DNA of 45,516 nt from Acidobacteriota bacterium (GCA_033791425.1 JASJGQ010000315.1:1-45516), one strand, 5' to 3'. Positions 1 to 45,516 are shown, numbered from the stretch's first letter. A program made the numbers and translations. Notes: a model not told the origin generated them from the sequence alone.

Positions 1-678
1 CGAAGAAGACGCAAAACGAGATATTCACCTGTGACTGGTTTTCAGAGGTGTGATCTTCCGATCTCCCGACTCGATTTCGAGGTAAACCCGCTGTACGCAT
101 TCTCGACCTAAAATTGTACACGACCGCGGCATGAAGTCATCACCCTGATGACTCTCCTCAAAGAGTTCATCAACCGCGAGCTCGAAACGTTGATCAAAAA
201 CAACCTCCGGTTCCGACCCATCGGACGAATCGAACAACTCGATTCGTCGGTTCGCAAGGAACTGCAGCGCGCCGTCGACGCCACGGCCCATTGCACCGGC
301 ACGCTGATCCAGATCGCTCTCAATTACTCCGGACGCCAGGAACTGACCGATTTGGTGCGCGGAGCTGTTGCCGAGGCCAATGCCGGGACGCTGGCTGCCG
401 ACGCTGTTGATGAGGACTGGGTCGAGAACCACCTGTCAACCCGTGGTACGCCAGCTCTCGATCTTCTGATCCGCACCTCCGGTGAGCAGCGGGTGTCCAA
501 CTTCCTGCTGTGGCAGATCGCCTACTCCGAAATCTATTTCTGCCCGACCCTGTGGCCGGACTTCTCGAACACCGACCTTTTTGAGGCGCTGCTCGCCTAC
601 CAACAACGCGAGCGGCGCTTTGGTGGTCTCGCTCCCGAGGGCGGCGTCTTTTCGCGGCCTCGAAAAACGCGGGTCTGA
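1..678 (+). CDS. uppS: Undecaprenyl diphosphate synthase, 5'-partial; the first ~120 nt look degraded, with an in-frame TAA at 109-111
   Basis: ORF 148-678 has ALNYSGRQEL, DLLIRTSGEQRVSNFLLWQIAYSE, LWPDF and RERRFGG. The same frame upstream reads LYAFST*NCTRP versus the consensus LYAFSTENWKRP. Sits in the canonical uppS-cdsA-dxr-rseP order. Confidence 0.93.
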
Positions 679-681
679 TCG

Positions 682-1497
682 ATGGCAAAGAGACAACGCG
701 AACTCGTCGCAGTTGCGGCCATTCCCCTGCTTGCGGGCGCGATCATCTGGCTCCCCGCATGGGTCTTTCTCGTCATTCTCGGCGCGGGTGTCACGGTCGC
801 CTGCGACGAGCTTCTGAACATGGCTCGCGGCGCTGGGTTTGCGGTCGGACGCTGGCTTCCCCTCGCCCTGGTCGCGGCTGTAATGGTTCTCTCCTGGTTG
901 TACGGAACCACCGGGCTTGCCGGCGCAGTGATCGCGGTCCTGATCGTACTGCCGACGGCTCGACTGGCCGACCCGCGGGCCCCCGACGGCGGTCTGGGCG
1001 GAATTGCTGCAGAGTCGTTTTCAATTCTCTACCTTGGCGTCACCACCGCCTGCTTCGGCTGGCTGAGATTGTGGCCGGGAGATCCCACCGGCAGCAAGGT
1101 GATGCTCTTTTATCTGGCGTGTATCTGGGTTGGTGACTCAGGCGCCTACTACGTCGGGAAGAACTTCGGCAAACACAAGATGTCGCCACGCATCAGCCCC
1201 AACAAGACTCTCGAGGGCCTTGCCGGAGGCGTGCTCACGACCTTTTTGGCGGCCGCAGCAATGGCCTGGGTACTCGGCCTCGATTATGCGCCAATTCACA
1301 TCGCCGCTGTTGCGGCGATCCTTGCGGTGACAGCTCCTCTCGGCGATCTGGTGGAGTCGCTGTTCAAGCGCGACAGCGGCGTCAAGGATTCGTCCACGCT
1401 GTTGCCGGGCCACGGTGGTTTTCTCGATCGCACAGACAGCCTGATCTACCCTGCGCCCTTTGTGCTTGCCTATCTGGTGGTCGTCGGCCTGGTGTGA
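682..1497 (+). CDS. cdsA: Phosphatidate cytidylyltransferase
   Basis: Multi-TM protein with DSGAYYVGKNFGKHKMSPRISPNKTLEG and DLVESLFKRDSGVKDSSTLLPGHGGFLDRTDS. Confidence 0.95.
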   Translation: MAKRQRELVAVAAIPLLAGAIIWLPAWVFLVILGAGVTVACDELLNMARGAGFAVGRWLPLALVAAVMVLSWLYGTTGLAGAVIAVLIVLPTARLADPRAPDGGLGGIAAESFSILYLGVTTACFGWLRLWPGDPTGSKVMLFYLACIWVGDSGAYYVGKNFGKHKMSPRISPNKTLEGLAGGVLTTFLAAAAMAWVLGLDYAPIHIAAVAAILAVTAPLGDLVESLFKRDSGVKDSSTLLPGHGGFLDRTDSLIYPAPFVLAYLVVVGLV

Positions 1498-2684
1498 TGA
1501 AACGCATCGCGGTTCTCGGTTCAACGGGGTCCATCGGCCGCGCCACCCTGGCCGTGGTCGAGACCTTTGCCGAACATTTTGACGTAGTCGCCCTTGCCGC
1601 CGGCGGCAACCTCTCCTGCCTTCGCGATCAGGTTCAAAAACATCGACCCGAAGTCGTCAGCGTGGCTCGCGAGAAGGACGCGCGGATCCTGGCTTCTGAA
1701 TTCAAGAGCTTGAGGGTCCTCTCGGGCGCAGACGGTCTCGAGGCCCTTGCGGGCCAGTGCGATGCGGAGATGGTCGTGGTGGCTGTGGTCGGCGCCCTTG
1801 GGCTTGGCCCGACCCTGGCAGCCATTGGAGCCGGAAAAGATATCGCGCTTGCCAACAAAGAGACCCTGGTCGTGGCTGGAGACCTCATCATGGATGCCGT
1901 CGGCACCGCCGGGGTCCACCTCCTCCCCGTGGACAGCGAGCACAGCGCCATTCACCGGATTCTGCGGGGCGCGACGGCTGACAACGTCTCGCGGCTGCTC
2001 CTCACAGCATCCGGAGGGCCATTTCGGACGTGGTCCCTGGAGGCTATGGGCGCCGCGACGGTGGACGACGCACTCGACCATCCAACCTGGCGGATGGGCG
2101 CTAAGATCACCATCGACTCCGCCACCATGATGAACAAGGGCTTCGAAATCATCGAGGCCCACCACCTTTTCGATGTGCCAGAAAAAAAGATCGAGGTCGT
2201 GATCCACCCCCAGAGCCTGGTCCACGCGATGGTGGAGTCGGTGGACCATTCGATCTCGGCAGAGCTATCGACCAACGACATGCGGCTTCCGATTGCCTAC
2301 GCCCTGGCCTGGCCGGAACGTTTGGCGGACCCGGTGCCTCCGCTGGATTTCACCAGAATGCCTGCTCTGACGTTTGAAGAACCCGATCACTCCAGATTTC
2401 CCGCTCTCGATCTCGCGCGGGCCGCCCTGCGCGCCGGAGGTGAGATGCCGGCCGTCCTCAACGCCGCGAATGAAGTGGCGGTGGCCGCCTTTTTGGACGG
2501 AAGGTGCTCCTTCCCCACGGTGGCTGCCACCGTCGCCTCGACCCTCGACAACTGGGCCGCTCGCAATCGCCCGTTGCTGGATTTCGAACAGGCTCTTGCC
2601 ACCGATGATGAAGCCCGAAGGCTGGCTGCGGCAAATATAATGAAATACGGCGCGCCCGTTCCCGGTTCGGAGATACGATGCTGA
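1497..2684 (+). CDS. dxr: 1-deoxy-D-xylulose 5-phosphate reductoisomerase
   Basis: GSTGSIG, LANKETLV, PVDSEH, TASGGPF, HPTWRMGAKITIDSATMMNKGFE, NAANEVAV. The ATG overlaps the cdsA stop. Confidence 0.97.
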   Translation: MKRIAVLGSTGSIGRATLAVVETFAEHFDVVALAAGGNLSCLRDQVQKHRPEVVSVAREKDARILASEFKSLRVLSGADGLEALAGQCDAEMVVVAVVGALGLGPTLAAIGAGKDIALANKETLVVAGDLIMDAVGTAGVHLLPVDSEHSAIHRILRGATADNVSRLLLTASGGPFRTWSLEAMGAATVDDALDHPTWRMGAKITIDSATMMNKGFEIIEAHHLFDVPEKKIEVVIHPQSLVHAMVESVDHSISAELSTNDMRLPIAYALAWPERLADPVPPLDFTRMPALTFEEPDHSRFPALDLARAALRAGGEMPAVLNAANEVAVAAFLDGRCSFPTVAATVASTLDNWAARNRPLLDFEQALATDDEARRLAAANIMKYGAPVPGSEIRC

Positions 2685-4009
2685 TTAGTATTCTCGCGTT
2701 TGTTTTTGTCATTGGTGTCTTGATCACCATCCACGAGTTCGGCCATTTTGCCGTGGCCCGGCTGCTCGGGGCACCTGTCGAGGTGTTCTCGATCGGCTTT
2801 GGAAAGCGGATCTGGGGCTTCGAGCGTGGCGGCACCGACTATCGGTTGTCGCTGGTTCCCCTCGGCGGCTACGTGAGGATCATCGGGCTGGGTCCGGACG
2901 AGACCGATGTTGTCTCCGGGGATGCGCAGGAGGTCGAGCTTCTGCCTCGTTGGAGACGAGCACTCATTCTGCTTGCCGGCCCGGTGACCAATATCCTGGC
3001 GGCGGTGGTCTTTGTCACCCTCGCGCTGACGATGGGGGTGGAGACGCCTCTCTATCTCGAGCAGCCTCCGGTGGTCGGATGGGTCGGACCGGGTTCTCCG
3101 GCTGAGGCCGCAAATATCCAACCCGGTGACACGGTCCAGGCGGTCAGCGGAGAACCGATGGAGATGTGGCGTGATCTCGAGGTTGCACTGCTCACCTCGG
3201 GGAAGGGACCGGTCGAGCTGACGGTGGAGCGCAACGGCCGGGTCCGGATGATCACGGTCACCCTCGACAGCGAGAGTCTTTACGGTTTCGGAGTGTCCGG
3301 CATCGAACCCCGTCTCGAAGCCGTGGTTCAACCCGCGCCGGGCGTCTCGCCCGCCGCACAAGCTGGCATCGAAAGCGGAGACCTCATCGTCGCCGTCAAC
3401 GGCGAAACCGTGGACCAGTACTACGATCTGCCACGGCTCATCGTGCCCCTGCCAGCGACCGAGATCACACTGGACGTCCTTCGCGGCGGTCAACCCATGC
3501 AATTCACCCTGGTAACTCGTGACGAGGGAGGACAGGGAAAGATCGGTGTCGGTCCGGTTCTGCCGACGGTTGTCCAGAAACTGGCCCTCCTGCCCGCCCT
3601 CGGTACCGCTGCCCAGGAGTGCGAGCGCATGACCTATCAGACGTTTCGCGTGATCGGTAGGTTGTTTACGGGCAAGGAGTCATTGCGACAGGTTTCGGGC
3701 CCGGTCGGCATTGCCCAGATCTCCGGCCAGGCAGCGCGCAGCGGCATTCAATCTCTGATCATGCTGCTCGGCATCATTTCCCTACAGCTCGGGATCTTCA
3801 ATCTGCTGCCGATACCGATCCTGGACGGCGGGCACCTCGTCATCATCGCTTTCGAGAGCATCACACGTCGAGACCTGCCGATGAAGTTGAAGGAGCGCGT
3901 CCTCGAGGTAGGTTTCTACCTCCTCATCCTGCTCATGGTTGTCGTGCTCTTCAATGACATCGTTCGCCTGTTGCCCGAAGGCGTGCGCCAGTTTTTCTAC
4001 CGGGGCTGA
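2678..4009 (+). CDS. rseP: RIP metalloprotease RseP with two PDZ domains
   Basis: HEFGH zinc motif, FSIGFG, PLGGYV, AGPVTN and NLLPIPILDGG. Confidence 0.96.
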   Translation: MLISILAFVFVIGVLITIHEFGHFAVARLLGAPVEVFSIGFGKRIWGFERGGTDYRLSLVPLGGYVRIIGLGPDETDVVSGDAQEVELLPRWRRALILLAGPVTNILAAVVFVTLALTMGVETPLYLEQPPVVGWVGPGSPAEAANIQPGDTVQAVSGEPMEMWRDLEVALLTSGKGPVELTVERNGRVRMITVTLDSESLYGFGVSGIEPRLEAVVQPAPGVSPAAQAGIESGDLIVAVNGETVDQYYDLPRLIVPLPATEITLDVLRGGQPMQFTLVTRDEGGQGKIGVGPVLPTVVQKLALLPALGTAAQECERMTYQTFRVIGRLFTGKESLRQVSGPVGIAQISGQAARSGIQSLIMLLGIISLQLGIFNLLPIPILDGGHLVIIAFESITRRDLPMKLKERVLEVGFYLLILLMVVVLFNDIVRLLPEGVRQFFYRG

Positions 4010-4040
4010 GCCGCACCCGGTCGTGCTAAGGTTTGCGCCG

Positions 4041-4742
4041 ATGGCTCGTCGTCTTTTGGCCGCTTCGGTTTTCACGCTCTGCGCAGGGGTGGTGTTCTGG
4101 TTTGCGCTGGTCCACACCGTCCACCGGGGCACGCTTGCGGTGCCCGATCTTGGCTCCAACAGCCTCGAGGAAGCGCGGCAGCAGGCGCACGACCTCGGTC
4201 TCGAACTGCTGGTCGAGGAACCGGGTGTGTTCTCGGTATCCGTCGAAGCCGGCGCCGTCGCGCATCAGGACCCGCCGCCGGGATTTCACGTCAAAGCGGG
4301 GTCGAAGGTCAGCGTGCGCATCAGCCTCGGCGGTGAACAGGTCGCGGTTCCGGATGTCCGGGGAAGTTCGCTCAGCACTGCCGAGAGGGAGGTCGAACAA
4401 GCGGGCCTCGAAACCGGTCTTCGCGCCAGGGTCAGCCAGCAGGGAGCCGCCGATCGCGTCATCGCCTCCGGCCCGCCGGTAGGTCACCCAATCCCTCCCG
4501 GCGCTGCAGTTGATCTCCTGGTCAACACCTCACCTGCGACCCGGCAGTGGGTGATGCCCTCGGTGGTGTCGCGAAGTCTTGATGAGGTTCAGAGATTCTG
4601 CCGAGCCAATCGGCTCCGGATCGGCCAGGCGCGCGAAGTGAACTACCCCGGTTTCCCAACCGGTATCGTTCTCCGCCAACACCCACCCGCCGGTTCACCG
4701 GTCACCCTGTCAGACGTCGTGACGGTGTGGGTCAGCCGATGA
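4041..4742 (+). CDS. PASTA domain protein (N-terminal TM helix plus three PASTA repeats)
   Basis: Repeats begin VPDLGSNSLEEA, VPDVRGSSLSTA and MPSVVSRSLDEV, each with a QxPPxG-like motif. Start chosen at ATG 4041. Confidence 0.85.
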   Translation: MARRLLAASVFTLCAGVVFWFALVHTVHRGTLAVPDLGSNSLEEARQQAHDLGLELLVEEPGVFSVSVEAGAVAHQDPPPGFHVKAGSKVSVRISLGGEQVAVPDVRGSSLSTAEREVEQAGLETGLRARVSQQGAADRVIASGPPVGHPIPPGAAVDLLVNTSPATRQWVMPSVVSRSLDEVQRFCRANRLRIGQAREVNYPGFPTGIVLRQHPPAGSPVTLSDVVTVWVSR

Positions 4743-5404
4743 CTATCCGTCTCGCACCTTCGTTGCTTTCGGCGGATTTCTCCCGTCTCGCGGACGAAAT
4801 TGAAGATGTCGCGCAGGCAGGGGCTGATTCCCTGCACCTCGACCTCATGGACGGCCATTTTGTTCCGAACCTCACATTCGGTCCTCTGGTCGTGGCTTCG
4901 CTGGCCGGGAAGTGTCCGATACCTCTCGACGCCCACCTGATGGTGACCGACCCAGATGCCCTATTCAACGATCTGGCAGCAGCCCATGTGGCTCGAATCG
5001 CGGTCCACGTGGAAGCGTGTACCCATCTCCAACGGACCCTCCAGACCATTCGTGACGCAGGCCTGGAGTCTGGCGTTGCCATCAACCCGGCAACTCCGCT
5101 CGGGGTCCTCGAAGAGGTTTTTGACTGGGTTGATTTCGTGCTGATCATGTCCGTCAATCCGGGGTTCGGTGGCCAGAAGTTTCTTCCCCAGAGTGTCGAC
5201 AAGATCCGCCGGTTGCGCGCCATGGCGGGTGACCGCACCCTCGACATATCTGTCGATGGAGGGGTCGATCTTTCTAATGCCGGATTGCTCGCGGCCGCCG
5301 GGGCAACGACCCTGATCGCCGGCTCAGCAGTGTTCGGATTCGATGACCGCGCCGCGGCCCTCGCCCGGCTTCGGGCTGCTGCGGCCGACGGAGGCCCTCG
5401 ATGA
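4739..5404 (+). CDS. rpe: Ribulose-phosphate 3-epimerase
   Basis: APSLLSADF, HLDLMDGHFVPNLTFG, MSVNPGFGGQKF and VDGG. Confidence 0.97.
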   Translation: MTIRLAPSLLSADFSRLADEIEDVAQAGADSLHLDLMDGHFVPNLTFGPLVVASLAGKCPIPLDAHLMVTDPDALFNDLAAAHVARIAVHVEACTHLQRTLQTIRDAGLESGVAINPATPLGVLEEVFDWVDFVLIMSVNPGFGGQKFLPQSVDKIRRLRAMAGDRTLDISVDGGVDLSNAGLLAAAGATTLIAGSAVFGFDDRAAALARLRAAAADGGPR

Positions 5405-6138
5405 CCTACAGGAAACTAATGACGTTCTTCCTGCTCCCGCTGGTACTTGTGGCCGGCGGTTGCAAGAGCAGCAAGGATGAGAGCGACCTTCTCGACAGGT
5501 TGGCGAACCTCGATAAAGAGACTATTTACGATCAGGCCGAACAGTTGTACTCGGAAAAGGATTATCAAAAGGCGCGAGATCTCTTCAGCTTTGTCTACGA
5601 CACGTTTCCGAACGATCCCCTGGGACACAAGGCCGCGCTGCGGGTTGCCGATACATACGCCGTAAAGATCGATGTGACGAGCCTCACAGAAGCCCGCCTT
5701 CGGTATCGTGATTTTGCCAACCGTTACCCGAACGATCCTGACCGGGATTATGCCCTCTTGATGGTGGGGCAAACCTACTCGGCTCGGAAACTCCGACCGG
5801 ACCGCGATTTGAGTGATATTCAGGAGGCTCTTGCGGCATACCAGCAGCTGATCAACCTCTATCCGAACTCGCAGCACATTTCCGATGCAGAGGAGAGAGT
5901 TCATGATTTGAGGGAGTTACTGGCCGATCACGAGTGGCTTGTCGCTAAATTTTATCGTAGGAATAAGTACTACCTTGGAGCAATGTGGCGGCTCGAATAT
6001 ATCCACGAAAACTATCCGAATTTCTCCGAGATCGCCACTGTAGACGCACAAATCGGCGAACTCAAAACTCTCCTCGATGAACGCGAAGCTGCGTGGAAAA
6101 AACAGCTGGAAGCATTGAAAAAAGAGTCCGAGGATTGA
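5401..6138 (+). CDS. bamD: Outer membrane assembly lipoprotein BamD
   Basis: Lipobox (VAGGC), TPR-like helices, YPNSQH, and LADHEWLVAKFY typical of BamD/YfiO. Confidence 0.85.
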   Translation: MTYRKLMTFFLLPLVLVAGGCKSSKDESDLLDRLANLDKETIYDQAEQLYSEKDYQKARDLFSFVYDTFPNDPLGHKAALRVADTYAVKIDVTSLTEARLRYRDFANRYPNDPDRDYALLMVGQTYSARKLRPDRDLSDIQEALAAYQQLINLYPNSQHISDAEERVHDLRELLADHEWLVAKFYRRNKYYLGAMWRLEYIHENYPNFSEIATVDAQIGELKTLLDEREAAWKKQLEALKKESED

Positions 6139-6197
6139 CGGATCGGCAGCCCCTGGGTTAACCTCGAGTAGAGGTTTATTCACCGGGGAGAGGGCTT

Positions 6198-7286
6198 ATG
6201 AGCGCCAAAATTCGGATCGCCATCATCGCCGTATTCCTGCCCATGGCGATCGCGGCACAGACGGTTGCACCACCACCGCAGCCGCTCCATTTAGTGAACG
6301 ACCACTGGACCCCGTACGACCCGCCCACGGATATCCCTGCAGACGCGATGGTGCACGTCATCGTCAAGGGTGACACCCTCTGGGACCTGGCGGCGCATTA
6401 CCTCGGGGATCCTTTCCTTTGGCCTCAGATTTGGGAGCGCAATCCCTACATCAGGGACTCTCACTGGATCTACCCCGGCGATCCGCTGATCATCGATCTC
6501 GCGGTCCAGGAAGCGCCGGCTGGAGAATACGAGATCCCGGTTGATGAATCGGTGACCTCGGACTACCTGGACGAAGGTTCCGGTGTCGAGCAGGAGATGC
6601 CCTATGCCCTGGGCAGGTCGGCCGACGTTTATTGCTTCGCCGAGCTCGTCCAGGACGAGAGCATCTTTCCTTTCACGATCGCCTCGGCCGAGCAGATTGA
6701 GTTTCAGGACGCGTTCAGCGAGGGCAATGTCGTCTACATCGACGGCGGGGTTGAACAGGGTGTCCAGGCCGGAGACCGGTTCTTCATCCTCCACCGCCTT
6801 CGTCCTCTCAGGCACCCGGTGTCGAACACCCGCCTCGGGGTCGTCTACCACCAGGTCGGCCAGCTCAAGGTTCTTTGCGCGCAGGAGAACACTTCAATCG
6901 CAGAAATCTACTATGCCTGCGACCCGATCGTTATCGGTGACGTCTTGCAGCCGTTCAAACCGATCCCGGTGCCGCTGGTGATCAGCCCCGACCCCACCGA
7001 CCGCTGCGATGTGCCCAACGGAAAACCGCTGGGTTACATCACCTACGACCGCGACGACCAGGTCGATATCGGCACCTACTGGTTGGTGTTCCTCGATCTC
7101 GGGGCGGCCGACGGTATCTACCCGGGGACCTTCACCAGCGTATACCGCGACAATCCCGTCAAGGGCATGCCGAGGTTGGTGATGGGAGAAGTCGGCGTCC
7201 TCCGGGTCTTCGAACACTACTCCACTGCGATCGTCACACGTGCGTGGGCCCCGCTCGAGGTCGGGGATCGGGTCGAAGTCAAATAG
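6198..7286 (+). CDS. Secreted LysM peptidoglycan-binding protein
   Basis: Signal peptide followed by HVIVKGDTLWDLAAHYLGDPFLWPQIWERNPYIRDSHWIYPGD. Confidence 0.9.
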   Translation: MSAKIRIAIIAVFLPMAIAAQTVAPPPQPLHLVNDHWTPYDPPTDIPADAMVHVIVKGDTLWDLAAHYLGDPFLWPQIWERNPYIRDSHWIYPGDPLIIDLAVQEAPAGEYEIPVDESVTSDYLDEGSGVEQEMPYALGRSADVYCFAELVQDESIFPFTIASAEQIEFQDAFSEGNVVYIDGGVEQGVQAGDRFFILHRLRPLRHPVSNTRLGVVYHQVGQLKVLCAQENTSIAEIYYACDPIVIGDVLQPFKPIPVPLVISPDPTDRCDVPNGKPLGYITYDRDDQVDIGTYWLVFLDLGAADGIYPGTFTSVYRDNPVKGMPRLVMGEVGVLRVFEHYSTAIVTRAWAPLEVGDRVEVK

Positions 7287-7310
7287 GATTTCAGCCACAA
7301 ATACAAGCTG

Positions 7311-7338
7311 AAAGGGCCCCGTTCGCGGGGCCCTTTGT
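7311..7338 (+). terminator. Intrinsic terminator after the LysM gene
   Basis: AAAGGGCCCCG-TTCG-CGGGGCCCTTT: perfect 11-bp stem with a UUCG loop. Confidence 0.85.
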
Positions 7339-7350
7339 TATGCTTCCTTC

Positions 7351-7830
7351 ATGCTTCCCGAGTGGGTGTTCGACGAACACGACCGTGCCTTCATGACCGA
7401 GGCCCTCGGTGAGGCCGAGGCCGCCGGTCGCCGCGGCGAGATCCCGGTGGGGGCAGTTGTGGCCCGTGGCTGCGAAGTGATCTCACGGGCCGGGAATCGC
7501 CGGATGGAGCTCCACGACCCCGCGGCCCACGCCGAGCTTCTGGCTCTGGCCGAGGCCGGTCGCGTTGTCGGAGACTGGCGGCTCGAAGACTGCACGCTCT
7601 ACGTCACGCTCGAGCCCTGCCCGATGTGCGCTGCTGCCTGCCGTCAGGCGCGACTCGGCCTCGTGGTATGGGGGGCACCCGACCCCCAGGCCGGCGCCTG
7701 CGGGTCGGTGATGAATCTCGCTGAAGATCCCCGTCTCGGTCGACCACTGACGCAACGGGGCGGGCTCGACGCTGAGGCCTCACGCCGGCTCCTTCGCGGG
7801 TTCTTTGCCAAACAGCGCCATTCATCGTAG
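7351..7830 (+). CDS. tadA: tRNA adenosine(34) deaminase
   Basis: EIPVGAVV, DPAAHAE, TLYVTLEPCPMC and GACGSV; lies upstream of tRNA-Ser and ffs. Confidence 0.9.
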   Translation: MLPEWVFDEHDRAFMTEALGEAEAAGRRGEIPVGAVVARGCEVISRAGNRRMELHDPAAHAELLALAEAGRVVGDWRLEDCTLYVTLEPCPMCAAACRQARLGLVVWGAPDPQAGACGSVMNLAEDPRLGRPLTQRGGLDAEASRRLLRGFFAKQRHSS

Positions 7831-7833
7831 AAT
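7805..7833 (+). promoter_or_regulatory. sigma70-type promoter for the tRNA-Ser/ffs cluster
   Basis: TTGCCA-17 nt-TAGAAT followed by a GC-rich discriminator, 15 nt before the first tRNA. Confidence 0.65.
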
Positions 7834-7848
7834 GCGACGCCCGAATGC

Positions 7849-7938
7849 GGAGAGGTGCCGGAGTGGTCGATCGGGGCGGTCTCGAAAACCGCTGACCTTT
7901 CACGAGGTCCAAGGGTTCGAATCCCTTCCTCTCCGCCA
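7849..7938 (+). tRNA. tRNA-Ser (anticodon CGA)
   Basis: GGAGAGG/CCTCTCC acceptor stem, GCGGT-CT-CGA-AA-ACCGC anticodon arm, long variable arm, GGTTCGAATCC and encoded CCA. Confidence 0.96.
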
Positions 7939-7958
7939 TCACATTGACAGAGTTTTTT

Positions 7959-8049
<91 letters not shown>

Positions 8050-8059
8050 TTGAATTGGA

Positions 8060-8188
8060 CCGAGCCCGGCATGGAGTCCGGGCCCTGTGCATCGTCGTCC
8101 TCCGAACCGTGTCAGGCCCGGAAGGGAGCAGCACTCAGGGGGAACACGGCGAGTGCCGCAGGTTGCCTGGGCTCCATGGCGGGCTCGG
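8060..8188 (+). ncRNA. ffs: Signal recognition particle RNA (small bacterial type)
   Basis: Conserved domain IV core GAACCGTGTCAGGCCCGGAAGGGAGCAGC inside a long hairpin closed by CCGAGCCCG...CGGGCTCGG. Confidence 0.93.
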
Positions 8189-8240
8189 AGTCTTTCCGCC
8201 TCCGAAGGGCTCTCTCCCACTTCCGCCTCGGGTCAGCGCG

Positions 8241-9329
8241 CTATGTGAACGCCTCGGGAAAGTGCCGAAGGATAGCCGCCGCGGCCTCGGATGCCCCATC
8301 CGCTCCACAAGGGGGCCTCCGCTGAGCACCAAGAAGCTGCAGCACCGAAGGCTGCCACTGGCCGGCCTCGAATACGCCTTTTTCGAGCACAATTGATGTC
8401 AGGTTTTGATTGACGAATCGTGCCAGAACCGGCGATTCCGGGAAACGTGGTCGTTCCACATAGGCCAGTGCCGCTCCCGCCCGACAGACCTCGGCAACCG
8501 TGCTGTAGCCGAGCTTTCCGACCACCACATCAGCAGCACCCACCAGATCAGGATGGAAGTACGAGCTGTGGAAAGGCAGCAACAGCAATCGACCTCTCCG
8601 TCTCTCGATCTCGGCGCCCCCGGGCACCACGATCCAGGGACTGTCACCACCGACCAGGTCGTCGAGTGGAGGGTAGTCCCAACACAACCCACCCATGCTC
8701 GCCAGCACCATCGGATCACCGTCGGGGATTTTGAGGCGACCGCGAATCTCGGCACGCGACTTTCGTGGCGCCCTCGCCACCGGCGCCACCCGGACTGCTC
8801 CCACCAGTGGCTGACACACCGGGCTTGTCTGAATTCGGAGATCGGCGGTCGCGAAGACGGTGGAGAGTTCGTTGCCGAAGGGGCCGAGTTCTGCCGAGTC
8901 TTCGATGTGGTTGTAGATCCAATCCCATGTGAAATTTTCGATCAGCACCGACGGCAGCCCGGCGCTTCGTGCGACACGAAGACCGAGCGGCGAGATATCG
9001 GCAAACACCATGGCGCAATCCAACTGCCCGAGATGGCGTGCCAGCTTCTCGATCTCCTTCGAGTCGCGCCATGGAGCCGCCGCAAGTTCTCGTGCCGTGG
9101 CCTCGATGTCTTCCTCCAGAGGCGAAAGCTGAACCAGACCGATGTCGGCGCGGCAGGGGTGATACTCAAAACAACCCGGTATCGACTCGGCAAAGAACCA
9201 CTCCGGAACGGTCGTAAAGATGTGGAATCGAAGAGATGGCAGCCTGTGTACAAGGGCCTCGATAACGGCGCAGGCCCGGGCCGCGTGCCCAAATCCGTGC
9301 GGGCTCACAAAATAGGCGGCCGTCTTCAT
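8241..9329 (-). CDS. GT-B fold glycosyltransferase-like protein resembling the N-terminal domain of L-arabinokinase
   Basis: SPHGFGHAAR, ENFTWDWIY, DLVGAADVVVGKLGYSTVAE and RPRFPE motifs. Confidence 0.7.
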   Translation of the reverse strand: MKTAAYFVSPHGFGHAARACAVIEALVHRLPSLRFHIFTTVPEWFFAESIPGCFEYHPCRADIGLVQLSPLEEDIEATARELAAAPWRDSKEIEKLARHLGQLDCAMVFADISPLGLRVARSAGLPSVLIENFTWDWIYNHIEDSAELGPFGNELSTVFATADLRIQTSPVCQPLVGAVRVAPVARAPRKSRAEIRGRLKIPDGDPMVLASMGGLCWDYPPLDDLVGGDSPWIVVPGGAEIERRRGRLLLLPFHSSYFHPDLVGAADVVVGKLGYSTVAEVCRAGAALAYVERPRFPESPVLARFVNQNLTSIVLEKGVFEAGQWQPSVLQLLGAQRRPPCGADGASEAAAAILRHFPEAFT

Positions 9330-9413
9330 GGCGTGCGAGTGTACCCGGTAGAAGCCCTCCGCGCGCAGGCGTGGAGCCCGATTTCGAAGCCAACCCTGTG
9401 ATACGATGCGTGC

Positions 9414-10274
9414 GTGAAACGCATCGTCGCAGCCTGGATGGCAGTCATGTTCATCGCGGCCGGTGTTGCCGCCCAGAGCGCCTCCAGCAGGGCGTGGCAG
9501 CAGCGGTTGCAGGTTTCGATTCCGCTTCCGGTGCCGATGGTGGAACTCGAGCCGATCAACCCGTTTGCGGTCGAGGTCGATCAGGTCGCGGAGGTCTCAC
9601 AGTCGACCCCGCCACGAAAGGTCGACGTTCGAGGCACGGCGCGGGTCGCAGCCTACGTCGACACCAAAGGCGAGTGCCTCGGCGCGGTACCTCTGGAGCT
9701 CCCGTTTCCGGGTCTCACCTCATCCATGAACCTCGACCTGAAGGGTTCGCGATTCGAGCCCGCGATGGCCGGATCGGCGCCTCAGGCCTCTTGGGCGGTC
9801 CTCGAGATCGTCATGGAAGGCCGGGTCAAAGAGGCTCAAATCATCGATCATGGGCTCCAGCCCCCGAACCCGGAATCGCCGCCGGTTCCGAGTGTTCAAG
9901 CGGAAATGGTGCCCCCGGGCAGTCTGCGCAACCTCAAGGCCACGCCGCAAGATCAGCTCAGTCGCCTGGCGGCTCCGCGCCGCGTCAAGGTCAGCGCTCC
10001 GGCACGCGACGATGAGGTCCAGATCCGCGCCCTGGTGCACATTGGTGAGGACGGTCGCTGCGATCGCTACGTGCCACTCGAGCTGTACGACGGTCTCAAC
10101 CCATGGTTTTCGGCGTATCTGGCGACCTGGAGGGCCCAGCCCGGGACTCGTGGAGGGCAGCCGGTGGCGTCGTGGGTCATTTACACGGCACGGGTTCGCA
10201 TGAAACTGTCGGGGCTCAATTCGGCCAACTCACGCATCGTCAGCGACCGCCAGTACGTGCCGAACCCGCAATAG
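9414..10274 (+). CDS. Exported hypothetical protein with two TonB C-terminal-like repeats
   Basis: Signal peptide; repeats VAAYVDTKGEC...RFEPAMAGSAPQASW and RALVHIGEDGRC...WRAQPGTRGGQPVASW. Confidence 0.6.
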   Translation: MKRIVAAWMAVMFIAAGVAAQSASSRAWQQRLQVSIPLPVPMVELEPINPFAVEVDQVAEVSQSTPPRKVDVRGTARVAAYVDTKGECLGAVPLELPFPGLTSSMNLDLKGSRFEPAMAGSAPQASWAVLEIVMEGRVKEAQIIDHGLQPPNPESPPVPSVQAEMVPPGSLRNLKATPQDQLSRLAAPRRVKVSAPARDDEVQIRALVHIGEDGRCDRYVPLELYDGLNPWFSAYLATWRAQPGTRGGQPVASWVIYTARVRMKLSGLNSANSRIVSDRQYVPNPQ

Positions 10275-10287
10275 ATTCGGAGGCACC

Positions 10288-12204
10288 CTAGCCCTTTGAC
10301 GATCGCCGAAGGATCTTGCGGCGGTTTCCCTGGCGCACGGTCACTCGTTCCGAATCCAGCCACTCGAGAGCCGGGATCGCGAGTTTGCGGGTGAGGCCGA
10401 AGCGATCCTTGAAATCGCCGACCGCAAAATCGTCCACCCCCCACTCCCGAACGCCACGCGCGACATCGTCCAAAACGGCGCGGTGGATCAGGTATTTCCC
10501 CTCGAGACGAACCAGTCGATGGCGCTGCAGGAGAAACTTGCAGATCCCTTCTACCGAGGCCGGGCGCGCCGACAGACGTACCGCTGCCTCCCGTGGCGAC
10601 GGCGCCTCGAAACCGGTCTCGCGATAAAGGGCCTCAACCCTCCTCGAGAGCTCTTCTCCGCTGGCGGTCATGTGGCTGTCAGTTCCCGGTGGCACCACTC
10701 GGCCTTCAGCGAGCTCGATCACACCGCGCCCCCGCAGTTCCTCGAGATAAATATCAGCCAGGATACGGGCCCGGCGAGGCAGCAAGGCCCCGACAAAATC
10801 ACGCGCGGGAATCCCGGCAGAGACCTCCTCATCAGCGAGCCGCTGCTCGAGGGCCGCAGCCGCATCGGTCGCCAGCTCCTCCAATCGTGCAGCGGCGACA
10901 AATCTCACCGGTTGCGACGGCAGTCCCCTGATCGATCCCTCCGTGAGCAACTTTCCGAGCGGCGCTTCCACCGCAGATTCGAACACGCCGAGCCGGCCCG
11001 CAATTTTCGGCAACGGCAACCCAACCAGACCTTCGGCATCAACCCAGCTCAGGAGAAGTCGAGGCCATTCGCTGCGCTGGACACCCGGCAACTCATCGAG
11101 AGCAGCCGAATCCCGCCGGCGCCAGCGTCGGAGGTGCGCGTCCAGGACCTGCCCGCCGGCAAATGTATTGACCGGTGACGGTCGCCGCAAGACCACTCTG
11201 TCACCTGGAAAAAGCAACATCGGCTCGCGAAGAAGCAATTGCGCCACCGCCCGGTTGCCCGGTTCGAGCGGGCGCCGAGCCAGTCGATCGACCCGCCCAG
11301 AGACTCGCGCCGCGAGGGCGTGGACCTCGACCTCATCACCCTCATCCAGCGGACCCGGCGCCGTGGCGAGGAGCTCGAGTTGGATAGTGGCGAGTCGGGT
11401 CTCGACCCACGGCCCGGGGGACAGGATCTGTTGCCCGCGTTCGAGGCTGGCCTTGGAGATACCCGCGAGGTTGATCGCGACCCGCTCTCCGGCCTCGACC
11501 CGCCGCCGTTCCTCGCCGTGCACGTGGAGCCGTCGCGCCCTGGCAGTCAAATCGGCTGGGATGATCGAGACCTCGCCACCGACTTCCAAAGCGCCCCACA
11601 ACGAGGTTCCGGTGACTACGGTGCCTGCACCCGTGAGACTGAAAACTCGGTCAACCGGTTCCCGGAAGGGCCGCCCCTCGATCTGGTGCGGGCGCACCGT
11701 ACGGGCCTGTTCCACCAACACCCGTCGCAGCTCGTCGAGCCCGGCGCCGGTCTGGGCCGACACCGCCACCACCGGCACGTCGGCAAAGGCGGTCCCCGTC
11801 AGCAGCTCTCTGATCTCCTCAACCACCAACTCGACGAGTTCCGGATCGACGAGATCGACTTTGGACATCGCCACCGCTCCGCCCGGAACCCCCATCAGAC
11901 GAAGCACTTCGAGGTGCTCGCGTGTCTGCGGCATCACACCCTCGTCCGCTGCGATTACGAGCAACGCGAGATCGATCCCGGCCGCTCCTGCAATCATGGT
12001 GTGGACCAGCCGTTCGTGCCCCGGCACGTCGACGAAGTGGAGCCGAACGTCCTCGTCGGCGAGCTGCGCAAAACCGAGCTCGATGGTGATGCCGCGTTCT
12101 CGTTCTTCGGGCAGACGATCACAATCGGTGCCCGTGAGGGCCTTCACCAGGGTCGTCTTGCCATGGTCGATATGTCCCGCAGTTCCCCATACGACGTGCC
12201 GCAT
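10288..12204 (-). CDS. selB: Selenocysteine-specific elongation factor
   Basis: GTAGHIDHGKT, EERERGITIELGF, DVPGHE, PQTREHL and the C-terminal winged-helix motif FKDRFGLTRKLAIPALEWLD. Confidence 0.96.
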   Translation of the reverse strand: MRHVVWGTAGHIDHGKTTLVKALTGTDCDRLPEERERGITIELGFAQLADEDVRLHFVDVPGHERLVHTMIAGAAGIDLALLVIAADEGVMPQTREHLEVLRLMGVPGGAVAMSKVDLVDPELVELVVEEIRELLTGTAFADVPVVAVSAQTGAGLDELRRVLVEQARTVRPHQIEGRPFREPVDRVFSLTGAGTVVTGTSLWGALEVGGEVSIIPADLTARARRLHVHGEERRRVEAGERVAINLAGISKASLERGQQILSPGPWVETRLATIQLELLATAPGPLDEGDEVEVHALAARVSGRVDRLARRPLEPGNRAVAQLLLREPMLLFPGDRVVLRRPSPVNTFAGGQVLDAHLRRWRRRDSAALDELPGVQRSEWPRLLLSWVDAEGLVGLPLPKIAGRLGVFESAVEAPLGKLLTEGSIRGLPSQPVRFVAAARLEELATDAAAALEQRLADEEVSAGIPARDFVGALLPRRARILADIYLEELRGRGVIELAEGRVVPPGTDSHMTASGEELSRRVEALYRETGFEAPSPREAAVRLSARPASVEGICKFLLQRHRLVRLEGKYLIHRAVLDDVARGVREWGVDDFAVGDFKDRFGLTRKLAIPALEWLDSERVTVRQGNRRKILRRSSKG

Positions 12205-12279
12205 CGCTTCATGGTACACGTTTGGTCAAGGCCGTCTCGACGGTTTGGTCCCTGCGGCCGGAGTCTGTATCCTCGCCGG

Positions 12280-12846
12280 GTGACCGACCCGGGAATAGAG
12301 ACCGAGCTCAAGATCCCCGTCGCCGACCTGGCGATGATTCGATCTCGTCTCGCTGTTCTCGACGCGCGGTTGATTTCCGAAAGCAAACGCGAGGTCAACC
12401 TGCTGCTCGATACCAGGGATCACGAATTGTCCGGTCGCGGTTGCGTGCTCAGACTTCGAAAGTATGGCGACCTTCGCATCCTGACCTTCAAGGGCCCCGC
12501 CTCCTACGATGGTCCCATCAAGGTCCGACCCGAGCATGAAGTTCTGATCGAGGACCTGGAGAAGATGCAGACTGTGCTTGAAGCACTGGGTTTTGTCGGC
12601 GTCGCACGCTACGAAAAAGACCGCGAGACGTGGCGGGCCGGGCCCGTGGAGATCGTCCTCGACCACACACCCATGGGCGATTTTGTCGAGGTGGAAGGTC
12701 CGTCCGAGCTGCTCGAGTCGGTCACGCGGTCGCTTGGACTCGATCCGCATCACGCAGTCCGCGGCTCCTATATGAGCCTGTGGACCGAGTTTCGGGCCTG
12801 CAACTCGGAGATGAAGCTGCCCCCGGACATGGTTTTCGGGGTATGA
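12280..12846 (+). CDS. CYTH domain protein (class IV adenylate cyclase-like)
   Basis: ETELK, VLRLRK, LTFKGP, YEKDRE and FVEVEG. The real start is GTG 12280 within the longer ORF 11239-12846. Confidence 0.88.
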   Translation: MTDPGIETELKIPVADLAMIRSRLAVLDARLISESKREVNLLLDTRDHELSGRGCVLRLRKYGDLRILTFKGPASYDGPIKVRPEHEVLIEDLEKMQTVLEALGFVGVARYEKDRETWRAGPVEIVLDHTPMGDFVEVEGPSELLESVTRSLGLDPHHAVRGSYMSLWTEFRACNSEMKLPPDMVFGV

Positions 12847-13802
12847 ATTGCTTCGCAGCGGCGATGGTGCTTGCCGCAGGTCGTGGCGAGCGGATGCGGC
12901 CCCTTTCCAATGTTCTGCCAAAACCGGCACTGCCTCTGGCCGACGGCCCGGTTGTGTCGTCGGCGCTGCGACTCGCGGCGCGAACAGGTTCGGCTCGAAT
13001 CGTGGTCAACACCTGGCATCTCGGAGACCTGATGGCAACTGCGGTCGCCGAAGCCTCGACCGCCGGCATGAGGGTCGCCCTGTCTCCAGAAACGTCGCTG
13101 ATGGGAACTGCTGGCGGTCTCGCCCTCGCTCGCGACCGGGGGCTGCTCGGGACCGAGGGACCGGTCCTGGTGATCAACGGGGACGGCCTCTCGGATCTCG
13201 ACATTGACCCCCTCTTCGAGCACCACTTAGCCCGCGGCGATGGGGTGACGTTGGGACTCCAGCCACACCCCGACCCAACACGGTGGTCGCGGGTTCTGAT
13301 CGACGTTCAGGGTACGGTCACTGCCATCCGCCCTCCCGGAGATGTCAGGCCGGGTGAGGTTTCCTGTTTGTATCCGGGTGTGATGGCGGTGTCGCGCGAA
13401 AGTCTGAATGGACTCCCGTCAACCGCCGGGGAGATCCCAGACCGTCTGTGGTACCCGGCCCTCGCCGCAGGGAGGCTGGGTGGCGCGATGATTTCGGGAA
13501 AATGGCGAGAGGTCGGTACGGCAAACGATTACCTGACCGTGGTCCTGGACCAACTTCGAGGGGAGAGCCTCATCCATCCCACGGCGGTCGTCGCTCCGAC
13601 CGCCGTCATCGACGGCTCCTTGATTGGGCGTCACGCCAGAGTCAGTGACCGGAGTGTCGTCCTCGGCTCGGTGATCGCCGACTGGGCATCCGTCGCGGCC
13701 GGCAGCCGGGTCGCTCATTCAGTACTGCTGGGCCGTACTGAAAGTGCAGCCAGTGAACGACTCGAAAGTGAATTTCGAGTAGGGCCGGTCGGAGACGGGT
13801 AA
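12843..13802 (+). CDS. Sugar-phosphate nucleotidyltransferase (MurU/mannose-1-P guanylyltransferase-like)
   Basis: AMVLAAGRGERMRPLSNVLPKP, GTAGGL, VINGD, WREVGT and C-terminal hexapeptide-like repeats. Confidence 0.85.
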   Translation: MNCFAAAMVLAAGRGERMRPLSNVLPKPALPLADGPVVSSALRLAARTGSARIVVNTWHLGDLMATAVAEASTAGMRVALSPETSLMGTAGGLALARDRGLLGTEGPVLVINGDGLSDLDIDPLFEHHLARGDGVTLGLQPHPDPTRWSRVLIDVQGTVTAIRPPGDVRPGEVSCLYPGVMAVSRESLNGLPSTAGEIPDRLWYPALAAGRLGGAMISGKWREVGTANDYLTVVLDQLRGESLIHPTAVVAPTAVIDGSLIGRHARVSDRSVVLGSVIADWASVAAGSRVAHSVLLGRTESAASERLESEFRVGPVGDG

Positions 13803-13817
13803 CGGTCGAACCCGCAC

Positions 13818-14420
13818 TCACAGCGCGCTCTTGCGCCACTGGGACCACCCAGACCGCCATACCAGCGAAATTACCCGCCCGGTTCCTCCGTAGACCCGCA
13901 CGACTCGCATGCGCGCATGATGATCCGTGAGATACACTGAACTCGGCGTCGCGTGCCCCTGTGGTGTAAAGGTGATGATGTCGCCGCGGCCCGCCCGCAC
14001 CGGATCCAAAAGATCACCTCGGAGTCGACCACGCCCGGAAGGATCGGGAACAAACTCTCCCTGGAGGATGCCGAGGCCGGCCGCCCTCGGAGCGAACTCG
14101 AGCACCTCCGACACGATCGGATCTGTAAAGCTCTCGAGGTCGCGCCGCAGGATTCCATCCCCATCACCATCTGCGGCGATATAGCACCGCCACGACCCGT
14201 TCCCGCGCCTTTCGAACACCAACCCGGTTGAACGTTGGTTCATGATTGCGTAGGCGCGACAACGAAACATGAGCCCCTGTAAACGCCCCGAAGCCCCGAA
14301 CAGGGCCGCGGCCCTGTTCGCCTCACCGAGATTCGGCACGGCCACCACGGCGATGATCGCGATCACCACCAGCAGGGCCGCTACCTCTGACAACGAGACT
14401 CCACGCTGTCCAGCCCGCAT
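13818..14420 (-). CDS. Type IV pilin-like/pseudopilin (GspH/FimT-like)
   Basis: Class III signal QRG|VSLSEVAALLVVIAIIAVVAVP, plus DGDGDG and ITFTPQG motifs. Confidence 0.75.
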   Translation of the reverse strand: MRAGQRGVSLSEVAALLVVIAIIAVVAVPNLGEANRAAALFGASGRLQGLMFRCRAYAIMNQRSTGLVFERRGNGSWRCYIAADGDGDGILRRDLESFTDPIVSEVLEFAPRAAGLGILQGEFVPDPSGRGRLRGDLLDPVRAGRGDIITFTPQGHATPSSVYLTDHHARMRVVRVYGGTGRVISLVWRSGWSQWRKSAL

Positions 14421-14550
14421 CGCCACCGTGTTTCTCACGACAACTCCTTTCAAAAACGCGGCCCCGAAGGGCCGCATCCCGTCCACGCTGTAGAGGGTCA
14501 TCGGCGACGGATCGGGCCCACCCCGGTCCTGCGTCGATGACGGTTGATCG

Positions 14551-14901
14551 TCAGCTCCCGGTTTCGCTCCCCGATTTCTTCGGGCGCGGCAGGCGGACCT
14601 TCTCTGTCATGGTCGTGGCACCGCTCGTCGCCAGGTACGGCTCCAGTCGCTCGAGCGAGCTGTCGCCGATACCCTTGACCGCGACGATCTCATCGATCGT
14701 CCTGAAGGGCCCGTTGGCCTGGCGGTAGCCGATGATCCGACCCGCGAGGGCCGGTCCGACCTGGGGCAGCAGCTGCAATTGCTCGGCAGCCGCCGTGTTG
14801 ATATTGACGACGCCGGCGTTCTGTCCGGTGTCGGCTGCGCCGGCGGATGACGCCGCGAAGCAGGCGAGAAAAATCAGCACCAATATGGATCGTTGCCTCA
14901 T
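14551..14901 (-). CDS. comEA: ComEA-like helix-hairpin-helix DNA receptor
   Basis: Signal peptide; VNINTAAAEQLQLLPQVGPALAGRIIGYRQANGPFRTIDEIVAVKGIG; RBS GAGGAG. Confidence 0.9.
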   Translation of the reverse strand: MRQRSILVLIFLACFAASSAGAADTGQNAGVVNINTAAAEQLQLLPQVGPALAGRIIGYRQANGPFRTIDEIVAVKGIGDSSLERLEPYLATSGATTMTEKVRLPRPKKSGSETGS

Positions 14902-14994
14902 ATCAAACTCCTCGTGTGGTTGGTTGATGATCGGGGCTGACGCCGCGGTTCAGACTTCATCCATGGCGGGCTCCTTTCGTTCACATCACGATGG

Positions 14995-15010
14995 AGCAGA
15001 ACTCATGCCA
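14995..15010 (-). promoter_or_regulatory. sigma54 (-24/-12) promoter upstream of comEA
   Basis: Minus strand TGGCATGAGTTCTGCT fits GG-N10-GC. Confidence 0.6.
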
Positions 15011-15082
15011 TTTTTGAAAAATTGTTAAGATGTTCAAAATAAATGTTTTAAGCTGTGATCTCAAGTTTCTGAAAAATCCAAA

Positions 15083-15102
15083 CTGACAAGAAAACTTGTC
15101 AG
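15083..15102. promoter_or_regulatory. Perfect inverted repeat, putative transcription-factor site
   Basis: CTGACAAG-AAAA-CTTGTCAG, with a related partial copy AAGAAAATTTTGTCAG at 15133-15148. Confidence 0.6.
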
Positions 15103-15229
15103 GTCTGGCAAAGGATGAGTCCCCACGCATGTAAGAAAATTTTGTCAGTGTCAGCCTGCTATACTCCCTCGATGACCCTCGATCGAAATGGATGCCGATC
15201 GACAAACGCCGCCGGCTGGAGAACCTTCA

Positions 15230-15844
15230 ATGACGCGTGAACTCGTCCTCGCCGTGTCAGGAGGATCGGGCTCGGTCCTGGCGGCGCGCTTCGCCGTCGC
15301 GGCCCTGGAATCGGGAGCGGTCGATACCTTGCACGTGGTGTTGACCGCGGCCGCCGGCAAGGTCCTCCACCACGAATTAGGCCCATCATGGGCCACCGCC
15401 CGCGGATTCGCCGAACAGCTCCCCCTGGACGACGATGTTCGCGCCCGGATTCAGACCTATTCGGACAACGAATTGACGGCACCGGTGGCATCGGGCTCGC
15501 ACCGTCTCTCGGGAGTGGTCGTCCTGCCCTGTTCAGCGGGAATGGCCGGCGCACTGGCCAACGGTATTTCGCGCGGGCTCGTGCAGCGCGTCGCGGATGT
15601 GGCCATCAAACAAAGGTGGCCGTTGCTGCTCGGGATCCGAGAGACCCCGATGTCGCCGATTCTGCTCGACAACCTCCTGCGCCTGGCACGGGTCGGCGCT
15701 CATATCGTGCCGCCGTTGCCGGCCTTCTACCTGAACCCGGATGAGCCCTCAGCGATGTCGGTCTTTATCGATCACTACTGCGTTCGCCTCCTCGATCTGC
15801 TCGGAATCGAAACCGAGGGCTCGGGACTTCGATGGAAGGGCTGA
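15230..15844 (+). CDS. ubiX: Flavin prenyltransferase UbiX family
   Basis: AVSGGSG, APVASGS, PCSAG, RVADVAIK, RETP and PAFY. Alternative start at 15188. Confidence 0.9.
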   Translation: MTRELVLAVSGGSGSVLAARFAVAALESGAVDTLHVVLTAAAGKVLHHELGPSWATARGFAEQLPLDDDVRARIQTYSDNELTAPVASGSHRLSGVVVLPCSAGMAGALANGISRGLVQRVADVAIKQRWPLLLGIRETPMSPILLDNLLRLARVGAHIVPPLPAFYLNPDEPSAMSVFIDHYCVRLLDLLGIETEGSGLRWKG

Positions 15845-16722
15845 GCAGTCCCGTCGTCCGCATGGCACGCGATATCCGGGAAACCGGCGAGATGATCGCG
15901 TTCAAACATTCGATCTTCGCCCTCCCCTTTGCCGTCATTTCTCTCATCACTGCGACCGCACCGTCCTGGCCGACGCCGGCGATCTGGTTCTGGGTCACAG
16001 TTGCAATGGTGTCGGCGCGCACCGCGGCCATGGCATTCAATCGTCTCGCAGATCAGGCAGTTGACGTGAAGAACCCCCGAACCTCCGGCCGCGCCTTGCC
16101 CTCGGGCCGGCTCGATCGGCGCTTTGCGTGGTTCGTGACAGGACTTTCGGCGATGGTTTTCCTCGCCGCCGCAGCCGCCCTCAACCCCCTCTGTCTGGCG
16201 CTGGCTCCGCTCACGCTCGCGGTCCTCCTCGGCTACTCCTTTACCAAACGGTTTACCAGCGCATCACATCTGTGGCTCGGTTTCGCCCTCGGTTTGGCAC
16301 CGATCGGCGCATGGATCGCCGCCACCGGCCGGATCGCCTGGCCGCCAGTCGTCCTCGCCGCATCGGTGTGTCTGTGGGTGGCGGGCTTCGATATCATCTA
16401 CTCACTCCAGGACGAGGCTTTCGACCGCGAGCAAGGACTCCACTCCCTGCCGGAACATGTCGGCGGGCGCGCGGCGCTGGTTGCCGCGCGAGTCACCCAC
16501 GTGCTGGCATTCGCCGGCTTTGTCGTGTTTGCCGTGGCGGCCGGCGGCGGTCCGTGGCGGCTCGGGGCGGTCTGCATCGCCGGTGCTTTGCTGGCGTGGC
16601 AGCACCGTCTGATTTCAGCCGACGACCTCACGTCGGTCGATGCCGCCTTTTTCTCCGCCAACGGCGCACTCGCGGTCTTGATGGGCGCCCTCTTCGTCAT
16701 CGCCAGGATTGCCGGACCATGA
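15832..16722 (+). CDS. ubiA: UbiA-family polyprenyltransferase (MqnP-like)
   Basis: HSIFALPF, ARTAAMAFNRLAD, NPRTSGRALPSG, YSFTKRFT and GFDIIYSLQDEAFD. Confidence 0.88.
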   Translation: MEGLSSPVVRMARDIRETGEMIAFKHSIFALPFAVISLITATAPSWPTPAIWFWVTVAMVSARTAAMAFNRLADQAVDVKNPRTSGRALPSGRLDRRFAWFVTGLSAMVFLAAAAALNPLCLALAPLTLAVLLGYSFTKRFTSASHLWLGFALGLAPIGAWIAATGRIAWPPVVLAASVCLWVAGFDIIYSLQDEAFDREQGLHSLPEHVGGRAALVAARVTHVLAFAGFVVFAVAAGGGPWRLGAVCIAGALLAWQHRLISADDLTSVDAAFFSANGALAVLMGALFVIARIAGP

Positions 16723-16765
16723 CAGAGGTGACGGCGGCGGCGGCACAAGCTACTATCTCTATCGC

Positions 16766-17413
16766 ATGAGCGGACCGAAAATACCCTTCCGACACATCGC
16801 CGTTGAGGGCCCAATCGGGGTTGGAAAGACGTCCCTCGTACAATTATTGGCCGATCGATTCGAAGGCGTGATGGTGCTCGAGGACATCACCAACCCGTTT
16901 CTGCCATCGTTTTACGAGGGCCGCGAGGGCGCCGCCTTCCAGGTTCAGATCTACTTTTTGCTGTCGCGTTTTCAACAGCAGCGCGAGATCGCTCAGATGA
17001 ACCTCTTTCAAAGGCTTGTTCTGGCCGATTACACCTTTCCAAAGGACCGGATCTTCGCCTACCTCAACCTCGACGACACCGATCTCCGCGTCTACGAGAA
17101 GCTCTACCCGGTCCTCGATCACGAGGTTCCCAAGCCGGACCTCGTGATTTACATGCAGGCCTCCGTCGATGTCCTTCTGGAGCGCATCAGTAAACGGGCC
17201 CGCGACTTCGAGAGCAACATCGATCCCGGATACCTGGAACGACTCAGCGAGGCCTACTCTTACTATTTCTTCCACTATCGGGAGACGCCGCTGCTGGTGG
17301 TCAACACGGACGAAATCGACTTCGTCAACAGACCCGCGGACTTCAATGCTTTTGTCGAACAGATCATGCGCAGCCGTCGCGGGACCCAGGTCTACGTTCC
17401 GGTCAGCGACTGA
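16766..17413 (+). CDS. Deoxynucleoside kinase
   Basis: IAVEGPIGVGKT P-loop, NPFLPSFY, FLLSRFQQ and KPDLVIY. Confidence 0.92.
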   Translation: MSGPKIPFRHIAVEGPIGVGKTSLVQLLADRFEGVMVLEDITNPFLPSFYEGREGAAFQVQIYFLLSRFQQQREIAQMNLFQRLVLADYTFPKDRIFAYLNLDDTDLRVYEKLYPVLDHEVPKPDLVIYMQASVDVLLERISKRARDFESNIDPGYLERLSEAYSYYFFHYRETPLLVVNTDEIDFVNRPADFNAFVEQIMRSRRGTQVYVPVSD

Positions 17414-17461
17414 GCCGCAGCCGATCAGGTAACTGTTATAGTCCCCGCCGGAGGATCAGCC

Positions 17462-18748
17462 ATGCTCGCCCGCGATCTCTTTCGCTCTCGCCCCGAACTC
17501 GTCCGCGACATGCTCGCGGCCCGTCATACCGAAGCGCCGCTCGACCGGTTGCTGGAGGTGGATACGGCGTGGCGGAAAATCCTGGTTGAGGTCGAGGACC
17601 TCAAGGCACGCCGCAATGCGGGGTCCAAGGAGATCGGCGATCTGTATCGGCAGGGACACAAGGATGACGCCGAGCAACGCAAGGCGGCGATGGCCGTGAT
17701 CGGCGACGAGATCAAGGACCTTGAAACCAGGGCCAGAGATCTCGAAACTGAGCTTTCGACCCTCGAACTCACGATCCCGAATATCTTCGATCGAGAGGTC
17801 CCCATCGGCGCCGATGAGTCGGCCAACCGCGAACTGCGGACCTGGGGCAAGCGCCCCGACTTCCAATTCGAACCCAAGGCCCACTGGGACCTCGGCCCAG
17901 ATCTCGGGATCGTCGATTTCGAGCGCGCCGCCAAGGTTGCGGCGAGCCGGTTTGCGGTGCTTCGCGGACACGGCGCGGCACTCGAACGGGCCTTGATCTC
18001 CTTCATGCTCGACCTCCACACGCAGCACCACGGATATACCGAGGTCATCCCCCCGTATCTCGTCAACACCGCGTCCCTGTACGGAACGGGCCAGCTGCCG
18101 AAGTTCGCCGACGACCTTTTTCGCGTCGAGGGGGTGGATCTCGACCTGGCGCCGACCGCCGAGGTGCCTGTCACCAATATCCACCGCGACGAAACCCTCG
18201 ACGAAGAAGATTTACCTCTTCGATACTGCGCCTTCACCCCGTGTTTTCGAGCCGAGGCCGGCTCGCACGGGCGCGACGTGCGGGGACTCATCCGCCAGCA
18301 CCAGTTCCACAAGGTCGAACTGGTCCAGTTGGTCCAGCCGGATCGTTCGGCCGACCAACTCGAGGAGTTGACCGGTCACGCGGAGGCGGTCCTTCAAGGA
18401 CTCGGTCTCCACTATCGGGTGGTCAGCCTGGCGAGCGGCGATCTCGGTTTCTCCGCCGCCCGAACCTACGATATCGAGGTCTGGTTGCCGGCCATGGACG
18501 CCTACCGGGAGATCTCATCGTGTAGCAGTTTTACCGATTTTCAGGCGCGCCGTGCCCGGCTTCGCTTCCGTCCCGCAGGCGGTGGTAAGGCACAACTGCT
18601 CCACACCATCAATGGTTCAGCGCTGGCCATCGGCCGCACCATGGTCGCGGTGCTCGAAAACTACCAGCAAGCCGACGGCTCGGTCGTGATCCCGGAGGTG
18701 CTCCGGCCCTACATGCACGGCCTCGCGGTCATCGAACAAGTTCGATGA
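17462..18748 (+). CDS. serS: Serine--tRNA ligase
   Basis: [39 protein letters not shown] and HTINGSALA. Confidence 0.98.
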
Positions 18749-18750
18749 CC

Positions 18751-18838
18751 AGTTTTGAGTTCTTAGTGTTGAGTTTTTAGTTTCTGCGTCCCACTTCGGC
18801 GCGGCCGTCCCTTACCGGAAAACTCAAAACTAAAAACT
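18751..18838. repeat. Inverted arrays of AGTTTTN-like heptamers between convergent genes
   Basis: Five units (AGTTTTG AGTTCTT AGTGTTG AGTTTTT AGTTTCT, 18751-18785) and three reverse-complement units (GAAAACT CAAAACT AAAAACT, 18818-18838). Confidence 0.8.
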
Positions 18839-19412
18839 ATCCTGGTGGCGGCAGCTCGAGCTGATCGGCGATGGTCGCCATGGCATCGCGGACAAAGGCA
18901 ATGTGTTCGCCGAGATCGACGCCGAGCTCTTCAGCCCCGGTGCGAACATCCTCTCGGTTGACACCGCGGGCAAAGGCCTTGTCCTTGAGCTTCTTCTTGA
19001 CCGATTTCACCTTGACCTCAGCGATCGCCTTATCAGGCCGTACGAGCGCACAAGCGGTGAGGAATCCCGAGAGCTCATCGACGGCAAAGAGCGTCTTTTT
19101 GACCCGGGTGTCGCGCGGCACGCCCATATAGTCGGCGTGTGAAGCGGCAATCTGAATCCACTCTTCAGGCCAGCCCCGATCCCGAAGGATCCGGGTCCCG
19201 ACATGGAGGTGGCTGTCCTCGGTGGGATTCTGCTGATAGTCGAAGTCATGGATCAGGCCGATGATGCCCCACGTTTCCTCATCCTCGGCATAATGCCGGG
19301 CGTACGCGCGCATTGCCGCCTCGACTCCCAACGCGTGCTTGCGCAGGCTCGGGTTGTCAGTGAACTCAGTCAACAGCGCCCAGGCGTCGTCGCGGGTCGG
19401 TGTGTCGCTCAT
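18837..19412 (-). CDS. HDIG/HD-domain phosphohydrolase
   Basis: KHALGVEAAMR, GLIHDFDY, LFAVDELSG and KKLKDKAFARGVNR; RBS GGAGGGG before ATG 19412. Confidence 0.88.
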   Translation of the reverse strand: MSDTPTRDDAWALLTEFTDNPSLRKHALGVEAAMRAYARHYAEDEETWGIIGLIHDFDYQQNPTEDSHLHVGTRILRDRGWPEEWIQIAASHADYMGVPRDTRVKKTLFAVDELSGFLTACALVRPDKAIAEVKVKSVKKKLKDKAFARGVNREDVRTGAEELGVDLGEHIAFVRDAMATIADQLELPPPG

Positions 19413-19570
19413 ATCCCCTCCGGAGGGGGGAGTATACCCTCCGATCCTCAAGGAGGATCCCCGGCGACACGGCCGATTTGGCCGGAGACGGCCGCGAGCG
19501 TTAGAAGATGACGGAATGAATTCGAAAAATATATCAAACCGCAGTAAATATCTTGACTTCACCTTAAACT

Positions 19571-19586
19571 AGGCACAGAATTTGCC
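19571..19586 (+). promoter_or_regulatory. sigma54 (-24/-12) promoter of glnA
   Basis: AGGCACAGAATTTGCC fits GG-N10-GC with a GGCAC/TTGC core, 25 nt before the ATG. Confidence 0.7.
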
Positions 19587-19611
19587 AAACGAAACTCTCG
19601 GAGGCCACAAA

Positions 19612-20943
19612 ATGCCGGAAACAGCCAAGTCCATTCTCGCTCAGGCAGGCGAGGAAAACGTTCATTTTCTCCGTCTTCAATTCACCGACATCGACGGCAT
19701 CATCAAGAACGTCGAGGTGCCAGCGAGCCAATTCGAGAAGGCGCTCGACGGCCAGATCATGTTCGACGGATCGTCCATCGAGGGGTTCACCCGCATCGAG
19801 GAATCGGACATGCTGTTGGTGCCCGATATGGAAACCTTCCAGATCTTTCCGTGGGAGGCGACGCAGGGCAAGGTGGCGCGGCTGATCTGCGACATCGCGA
19901 CCCCTGACGGCAACACCTTTGCAGGCTGCCCCCGCAGCGCTCTCAAAAAAGTCGTGGCCAAGGCAAAAGACATGGGATTCGAGATGATGGCCGGCCCCGA
20001 GGCCGAGTTCTTTCTATTCCAGCGTGACACCAACGGCCTGCCGGTTCCTGCCACCCACGACACCGGCGGCTACTTCGATCTCAGCCCCATGGATCTCGGT
20101 GAAGAGGCACGACGCGACATCACCCTCGTCCTCGAGGCGATGGGTCTCGAGGTGGAGGCGGCGCATCACGAGGTGGCGCCCGGCCAGCACGAGATCGATT
20201 TCAAGTACGGCGAAGCCGTGGCCACTGCGGACGCAGTGGTGACCTTCCGCTTCGTGGTCAAAAAGGTCGCGCTGATGCACGGCCTCCACGCGACCTTCAT
20301 GCCCAAGCCCCTCGCCGGGGTCAATGGATCCGGGATGCATGTTCATCAATCGCTGTTCACGAGCGACGGCGAGAATTCGTTCTATGACCCGGACGGTCCG
20401 TCGCAGCTGTCCGCGGTCGGTCGGTACTACATCGCCGGTCTGCTTGACCACGCCCGTGCCTACGTCGCCCTCACCAACCCGTTGGTCAATTCCTACAAAA
20501 GGCTCGTGCCCGGCTACGAGGCGCCAGTCAACGTGGCGTGGTCGGAAAAGAACCGTTCGCCCATGATCCGCGTGCCGGCACGTCGAGGCGTCGGAACCCG
20601 CTGCGAGGTTCGGATCCCTGACCCGTCGTGCAACCCCTACCTCGCCTTTGCGGCCATGTTGGCCTCCGGCCTCGACGGCATCGAACGCGCGCTCGACTGC
20701 GGCGAGCCGGTCAACCGCAACATCTGGGAGATGAGTCAACGCGAGAAAAAGCGCCTCAAAATTCACGAACTGCCCGCCAGTCTCGACGAGGCGCTGGACT
20801 TCCTGGAGAAGGACAAACTGCTGCGCGAGGCCCTCGGCGACCACATCTTCGACCATTTCATTTTCAACAAACGAACCGAGTGGGCCGACTACATCAAAGA
20901 AATCCACCACTGGGAGCTCGAGCGGTACCTCGGCAGGTACTGA
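19612..20943 (+). CDS. glnA: Glutamine synthetase type I (short, GSI-alpha-like, 443 aa)
   Basis: FDGSSIEG, HHEVAPGQHEI, TFMPKP, NGSGMHVHQS, NSYKRLVPGYEAP and DPSCNPYL. Confidence 0.97.
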   Translation: MPETAKSILAQAGEENVHFLRLQFTDIDGIIKNVEVPASQFEKALDGQIMFDGSSIEGFTRIEESDMLLVPDMETFQIFPWEATQGKVARLICDIATPDGNTFAGCPRSALKKVVAKAKDMGFEMMAGPEAEFFLFQRDTNGLPVPATHDTGGYFDLSPMDLGEEARRDITLVLEAMGLEVEAAHHEVAPGQHEIDFKYGEAVATADAVVTFRFVVKKVALMHGLHATFMPKPLAGVNGSGMHVHQSLFTSDGENSFYDPDGPSQLSAVGRYYIAGLLDHARAYVALTNPLVNSYKRLVPGYEAPVNVAWSEKNRSPMIRVPARRGVGTRCEVRIPDPSCNPYLAFAAMLASGLDGIERALDCGEPVNRNIWEMSQREKKRLKIHELPASLDEALDFLEKDKLLREALGDHIFDHFIFNKRTEWADYIKEIHHWELERYLGRY

Positions 20944-20970
20944 TCAGCAGAGTCGCACCCCAGCCGAAGC

Positions 20971-21001
20971 AACGCCCCACCCATTCGGTGGGGCGTTTTC
21001 T
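20971..21001 (+). terminator. Intrinsic terminator after glnA
   Basis: AACGCCCCACC-CATTC-GGTGGGGCGTT followed by TTCT. Confidence 0.85.
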
Positions 21002-21015
21002 CAAGCACAAAAACA

Positions 21016-21033
21016 TTGTGTAAAAATTCACGA
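21016..21033. promoter_or_regulatory. Rex-like (or CRP-like) operator upstream of the accessory module
   Basis: TTGTGTA-AAAA-TTCACGA matches 12 of 14 positions of the Rex consensus TTGTGAA-N4-TTCACAA. Confidence 0.5.
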
Positions 21034-21102
21034 GAAGCTAAAGTAGACACTGTCCACCCCGGCGAAGATCGAGGCCCGCCGGGTTTGGGGGAGGGGTTGC
21101 CG

Positions 21103-22506
21103 ATGCCGATCATCTCCATTTCACAGGGCAGCTACAGCGGCTCCCAGGAGCTCGCCGAAGCCCTTCACAAGCGACTCGGCTACAAGGTCGTTCGGCTTGT
21201 GGACGCGCTCGAAGGCGCCAAACGGTACGGGATCTCCGAAGACGACATGTACCGTGGCCTCGACATGCCCGCCAACTTTTTCGAACGATTCAGCCGGCGC
21301 AAGGAACGGTACATCCTCGCCATGCAGGCAACCCTCGGCGAGTTGATGGCGGACGGCGACGGCATCTATTGCGGTCTCGCCGGTCAGTTCATCTTTCAGG
21401 GCTTGTGCGGGGTATTCAAGGTACGCCTCGTGGCGCCGATGGACTACCGCATTACGGCAACGATTTCAAATATGCGGGTGTCGCATGACGAGGCGGTCCG
21501 TTATATCCGTCACGCGGACGAACGACGGTCAAAATGGGGCCGGCAGATGTTCGGCGTTGATCTCAACAGCCCTGATCTCTACGACCTCGTGGTCAATCTC
21601 GAGCACATGAGCCTCGACATCGCAGCCGACATGATCACCGGGACCATCGAGCGCACCGATTTTCCCGACGACTGCAAACGCCAGTTCCAGGACTTCGCAC
21701 ACGAAAAACGGGTTCGTGCCGCCCTAAGGTTCAACTCTCCCTATATCGCTGACGGCATCGAGATCTCTGCCAAGGATGGTGTCGTCACCCTCTCCGGGGG
21801 ACGGGCCTTTGAGGACTCGCGGACCGAGATCGTCGACTTCGTGAGCCGGGTCAAAGGGGTGGCAAAGGTCGTCACTTCGACGGGTGAAGTGGTGTCGGTC
21901 GACTCCACGTTGGACCTCGACAGCGGTTTCTCGACGCGGGACACCACCGCCCGCGACGTCATGTTGCCGCCCGACAGCTACCCGCACTGTCGTTTGTCGT
22001 GCACCATTCGCGAAGCGGTTGTCGCTCTCAGCGCCTCAGCGGTCAAGCTCGAGGATGGCTACATGATGGTGCCGCGGTACGTCCTCGTGCTCGACGACGA
22101 TGGGGAGGAGATCCGCGGGATCGTCAGCCGTCGCGAGCTTCTGAAGGGCCTGATTCCGCACTTCCAGGAGGACAGAGAAACGGCGGACCATATCCGCAAG
22201 CTGGTCCCCTTCGGCGGCCAGACGCCGAGTGATCTCTTGATTCGCTGGACCTCGCTCTTCACACCCGCTGCCCTCGAAGCGTCGACCCACAGCATCGCCT
22301 CCATCACGGTTCCGATCCGGGGCACGGTCCAGGTCAGCGACTCGCTGTCGACAGTGATTTCGACCATGCTCCAGCACGGTGTCGACCTGGTGCCGGTCCT
22401 CGATGGGCAAAAGGTTGCCGGTGTCGTGCTGATGACCAACATCTTCGACATCGTGGCGCAGTTCATCATGGAGCACGGAGGTGCCGATCTCAGGAGGCCA
22501 CGCTGA
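21103..22506 (+). CDS. Fusion of cytidylate-kinase-like, BON and CBS-pair domains
   Basis: N-terminal IISISQGSYSGSQELA, KVRLVAP and YDLVVNL; BON motif IEISAKDGVVTLSG...VKGVAKV; CBS motifs TARDVM, IRGIVSRRELL and VPVLDGQKVAGVV. Confidence 0.78.
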   Translation: MPIISISQGSYSGSQELAEALHKRLGYKVVRLVDALEGAKRYGISEDDMYRGLDMPANFFERFSRRKERYILAMQATLGELMADGDGIYCGLAGQFIFQGLCGVFKVRLVAPMDYRITATISNMRVSHDEAVRYIRHADERRSKWGRQMFGVDLNSPDLYDLVVNLEHMSLDIAADMITGTIERTDFPDDCKRQFQDFAHEKRVRAALRFNSPYIADGIEISAKDGVVTLSGGRAFEDSRTEIVDFVSRVKGVAKVVTSTGEVVSVDSTLDLDSGFSTRDTTARDVMLPPDSYPHCRLSCTIREAVVALSASAVKLEDGYMMVPRYVLVLDDDGEEIRGIVSRRELLKGLIPHFQEDRETADHIRKLVPFGGQTPSDLLIRWTSLFTPAALEASTHSIASITVPIRGTVQVSDSLSTVISTMLQHGVDLVPVLDGQKVAGVVLMTNIFDIVAQFIMEHGGADLRRPR

Positions 22507-24056
22507 TGGCCGAGATCGAAAGCACCCCGAAAAAGCGTCGGTACTTCATTCTTCGGCGAAAACGACGATACGACATCGATTGGCGGCGGGTGTTCTTCCT
22601 GTCCCTCGGTGTGGTTCTGTTCTTCGCCGTTTATCTATCGCCGCCCTGGCCGGCCGCCATCGACCCCATGGGCGACGCTTTCGAGCTTTCCGCACAGGGC
22701 AAGGCAGCGCTGGGTCTGTTCCTGCTGGCCGCGGTGTGGTGGGTGTTCGAGGTCGTGCCGATCGGCGTCACCTCAATCACCATCGGGGTCGTCCAGGCGC
22801 TCTTTCTGATCCGCCCCGACATCATGCTGGTCAGCGGTGCTGCACCGATCGGCGGTGCGGAGCTCGCATTCAAAGAATTCATGCACCCCTCGGTGTGGTT
22901 TATCTTCGGCTCGATCGTCATCGGCATGGTCTTCACCAAGACCGGGCTCACCAAGAGGTTGGCCTACAAGATGCTGGTTCTGGTGGGCGAAAAGACCAGC
23001 CACATCTATCTCGGCTGTTTCATCATGACCGCGGCCCTGACGCTGGTCATGGCCCACACCGCGGTCGCTGCGACCGTGTTTCCCCTTTTGATCGCTATCT
23101 ACCGTCTGTACGACGAAGGGGATGAACCGACCCGTTTTGGCAAAGGGCTCTTTATGGGCATGGCCTATGTGGCCGGGGCAGGCAGCATCATCACCCTGCT
23201 CGGAGCCGCACGCGGTGCGGTGGCCCTCGGTTTCTACAAGGAAATCACCGGACAGGATGTCACGTTCTTTGGTCTGACCTGGTACATGTTTCCCGTCGGT
23301 TGGACGATGGTCTTCGTGCTGTGGGCCTTTTTCATGGTGTACTACAAGCCAGAACGCGCGACCATTCCGGGGTTGAGACAACGAGCTCGGGACCTCTACA
23401 GCCACCTCGGTCCGATCTCTGCCAAGGAGATCCAGGCAGCAGTCATCGTCATAGCGGCGGTTTCCATCATGAGCCTACGGTCGTTCATCCCGGCCCTCAA
23501 GAACGTCGACAAGAGCGGCGTCATTTTGCTCGCCACCGTCTTGTTCTTCGTCCTCAAAATCCTCGATATTGGCGACCTCGAGGATGTTCCCTGGAACATC
23601 ATCCTCCTCTTCGGCGGCGCCATGAGTCTCGGCTACTGCCTGGTTCTGACCGGTGCCGCGGATTGGCTCGCCATCAACACGGTCTCGACCCTCAAGACCG
23701 CACCCGCGATGGTCTTCATCATCGGCATGGCCTTCTTTGTCATGATCATGACCAACCTGATCATGAACGTCGCCGCTATCGCCATCTGTCTCCCGGTGGC
23801 CCTCAAGGTCGCCCCCTATCTCGGGGTCGGCGGCGAGGTCATCCTGTTCAGCGCTTTGGTGGTTGCCGGCATGCCCTTCCTGCTGCTGGTGGGAGCGGCG
23901 CCCAATGCCATCGCGTATGAAAGCAAACAGTTCACCTCAGGCGAGTTCTTCAAGGCCGGCATCCCCGCCAGTCTGCTGCTGATGGCGGTGGTCGCGATCT
24001 TCGTCATCTTCATCTGGCCGATCATGGGCATGGAGGTCCTCATCCCGACGCCGTAG
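22506..24056 (+). CDS. SLC13/DASS family anion transporter
   Basis: Multi-TM protein with WWVFEVVPIGVT, KTGLTKRLA, VPWNIILLFGGAMSLG and AAPNAIAY. Confidence 0.9.
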   Translation: MAEIESTPKKRRYFILRRKRRYDIDWRRVFFLSLGVVLFFAVYLSPPWPAAIDPMGDAFELSAQGKAALGLFLLAAVWWVFEVVPIGVTSITIGVVQALFLIRPDIMLVSGAAPIGGAELAFKEFMHPSVWFIFGSIVIGMVFTKTGLTKRLAYKMLVLVGEKTSHIYLGCFIMTAALTLVMAHTAVAATVFPLLIAIYRLYDEGDEPTRFGKGLFMGMAYVAGAGSIITLLGAARGAVALGFYKEITGQDVTFFGLTWYMFPVGWTMVFVLWAFFMVYYKPERATIPGLRQRARDLYSHLGPISAKEIQAAVIVIAAVSIMSLRSFIPALKNVDKSGVILLATVLFFVLKILDIGDLEDVPWNIILLFGGAMSLGYCLVLTGAADWLAINTVSTLKTAPAMVFIIGMAFFVMIMTNLIMNVAAIAICLPVALKVAPYLGVGGEVILFSALVVAGMPFLLLVGAAPNAIAYESKQFTSGEFFKAGIPASLLLMAVVAIFVIFIWPIMGMEVLIPTP

Positions 24057-24089
24057 GCACGCCGCGACTTAACCGAACAGGAGCAAAGG

Positions 24090-24716
24090 ATGCCGACTGA
24101 TAAACTGCTTTCCGGCCACCGTCGATTCAGAGAGAAATTTGCGTCGAAGCACGAGGTGTTCGTGAGACTCGCCGAGGAGGGTCAGCAACCCAAGGTGCTG
24201 TGGATCGGGTGCTCGGATTCGCGCGTGGTCCCAGAGTTGATCACCGGCGCCGATCCGGGTGAGCTCTTCAACGTTCGCAACATTGCCAATATCGTCCCGC
24301 CCGCGCCCACGATTGCGTGCGCCACCGGTGCCGCCATCGAGTACGCTGTCCTCCACCTCGAAGTCAGCCACATCGTCATCTGCGGCCACACCGAGTGCGG
24401 CGGGATCAAGGCCCTCGAGTCGCCGCCGTCGGCCGTCACCGAACCTCACATCGCATCCTGGCTGGAGCTTGCTCAGCCGGCAAGGGAGCGGGTCCTGGCC
24501 AGGGACGTGGCGACCGATCTGATCTACCTCGAGACCATCAAGACCAACGTGCTGCTCCAGTGCGAGAATCTCAGGTCCTACGCTTGTGTGGCTGAGCGCG
24601 AGGCAACCGATGCCCTGTCGGTCCACGCCTGGCTGTACGACCTGCACACAGGTTCCATTCTGGCCTTCGATGAAGCATCAACGGAGTGGAAGACCGTCGC
24701 TGAACAGGCTCTATGA
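24090..24716 (+). CDS. Beta-class carbonic anhydrase
   Basis: GQQPKVLWIGCSDSRV, PGELFNVRNIAN, AAIEYAV and GHTECGG. Confidence 0.95.
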   Translation: MPTDKLLSGHRRFREKFASKHEVFVRLAEEGQQPKVLWIGCSDSRVVPELITGADPGELFNVRNIANIVPPAPTIACATGAAIEYAVLHLEVSHIVICGHTECGGIKALESPPSAVTEPHIASWLELAQPARERVLARDVATDLIYLETIKTNVLLQCENLRSYACVAEREATDALSVHAWLYDLHTGSILAFDEASTEWKTVAEQAL

Positions 24717-24783
24717 ACCAGACACCTCTCTCCGCAACGCGCGCTACCATGGCAGGCACATGTCATTGGATGGGGGAAACACA

Positions 24784-26517
24784 ATGACTTCGACGAAGGG
24801 CCAAGATCGACCGCCTGCGCCCCGGGTGCAGATTCACACTGCGGTATTGATGCTTGCCCTCCTCATCATCGCCCCGCTGATCATCACCGGGGTGGTCAAT
24901 CTCCACCAATTTCGAACCGCTTACAAAAACAAGGTCGCAGACGAGCTCTCGGTCATGATCGAGCGGCACAGTGTGAACGTCGATTCGTTCCTCAGCGACC
25001 GTCTCTCAGACACCCGGGTCATTGCCCGCGAGCATCCTATCGAGCGTCTGCGCGAACCTGAATTCCTACGTCGGGTGCTCAACCTCATGCGCGAGGAGTA
25101 CGACGGCGCCTTTGTCGATCTCGGGCTGGTGGATTCCGAAGGCGTCCAGGTGGCATACGCAGGACCGTTCAACCTGCAGATGGCCGACTACTTTGACACC
25201 GCCTGGTTTCAGGACGTCTCGGAGAATGAGAGCATCATCAGCGATGTCTTCTCCGGGTTGCGCGGTTCGCCCCACTTCATTGTCGCCACCCGGCGATCGG
25301 TCGGCGACACGAGCTTCGTGGTCAAAGCCACGATCGATTTCGAGGCGTTCAACGCCTTGGTCGGAAACCTTCGGATCGGCAGCACCGGCTTTGCCTTCAT
25401 CATCAATCGCAAGGGCGAGTTCCAGACGAGCCCGCATTTCGAGGTGGCGCTCCATCAGCCGCCCTACTCGGATCTCCTGGATGGTCGTATTCGATCAGAT
25501 CGGATCTCGGTGTTGGCGGGGGAGGATGTTCTCGGGCGCAGGGCGATCTTCACCATCGCACCCCTCAAACAGGGGGATTGGTTCCTCTGCTACCAGCAGG
25601 AGACCTCCGACGCGTTTGCCGAATTGCGGCAGGTTCAGAATTTCGCCATCACGGTATCGATCGTTGTTTCCCTGGTTGCTGTCTTTCTGAGTTTTCTGAT
25701 CTCCCGCAATCTCGCGCAGCGCCTGGCCCTGGCCCACCACGAGCGAACCGTCATGACCCACCAGGTCATCGAAGCCGGTAGGTTGGCGTCGATTGGTGAG
25801 CTCGCCGCGGGAATCGCTCACGAGATCAACAACCCCGTGGCCATCATGGTTCAAGAGGCCGGCTGGATCGATGATTTGCTCGGTGAAGGCGACCCCTGCA
25901 CAGGAGAGAACCTCGAGGAAATCACTCGTGCGGTCAGCCAGATCCGCACCCAGGGTGATCGCTGCAAAGAGATCACCTACAAGCTTCTGAGTTTTGCCCG
26001 CAAGACCGACCCCACGGTCAAAGAAGTCCACCTCAACGAAGTTGTCGACGAGGTCATCGGACTCACGTCTCAGAAGACCCGTTACGCCAACGTCCACATC
26101 GAAACCAATATGAGTGCCGACATCCCGGTCATTTACGCTTCGGCCTCGGAGATCCAACAGGTTCTCCTCAATCTGGTGAACAACGCGATCGATGCCATCG
26201 GACAACCGGGCGGGACCGTGACGGTTTCCACGCGATCGGCAGGAGATGAGGTTGTTCTCGAGGTGCAGGACACCGGCAAAGGCATTCCCGAGGCCAATCT
26301 GGAACGAATCTTCGATCCGTTCTTCACCACCAAACCGGTGGGCCAGGGGACCGGTCTCGGGCTTTCGATCTGCTATGGAATCATCGAAAAATTGGGCGGA
26401 CGAATCACGGTTGAGAGCGAAATCGAAAAAGGCACCACTTTCACCGTGTTCTTCCCGACAGAGGCTCCCGAGCAGGTCGGGGATGGCGCATCGGATCTCA
26501 AGGGAGACACATCATGA
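24784..26517 (+). CDS. Membrane sensor histidine kinase (Cache-like sensor, NtrB-type core)
   Basis: Two TM helices; [15 protein letters not shown]-box; [15 protein letters not shown] and [18 protein letters not shown]. Confidence 0.93.
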
Positions 26518-26954
26518 TTGAGGCATCGGTATTACTGGTTGACGACGAGGTCCCGTTTGTCGAAACACTCGTCAAGCGCCTCTCCAAGAGGGATCTACGA
26601 GTCGAGGCTGCATTCAGCGGTCAGGAGGCGCTGGACACGCTTGCCGCCAGCGGTCCGGCAAAGACCGATGTCGTCATTCTCGACGTCAAGATGCCGGGAA
26701 TGGACGGTCTCGAGGCACTGTCGCGGATCAAAGAAGAGCACCCGATGATCGAGGTGATCATGCTCACCGGTCACGCCACTGTCGAATCGGCTATCGAAGG
26801 CATGAAACGCGGGGCCTACGACTATCTGATGAAACCGTGCGAGATCGATGTCCTGGTGGAAAAGGTGAGTCAGGCGGCCGCAAAAAAACGGGAGCATGAA
26901 TCGAAGATCTTGGAGGCTCGGGCCAGGATGATTTCACTCCGCAGGGGTGACTGA
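26514..26954 (+). CDS. Stand-alone response regulator receiver
   Basis: LLVDDE, VILDVKMPGMDG, MLTGH and YLMKP; no output domain. Confidence 0.93.
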   Translation: MIEASVLLVDDEVPFVETLVKRLSKRDLRVEAAFSGQEALDTLAASGPAKTDVVILDVKMPGMDGLEALSRIKEEHPMIEVIMLTGHATVESAIEGMKRGAYDYLMKPCEIDVLVEKVSQAAAKKREHESKILEARARMISLRRGD

Positions 26955-26964
26955 AAGAAATGCC

Positions 26965-27351
26965 ATGGTAAAAGACACCGATGGGATCAGGTTACTGCTG
27001 GTCGACGACGAAGTGGGCTACATCGAGGTACTGTCGAAACGACTCACTCGCCGTGGCTTCCAGGTCACGACCGCATCAAGTGGCGCTGAAGCGATCCGCG
27101 CCGCACGCAGATGGGATTTCGACATCGCAGTCGTCGATCTGAAGATGGAGGACATGGACGGCATCGAGGTGCTCAAGGTGCTCAAGAGGATGGTTCCGGC
27201 CCTTCATGTGATCATATTAACGGGTCATGGATCGGAGCGAGCGGCACGGGATGGCATCGCCCAGGGCGCCTTCGATTATCTGATCAAACCTATCGGTCTC
27301 GACCCGCTGATCGCCAGGATTCGTGCCGCGATGAGTTCGGAGACCGGTTGA
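26965..27351 (+). CDS. Stand-alone response regulator receiver
   Basis: LLVDDE, VVDLKMEDMDG, ILTGHG and YLIKP. Confidence 0.92.
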   Translation: MVKDTDGIRLLLVDDEVGYIEVLSKRLTRRGFQVTTASSGAEAIRAARRWDFDIAVVDLKMEDMDGIEVLKVLKRMVPALHVIILTGHGSERAARDGIAQGAFDYLIKPIGLDPLIARIRAAMSSETG

Positions 27352-27435
27352 ATTGTGCCCGGACTTTGGCCGATCACCCGATGAGTGCCGGAGGCTGACG
27401 CCTGTGTGTCGTCATCAATTCGAAGGAGGGAAGTC

Positions 27436-28746
27436 GTGAAGTTCTTCAAGGCATTGGGAGAATTTATGATGGTTGCGACCCGCGCCCACGCGGAGTGGGA
27501 AATCGAGACGTCGAACAGGATCCTGCACGACCCCAAAAGACTCCTGATTCTGATCCTGTTGATGGTACCGATATTCGTCTTTGGACCGGCGGTGGCCGCC
27601 CAGATGATGGATCAGGCCGCGGCCGCCGGTGATGCGCTACCCGACATCCTCGGGGGGAAAAAGGCCTACAGCCCGGCTTTCTACTCGACCGGGATTTTCA
27701 TCGCATCGATTTTCATCGGCCTGTGCGCGGGTCTGATCACCGGCTGCATCGGGGCGGGTGGCGGCTTCATCATCGCACCAGCGCTCATGTCGGCCGGCAT
27801 CAAGGGGATTCTGGCGGTTGGAACCGACCTCTTTCATATTTTCGCCAAGGCGATCATGGGCAGCGTGATCCACCGGAAGTTGGGCAACGTGTCGGTCCCG
27901 CTCGCCTTCACTTTTCTCATCGGGGCAATCGGTGGCGCCACACTCGGTGGCGTGATCAACCGGGTGCTCTACGAGATCAACCCGGTCCTGTCCGACGCAT
28001 TTATCACCACCATCTATTCGATCATGCTCGGCGGACTCGGCGCCTACGCCATGATCGACTACCTCAAGGCGCGCAAAAGCGCCGGTCCGGATAACGACGC
28101 CCACGGCGGCCGCGCGGAGGGCGCCGACCTCGGCAACCTGCCAAAGAAGCTGCAGGCGATCAAGGCCCCGCCGATGATCACGTTCGACCAGAACTTGGTG
28201 CCGGGAGGGCGCCAGATCTCGGCCTGGTTCCTGATCGCGAGCGGATTCCTGGTCGGCTTTGCCGCAGCCATCATGGGCGTCGGTGGCGGTTTTCTGACCT
28301 TTCCGATCTTCGTCTACACCCTCGGTGTCTCATCCATGACCACCGTCGGGACGGACATCTTCCAGATCGTCTTCACGGCCGGTTATGCCGCGATCTCCCA
28401 GTACGCGATCTACGGCTTCATCTTCTACACCCTCGCGATGGGCATGCTGATCGGATCGCTCTTTGGCGTCCAGGTGGGCGCCATGGTCACCAAGGTCGTC
28501 GATGGCATTACCATCCGAGGTTTCTACGCGATGGCGGTGCTGGCCGGCTTTATCAACCGGATCTTCGCCCTTCCCGGCAAGCTCTCCGATCTCGAAGTGA
28601 TTTCACTGTCTCCCGGTGTGATCAGCGTACTCGATGGGATCGGGATCTGGGCCTTCTTCCTGGTCATCGGGGGATTTGCGGTGTGGGTTCTCTATACGTT
28701 TTTCAGCAGCCTCGGCAAGCTCCGCGGGACGGAGGTGGCGTCATGA
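27436..28746 (+). CDS. Sulfite exporter TauE/SafE (TSUP) family membrane protein, long form
   Basis: Duplicated motifs GCIGAGGGFIIAP/AVGTDLF and IMGVGGGFLTFP/TVGTDIF; RBS AAGGAGG before GTG 27436. Confidence 0.88.
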   Translation: MKFFKALGEFMMVATRAHAEWEIETSNRILHDPKRLLILILLMVPIFVFGPAVAAQMMDQAAAAGDALPDILGGKKAYSPAFYSTGIFIASIFIGLCAGLITGCIGAGGGFIIAPALMSAGIKGILAVGTDLFHIFAKAIMGSVIHRKLGNVSVPLAFTFLIGAIGGATLGGVINRVLYEINPVLSDAFITTIYSIMLGGLGAYAMIDYLKARKSAGPDNDAHGGRAEGADLGNLPKKLQAIKAPPMITFDQNLVPGGRQISAWFLIASGFLVGFAAAIMGVGGGFLTFPIFVYTLGVSSMTTVGTDIFQIVFTAGYAAISQYAIYGFIFYTLAMGMLIGSLFGVQVGAMVTKVVDGITIRGFYAMAVLAGFINRIFALPGKLSDLEVISLSPGVISVLDGIGIWAFFLVIGGFAVWVLYTFFSSLGKLRGTEVAS

Positions 28747-29438
28747 AAAGGATCAAGAAGAAGGAACTCGGCATCGGCATCTTCCTTCTGGCAACCTTCT
28801 CCGCCGTCATGATCGCTATCTTCATGCCGCTGATCGACGGGGAAAATATCCTCAACTACCTGGACAATCTCTACAACTCAATCTCCAAAGGCTCGGCCTA
28901 CTACATTCCAAAGGTGGAGCACCTGGTCGAGGACCATGGCAGCGAGGTGGTCACGCTCAACCTCAAGATGGAGACCGCGGAAGCCGCAGCGACCGCCGAG
29001 CATCTCTTCGCCCGTTCCGGGGCCACGACGTTAATCGATGATGGTGCGACCCTGATGGTCAACGGTGACCTCGAGGCCATATTCAAAACATGCCTGGAAG
29101 ATTCGGAATCGGCCTACCACAACCGAACGGATGAGCTTGTTGCCCGATACGGCATGGAGGCACGGCCCGCCCTCCATTCATGGTGGCAAGCTCTCAAGGC
29201 GATGGAGAAAGACCTCAACCGGCAGAAGCTCTTTAACGCAGCCCAACTCACGCACACAGTTCAGGCCAAGACCGTGGAGTGCGCCTACAACTACTACGGT
29301 ATCGAGGCCCAGGAGATCAAGAACCGCTGGGGAACCGTTCTCTTTTCGCTGGTTTTCTACGTGATCTATACGATCTGGTACGGCTACGGGATCATGTACA
29401 TATTCGAAGGACTGGGGTTCGAGCTGGCGGCCCACTGA
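28743..29438 (+). CDS. Membrane protein (two TM helices, periplasmic loop) coupled to the TauE gene
   Basis: ATGA overlap with tauE; LNYLDNLYNSISKGSAYYIP, VECAYNYYGIEA and FYVIYTIWYGYGIMYIFEGLG. Confidence 0.8.
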   Translation: MKRIKKKELGIGIFLLATFSAVMIAIFMPLIDGENILNYLDNLYNSISKGSAYYIPKVEHLVEDHGSEVVTLNLKMETAEAAATAEHLFARSGATTLIDDGATLMVNGDLEAIFKTCLEDSESAYHNRTDELVARYGMEARPALHSWWQALKAMEKDLNRQKLFNAAQLTHTVQAKTVECAYNYYGIEAQEIKNRWGTVLFSLVFYVIYTIWYGYGIMYIFEGLGFELAAH

Positions 29439-29522
29439 CAGGGCGCGACCGGCGCCGGCATCCGCGATAAGATACACCCGACGCGCAGGCGCCCGGCCGG
29501 CGCGTCGGTCACGGAGGATGTC

Positions 29523-29969
29523 ATGGCCATCGCGGTACTCCTGGTCGACGATGAAGAGACCTTCGTCGAGACCCTGGCGAAGCGACTCACGCTGCGCCGA
29601 TTCAACGTCTACACCGCCACCCGGGCTCCGCGGGTCTTCGAAACCCTCGACGAAAACCTCATCGACGTGGTCGTGCTCGATGTCCGGATGCCCGACCTCG
29701 ACGGGATCGAGGCAACCCAGAAGATCAAAACCTCCCACCCGCTTGTCGAGGTCATTCTGCTCACCGGCCACGCCAGCATGGAGGCCTCGCTCGAGGGGTT
29801 GAAGATGGGGGCCTTCGACTACCTCATCAAACCGGTCAACATCGACGAGTTGGTGTACAAGATCGAGGACGCTCACCGCAAGAAGGTGCTCCAGGAGGAG
29901 AAGATCCGAAGGCTGAGAGATCAAACCGATGAGACGGCCGACGAGGCGGGTTCCGGCGCCAGCGATTGA
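29523..29969 (+). CDS. Stand-alone response regulator receiver
   Basis: LLVDDE, VLDVRMPDLDG, LLTGHA and YLIKP; RBS GGAGG. Confidence 0.93.
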   Translation: MAIAVLLVDDEETFVETLAKRLTLRRFNVYTATRAPRVFETLDENLIDVVVLDVRMPDLDGIEATQKIKTSHPLVEVILLTGHASMEASLEGLKMGAFDYLIKPVNIDELVYKIEDAHRKKVLQEEKIRRLRDQTDETADEAGSGASD

Positions 29970-29970
29970 T

Positions 29971-32553
29971 ATGCATGATCCCTCGTGGTGGAGACGCCTG
30001 ATCGACCGCCTCCGCGGACCCTCTGGAGAAGTTCCCGACCCGGAGGCGGCGCGCGAACTCTTTCAACGCCGGTACCATGCGCTGCGCCTGCTGCTCGCCG
30101 CCAACACCCGGGCTCTCAAATCGATGGCGACGATGGAACAGGCTGTCCTGAGCAATCGAATCTTCCCGATGGCTTTCGTGCGAACCCACTGCACGGCAGT
30201 CGGGGTCAACGTCTTCAAGATGGTCCGCAACCTCGACACTCTCGCGCCCGAGAAATACTCGCTCCTCTTCGAGCGCCTGCAGGCGATTCAAAGGGAGATC
30301 GACCACGAGATCGCCGCACTGCCCCGCCCTCCGGACACGCCCTTTGTCCTGCCGATGTCGGGAATCAGCCACCAACACCTCGATGTCGCCGGTTCCAAGA
30401 TGGCCACCCTCGGTGAGATCGGCAATGATGTCGGTCTGACCGTGCCGCCGGGCTTTGTCATCACGACCTCCGCGTACGAGAGCCTGATCGCGGCCAACGA
30501 CCTCCAACCCGAGATCGACCGCCTCCTCCAGACCCACCAAAGGGAGAGAATCGACGAACTCTTCGTGCTCAGCTCCATGCTCCAGCAACTCATCCTGTCG
30601 GCCGAGGTCCCGACCGACATCGCCGATGCGATCGACGACGCCGCCGCCGAGATCGGCGATCCCGCCGCGGACACGACCTTTGCCCTTCGATCCAGCGCCC
30701 TCGGCGAGGACTCGGCAGACGTGTCCTTTGCCGGCCAGTACGAATCGTTGCTCAACGTCCGCCGAACCAACCTGGTGGCCAGCTATCTCGAGGTGGTGGC
30801 CAGCAAGTACACGCCCCAGGCCATGCAGTACCGCCTGCAACGTGGCCTCCGCGACGACGATGTGGCCATGAGCGTGGGTTGTCTGTGGATGGTCGACGCG
30901 CGCTCCGGGGGCGTCGCCTATACGGGAAACCCGGGCGACCGGGAGGATGACAGCGTCTTTATCAGTTCGGCCTGGGGGTTGCCGAAGGCCATCGTCGACG
31001 GTCGGTTCGCCTCCGACCTCATCATTGTCGACCGCGCCGAACCGCCCCGAATCACCTCGCGCGAGATCGGCGACAAAAAAACGAAGTTCATTCTCCACCA
31101 TCGCGAAGGCGTGCGGCGGTCCGATGTCGAAGAGGATCTGCAGCGGCAATCCTCTCTCACCGATACCGAAGCGCTGGCGATCGCCGAAATGGCCGTCCGG
31201 CTGGAGGGCCACTTCGGAACCCCGGTGGACATCGAGTGGGCGACCACGAACGACGATCGGATTGTGGTCCTCCAATGCCGGCCGTTCAGTCAGTCGATGA
31301 GGGGCTTGGACCACGAGCTGCCGGCGGACACCCCCGCGCCGCTGGTCCGCGCAGGTGTCGGCGCCAGCCCCGGGGCTGCGGCCGGCGTCGTCCGAAGGGT
31401 CGGGCGTGACGCCGATGCCCTGTCATTCCCGGACGGCGCCATCCTCGTCTTGTCTCAACCACTCCCTCGGTGGGCCGCCCTTCTGGACAGGACCGCTGCG
31501 GTCGTGGCCGAGGAGGGAGGTGTTGCCGGTCATCTGGCAACCGTGGCCCGCGAGCTCGCGGTGCCTGCCCTGTTCGGTGCCGGTTCCCTCGACGCCCTGG
31601 AGGACGGCATCGAGGTCACGGTCGACGCATCCGGCCGGGCGGTCTACCCCGGCCGCATCGAGGCCCTCCTTTCGGTTCCAGGGGTGACACCGGATTCGAT
31701 TCCCGACAATCCGATTCGCAAGACCTTGCGGCGCGTGCTGACTCACATCTCGCCCCTCAATCTGATCGATCCGGACGGCATCGACTTCAAGCCCGCCAAC
31801 TGCCGGACGCTGCACGACATCACGCGCTTCTGCCACGAGCAGGCGGTGCGCGAGATCTTCGCCTTCGGTTCCGATGCCTCCTTCCCGGAATACGCGAGCA
31901 AACAGCTCCACCACAATGTGCCGATGCAGTGGTGGGTTCTGGATCTGGGAAACGGATTGAAGGACACCGTCACCGGCAAGTACGTCCACCTGGAAGACAT
32001 CGCGTGCAAACCGATGCTCGCCCTGTGGGACGGCATGATCGCGGTGCCGTGGGACGGGCCGCCGGCGGTCAGCGGGCGCGGCCTCGCCTCGGTTCTGTTT
32101 CAAGCGACCGCCAACCCGGCGCTCTCCAGCCCATTCAAGAAACCGTATGCGGACAAGAACTACTTCATCATCTCCAAACACTTCATGAATCTGCAGTCAC
32201 GTTTCGGCTTTCACTTCACCAATGTGGAGGCCCTTGCCGGCGAGCGCCCCGAGGAAAACTATCTGAGCTTTTCCTTCAAGGGGGGTGCCGCCGATCGCGA
32301 TCGGAAGGCGGGACGAGCGCGCTTTATCGGTGGTTTGCTCGCGAATCTAGGTTTCGAAACCGGTGTTACAGAGGACATGGTGACTGCTCGCCGGACCAAT
32401 CTCGAACACCAGGCAGTCGAGGATGGCGTTCGCGTCGTCGGCTATCTCCTGATGCACACCCGCCAGCTCGACATGATTATGAACAAGCCGGCGATGGTGG
32501 AACACTATCGCAAGAAAATGCAGGCAGACATCGAGGGTCTTGCTGAAGACTGA
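29971..32553 (+). CDS. PEP synthase/PPDK-like protein (ATP-grasp, phospho-His swivel and an unknown C-terminal domain)
   Basis: AGSKMATL, VPPGFVIT, LRSSALGED, SFAGQY, DIEWA, LQCRP, GASPG and GGVAGHLATVARE. Confidence 0.88.
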   Translation: MHDPSWWRRLIDRLRGPSGEVPDPEAARELFQRRYHALRLLLAANTRALKSMATMEQAVLSNRIFPMAFVRTHCTAVGVNVFKMVRNLDTLAPEKYSLLFERLQAIQREIDHEIAALPRPPDTPFVLPMSGISHQHLDVAGSKMATLGEIGNDVGLTVPPGFVITTSAYESLIAANDLQPEIDRLLQTHQRERIDELFVLSSMLQQLILSAEVPTDIADAIDDAAAEIGDPAADTTFALRSSALGEDSADVSFAGQYESLLNVRRTNLVASYLEVVASKYTPQAMQYRLQRGLRDDDVAMSVGCLWMVDARSGGVAYTGNPGDREDDSVFISSAWGLPKAIVDGRFASDLIIVDRAEPPRITSREIGDKKTKFILHHREGVRRSDVEEDLQRQSSLTDTEALAIAEMAVRLEGHFGTPVDIEWATTNDDRIVVLQCRPFSQSMRGLDHELPADTPAPLVRAGVGASPGAAAGVVRRVGRDADALSFPDGAILVLSQPLPRWAALLDRTAAVVAEEGGVAGHLATVARELAVPALFGAGSLDALEDGIEVTVDASGRAVYPGRIEALLSVPGVTPDSIPDNPIRKTLRRVLTHISPLNLIDPDGIDFKPANCRTLHDITRFCHEQAVREIFAFGSDASFPEYASKQLHHNVPMQWWVLDLGNGLKDTVTGKYVHLEDIACKPMLALWDGMIAVPWDGPPAVSGRGLASVLFQATANPALSSPFKKPYADKNYFIISKHFMNLQSRFGFHFTNVEALAGERPEENYLSFSFKGGAADRDRKAGRARFIGGLLANLGFETGVTEDMVTARRTNLEHQAVEDGVRVVGYLLMHTRQLDMIMNKPAMVEHYRKKMQADIEGLAED

Positions 32554-32602
32554 TTGCGACCGGCGGAAGTTTTCCGGCCGTGCGACGATTGTACCTTCGG
32601 GG

Positions 32603-33661
32603 ATGGACACGCAACGAAACACCAACGGAGCCCTGGCAGAAGCACTCTTCTCGCTGGCGGACTCGGAGCCGCCCGGCGACAGGCGGCTGGCGCTGCTCAA
32701 GGCCGGATACGCGGCTTTCGACAGCCCCGGTACCGTGCGTCGAGTTCTGCACGAGGACGCACCTCCGTGGCTCCGTCCGTTGATCTCCCAGCTCTACGAG
32801 TGCCATTCGGTCGATGCGCTTGAAGCGGCGGTCCAGCGACTTCGGGGCACCGCGGAAACTCGCCGCCGCCCGGTCCGCCAGGGTTATCTCTGCCGCGCCT
32901 CGATGATTCAGACCCTCAGCGAAGGCAACCCCGATCTTCACCCGGACCGCATGAGGGGCGCCTTTCACTGGCACACCCGCGACTCCGACGGCAAGGCGAC
33001 CCTCGATATGATGGCGCGCGCCTGCCGGCGGCGCGGGTTTGCATGGTCGATGGTGACCGATCACTCGCGAGGCCTCGAGGTGGCTTCCGGTCTCGATCGG
33101 GAGGGTCTTCGACTCCAGCGCGGCCGCATCGAGACGTGGAACAAACAACACGGAGAAGACCACCACGTCTTTCAGGGACTCGAGGTCGAGGTTCTTGGCG
33201 ACGGTTCGCTGGATGTACCCAAGGGAGAACGGCTGGAAGTGGACTGTGTGGTCGCCGCGGTCCACAGCCTCTTCGATCCCGATCGCGATCAGACGGATCG
33301 CCTCGTGCGCGCGGTTTCGACTCCCGGGGTCCACGTCCTCGCCCACCCCCGCGGGCGCCACTTCCACCACCGCCCCGGTCTCAAGGCGCGGTGGGAGCGG
33401 GTGTTCGAGGCCTGCGCCGAACACGGTGTGGCGGTCGAGATCAACGGCTTCCCCCGCCGGCAGGACCTCGACGCCAATCTCGCTCGGCTCGCCGTGACCT
33501 CAGGCTGCGAAATCATTCTTGCCTCGGACGCTCACGCGGTCCCGCATCTGGAATTTGATGCCTACGCCGCGGCGATCGCCATCCGTGCCGAAGTCCCGCG
33601 CGAACGAATCGTCAACGTCCTTCACGGCGATGAGTTCGAGGTGTGGCTGGGGGAACGATAG
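32603..33661 (+). CDS. PHP domain protein (PolX-associated type)
   Basis: HWHTRDSDG, TDHS, AHPRGR, EING and SDAH metal-binding motifs. Confidence 0.85.
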   Translation: MDTQRNTNGALAEALFSLADSEPPGDRRLALLKAGYAAFDSPGTVRRVLHEDAPPWLRPLISQLYECHSVDALEAAVQRLRGTAETRRRPVRQGYLCRASMIQTLSEGNPDLHPDRMRGAFHWHTRDSDGKATLDMMARACRRRGFAWSMVTDHSRGLEVASGLDREGLRLQRGRIETWNKQHGEDHHVFQGLEVEVLGDGSLDVPKGERLEVDCVVAAVHSLFDPDRDQTDRLVRAVSTPGVHVLAHPRGRHFHHRPGLKARWERVFEACAEHGVAVEINGFPRRQDLDANLARLAVTSGCEIILASDAHAVPHLEFDAYAAAIAIRAEVPRERIVNVLHGDEFEVWLGER

Positions 33662-33734
33662 AACCGTCTCCGCGCCCGCGACAACGCTGAGGGGCAGAAA
33701 AGAAAGGGAGACCGCCCACCCACCCGGATATGTC

Positions 33735-33788
33735 CACAGATGACCCAGATCGACCCAGATGTTTGATGTTGGATATTGGATTTTGGAT
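33735..33788. repeat. Short tandem repeats
   Basis: CACAGATGA CCCAGATCGA CCCAGAT followed by GTTTGAT GTTGGAT ATTGGAT TTTGGAT. Confidence 0.65.
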
Positions 33789-34073
33789 CCACCCACCCTC
33801 CCCCGTACACAGGCAATGGTCGGCGCACCGAGTGAGCAGGTCAGTGTGCGGCGGAGGTGCCATTTGTCGCATTGTTGGAGTTCGACTCACCAATCCACTC
33901 GAGCATTTGGGGCAATCAATGCGATGGGTGGCTCCTCTCGGGAAGCGAGCGGTGAGAATCGGGCGATCTCGAACATTATTTGACCTCAGCTCGTCGTAGC
34001 GAGCGGCGGGCGGGCATCCGGCTTCGCCCACCGGGCTACGCCGGGACAGATCGGGGACGGGGACGAAAACGAA

Positions 34074-35378
34074 TCAATACAACGGGAACTTGGCCGTCAG
34101 AGCGTGGACCTCGGCCTTGACTGCCTCCATCTCGGCGGCAAAGGCGGCCATTTTCGCCTCGTCCTCTTTGTCCTCGTCACCCCTCAAGACACGGTCGATC
34201 AGGGCTGCGATCTTGACCATCTCGGCGGTTCCCATGCCGCGACTCGTCACCGCCGGGGTGCCGATGCGGAGACCCGATGCAATGTAGGGCTTGCGGGTGT
34301 CAAATGGCACGGTGTTCTTGTTGACGGTGATGTCGGCGAGCCCCAGCCACCGCTCGGCTTTTTTGCCCGAAATGAAGTCGGTGCCGAGGTCGATCAGGAA
34401 GAGATGGTTGTCGGTGCCGCCAGATACGATCCGCCAACCCCGGTCGGCAACCGCTGTGCAGAGTGCCGCCGAGTTGTCGACAACCCTTTGCTGATAAGCG
34501 TTCCACTCCGGCTGCATGGCCTCGGCGAAGGCCACCGCCTTGGCGGCGATGACGTGCATCAGCGGTCCGCCCTGGATCCCCGGAAAGACCGCCTTGTCGA
34601 TGGCCTCGGCCCACTCTGCACCGCACAGGATGATCCCGCCGCGCGGACCGCGGAGGGTCTTGTGGGTGGTCGAGGTGACAAAGTGACAGTGTGGGACCGG
34701 CGATGGGTGGAGGCCCGCCGCGACCAGCCCGGCGATATGGGCGATATCGGCCATCAGAAGCGACTCGGCCTCGTCGGCAATGGCCCGAAACCGTTCGAAA
34801 TCGATGATCCGGGGATAGGCGGAGGCACCACAGACGATGAGCTTTGGTCGGTTCTCGAGGGCAAGCTCGCGCAGGCGCTCGTAGTCGATGGTCTCGGAGG
34901 TCTTGTCGACGCCATAGGCAACGCACTCGAACTCCTTGCCCGAATAGTTGAGTGGATGACCGTGGGTGAGGTGACCACCGTGGGTGAGGTCCATTCCCAG
35001 CAGGGTGTCACCCGGTTGCATCACCGCCAGGTAGACGCCCATGTTGGCCTGGGCCCCCGAATGGGGCTGGACATTGGCGTGCTCGGCACCAAAGAGCGCC
35101 TTGACCCGGTCACGTGCGAGATCCTCGGCCACGTCGACATATTTGCAGCCGCCGTAGTAGCGCTTGCCCGGGTAACCCTCGGCGTATTTGTTGGTCATCA
35201 CCGAACCCATCGCAGCCATCACTGCCGGCGACACGAAGTTCTCCGATGCGATAAGTTCGAGCCCCTCGTTCTGGCGGCGACGCTCATCCTCGAGTGCGGC
35301 CGCCACTTCGGGATCATGGGCCTCCACCAGACGATTGTGGACGTCGAAAAACTGTTCCTTGAGGCTGATTTCGGTCAT
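34074..35378 (-). CDS. glyA: Serine hydroxymethyltransferase
   Basis: [41 protein letters not shown] and SGGTDNH. Confidence 0.98.
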
Positions 35379-35815
35379 GAACCCTCCTGCTCAATCTCGA
35401 TCCTATCGACCCGCCGCTGGTGACGACCACCTTCAAAGGGCGTTGCGAGGAATATCTGAACCATCTGTTCGGCAACTCCCAGACCGGTCACACGCGCGCC
35501 GATGCAGAGGACATTGGCATCGTTGTGACGGCGCGACATCTCGGCCGTGAAGGCATCGTGGCACAGGGCTGCGCGCACCCCCCGGTGGCGGTTGGCGCTC
35601 AGGCTCATGCCGATCCCGGTGCCACAAATCAGCACACCCATTTCAGCCTCCCCGCGAACCACCGCAGCGGCGACTCGGTGGGCGAAATCGGGATAGTCCA
35701 CCGACGTGGTGTCTGAAGGGCCCAGGTCGTGAATATCGCGCCCGCTCGCGCGAATGACCTCGGAAAGGGCACTCTTGTACTCGACCCCGGCATGGTCGGA
35801 GGCTATGACGATCAT
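35375..35815 (-). CDS. rpiB: Ribose 5-phosphate isomerase B
   Basis: ASDHAG, DYPD, CGTGIG, HNDANVL and FEGGRHQRR. Confidence 0.97.
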
Positions 35816-35827
35816 GGGTGCTCCTCC

Positions 35828-37156
35828 TCAGATATCCCGATCGGGCGACGGCAGCTGGAGCGCGGAGTACTCCTCGAGGGCGAATCGGTCACTCATCCCG
35901 GCGAGGTGGTCCACAATCAACCGCGCGAACCCCGGACAGGCATGGTACCGCTCGCCGACGACCGCCGCAACACGCTTGAGCGGCAGGTCCCTGAGGTAGG
36001 GCAAATCGAGCTCTTCGGCGGCACGCAACAGCAGATAGTCCGGCAACACCGACGGCTCTTTCCAAAAAGCTCTGAACAGCGCAGTCAGGACGCGGCGCGC
36101 GCGCCAGTCCTGGCGGCTGACCGGCGCCTGGTTGATGATCTTTGCGTAGATGAAGGTCTTGAGCTCGGTGAAGAGCTCCTCGACCTCGCGCGAGAACCAT
36201 ACGGTTGTTTGTGAGACCTCACGCGCACACGCGGCAAAGTCATCGTGGTTCGAGATGCCGCGGCGTTCGCAAAATACACCGATCCGTTCGGCCGACGTCT
36301 CCACAACATCCTTGACAAACAACCCAATGATGCCGCGCACAAGGGTGTTCTGCCGGTCCCACGGACGCTCGTCGTGATAGCCGGGCCCGGACTCGCCCAT
36401 CACACTGCGCGCTACCGCCAGCAGCTCCGCCTCCTCGAGCGCGACCGAGCCCGCCCGCAGTCCGTCCTCGAGATCGTGGGTCTGCTGGGCGATCTCGTCA
36501 CCCACCGCCACCGCCTGCCCCTCGAGGTGACACGGCAGATCCAAAAACAGGCCATCCGCCTCGGGAAGGGGGAATGCGTAGTGCACCTTCCACGAGGTGT
36601 GCTTGAGAATCGCCTCGCGAACCTGGTCGGTCAGATTGATTCCGGGCTGGGCGTAGCGGCGTTCGAAGAGATCGACCACCCGCAACGACTGGTAGTTGTG
36701 TTTGAATCGCCCGACTTCGACGACGACCGGTGCCGGCAATATGATATCGGCATTTTCGCCGCGAAGGATCTCGTCGAGCACCGCCTCGCCGGTGTGGCCG
36801 AAGGGGGTGTGGCCGAGATCGTGACCCATCGCCGCTGCTTCGGCTAGATCCTCGTTGAGACCGAGGGCGCGGGCGATCGTTCGCGCCAGTTGACTCACCT
36901 CGAGCGTGTGGGTGAGTCGGGTCCGCGGGTGGTCGCCAACGTGTGGCACGAACACCTGGGTCTTGTGCTTGAGTCTGCGAAAGGCCCGTGCGTGGAGGAT
37001 GCGGTCGCGGTCCCGCTGAAAGGCCAGACGAAGATCGTCCGAATCTCCCGGTTCAGCGTGCCGCCGCGTCGCCTCCTGCGAGCGGGTTGCGACCGGGGAC
37101 AGCCGGTTCGCCTCGTCCCTTTCGAGATCCTCACGTCTGACGACACCAACTTTCAT
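35828..37156 (-). CDS. dgt: dNTP triphosphohydrolase (dGTPase-like)
   Basis: FQRDRDRILH, FRRLKHKTQVF, RTRLTHTLEV, HDLGHTPFGH, HDLEDG and LAGMSDRFA. Confidence 0.93.
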   Translation of the reverse strand: MKVGVVRREDLERDEANRLSPVATRSQEATRRHAEPGDSDDLRLAFQRDRDRILHARAFRRLKHKTQVFVPHVGDHPRTRLTHTLEVSQLARTIARALGLNEDLAEAAAMGHDLGHTPFGHTGEAVLDEILRGENADIILPAPVVVEVGRFKHNYQSLRVVDLFERRYAQPGINLTDQVREAILKHTSWKVHYAFPLPEADGLFLDLPCHLEGQAVAVGDEIAQQTHDLEDGLRAGSVALEEAELLAVARSVMGESGPGYHDERPWDRQNTLVRGIIGLFVKDVVETSAERIGVFCERRGISNHDDFAACAREVSQTTVWFSREVEELFTELKTFIYAKIINQAPVSRQDWRARRVLTALFRAFWKEPSVLPDYLLLRAAEELDLPYLRDLPLKRVAAVVGERYHACPGFARLIVDHLAGMSDRFALEEYSALQLPSPDRDI

Positions 37157-38370
37157 CGTGGCCCCTCCCCGTCATCGCTGTGGGCAAGCAACGCCCCGGC
37201 GAGACGAATGCTGCCCGCCGCCAGGACCGGATCCGGCGCGACCGCAAGGGCCGCGAGTGGCGATTCGGCGGAAATCGCGCCTGGGAATGCAGCTAACATC
37301 TTTTCGAGATCCATGGCCCGCTCGTCAACCACCTCACAGACAATGACCGAATCTACGAGAGGGCGGAGGACCGCCGCCATCTCCTCGACCGGTTTGTCCT
37401 CAAGACATGAAAACACGAGGTTGTAGCGCCGACCGGCATGTGCGAGATGGGCGGCGAGTGCCTCGGCTGCCTCAAGGTTGTGGGCGCAATCCACCAACAC
37501 CTCTCGACCTGCTACCCGGTGGACGCTGAGCCGCCCCGGCCATCGCGCCGCCTCCAGCGCCCGGCCGACGCAGGCGGGATCGAGATCGGGCAGCCACCCG
37601 GCTGCGACGGTCTTCAGAGCAAGAGCGACAGCGAGTTGCGCGTTGAGAGCCTGGTGCCGACCAGGCATCGACAATCTAACCTCCGTGCAACCCTCCAACC
37701 ACTCGAGACCTGTACGTCCGTTTTGAGTCGTTGATTGGCGAACCACGGATGCCGCTGCCTGTGCCTTGGGGGCACCAAGCTCGGCCATGATCATCGGGTC
37801 CAGTTCATCGCCGATCACCCCAAAACTGGCGGCGGCAAGAGCGCGGCCCTTGTCCCGTGCGATCTCGGAACGCTCACGGCCGAGCCACTTCCGATGGTCG
37901 GTCCCGATGTTGGTGAGACCGGCGACCTCGCTCTCCGCCAGTCTGGTGGCGTCCCACGATCCGCCCATCCCCGCCTCCAACACCGCCACCTCGACCCGGC
38001 CCTCGGCAAAGAGAGAGAACGCTGCAGCAGTGATGGCCTCGAAGTAGGTGAGATCCGGGAAAGGCGCCAGCCGGTCGAGGTGCCGCCCGAGTCTTAGGCC
38101 GTCCACCCTGACGCCGGCGATCCGGATCCGCTCCTCGACATCCACCAAATGGGGCGATGTGAAAAGACCCGTCTTCAGGCCGTGTTCGCGAAGCACCGCC
38201 TCCAGCATCGCAGCGGTGGATCCCTTGCCGTTCGTACCTACAATCAGAATGGATTCGAAAGCCTTCTGCGGGCTGCCCAGTTCTCTGAGAGCTGCTCGGA
38301 GTGCGCTGAGGTCAGGTCGGATCCGACCGGGGCGCCGTTGCTCGAGCTTTAGCGCAGAAGCGACAGGCAT
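37153..38370 (-). CDS. folC: Folylpolyglutamate/dihydrofolate synthase
   Basis: GTNGKGS, FTSPHL, TYFE, EAGMGG, WPGR and DCAHN; downstream of accD. Confidence 0.92.
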   Translation of the reverse strand: MPVASALKLEQRRPGRIRPDLSALRAALRELGSPQKAFESILIVGTNGKGSTAAMLEAVLREHGLKTGLFTSPHLVDVEERIRIAGVRVDGLRLGRHLDRLAPFPDLTYFEAITAAAFSLFAEGRVEVAVLEAGMGGSWDATRLAESEVAGLTNIGTDHRKWLGRERSEIARDKGRALAAASFGVIGDELDPMIMAELGAPKAQAAASVVRQSTTQNGRTGLEWLEGCTEVRLSMPGRHQALNAQLAVALALKTVAAGWLPDLDPACVGRALEAARWPGRLSVHRVAGREVLVDCAHNLEAAEALAAHLAHAGRRYNLVFSCLEDKPVEEMAAVLRPLVDSVIVCEVVDERAMDLEKMLAAFPGAISAESPLAALAVAPDPVLAAGSIRLAGALLAHSDDGEGPR

Positions 38371-39149
38371 GTGCCGAGCGTGGTCGTGAGCTCGGTCCGC
38401 GGCACGACCATGTCGAGCATGCCGTGCTCGAGGAGAAATTCGGACCGCTGGAAGCCGTCAGGAAGGGTCTGACGGATGGTCTGTTCAATCACCCGCGGTC
38501 CAGCAAAACCGATGAGGGCCCCCGGCTCGGCGATGTTGAGGTCACCGAGCATGGCGTAGCTCGCCGTCACCCCGCCCGTCGTCGGGTCGGTGAGCACCGA
38601 AATGAATGGGAGTGAACGCGCCCGCATCCTCGCGAGCCCTGCCGAAACCTTCCCGAGTTGCATCAGCGAGAGGATGCCCTCCTGCATTCGAGCGCCACCC
38701 GAGCACGAAACGATGATCAACTGCAGCTTGCGGTCGACACAGCGCATGACGGCGCGCGAGAGCTTTTCACCAACCGCAGAACCCATGGACCCGCCCATGA
38801 ATCCGTACTCCATGGCCGCAACCACAGTCGGGATCTTCGAGATCTCGCCCTGTGCGACCACCACCGCGTCCGAGCCATTGTACTTCTTGTTGTAGACCTT
38901 GAGGCGCTCCGAATAGGGTTTGGAATCGACGAAGTTCAGCGGATCCGTCGAACGAATCTTGCCAAAGAGCTTCTTATACCGGCCATTGTCAAAAAGCATC
39001 TGAAGACGGAGTTCAGCCGAGATCCTGAAGTGATAGCCACATCGTGGGCACACGTGACAGTTATCCGAAACCTCGCGGTGATAGAGGATCTCTCCACACC
39101 CCAGACACTTGATCCACAGGCCCTTCGATCCGTGTTTGTCGGTGGCCAT
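38349..39149 (-). CDS. accD: Acetyl-CoA carboxylase carboxyltransferase beta subunit
   Basis: LWIKC zinc finger, FMGGSMGS, SGGARMQEG, PTTGGVTAS and GFAGPRVIEQT. Confidence 0.97.
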   Translation of the reverse strand: MATDKHGSKGLWIKCLGCGEILYHREVSDNCHVCPRCGYHFRISAELRLQMLFDNGRYKKLFGKIRSTDPLNFVDSKPYSERLKVYNKKYNGSDAVVVAQGEISKIPTVVAAMEYGFMGGSMGSAVGEKLSRAVMRCVDRKLQLIIVSCSGGARMQEGILSLMQLGKVSAGLARMRARSLPFISVLTDPTTGGVTASYAMLGDLNIAEPGALIGFAGPRVIEQTIRQTLPDGFQRSEFLLEHGMLDMVVPRTELTTTLGTCLSLLR

Positions 39150-39283
39150 TGATTGCTCCGTCTCTTCTCCGGCTCGTGGCGTCACCCAGATGGTTTCAGT
39201 CGCGGGCGGATTTCCTTCGCCTCACCCGTTTCCGGGAAGACCCTTCGTCTGGTCCATCTCCGTTCGGCTCGGTGGCTCCGGTG

Positions 39284-39514
39284 TCACCTTCCCGAGTCCT
39301 CGCCCTCGAGGTCGTTGGGAATGCCGAGCCTTTGACAGGCCGCATCATACATTTGCCGGGCGGCCTTTTGCGCCACCTGGAGGTTGGCGATTTTTTCCTT
39401 GACGCGGCCCAGCTCTTCCTGGATTTGGCCCTCGAACTCCTGAATCTCCTGCTTGGTCTGCTGGAGCGCTTCCTCGTAGAACTTCTTCTGTGAATCCGTA
39501 AGGTCTGGCATCAT
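39284..39514 (-). CDS. Small coiled-coil hypothetical protein
   Basis: GGAGGGG RBS, coding-like codon use, and heptad-rich FYEEALQQTKQEIQEFEGQIQEELGRVKEKIANLQ. Confidence 0.75.
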   Translation of the reverse strand: MMPDLTDSQKKFYEEALQQTKQEIQEFEGQIQEELGRVKEKIANLQVAQKAARQMYDAACQRLGIPNDLEGEDSGR

Positions 39515-39531
39515 CCCCTCCACGAGCGTGA

Positions 39532-42510
39532 CTACTGCATATTAAAGGGTACTCGAATCGTCACCCACATCCGCACTTTGACGCCGAGTTTGGTCGCAGG
39601 CCGATAGCGCCACGTCTTGACAGCAGCCTCGGTGGCCTCTTCAAACCCGAACCCTAAGGGGTCGACACTGATGATTCGGGTGTCCTCGACGATGCCGTTG
39701 GTGCCAACCAGGGCCTCAATCTCCACCAGCCCCTTCTGTTTCATTCTCTGCGCTTTGAGCGGATAGGCAGGCGGATCCTGCTGGAGCGCATACGGCGGCA
39801 CGACATTCGGACCGGGCGACACGATATCACCCTCACGCACCGCGGGGGTCGGTGTCGGCGGAATCGGGGTTGACGACGGAACCGGCGTCGCCGTTGGCGG
39901 CACTCTGGTTGAGGTTGCGGTTGCAGTCGGCGTCGCCGTCTCGGTCGGCGTTGGTGTCGGCGGGATTGGCGTCGGGGTCGGAAACTCCTCTTCGAGGCGT
40001 TTCCGCAGGGCTTCCTCCTGCTTGATGATCTCGGCTGCGGCGACCGACCGCGCCTGCTCGATGAGCTCCTCCTCCGACATCAACGCGGGCTCGGGCTCGG
40101 GTGTCGGCGTGTCGGTCGCGACCGGTGCAACTGGCAGGGTCGGCGCCGTCGAAGGCTCCGCGACCCCATCGCCCCCGCGACCGAAGAACCACCACCAACC
40201 TGCCACACCCAACACCACCGCCAGGAGGCCGAGGAGCCACCATGTGAGACGGCCCTTTGCGTTCCCACCCCTGGTGAACGAACCCGTTCCCTCACGGAAC
40301 TCATCGAGGAGCGGCGTCGGCATGCCATCGTTCTCGACATTTAAGTCGCTCTCGACACTCAACACGCGCTCGAGTTCATCATCGTGCTCCGGCATCGCGG
40401 GCGGCTCGGCACGTCGCGGGTCCGGAGGAGGCGGCGTCTCGTGAGGCGTTTCGTGGACTGGCGCCGGCGGTATTGTTGGAGGTTTGGCACCACCTCGGTC
40501 GGCCACAATTGGCGGCGCAGGAGGCCCGCCCGCAAGCTCTGACAGAAATGCGGCGATCGCAGCACGATCGGGTGAGGCATTCTGCTCGCGCAGTACGCGC
40601 TCGACATCAGTGTGCAGCTCGTGGGCCGACTGGTACCGCTCTTCACGATCGGCGTGCAGCGCTTTGAATACGATGCGGTCGATTTCCGCGTCGATCACAA
40701 CGTTGTGGGACGACGGCGCCGCGATGACCGGATCGCGCACCTGTTCCAGAACCGACAACTCGGAATCCCCCGCAAAGACCTTTTGTGTGGTCAGCATCTC
40801 GTAGAGAACGAGACCGAGCGAGAAGATGTCGGAACGGTGGTCGATGTTCTTGCCCCAGGCCTGCTCGGGGGACATGTACTGCAACTTGCCCTTGAGGGCG
40901 CCGGCCCGGGTCTGGGAGGCCTTGGAGGCCGCTTTGGCAATGCCGAAGTCACACAGCTTGACGTCACCGTCGTGGGAAATCAGAACATTTTGTGGTGAGA
41001 CGTCCCGGTGCACCAGCCCGAGATCACGGTTTTCAAAATCCCTCTTCTTGTGAGCGTAATCGAGGGCCGATGCCAGCAGCATCGTGACGTAAAGCGCGAG
41101 CGGAACTGGCATGCGGCGGCCGGTCTCGCGACAGTCCCCGAGAATCGAGCGGAGGTCGTGACCCTCGATGAACTCCATCGCTATATAGTGCGAGCGATCA
41201 ACCTTGCCGAGGTCGTAGATGTGGATGATGTTGTTGTGGTTGAGCTGCGCCGCCAGCTTTGCCTCGTCAATGAACATCCGCACGAACTCTTCGCTGTCCG
41301 TGAGATTGGACAGGATGCGCTTGATTGCCACGGTCTTCTGGAATCCCTCCATACCGACCATTCGCGCCTTATACAACTCCGCCATGCCACCGGTGGCAAT
41401 GTGCTCCTCGATGACATACTGGCCGAACTGGGTGCCCTTGACGGCCCTCGTGGGCGTCTTTGCCGGCGCCGGTGGAGGATCCGTACCGGGTGCCGTCCGA
41501 GCGGGCTTCGATGCCGGGGGGGCGGCACTTGCAGGCGCTGCAGAATCCAGCGGTTTTTCCGACGCAGCAGGTTTGACCCGCGCCGACGGCGGCGCTGCAA
41601 CAACCGGGGGCGGTTTTGGACTCTCTGCTCGTACCGGGGGGGCCTGTTGCTGCTTGGGTGGGGCAGGTGCATTCTCTTGCGGTTCGGGGCGTTGCGGGGC
41701 TGCCGGCGATTGGGGCGGCGTTTCAGCCACGTCGGTTCGCGGAGACCGCGATGTGCTGTGCTGGATGTCGAGACCGGCCAGGGTTTCCGACAGCATCTTC
41801 TCGGCGGCTTCTTCGGCTGCCCGCTTGACCTCCGCCGACGACTGCGGTTTGGATTCCTCGAGCATCGAAGAAAATGCGTCATCGACCCTGTTCGATTCAG
41901 AAGCGCCCTTTGCCGGAGCCCGGGGCGGGGCCGGGGTCGGGGTCTGGGCCGCTTCGGGCGGAGACGCGGCGACCTCGGGAACGGCAATCGGTTGCTGTTC
42001 TCCGCCCTCGACGTCCGACAGAATGTCGCCAAAGAGGTCGTCCGAGGTCACTGGACGGCCGTCTCCATCAAGACCCGCGCTTTTGCGCAGGGCTTCCAAC
42101 ATCTCCTGGGGGATGGCCTGGGTGGCCGCCGGATTCGGGGCCGACAGGACGAGTTCCTCGACACGGGCGCGGAGATCATCGCGCCCAAACGGCCGTTGCA
42201 AGACATCCTGGGCGCCGTAACGTTGGGCGTCCTGTTTCGGGTCATCGCCCTGGTATCCGGACATGAGAATCAGAAACGGCGTGATCCGCAGACCCGCCCG
42301 GGCGCGCAGTTGGGTGATGGCATCCTCGACTCTGAGGTTGGGCAGAACCGATGTGATGATGACTATCGTGGGCTCGAAATGGGCGCAGCGGTTGACGGCA
42401 TCATCCATGTTCCCCGCGATTTCAAGCAGGAAATCACCATCCGAGAGCGCCGCTTGCACGTGCTCCAGATATCGCGGTTCGTATTCGATCACCAGGATGT
42501 TCGCACTCAT
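39532..42510 (-). CDS. Fusion of pseudo-receiver, Pro-rich linker, Ser/Thr protein kinase, TM helix and TonB C-terminal domain
   Basis: Kinase motifs GGMAELY, VAIKR, HRDVSPQN, DFG and YMSPEQ; TM WWLLGLLAVVLGVAGWWWFF; TonB-C PAYPLKAQRMKQKGLVEIEALVGTNG...AVKTWRYRPA. Confidence 0.9.
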   Translation of the reverse strand: MSANILVIEYEPRYLEHVQAALSDGDFLLEIAGNMDDAVNRCAHFEPTIVIITSVLPNLRVEDAITQLRARAGLRITPFLILMSGYQGDDPKQDAQRYGAQDVLQRPFGRDDLRARVEELVLSAPNPAATQAIPQEMLEALRKSAGLDGDGRPVTSDDLFGDILSDVEGGEQQPIAVPEVAASPPEAAQTPTPAPPRAPAKGASESNRVDDAFSSMLEESKPQSSAEVKRAAEEAAEKMLSETLAGLDIQHSTSRSPRTDVAETPPQSPAAPQRPEPQENAPAPPKQQQAPPVRAESPKPPPVVAAPPSARVKPAASEKPLDSAAPASAAPPASKPARTAPGTDPPPAPAKTPTRAVKGTQFGQYVIEEHIATGGMAELYKARMVGMEGFQKTVAIKRILSNLTDSEEFVRMFIDEAKLAAQLNHNNIIHIYDLGKVDRSHYIAMEFIEGHDLRSILGDCRETGRRMPVPLALYVTMLLASALDYAHKKRDFENRDLGLVHRDVSPQNVLISHDGDVKLCDFGIAKAASKASQTRAGALKGKLQYMSPEQAWGKNIDHRSDIFSLGLVLYEMLTTQKVFAGDSELSVLEQVRDPVIAAPSSHNVVIDAEIDRIVFKALHADREERYQSAHELHTDVERVLREQNASPDRAAIAAFLSELAGGPPAPPIVADRGGAKPPTIPPAPVHETPHETPPPPDPRRAEPPAMPEHDDELERVLSVESDLNVENDGMPTPLLDEFREGTGSFTRGGNAKGRLTWWLLGLLAVVLGVAGWWWFFGRGGDGVAEPSTAPTLPVAPVATDTPTPEPEPALMSEEELIEQARSVAAAEIIKQEEALRKRLEEEFPTPTPIPPTPTPTETATPTATATSTRVPPTATPVPSSTPIPPTPTPAVREGDIVSPGPNVVPPYALQQDPPAYPLKAQRMKQKGLVEIEALVGTNGIVEDTRIISVDPLGFGFEEATEAAVKTWRYRPATKLGVKVRMWVTIRVPFNMQ

Positions 42511-42732
42511 GAAACCGCCCTCGCGAGCTCCTCGAGGCTCTAGGAGTCCAAACCTCATTATCTGTGAAGGGATTGCAAAGTCAACCGAGTCTGGTGCTGC
42601 GTAGCAATGTCGATCACCGGCAACCCGGGAGGGCGCCGCTCACCTCGAGTGGTCGATCGGTGACCAGGCGCTATAATGCGACCCGCCCGTTCCGCACATC
42701 GTGAGGTTGGGGTCAAGCTCAGAGGAGGCGTC

Positions 42733-43482
42733 ATGTCGGGCCATAACAAGTGGAGCACAATCAAACACAAGAAGGGCCGAGCTGATGCCAAGAGGGGCAA
42801 GCTCTTCACGAAGATCATCCGGGAGATCACGGTGGCGGGACGAGAAAGCGGGGGCGACCCCGGCGCGAACCCGAGATTGCGCGCAGCCATCTCGGATGCC
42901 AAAGCCGCGAATATGCCGGCCGACAACATCAAGCGCGCCATCGACCGCGGCACCGGCGATCTCGACGGCATCGTGTACGAAGAGATGAGCTTTGAAGGCT
43001 ACGGTCCGGGTGGGGTCGCGGTCATGCTCGAGCTTCTCACCGATAACCGGAACCGCACCACCCCGGAGATCCGACACCTTTTTTCGAGGTTCGGGGGGAA
43101 CCTGGGTGAAAACGGATGTGTCGCGTGGTTGTTTACCCGCACCGGGCTGATCCTGGTGCCGCGTGCTGCGGACCTCGACGAGGACACCGTGATGGAGCGC
43201 GCGCTGGAAGCCGGCGCCACCGACCTCGATTCGGACGATGGTGACTACTTCCGGATCTATACCAGTCCCGAAGAGCTGCACCAGGTCAAAGAGCAGCTCG
43301 AGGCCGGAGGTCTTGAAGTCGAGGCGGCTCAGTTCGAAATGGAGCCTTCATCCACGACCCCTCTCGACGGCAAGCAGGCGGAACAGATGATCCGATTGAT
43401 GGACGCCTTCGACGATCACGACGACGTACAGCACGTGTGGGCGAATTTCGATATCGACGACGACCTTCTGAACGCCGAGTGA
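42733..43482 (+). CDS. yebC: YebC/PmpR family protein
   Basis: MSGHNKWSTIKHKK, NPRLR, EGYGPGG, TDNRNRT and DHDDVQHVWAN. Confidence 0.96.
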   Translation: MSGHNKWSTIKHKKGRADAKRGKLFTKIIREITVAGRESGGDPGANPRLRAAISDAKAANMPADNIKRAIDRGTGDLDGIVYEEMSFEGYGPGGVAVMLELLTDNRNRTTPEIRHLFSRFGGNLGENGCVAWLFTRTGLILVPRAADLDEDTVMERALEAGATDLDSDDGDYFRIYTSPEELHQVKEQLEAGGLEVEAAQFEMEPSSTTPLDGKQAEQMIRLMDAFDDHDDVQHVWANFDIDDDLLNAE

Positions 43483-43502
43483 GGAGAGAGGAGCAGCGGC
43501 CC

Positions 43503-43988
43503 GTGGGCGTCCGTGTATTGGGCATCGACCCGGGCTCCAGCGCCACAGGCTGGGCGCTTGTGATAGCCGAAGGAAATCGATACCACCTCGAGGCATCTGG
43601 CGTCCTGAGGCCACGAGGCAGTGATCGTGAGCGCCGGTTGGCCGACCTCTATCGTTCATTGAAAGAGGTGGTCGCCACCTGCACCCCGGATTGCGCCGTT
43701 GTCGAATCGTCTTTTTCGGGACGCAACCCGAAGTCCGGGCTCGCGTTGGCCGAGTGTCGGGGCGTCATCCTCGCGGTCCTCGGTTGCAACGATTTTGCGA
43801 TCACCTCATACACTCCAGCAGAAATCAAATCGGCCATCGTCGGCAACGGGCGGGCCGAGAAACAACAGATTGTCTTTATGGTCGTCAGGCTCTTGAAACT
43901 GATCGATTCGCCCCCCACGGACGCCGCCGATGCGATGGCTGCAGCCCTCACGCACATCCACCTTGGACGCTGGGGAGCATCCCGTTGA
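43503..43988 (+). CDS. ruvC: Holliday junction resolvase RuvC
   Basis: LGIDPGS, VVESSF, YTPAEIKSAIVGNGRAEKQQI and DAADAMA. Confidence 0.93.
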   Translation: MGVRVLGIDPGSSATGWALVIAEGNRYHLEASGVLRPRGSDRERRLADLYRSLKEVVATCTPDCAVVESSFSGRNPKSGLALAECRGVILAVLGCNDFAITSYTPAEIKSAIVGNGRAEKQQIVFMVVRLLKLIDSPPTDAADAMAAALTHIHLGRWGASR

Positions 43989-44013
43989 CGACCCCAAGAC
44001 CCCGTGCTACGAT
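43985..44013 (+). promoter_or_regulatory. sigma70-type promoter upstream of exbB
   Basis: TTGACG-17 nt-TACGAT with an extended -10 TGn. Confidence 0.55.
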
Positions 44014-44166
44014 GCCCTGCCTTAGTTCTCAAATGAGGCAACAACGGAGTATCGATCTCACGATTTGCAGATCAGATTCGAGAGTCGATGGTTATAATGC
44101 AGGAAAACCTGGATGAGGCTGGAACTCATCCCGGCTCGTGAACTCTAACCAGGAGGAGGCTAAGCC

Positions 44167-44823
44167 GTGACTGGACAGGTAGCAGAATATTTTCGCCAGG
44201 GTGGGATCTTCATGTACCCGCTGCTCTTTTTCTCGGTGCTCGCTGCCACCGTTGCGATTGAGCGTTTCATTGTCTTCAGCAAGGCCAAGATCAATGTCAA
44301 CGAGTTCCTGACCAAGATCCGCAAGGCTCTTTTGGTCAACCGGAACGTCAAAGAGGCAATCAAGGTCTGTGAGCAGAACAAGAGCCCGGTGGCTTCGGTC
44401 ATGAAGGCCGGTCTGCTCCGCTACGGTCACTCCCGTGAGGACATCGAAAAGACCATTGAAAACGCCGCTCTGTACGAGCTCGACCGCCTCGAGAAGCGGT
44501 TGGGCGTGCTCGGCACCACCGCCAACGTGGCACCCATGCTCGGCTTCCTCGGTACCGTAGCCGGCATGATCAAGTCCTTCGCGACTCTCGCTGAGCAGGG
44601 TCTTACCAACCCCGCAGCGGTTGCGGTTGGTATCTCCGAGGCTCTGATCACGACCGCCGCCGGTCTCATCATCGCGATTCCCGCACAGCTGGTCTTCAAC
44701 TGGTACACCACCAAGATCACCCGCTTTGTGCGCGATATCGAGACCGCCTCGAACATGCTCGTCGAGACCTTCACCGAGATGGACAGCCAGCGCTACGCCC
44801 AGGGGGGCGAGGGTCAGGCCTAG
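44167..44823 (+). CDS. MotA/TolQ/ExbB proton channel protein
   Basis: GGIFMYPL, APMLGFLGTVAGMIKSF and GISEALITTAAGL; RBS AGGAGG. Confidence 0.94.
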   Translation: MTGQVAEYFRQGGIFMYPLLFFSVLAATVAIERFIVFSKAKINVNEFLTKIRKALLVNRNVKEAIKVCEQNKSPVASVMKAGLLRYGHSREDIEKTIENAALYELDRLEKRLGVLGTTANVAPMLGFLGTVAGMIKSFATLAEQGLTNPAAVAVGISEALITTAAGLIIAIPAQLVFNWYTTKITRFVRDIETASNMLVETFTEMDSQRYAQGGEGQA

Positions 44824-44837
44824 AAGGGAGTCCGCAG

Positions 44838-45284
44838 ATGGCACTCATCCGCGGTAGGGACAAAAAGGGCGCAGCTCAGATCTTCACGGCATCGATGGCG
44901 GACATCGTGTTCCTGTTGTTGGTCTTCTTCATCCTCACCTACAAGGTCGAGGTGGATCGCACGAAAATGGATCTGCCGGACACCTGGATTCGGATAAAGG
45001 TTCCGGAAAAAGCGGCCGTGATTTCGATCTCCCCGCCCAGCGCCAATCCACCATTGACCATTCGTGTTTCCACCGGTGAGGAAATGTCGTTGCCGGTGAG
45101 CACTGACGAGGAAATCGTGACCTTTGCCTCGACTGAAGTTGCGCAGAACCCCAACAAGGAGTTCATCGTCAAAGCTGACGAAAGCGTGCCATACGAGAGG
45201 GTGGACGCCGTGTTGGACGCGCTCAAACAATCAAAGGTGAAGTACATCTTTCTCCTGTCAGAACAAAAGACAGTGAGAGAGTAG
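44838..45284 (+). CDS. ExbD/TolR family protein
   Basis: SMADIVFLLLVFF TM helix with the conserved Asp; IVKADESVPYERVDAVLDALK. Confidence 0.92.
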   Translation: MALIRGRDKKGAAQIFTASMADIVFLLLVFFILTYKVEVDRTKMDLPDTWIRIKVPEKAAVISISPPSANPPLTIRVSTGEEMSLPVSTDEEIVTFASTEVAQNPNKEFIVKADESVPYERVDAVLDALKQSKVKYIFLLSEQKTVRE

Positions 45285-45296
45285 GCGGGGGAGATC

Positions 45297-45516
45297 ATGA
45301 AGATCAAAAAGAAAGAAGTTCCGTCCGAGATCTTCACCGGGTCGATGGCCGACATCTCGTTCCTGTTGATCATCTATTTCATGATCACCTCGGCGTTTTC
45401 GGCGACTCGTGGTCTCGACTTCGCGCTGCCGGAAGAAACCGATACTCCGGAGATCAAGCAGGAAGACTCCATCGAGGTCCACGTCATGTCCGGCGGGAAC
45501 ATCGAAGTCGACAAAA
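45297..45516 (+). CDS. Second ExbD/TolR family protein, 3'-truncated by the window end
   Basis: Translates as MKIKKKEVPSEIFTGSMADISFLLIIYFMITSAFSATRGLDFALP...; absent from the ORF track because it has no stop codon. Confidence 0.9.
   Translation, partial: MKIKKKEVPSEIFTGSMADISFLLIIYFMITSAFSATRGLDFALPEETDTPEIKQEDSIEVHVMSGGNIEVDK

Follow-up and report, generated by a model that had tools for sequence, protein, structure and literature searches.

The ten-gene block between glnA and a PHP-domain gene of a sulfate-reducing acidobacterium consists of two separable modules, A (g1-g3) and B (g4-g10), and is not one conserved unit. Relatives of its gene set are almost confined to sulfate reducers. 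On balance, we lean towards interpreting it as a composite operon in which two regulated modules for anion uptake accompany dissimilatory sulfate/sulfite reduction and are gated post-translationally.

A composite block between glnA and PHP

The window, meaning the whole stretch of 45,516 nucleotides that was analysed, belongs to a marine Ca. Sulfomarinibacteraceae acidobacterium. Both flanks of the block are housekeeping genes, and gene calling confirmed what the sequence-only reading had described: ten tightly packed, co-directional genes, with domains that had been named correctly (Table 1). The successive gaps from g1 to g10 are -1, 33, about 43, -4, -8, 33, -4, 84 and 1 nt; the g1 stop and g2 start overlap by 1 nt, g4/g5 by 4 nt, g5/g6 by 8 nt and g7/g8 in an ATGA, and g9 ends 1 nt short of g10. 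The starts of g1, g4, g8 and g10 are refined ones (ATG in the latter three), and that of g10 yields the 860-aa form, matching the protein-collection entry. The presumed terminator of glnA corresponds to a hairpin at 20980-20992, but this is a weak, consensus-type site in a region with 18 terminator-like sites observed versus 10.6 expected from shuffles. The gene order is no assembly artefact, because contigs from four marine-sediment runs (two studies; one run may be the source sample) bridge the junctions glnA/g1, g1-g4, g3-g7, g8-g10 and g10/PHP.

Table 1. Features of the block and its flanks, in window coordinates
Feature	Position	Strand	Description
glnA	19582..20943		housekeeping gene, upstream flank
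spacer 3' of glnA	20944..21102	+	159 nt; upstream edge of insertion
g1	21103..22506	+	soluble cytidylate-kinase-like (CK-like, PF13189) + BON + CBS-pair protein, 467 aa
g2	22506..24056	+	DASS-family anion permease, 516 aa
g3	24090..24716	+	beta-class carbonic anhydrase (CA), 208 aa
g4	24760..26517	+	sensor histidine kinase (HK); periplasmic dCache_1 flanked by two TM helices
g5	26514..26954	+	stand-alone receiver (REC), 146 aa; PF00072 alone
g6	26947..27351	+	stand-alone receiver (REC), 134 aa; PF00072 alone
g7	27385..28746	+	TauE/TSUP permease, long form, 453 aa
g8 (X8)	28743..29438	+	membrane protein without known family, 231 aa
g9	29523..29969	+	stand-alone receiver (REC), 148 aa; PF00072 alone
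g10 (PpsL)	29971..32553	+	PpsA-like enzyme, 860 aa
PHP	32540..33661		PHP-domain housekeeping gene, downstream flank

Do these genes belong together? The modules are separable because the insertion site exists in three states. It is empty in the sister genus (G205, L122), where PHP follows glnA after about 830 bp with nothing between; it holds g1-g3 alone in the congener G020 (L121), with g4-g10 at another place; and it contains all ten genes in the window and the congeners G021, G018 and G006. A further genome, G014, shows the same ten-gene order with an insertion. The ten genes were never found together outside the host genus, and among 80 named PpsL loci a g2-type DASS gene occurs in only 3 and a beta-CA gene in only 1. 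A full-length orthologue is missing in 7 of 24 congeners, some of those genomes being 65-70% complete. The earlier view of a ten-gene module is not supported in that form.

Module B is foreign, nested in Desulfobacterota next to Desulfarculaceae. Loci of the latter have the identical order HK-REC-REC-TauE-X8-REC-PpsL, with identities of 74-77% for TauE, 66-75% for the receivers (71-75% for g5), 50-51% for PpsL and 49-55% for g4; the host's own order offers merely paralogues with 31-37% identity. The TauE tree places a 13-row acidobacterial clade (support 100, starred) within a 31-row clade (100, starred) otherwise dominated by Desulfobacterota, the fork to its sister group having a support of 83 and being drawn open. 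PpsL trees rooted on paralogues recover a host clade (99, starred) within a 29-row clade with Desulfarculaceae (97, starred), and in a 42-row IQ-TREE starred branches split Desulfobacterota into at least three pieces. Two sampled genomes of other genera of the host family, both with dsrA, contain no PpsL match. The GC content differs little (0.587 for g4-g9, 0.605 for g1-g3 and 0.62 for the flanks). A Desulfarculales-like donor from the Desulfobacterota would have passed module B to the ancestor of this Sulfomarinibacteraceae genus, where it would have been inserted between glnA and PHP. Acquisition from Desulfobacterota, as proposed from the sequence alone, hence stands for g4-g10 on the basis of trees and site states, but not for g2, which groups in one clade with a sister-family acidobacterium; the earlier interpretation as a whole is partly supported.

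Module A: an anion permease between a CBS protein and a carbonic anhydrase

The first protein combines Cytidylate_kin2 (103 bits), BON (28.5) and CBS (40.9) matches, and genes for CBS or CK-like proteins also lie 5' of g2-type DASS genes in L034, L127, L128, L129 and L098. CBS-domain modules on OpuA, MgtE and ClC, as well as the PII-like SbtB on the bicarbonate carrier SbtA, are adenylate-sensing regulators of transporters. Their logic is similar to that of g1-g2, a cytoplasmic nucleotide-binding protein encoded with and presumably gating a secondary carrier, and both stand in the context of carbonic anhydrase or bicarbonate. Unlike these sensors, the CBS pair of g1 is fused to a PF13189 kinase-like and a BON domain on a separate polypeptide in a phosphorelay context. 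The link to phosphorelay components recurs: a dCache-HK, REC, CBS protein, DASS string is repeated in L129 and L098, with a longer variant in L126/L127; congener loci L017 and L018 carry inserted DASS+REC pairs; and a CK-like domain is fused to a receiver in L127 (11303-12580).

The permease g2 matches Na_sulph_symp (PF00939) with 154.9 bits and TIGR00785 'dass' with 200.5 against a cut-off of 198.6. Its neighbour g3 matches Pro_CA (PF00484) with 160.1 bits and contains CSDSR and HTECGG stretches, which we take to be the zinc-ligand motifs. An LCIB-type carbonic anhydrase (PF18599), non-homologous to g3, adjoins g2 orthologues in L034 and L128. Since two unrelated CA families thus adjoin orthologous DASS genes, we propose a link between transport by g2 and carbonic anhydrase.

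The same neighbourhood could be read as a module for carbon or pH. DASS would then move dicarboxylates or bicarbonate, the carbonic anhydrase would help in assimilating carbon or in pH homeostasis, TauE/X8 would be a neighbour unrelated to them, and the connection to sulfate reducers would reflect a common anaerobic ecology. Many DASS members are indeed dicarboxylate carriers, the CitMHS model PF03600 also matches g2, and the recurring carbonic anhydrases agree with this reading, as does L128, with a CitMHS transporter downstream and a GntR regulator upstream. We nevertheless consider it unlikely: orthologues of g2 (at least 54% identity) are found in 7 of 301 Acidobacteriota, all seven dsrA+, and in 48 of 251 Desulfobacterota, of which 47 are dsrA+. 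Moreover, the DASS gene of L126/L127 stands beside an H+-pyrophosphatase and an HK/REC/CBS set, and in at least 9 of the 48 Desulfobacterota a PpsL gene is no more than 7 kb away from it.

Module B: permease, receivers and PpsL

The closest known system is the 'nitrate cluster' of Desulfovibrio (DVU0251-DVU0245 / Dde_0597-Dde_0605; PMC4001038), a paralogous variant and the look-alike named in the sequence-only reading. It has in common with the block a TauE permease, a small membrane protein, a sensor kinase, a stand-alone receiver, a protein with PPDK_N and mobile-His domains but without TIM barrel, the lack of a DNA-binding regulator, and sulfate-reducer hosts. The Desulfovibrionaceae locus L131 has exactly the published gene list; its PpsL is 31% identical to g10 and groups with outgroup-type paralogues. 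The nitrate-cluster type additionally comprises DUF169, a PtxB-like periplasmic binding protein, an sCache/HAMP/PAS kinase and a dual-specificity phosphatase (DSP), none of which is in the window, and the small membrane protein of that type, with 3-4 TM helices, has no detectable relation to X8. In contrast, the window type features a dCache kinase, three receivers and the 453-aa TauE, joined in the host genus by the DASS/CBS/CA trio.

The kinase g4 matches dCache_1 (65.1 bits), HisKA and HATPase_c, while g5, g6 and g9 match Response_reg alone (92-102 bits); in g9, D9, D10, D53 and K103 are invariant across 26 orthologues. The TauE match (PF01925) of g7 scores 122.9 bits, and a TM scan of this long form shows one more TM helix at the N-terminus and a long loop in the centre. 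In X8, TM helices at the N- and C-terminus surround a domain of roughly 165 aa, which is probably periplasmic. X8 has no Pfam match even at E<=1, and although its model is confident (pLDDT 92.8), no clear structural neighbour emerged from Foldseek (best E 0.055) or VIA (best Z 8.1, rmsd 3.9, 110 aligned). Of the 62 loci of PpsL orthologues whose upstream DNA is long enough, 47 contain TauE and X8 together and the other 15 contain neither upstream on the same strand; one was never seen without its partner.

TauE is named for sulfite export. Could module B, perhaps with DASS, expel sulfite, thiosulfate or another toxic anion of sulfate reduction, the phosphorelay opening a valve at high internal level? 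Export of sulfite/sulfoacetate is the function ascribed to the founding TauE members (Pfam name; Marietou 2018), and an exporter would be equally compatible with a location beside dsr and apr genes. Yet the periplasmic dCache sensor of g4 points to a signal from outside, and the large domain of X8 is probably periplasmic too. In Korte et al. 2014 (PMC4001038), furthermore, Desulfovibrio strains mutated in the genes for TauE, the small membrane protein, REC or PpsL are resistant to 100-150 mM external nitrate, which the authors read as blocked entry; a leaky thiosulfate importer is their hypothesis. Export appears slightly less probable than the reading centred on carbon or pH.

PpsL has an ATP-grasp nucleotide domain and a mobile His domain like those of the PEP synthase/PPDK/rifampicin phosphotransferase superfamily (PPDK_N 295.1 bits, PEP-utilizers 56.7). 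Residues of about 118-584 align with the PEP synthases 2ols, 9dae and 8a8e at E-values of 1e-51 to 5e-54, and PDB sequence matches stop near residue 584. Unlike these enzymes, it has an additional helical N-domain (about 1-125), lacks PEP-utilizers_C, and has its PEP/pyruvate TIM barrel replaced by an unnamed C-domain of 290 aa; with 303.8 against a cut-off of 739.75 for TIGR01418, it is far under the cut-off, as for every NCBIfam equivalog. The profile of the C-domain has no PDB and no Pfam match, while the domain alone finds 3658 homologues at E<=1e-5. Its model is partly reliable (mean pLDDT 71.9, below 50 in the most conserved Cys/His stretch) and has no outstanding structural neighbour.

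A metabolic role of this dikinase, phosphorylating a small molecule or recycling AMP and PPi from Sat/APS reductase and merely co-expressed with permeases, is about as improbable as export. The catalytic core is complete, including the invariant H521 of the swivel domain, and the conserved, Arg- and Gly-rich C-domain with its invariant C, H, D and R residues resembles an anion-binding site. Paralogues occur beside sat, apr and in an H+-PPase context, and Desulfovibrionaceae have up to 9 matches per genome. However, no other neighbours are as constant as receivers and kinases: of the 52 loci that extend 7.5 kb or more upstream, 41 have TauE+X8 on that side, 40 of these 41 also with an upstream REC. 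A REC gene lies no more than 400 nt upstream of PpsL in 30 of 71 intact orthologues, by a filter that also excluded the closest congeners. A predicted REC-PpsL contact hints in the same direction, with a score of 0.52 (runs 0.52, 0.59 and 0.50; best of three controls 0.00) that falls in a weak band, where passes are wrong in the majority of cases unless the pairing is likely beforehand: among 157 solved complexes 116 pass the mark, as against 2 among 215 mismatches, and the band up to 0.60 holds 18 of the 157 complexes and both passing mismatches. The runs share at least 67% of contacts, with partner pLDDT of at least 82.

In L131 and L133, PpsL is paired with a DSP, that is, a protein phosphatase. 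Plant glucan-water dikinase is opposed by the dual-specificity phosphatase SEX4, the same enzyme pairing. REC and PpsL mutants of Desulfovibrio phenocopy the permease mutant, and in D. vulgaris the mutant of the adjacent phosphatase is still nitrate-sensitive (PMC4001038). Because of these phenotypes and the PpsL+DSP pairs, we regard PpsL as a candidate positive effector opposed by a phosphatase.

Least probable is ordinary transcriptional two-component control, with receivers as phosphate shuttles or sinks and a DNA-binding regulator elsewhere in the genome as true output: a sigma-54 NtrC-type regulator does lie directly 5' of the kinase gene in G006 and G020 (L019:11968-13404, L021:6324-7604), probably also in Desulfarculaceae, and L028 and L128, which are paralogue loci, have another, but the 45-kb window lacks such a gene, and individual REC genes form pairs with permease genes (L017, L018) or, in L127, are fused to a CK-like domain. 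A regulator of the G006/G020 type may possibly give the system a transcriptional output elsewhere, the small receivers then being shuttles or phosphate sinks. Control at the protein level is preferred because none of the ten proteins has a DNA-binding domain in Pfam or NCBIfam, in line with the sequence-only reading, because no sigma-54-like site precedes g1, g4 or g9, and because of the DASS+REC pairs, the recurring dCache-HK/REC/CBS/DASS string, the CK-like+REC fusion and the proximity of DASS to PpsL.

Link to sulfate reduction and proposed function

The suspected tie to dissimilatory sulfur metabolism is borne out. The host genome encodes dsrA (559 bits), aprA (875) and sat (378), each above cut-off; DsrD was not found in this 89% complete genome, in a search without positive control. 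In two phyla, the PpsL C-domain goes along with dsrA, occurring in 23 of 35 dsrA+ versus 0 of 266 dsrA- Acidobacteriota (n=301) and in 95 of 128 dsrA+ versus 5 of 123 dsrA- Desulfobacterota (n=251), counts in which kin genomes are not independent. The association is imperfect, as 12 and 33 dsrA+ genomes, respectively, lack the domain. PpsL lies within 20 kb of dsrA in 9 of 23 acidobacterial holders, and paralogous TauE/PpsL modules of other Acidobacteriota directly adjoin sat, aprBA and dsr genes, for example aprBA-qmo-dsrAB in L115 or, in L117, the series dsrAB...dsrC-dsrMKJOP-sat-(cobyrinic-acid-amidase-like gene)-CK-like-TauE-PpsL-CK-like.

How might the two uptake modules work? Substrate, transport direction and each phosphotransfer step are inferred here. 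In module A, g1 would act as adenylate or energy sensor and set the activity of the DASS permease g2, whose transport would be coupled to CO2/bicarbonate interconversion through g3. In module B, the TauE permease would require X8 as obligatory two-TM subunit. An external anion would be sensed by the dCache kinase g4, which would phosphorylate the receivers g5, g6 and g9; these would target proteins instead of promoters, with g9 docked on PpsL. PpsL would load its swivel His521 from ATP, and its novel C-domain would then phosphorylate a target with a hydroxyl group, in all likelihood the permease complex, and thereby switch on transport, for which sulfate and/or thiosulfate would be the likeliest substrates.

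Two modules at one insertion site

The structural annotation of the region shows ten genes (g1 to g10) running head to tail between glnA and a gene for a PHP-domain protein, with intergenic gaps from g1 to g10 of -1, 33, about 43, -4, -8, 33, -4, 84 and 1 nt. Pfam and NCBIfam confirmed every domain that the sequence-only reading had named, and the flanks of the window consist of ordinary housekeeping genes. The view of a single ten-gene unit did not hold. The block separates into module A (g1 to g3) and module B (g4 to g10), the latter including the two-TM membrane protein X8 and PpsL, a PpsA-like enzyme.

Positions of features in the window and in compared loci; the starts of g1 to g10 are likely starts
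Feature	Sequence	Position	Strand	Content
tRNA-Ser genes	window	7849-8048	+	two genes
selB	window	10288-12219	-	selenocysteine elongation factor
sigma-54-like element	window	19571-19585		-24/-12 element, one mismatch, just 5' of glnA
glnA	window	19582-20943	+	
g1	window	from 21103	+	Cytidylate_kin2, BON, CBS (Pfam/NCBIfam)
g2	window	from 22506	+	DASS (Pfam/NCBIfam); TIGR00785 200.5 vs cut-off 198.6
g3	window	from 24090	+	beta-carbonic anhydrase (Pfam)
g4	window	from 24760	+	dCache_1 histidine kinase (Pfam)
g5	window	from 26514	+	receiver only (Pfam)
g6	window	from 26947	+	receiver only (Pfam)
g7	window	from 27385	+	TauE (Pfam)
g8 (X8)	window	from 28743	+	no Pfam family even at E<=1
g9	window	from 29523	+	receiver only (Pfam)
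g10 (PpsL)	window	from 29971	+	PPDK_N, mobile His domain; no PEP/pyruvate TIM barrel
PHP gene	window	32540-33661	+	overlaps g10 by 14 nt, or lies at +49 from ATG at 32603
short element	window	33846-33947		between PHP gene and glyA
1008-aa protein	window	39535-42558	-	N-terminal receiver, Ser/Thr protein kinase, C-terminal TonB_C; unusual architecture
dsrA match	G000 (host), C21	2009-3157		one in-frame stop near its end
insert	L017	6571-12405		between X8 and g9
insert	L018	7005-14334		between X8 and g9
CK-like/receiver fusion	L127 (G082)	11303-12580		PF13189 cytidylate-kinase-like domain fused to receiver domain
permease-like set	L107 (Maridesulfovibrio sp. FT414)	14786-20831		CBS, P-II-like, two DUF1538 membrane proteins, REC
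L115	G077, C19 (family f30)	9500-29400		dsrBA-qmo-aprAB-TauE beside HK-REC-PpsL-PpsL
L117	G180, C224 (family f30)	8500-28499		dsrAB...dsrC-dsrMKJOP-sat-(cobyrinic-acid-amidase-like gene)-CK-like-TauE-PpsL-CK-like

Three states of the site between glnA and the PHP gene can be distinguished. In a dsrA-bearing genome of the sister genus (G205, L122) the PHP gene follows glnA after about 830 bp and the site is empty. The congener G020 carries g1-g2-g3 alone between the two genes (L121), while its g4 to g10 lie on a separate contig behind a sigma-54 NtrC-type regulator (L021). All ten genes occupy the site in the window and in the congeners G021, G018 and G006, the last with a frameshifted copy, and also in G014, which has an additional inserted block. 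In line with this, a neighbourhood survey of 80 named PpsL-orthologue loci found a g2-type DASS gene in only three and a beta-carbonic anhydrase in only one. All critical junctions of the block are spanned by metagenome contigs of two studies (four marine-sediment runs, one of them a possible source), so the gene order is not an assembly artefact.

The PHP gene was rejected as a module member, since the sister genus has it at this site although the module is absent there. Protein phosphatases are known within the PHP family, which makes a secondary functional link to the module possible. The proposed glnA terminator was recovered in part: a hairpin is present 3' of glnA, but it matches the consensus only weakly. 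Inside the ten-gene block, scanning for Rfam families and tRNAs gave no match. Downstream, the short element of about 100 nt beyond the PHP gene is covered at 3-5x flanking depth in four metagenome runs and has many alternative joints, so that it looks like a repeat or like an element that is widely shared. It matches no tRNA or Rfam family, and its fold z-score is -1.14. Elsewhere in the window, selB and two tRNA-Ser genes suggest that the host probably makes selenoproteins.

Origin of the modules and their link to sulfur metabolism

The nearest relatives of module B outside the family are found in Desulfarculaceae, including Desulfocarbo indianensis, in the same gene order and with identities of 74-77% for TauE, 66-75% for the receivers, 49-55% for the kinase and 50-51% for PpsL; the host's own order offers only paralogues of 31-37% identity. 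In the TauE tree an acidobacterial clade (13 rows, 100*) lies inside a 31-row clade (100*) that is otherwise dominated by Desulfobacterota, its exact sister group not being fixed. Paralogue-rooted PpsL trees place the host clade (99*) within a 29-row clade with Desulfarculaceae (97*), and the starred branches of the 42-row IQ-TREE force Desulfobacterota into at least three pieces. In the trees of both proteins a second acidobacterial clade, from Terriglobia, is nested elsewhere in Desulfobacterota. The GC content of g4 to g9 (0.587 vs 0.62 in the flanks) differs little. From these sequence comparisons we conclude that Desulfobacterota were the source from which module B was imported.

The history of g2 is a different one. 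It forms a clade (100*) with an acidobacterium of a sister family at 73% identity, and the remaining g2 sequences make up a polytomy in which other Acidobacteriota and Desulfobacterota (the latter at 64-68% in this alignment) are intermingled. Exchange between phyla is evident from this tree, and either direction is possible. The earlier suggestion of acquisition from Desulfobacterota thus stands for module B, supported by trees, gene order and identities.

A tie to dissimilatory sulfur metabolism, also anticipated, is clearly visible. The host genome, 89% complete, encodes dsrA (559 bits), aprA (875) and sat (378), all over curated cut-offs; a search of the same incomplete genome for DsrD, run without a positive control, gave no match. 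Among 301 Acidobacteriota genomes the PpsL C-domain occurs in 23 of 35 with dsrA and in 0 of 266 without; among 251 Desulfobacterota the corresponding counts are 95/128 and 5/123, all of these including related, non-independent genomes and some incomplete ones. The acidobacterial holders span seven family codes, and 9 of the 23 have PpsL within 20 kb of dsrA. Holders of a g2-type DASS carry dsrA in 7/7 cases in the acidobacterial sample and 47/48 in the desulfobacterial one. At two loci from a different acidobacterial family, f30 (L115 and L117), paralogous TauE/PpsL/CK-like modules adjoin aprBA-qmo-dsrAB or follow dsrMKJOP-sat, which places paralogous TauE/PpsL modules inside a sulfate-reduction supercluster. 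Towards its end the dsrA match in the host, like those in many other genomes, contains a single in-frame stop codon (TAG, TAA or TGA); the match may simply overrun the natural stop.

Permeases, PpsL and a known relative

The permease g2 clears its cut-offs, TIGR00785 marginally and PF00939 with 154.9 vs 27. Its neighbour g3 (PF00484, 160.1 vs 25.7) shows CSDSR and HTECGG in translation, matching the zinc-ligand motifs of beta-carbonic anhydrases, Cys-x-Asp-x-Arg and His-x-x-Cys. Orthologous DASS genes are flanked by two unrelated carbonic-anhydrase families, which argues for a functional tie of the permease to CO2 or bicarbonate. Carriage of bicarbonate, or of dicarboxylates, would agree with such neighbours; set against the near-complete co-occurrence of this DASS subgroup with dsrA, we consider it unlikely.

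Control genes recur around these permeases. The string dCache-HK, REC, CBS, DASS is found at two loci (L129, L098), and a longer variant at L126/L127 reads H+-pyrophosphatase, CBS protein, CK-like+REC, dCache kinase, REC, REC, g2-type DASS. CK-like proteins adjoin TauE or DASS at four loci (L028, L030, L034, L117). Some congeners have an insert of about 6-8 kb between X8 and g9 (L017, L018), made of two tandem pairs, each a distant DASS (28% identical to g2) with a dedicated receiver, together with kinase and receiver genes; in L018 the latter encode a dCache kinase, a REC-kinase hybrid and a receiver. At L107 the set is separated by about 4 kb from a PpsL orthologue that stands alone, and it is divergent from a dCache kinase-REC-REC group; here a different putative permease carries the same control logic.

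In module B, g7 is a clear TauE/TSUP protein (PF01925, 122.9 vs a gathering cut-off of 32.6) whose hydropathy shows multiple TM segments either side of a central loop. The X8 model (pLDDT 92.8) predicts an alpha/beta-helical domain flanked by two TM helices, and by the positive-inside rule this middle domain should be periplasmic. Foldseek (best E 0.055) and VIA (best Z 8.1, mostly helical) gave no clear structural neighbour for its fold, and the Atlas returned unnamed clusters only; X8, confidently modelled, represents a new membrane protein family. Across 62 PpsL-orthologue loci that extend 3.5 kb or more 5' of PpsL, TauE and X8 both precede PpsL on the same strand in 47 and are both missing in 15, never one alone. 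Where at least 7.5 kb is available the pair is upstream in 41 of 52 loci, accompanied by an upstream receiver in 40 and a kinase in 26 of these 41. Module B is widely conserved.

Of the systems known, the Desulfovibrio nitrate cluster (DVU0251-DVU0245, Dde_0597-Dde_0605) comes closest, and the look-alike anticipated by the sequence-only reading proved real. A Desulfovibrionaceae locus (L131) reproduces the gene list published by Korte 2014 (PMC4001038) in the order DUF169, TauE, hypothetical, PtxB-like, sCache/PAS kinase, REC, PpsA-like, dual-specificity phosphatase. Going by that list, the cluster shares with the window TauE, an adjacent small membrane protein, a sensor kinase, a stand-alone receiver and a PPDK_N plus mobile-His protein without TIM barrel. 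In contrast, DUF169, the PtxB-like phosphonate-binding protein and the dual-specificity phosphatase are found neither among the ten genes nor in the 45-kb window. The PpsL of L131 is 31% identical to g10, and proteins at this level of identity belong to the outgroup in the PpsL tree. The small membrane protein of L131 shows no relation to X8, the X8 HMM finding nothing in L131 at E<=1; the window thus contains a paralogous variant.

According to Korte 2014 (PMC4001038), Desulfovibrio that has lost the gene for TauE, the small membrane protein, REC or PpsL is nitrate-resistant, the D. vulgaris phosphatase mutant remains nitrate-sensitive, and non-specific nitrate entry via a thiosulfate importer is proposed. 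By analogy, this pattern fits PpsL and REC as permease activators and the phosphatase as their antagonist. Export by the window's permeases would be compatible with their family assignments; next to these mutants and the proposed importer, it seems quite unlikely to us. The literature searched contained no functional follow-up of the DVU0251/DVU0246 and Dde_0598/Dde_0604 genes, and the main text of Trotter 2023 has 0 occurrences of DVU024x/DVU025x.

PpsL shares the ATP-grasp domain (PPDK_N, 295 bits) and the swivel domain (PEP-utilizers, 56.7 bits) with the PEP synthase PpsA, and its swivel catalytic His, H521, is invariant in 26 sequences. It differs in its whole-protein scores, which remain below the cut-offs of the PEP synthase models (TIGR01418, 303.8 vs 739.75; PRK06464, 312.6 vs 598), and in the absent PEP/pyruvate TIM barrel (PF02896): residues 575-874 have no Pfam match even at E<=1. 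The C-domain there is modelled as an alpha/beta sandwich with long helices and no barrel (mean pLDDT 71.9, core >80, Cys/His stretch <50), and its aligned sequences share invariant C, H, D and R positions as well as a loop resembling FKGGAAD. Foldseek against the PDB gave no clear match (best E 0.02). The best hit of a wide VIA search (Z 7.2, inside the range rated as common arrangement; rmsd 3.0, 80 aligned) was the C-terminal part of a PAP phosphatase; in the Atlas, a TM 0.37 row to a YbjN cluster was the one exception among otherwise unnamed clusters. A role as metabolic dikinase would agree with the retained ATP-grasp and swivel domains; we think such a role improbable. A degenerate TIM barrel was considered for the C-domain, but both candidates for a true PpsA/PPDK sought in the host for comparison (C14 and C409) also lack the TIM barrel.

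The closest named relatives of g10 come from MAGs labelled Acidobacteria, Thermoanaerobaculales or Candidatus Sulfomarinibacteraceae. One entry titled 'Chondromyces sp.' (L043, DATIVB010000388.1) has a PpsL identical to that of a host-genus locus (L026, G017) and is probably mislabelled.

The receiver g9 keeps D9, D10, D53 and K103 (acidic pocket, phospho-acceptor Asp and Lys) invariant across 26 orthologues, and a DD...D...K pattern of this kind is seen in the translations of g5 and g6 too. Co-folding of PpsL with g9 (score 0.52, best control 0.00) weakly supports a contact, the score lying in a band where passes are more often wrong unless contact is likely beforehand. As the sequence-only reading had noted, a DNA-binding domain is absent from all ten genes. 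The sigma-54 promoter scan found no site before g1, g4 or g9, with a total of 32 vs 40.7 by chance, thus under expectation. A remote transcriptional output, for which the NtrC-type regulator next to g4 to g10 in G020 could speak, is accordingly very unlikely.

Proposed regulated uptake of sulfur oxyanions

The best-supported interpretation is that the block encodes a pair of sulfur-oxyanion uptake systems regulated at the protein level, for which we infer substrate, transport direction and every phosphotransfer step. The substrate we infer from context, namely the co-occurrence with dsrA and the paralogues adjoining sat, apr and dsr. The dCache kinase g4 would report the outside anion, the receivers would relay the signal to proteins, the CBS protein and PpsL would bring in energy state and ATP, and PpsL may phosphorylate the permease complex or a partner.

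A broader joint reading is speculative and, taken whole, rather doubtful. It sees in PpsL a large family of swivel-histidine phosphotransferases, driven by ATP and without a name, that is almost restricted to organisms with dsrAB; single Desulfovibrionaceae genomes carry up to nine matches to the C-domain. In concert with CBS/kinase-like proteins and stand-alone receivers, the family would gate TauE/X8 and DASS at the protein level, as the long-sought regulated sulfate/thiosulfate uptake machinery; the DASS-carbonic anhydrase pair would form a sulfate:bicarbonate exchange metabolon, and the whole device would move between phyla along with the dsr lifestyle.

New here are the composite structure with its three-state insertion site, the donor lineage of module B, the quantitative dsrA association and the paralogues adjoining sat, apr and dsr, the replacement of one carbonic-anhydrase family by another, the fusion of a CK-like protein with REC, and two confident-to-moderate models (X8 and the PpsL C-domain) without clear structural neighbours. 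The clean series of empty, three-gene and ten-gene sites documents the entry of accessory 'sulfate-reducer' modules into Acidobacteriota that had gained dsr. If true, PpsL would be a new signalling use of PEP-synthase chemistry. Sensitivity to nitrate is determined by the relatives in Desulfovibrio, a point of practical interest for controlling souring in oil fields.

Both the route by which sulfate enters sulfate reducers and the way they throttle this uptake are still unsettled questions, which this locus and its relatives address. A comparative survey of sulfate transporters could assign no role to TSUP proteins (Marietou 2018). Here a defined gene set follows dsrA in two phyla, namely TauE with X8, a DASS subgroup, PpsL, CBS/kinase-like proteins and stand-alone receivers, and in some genomes the TauE/PpsL gene set sits within the sat-apr-dsr cluster, so that the question of sulfate uptake becomes testable.
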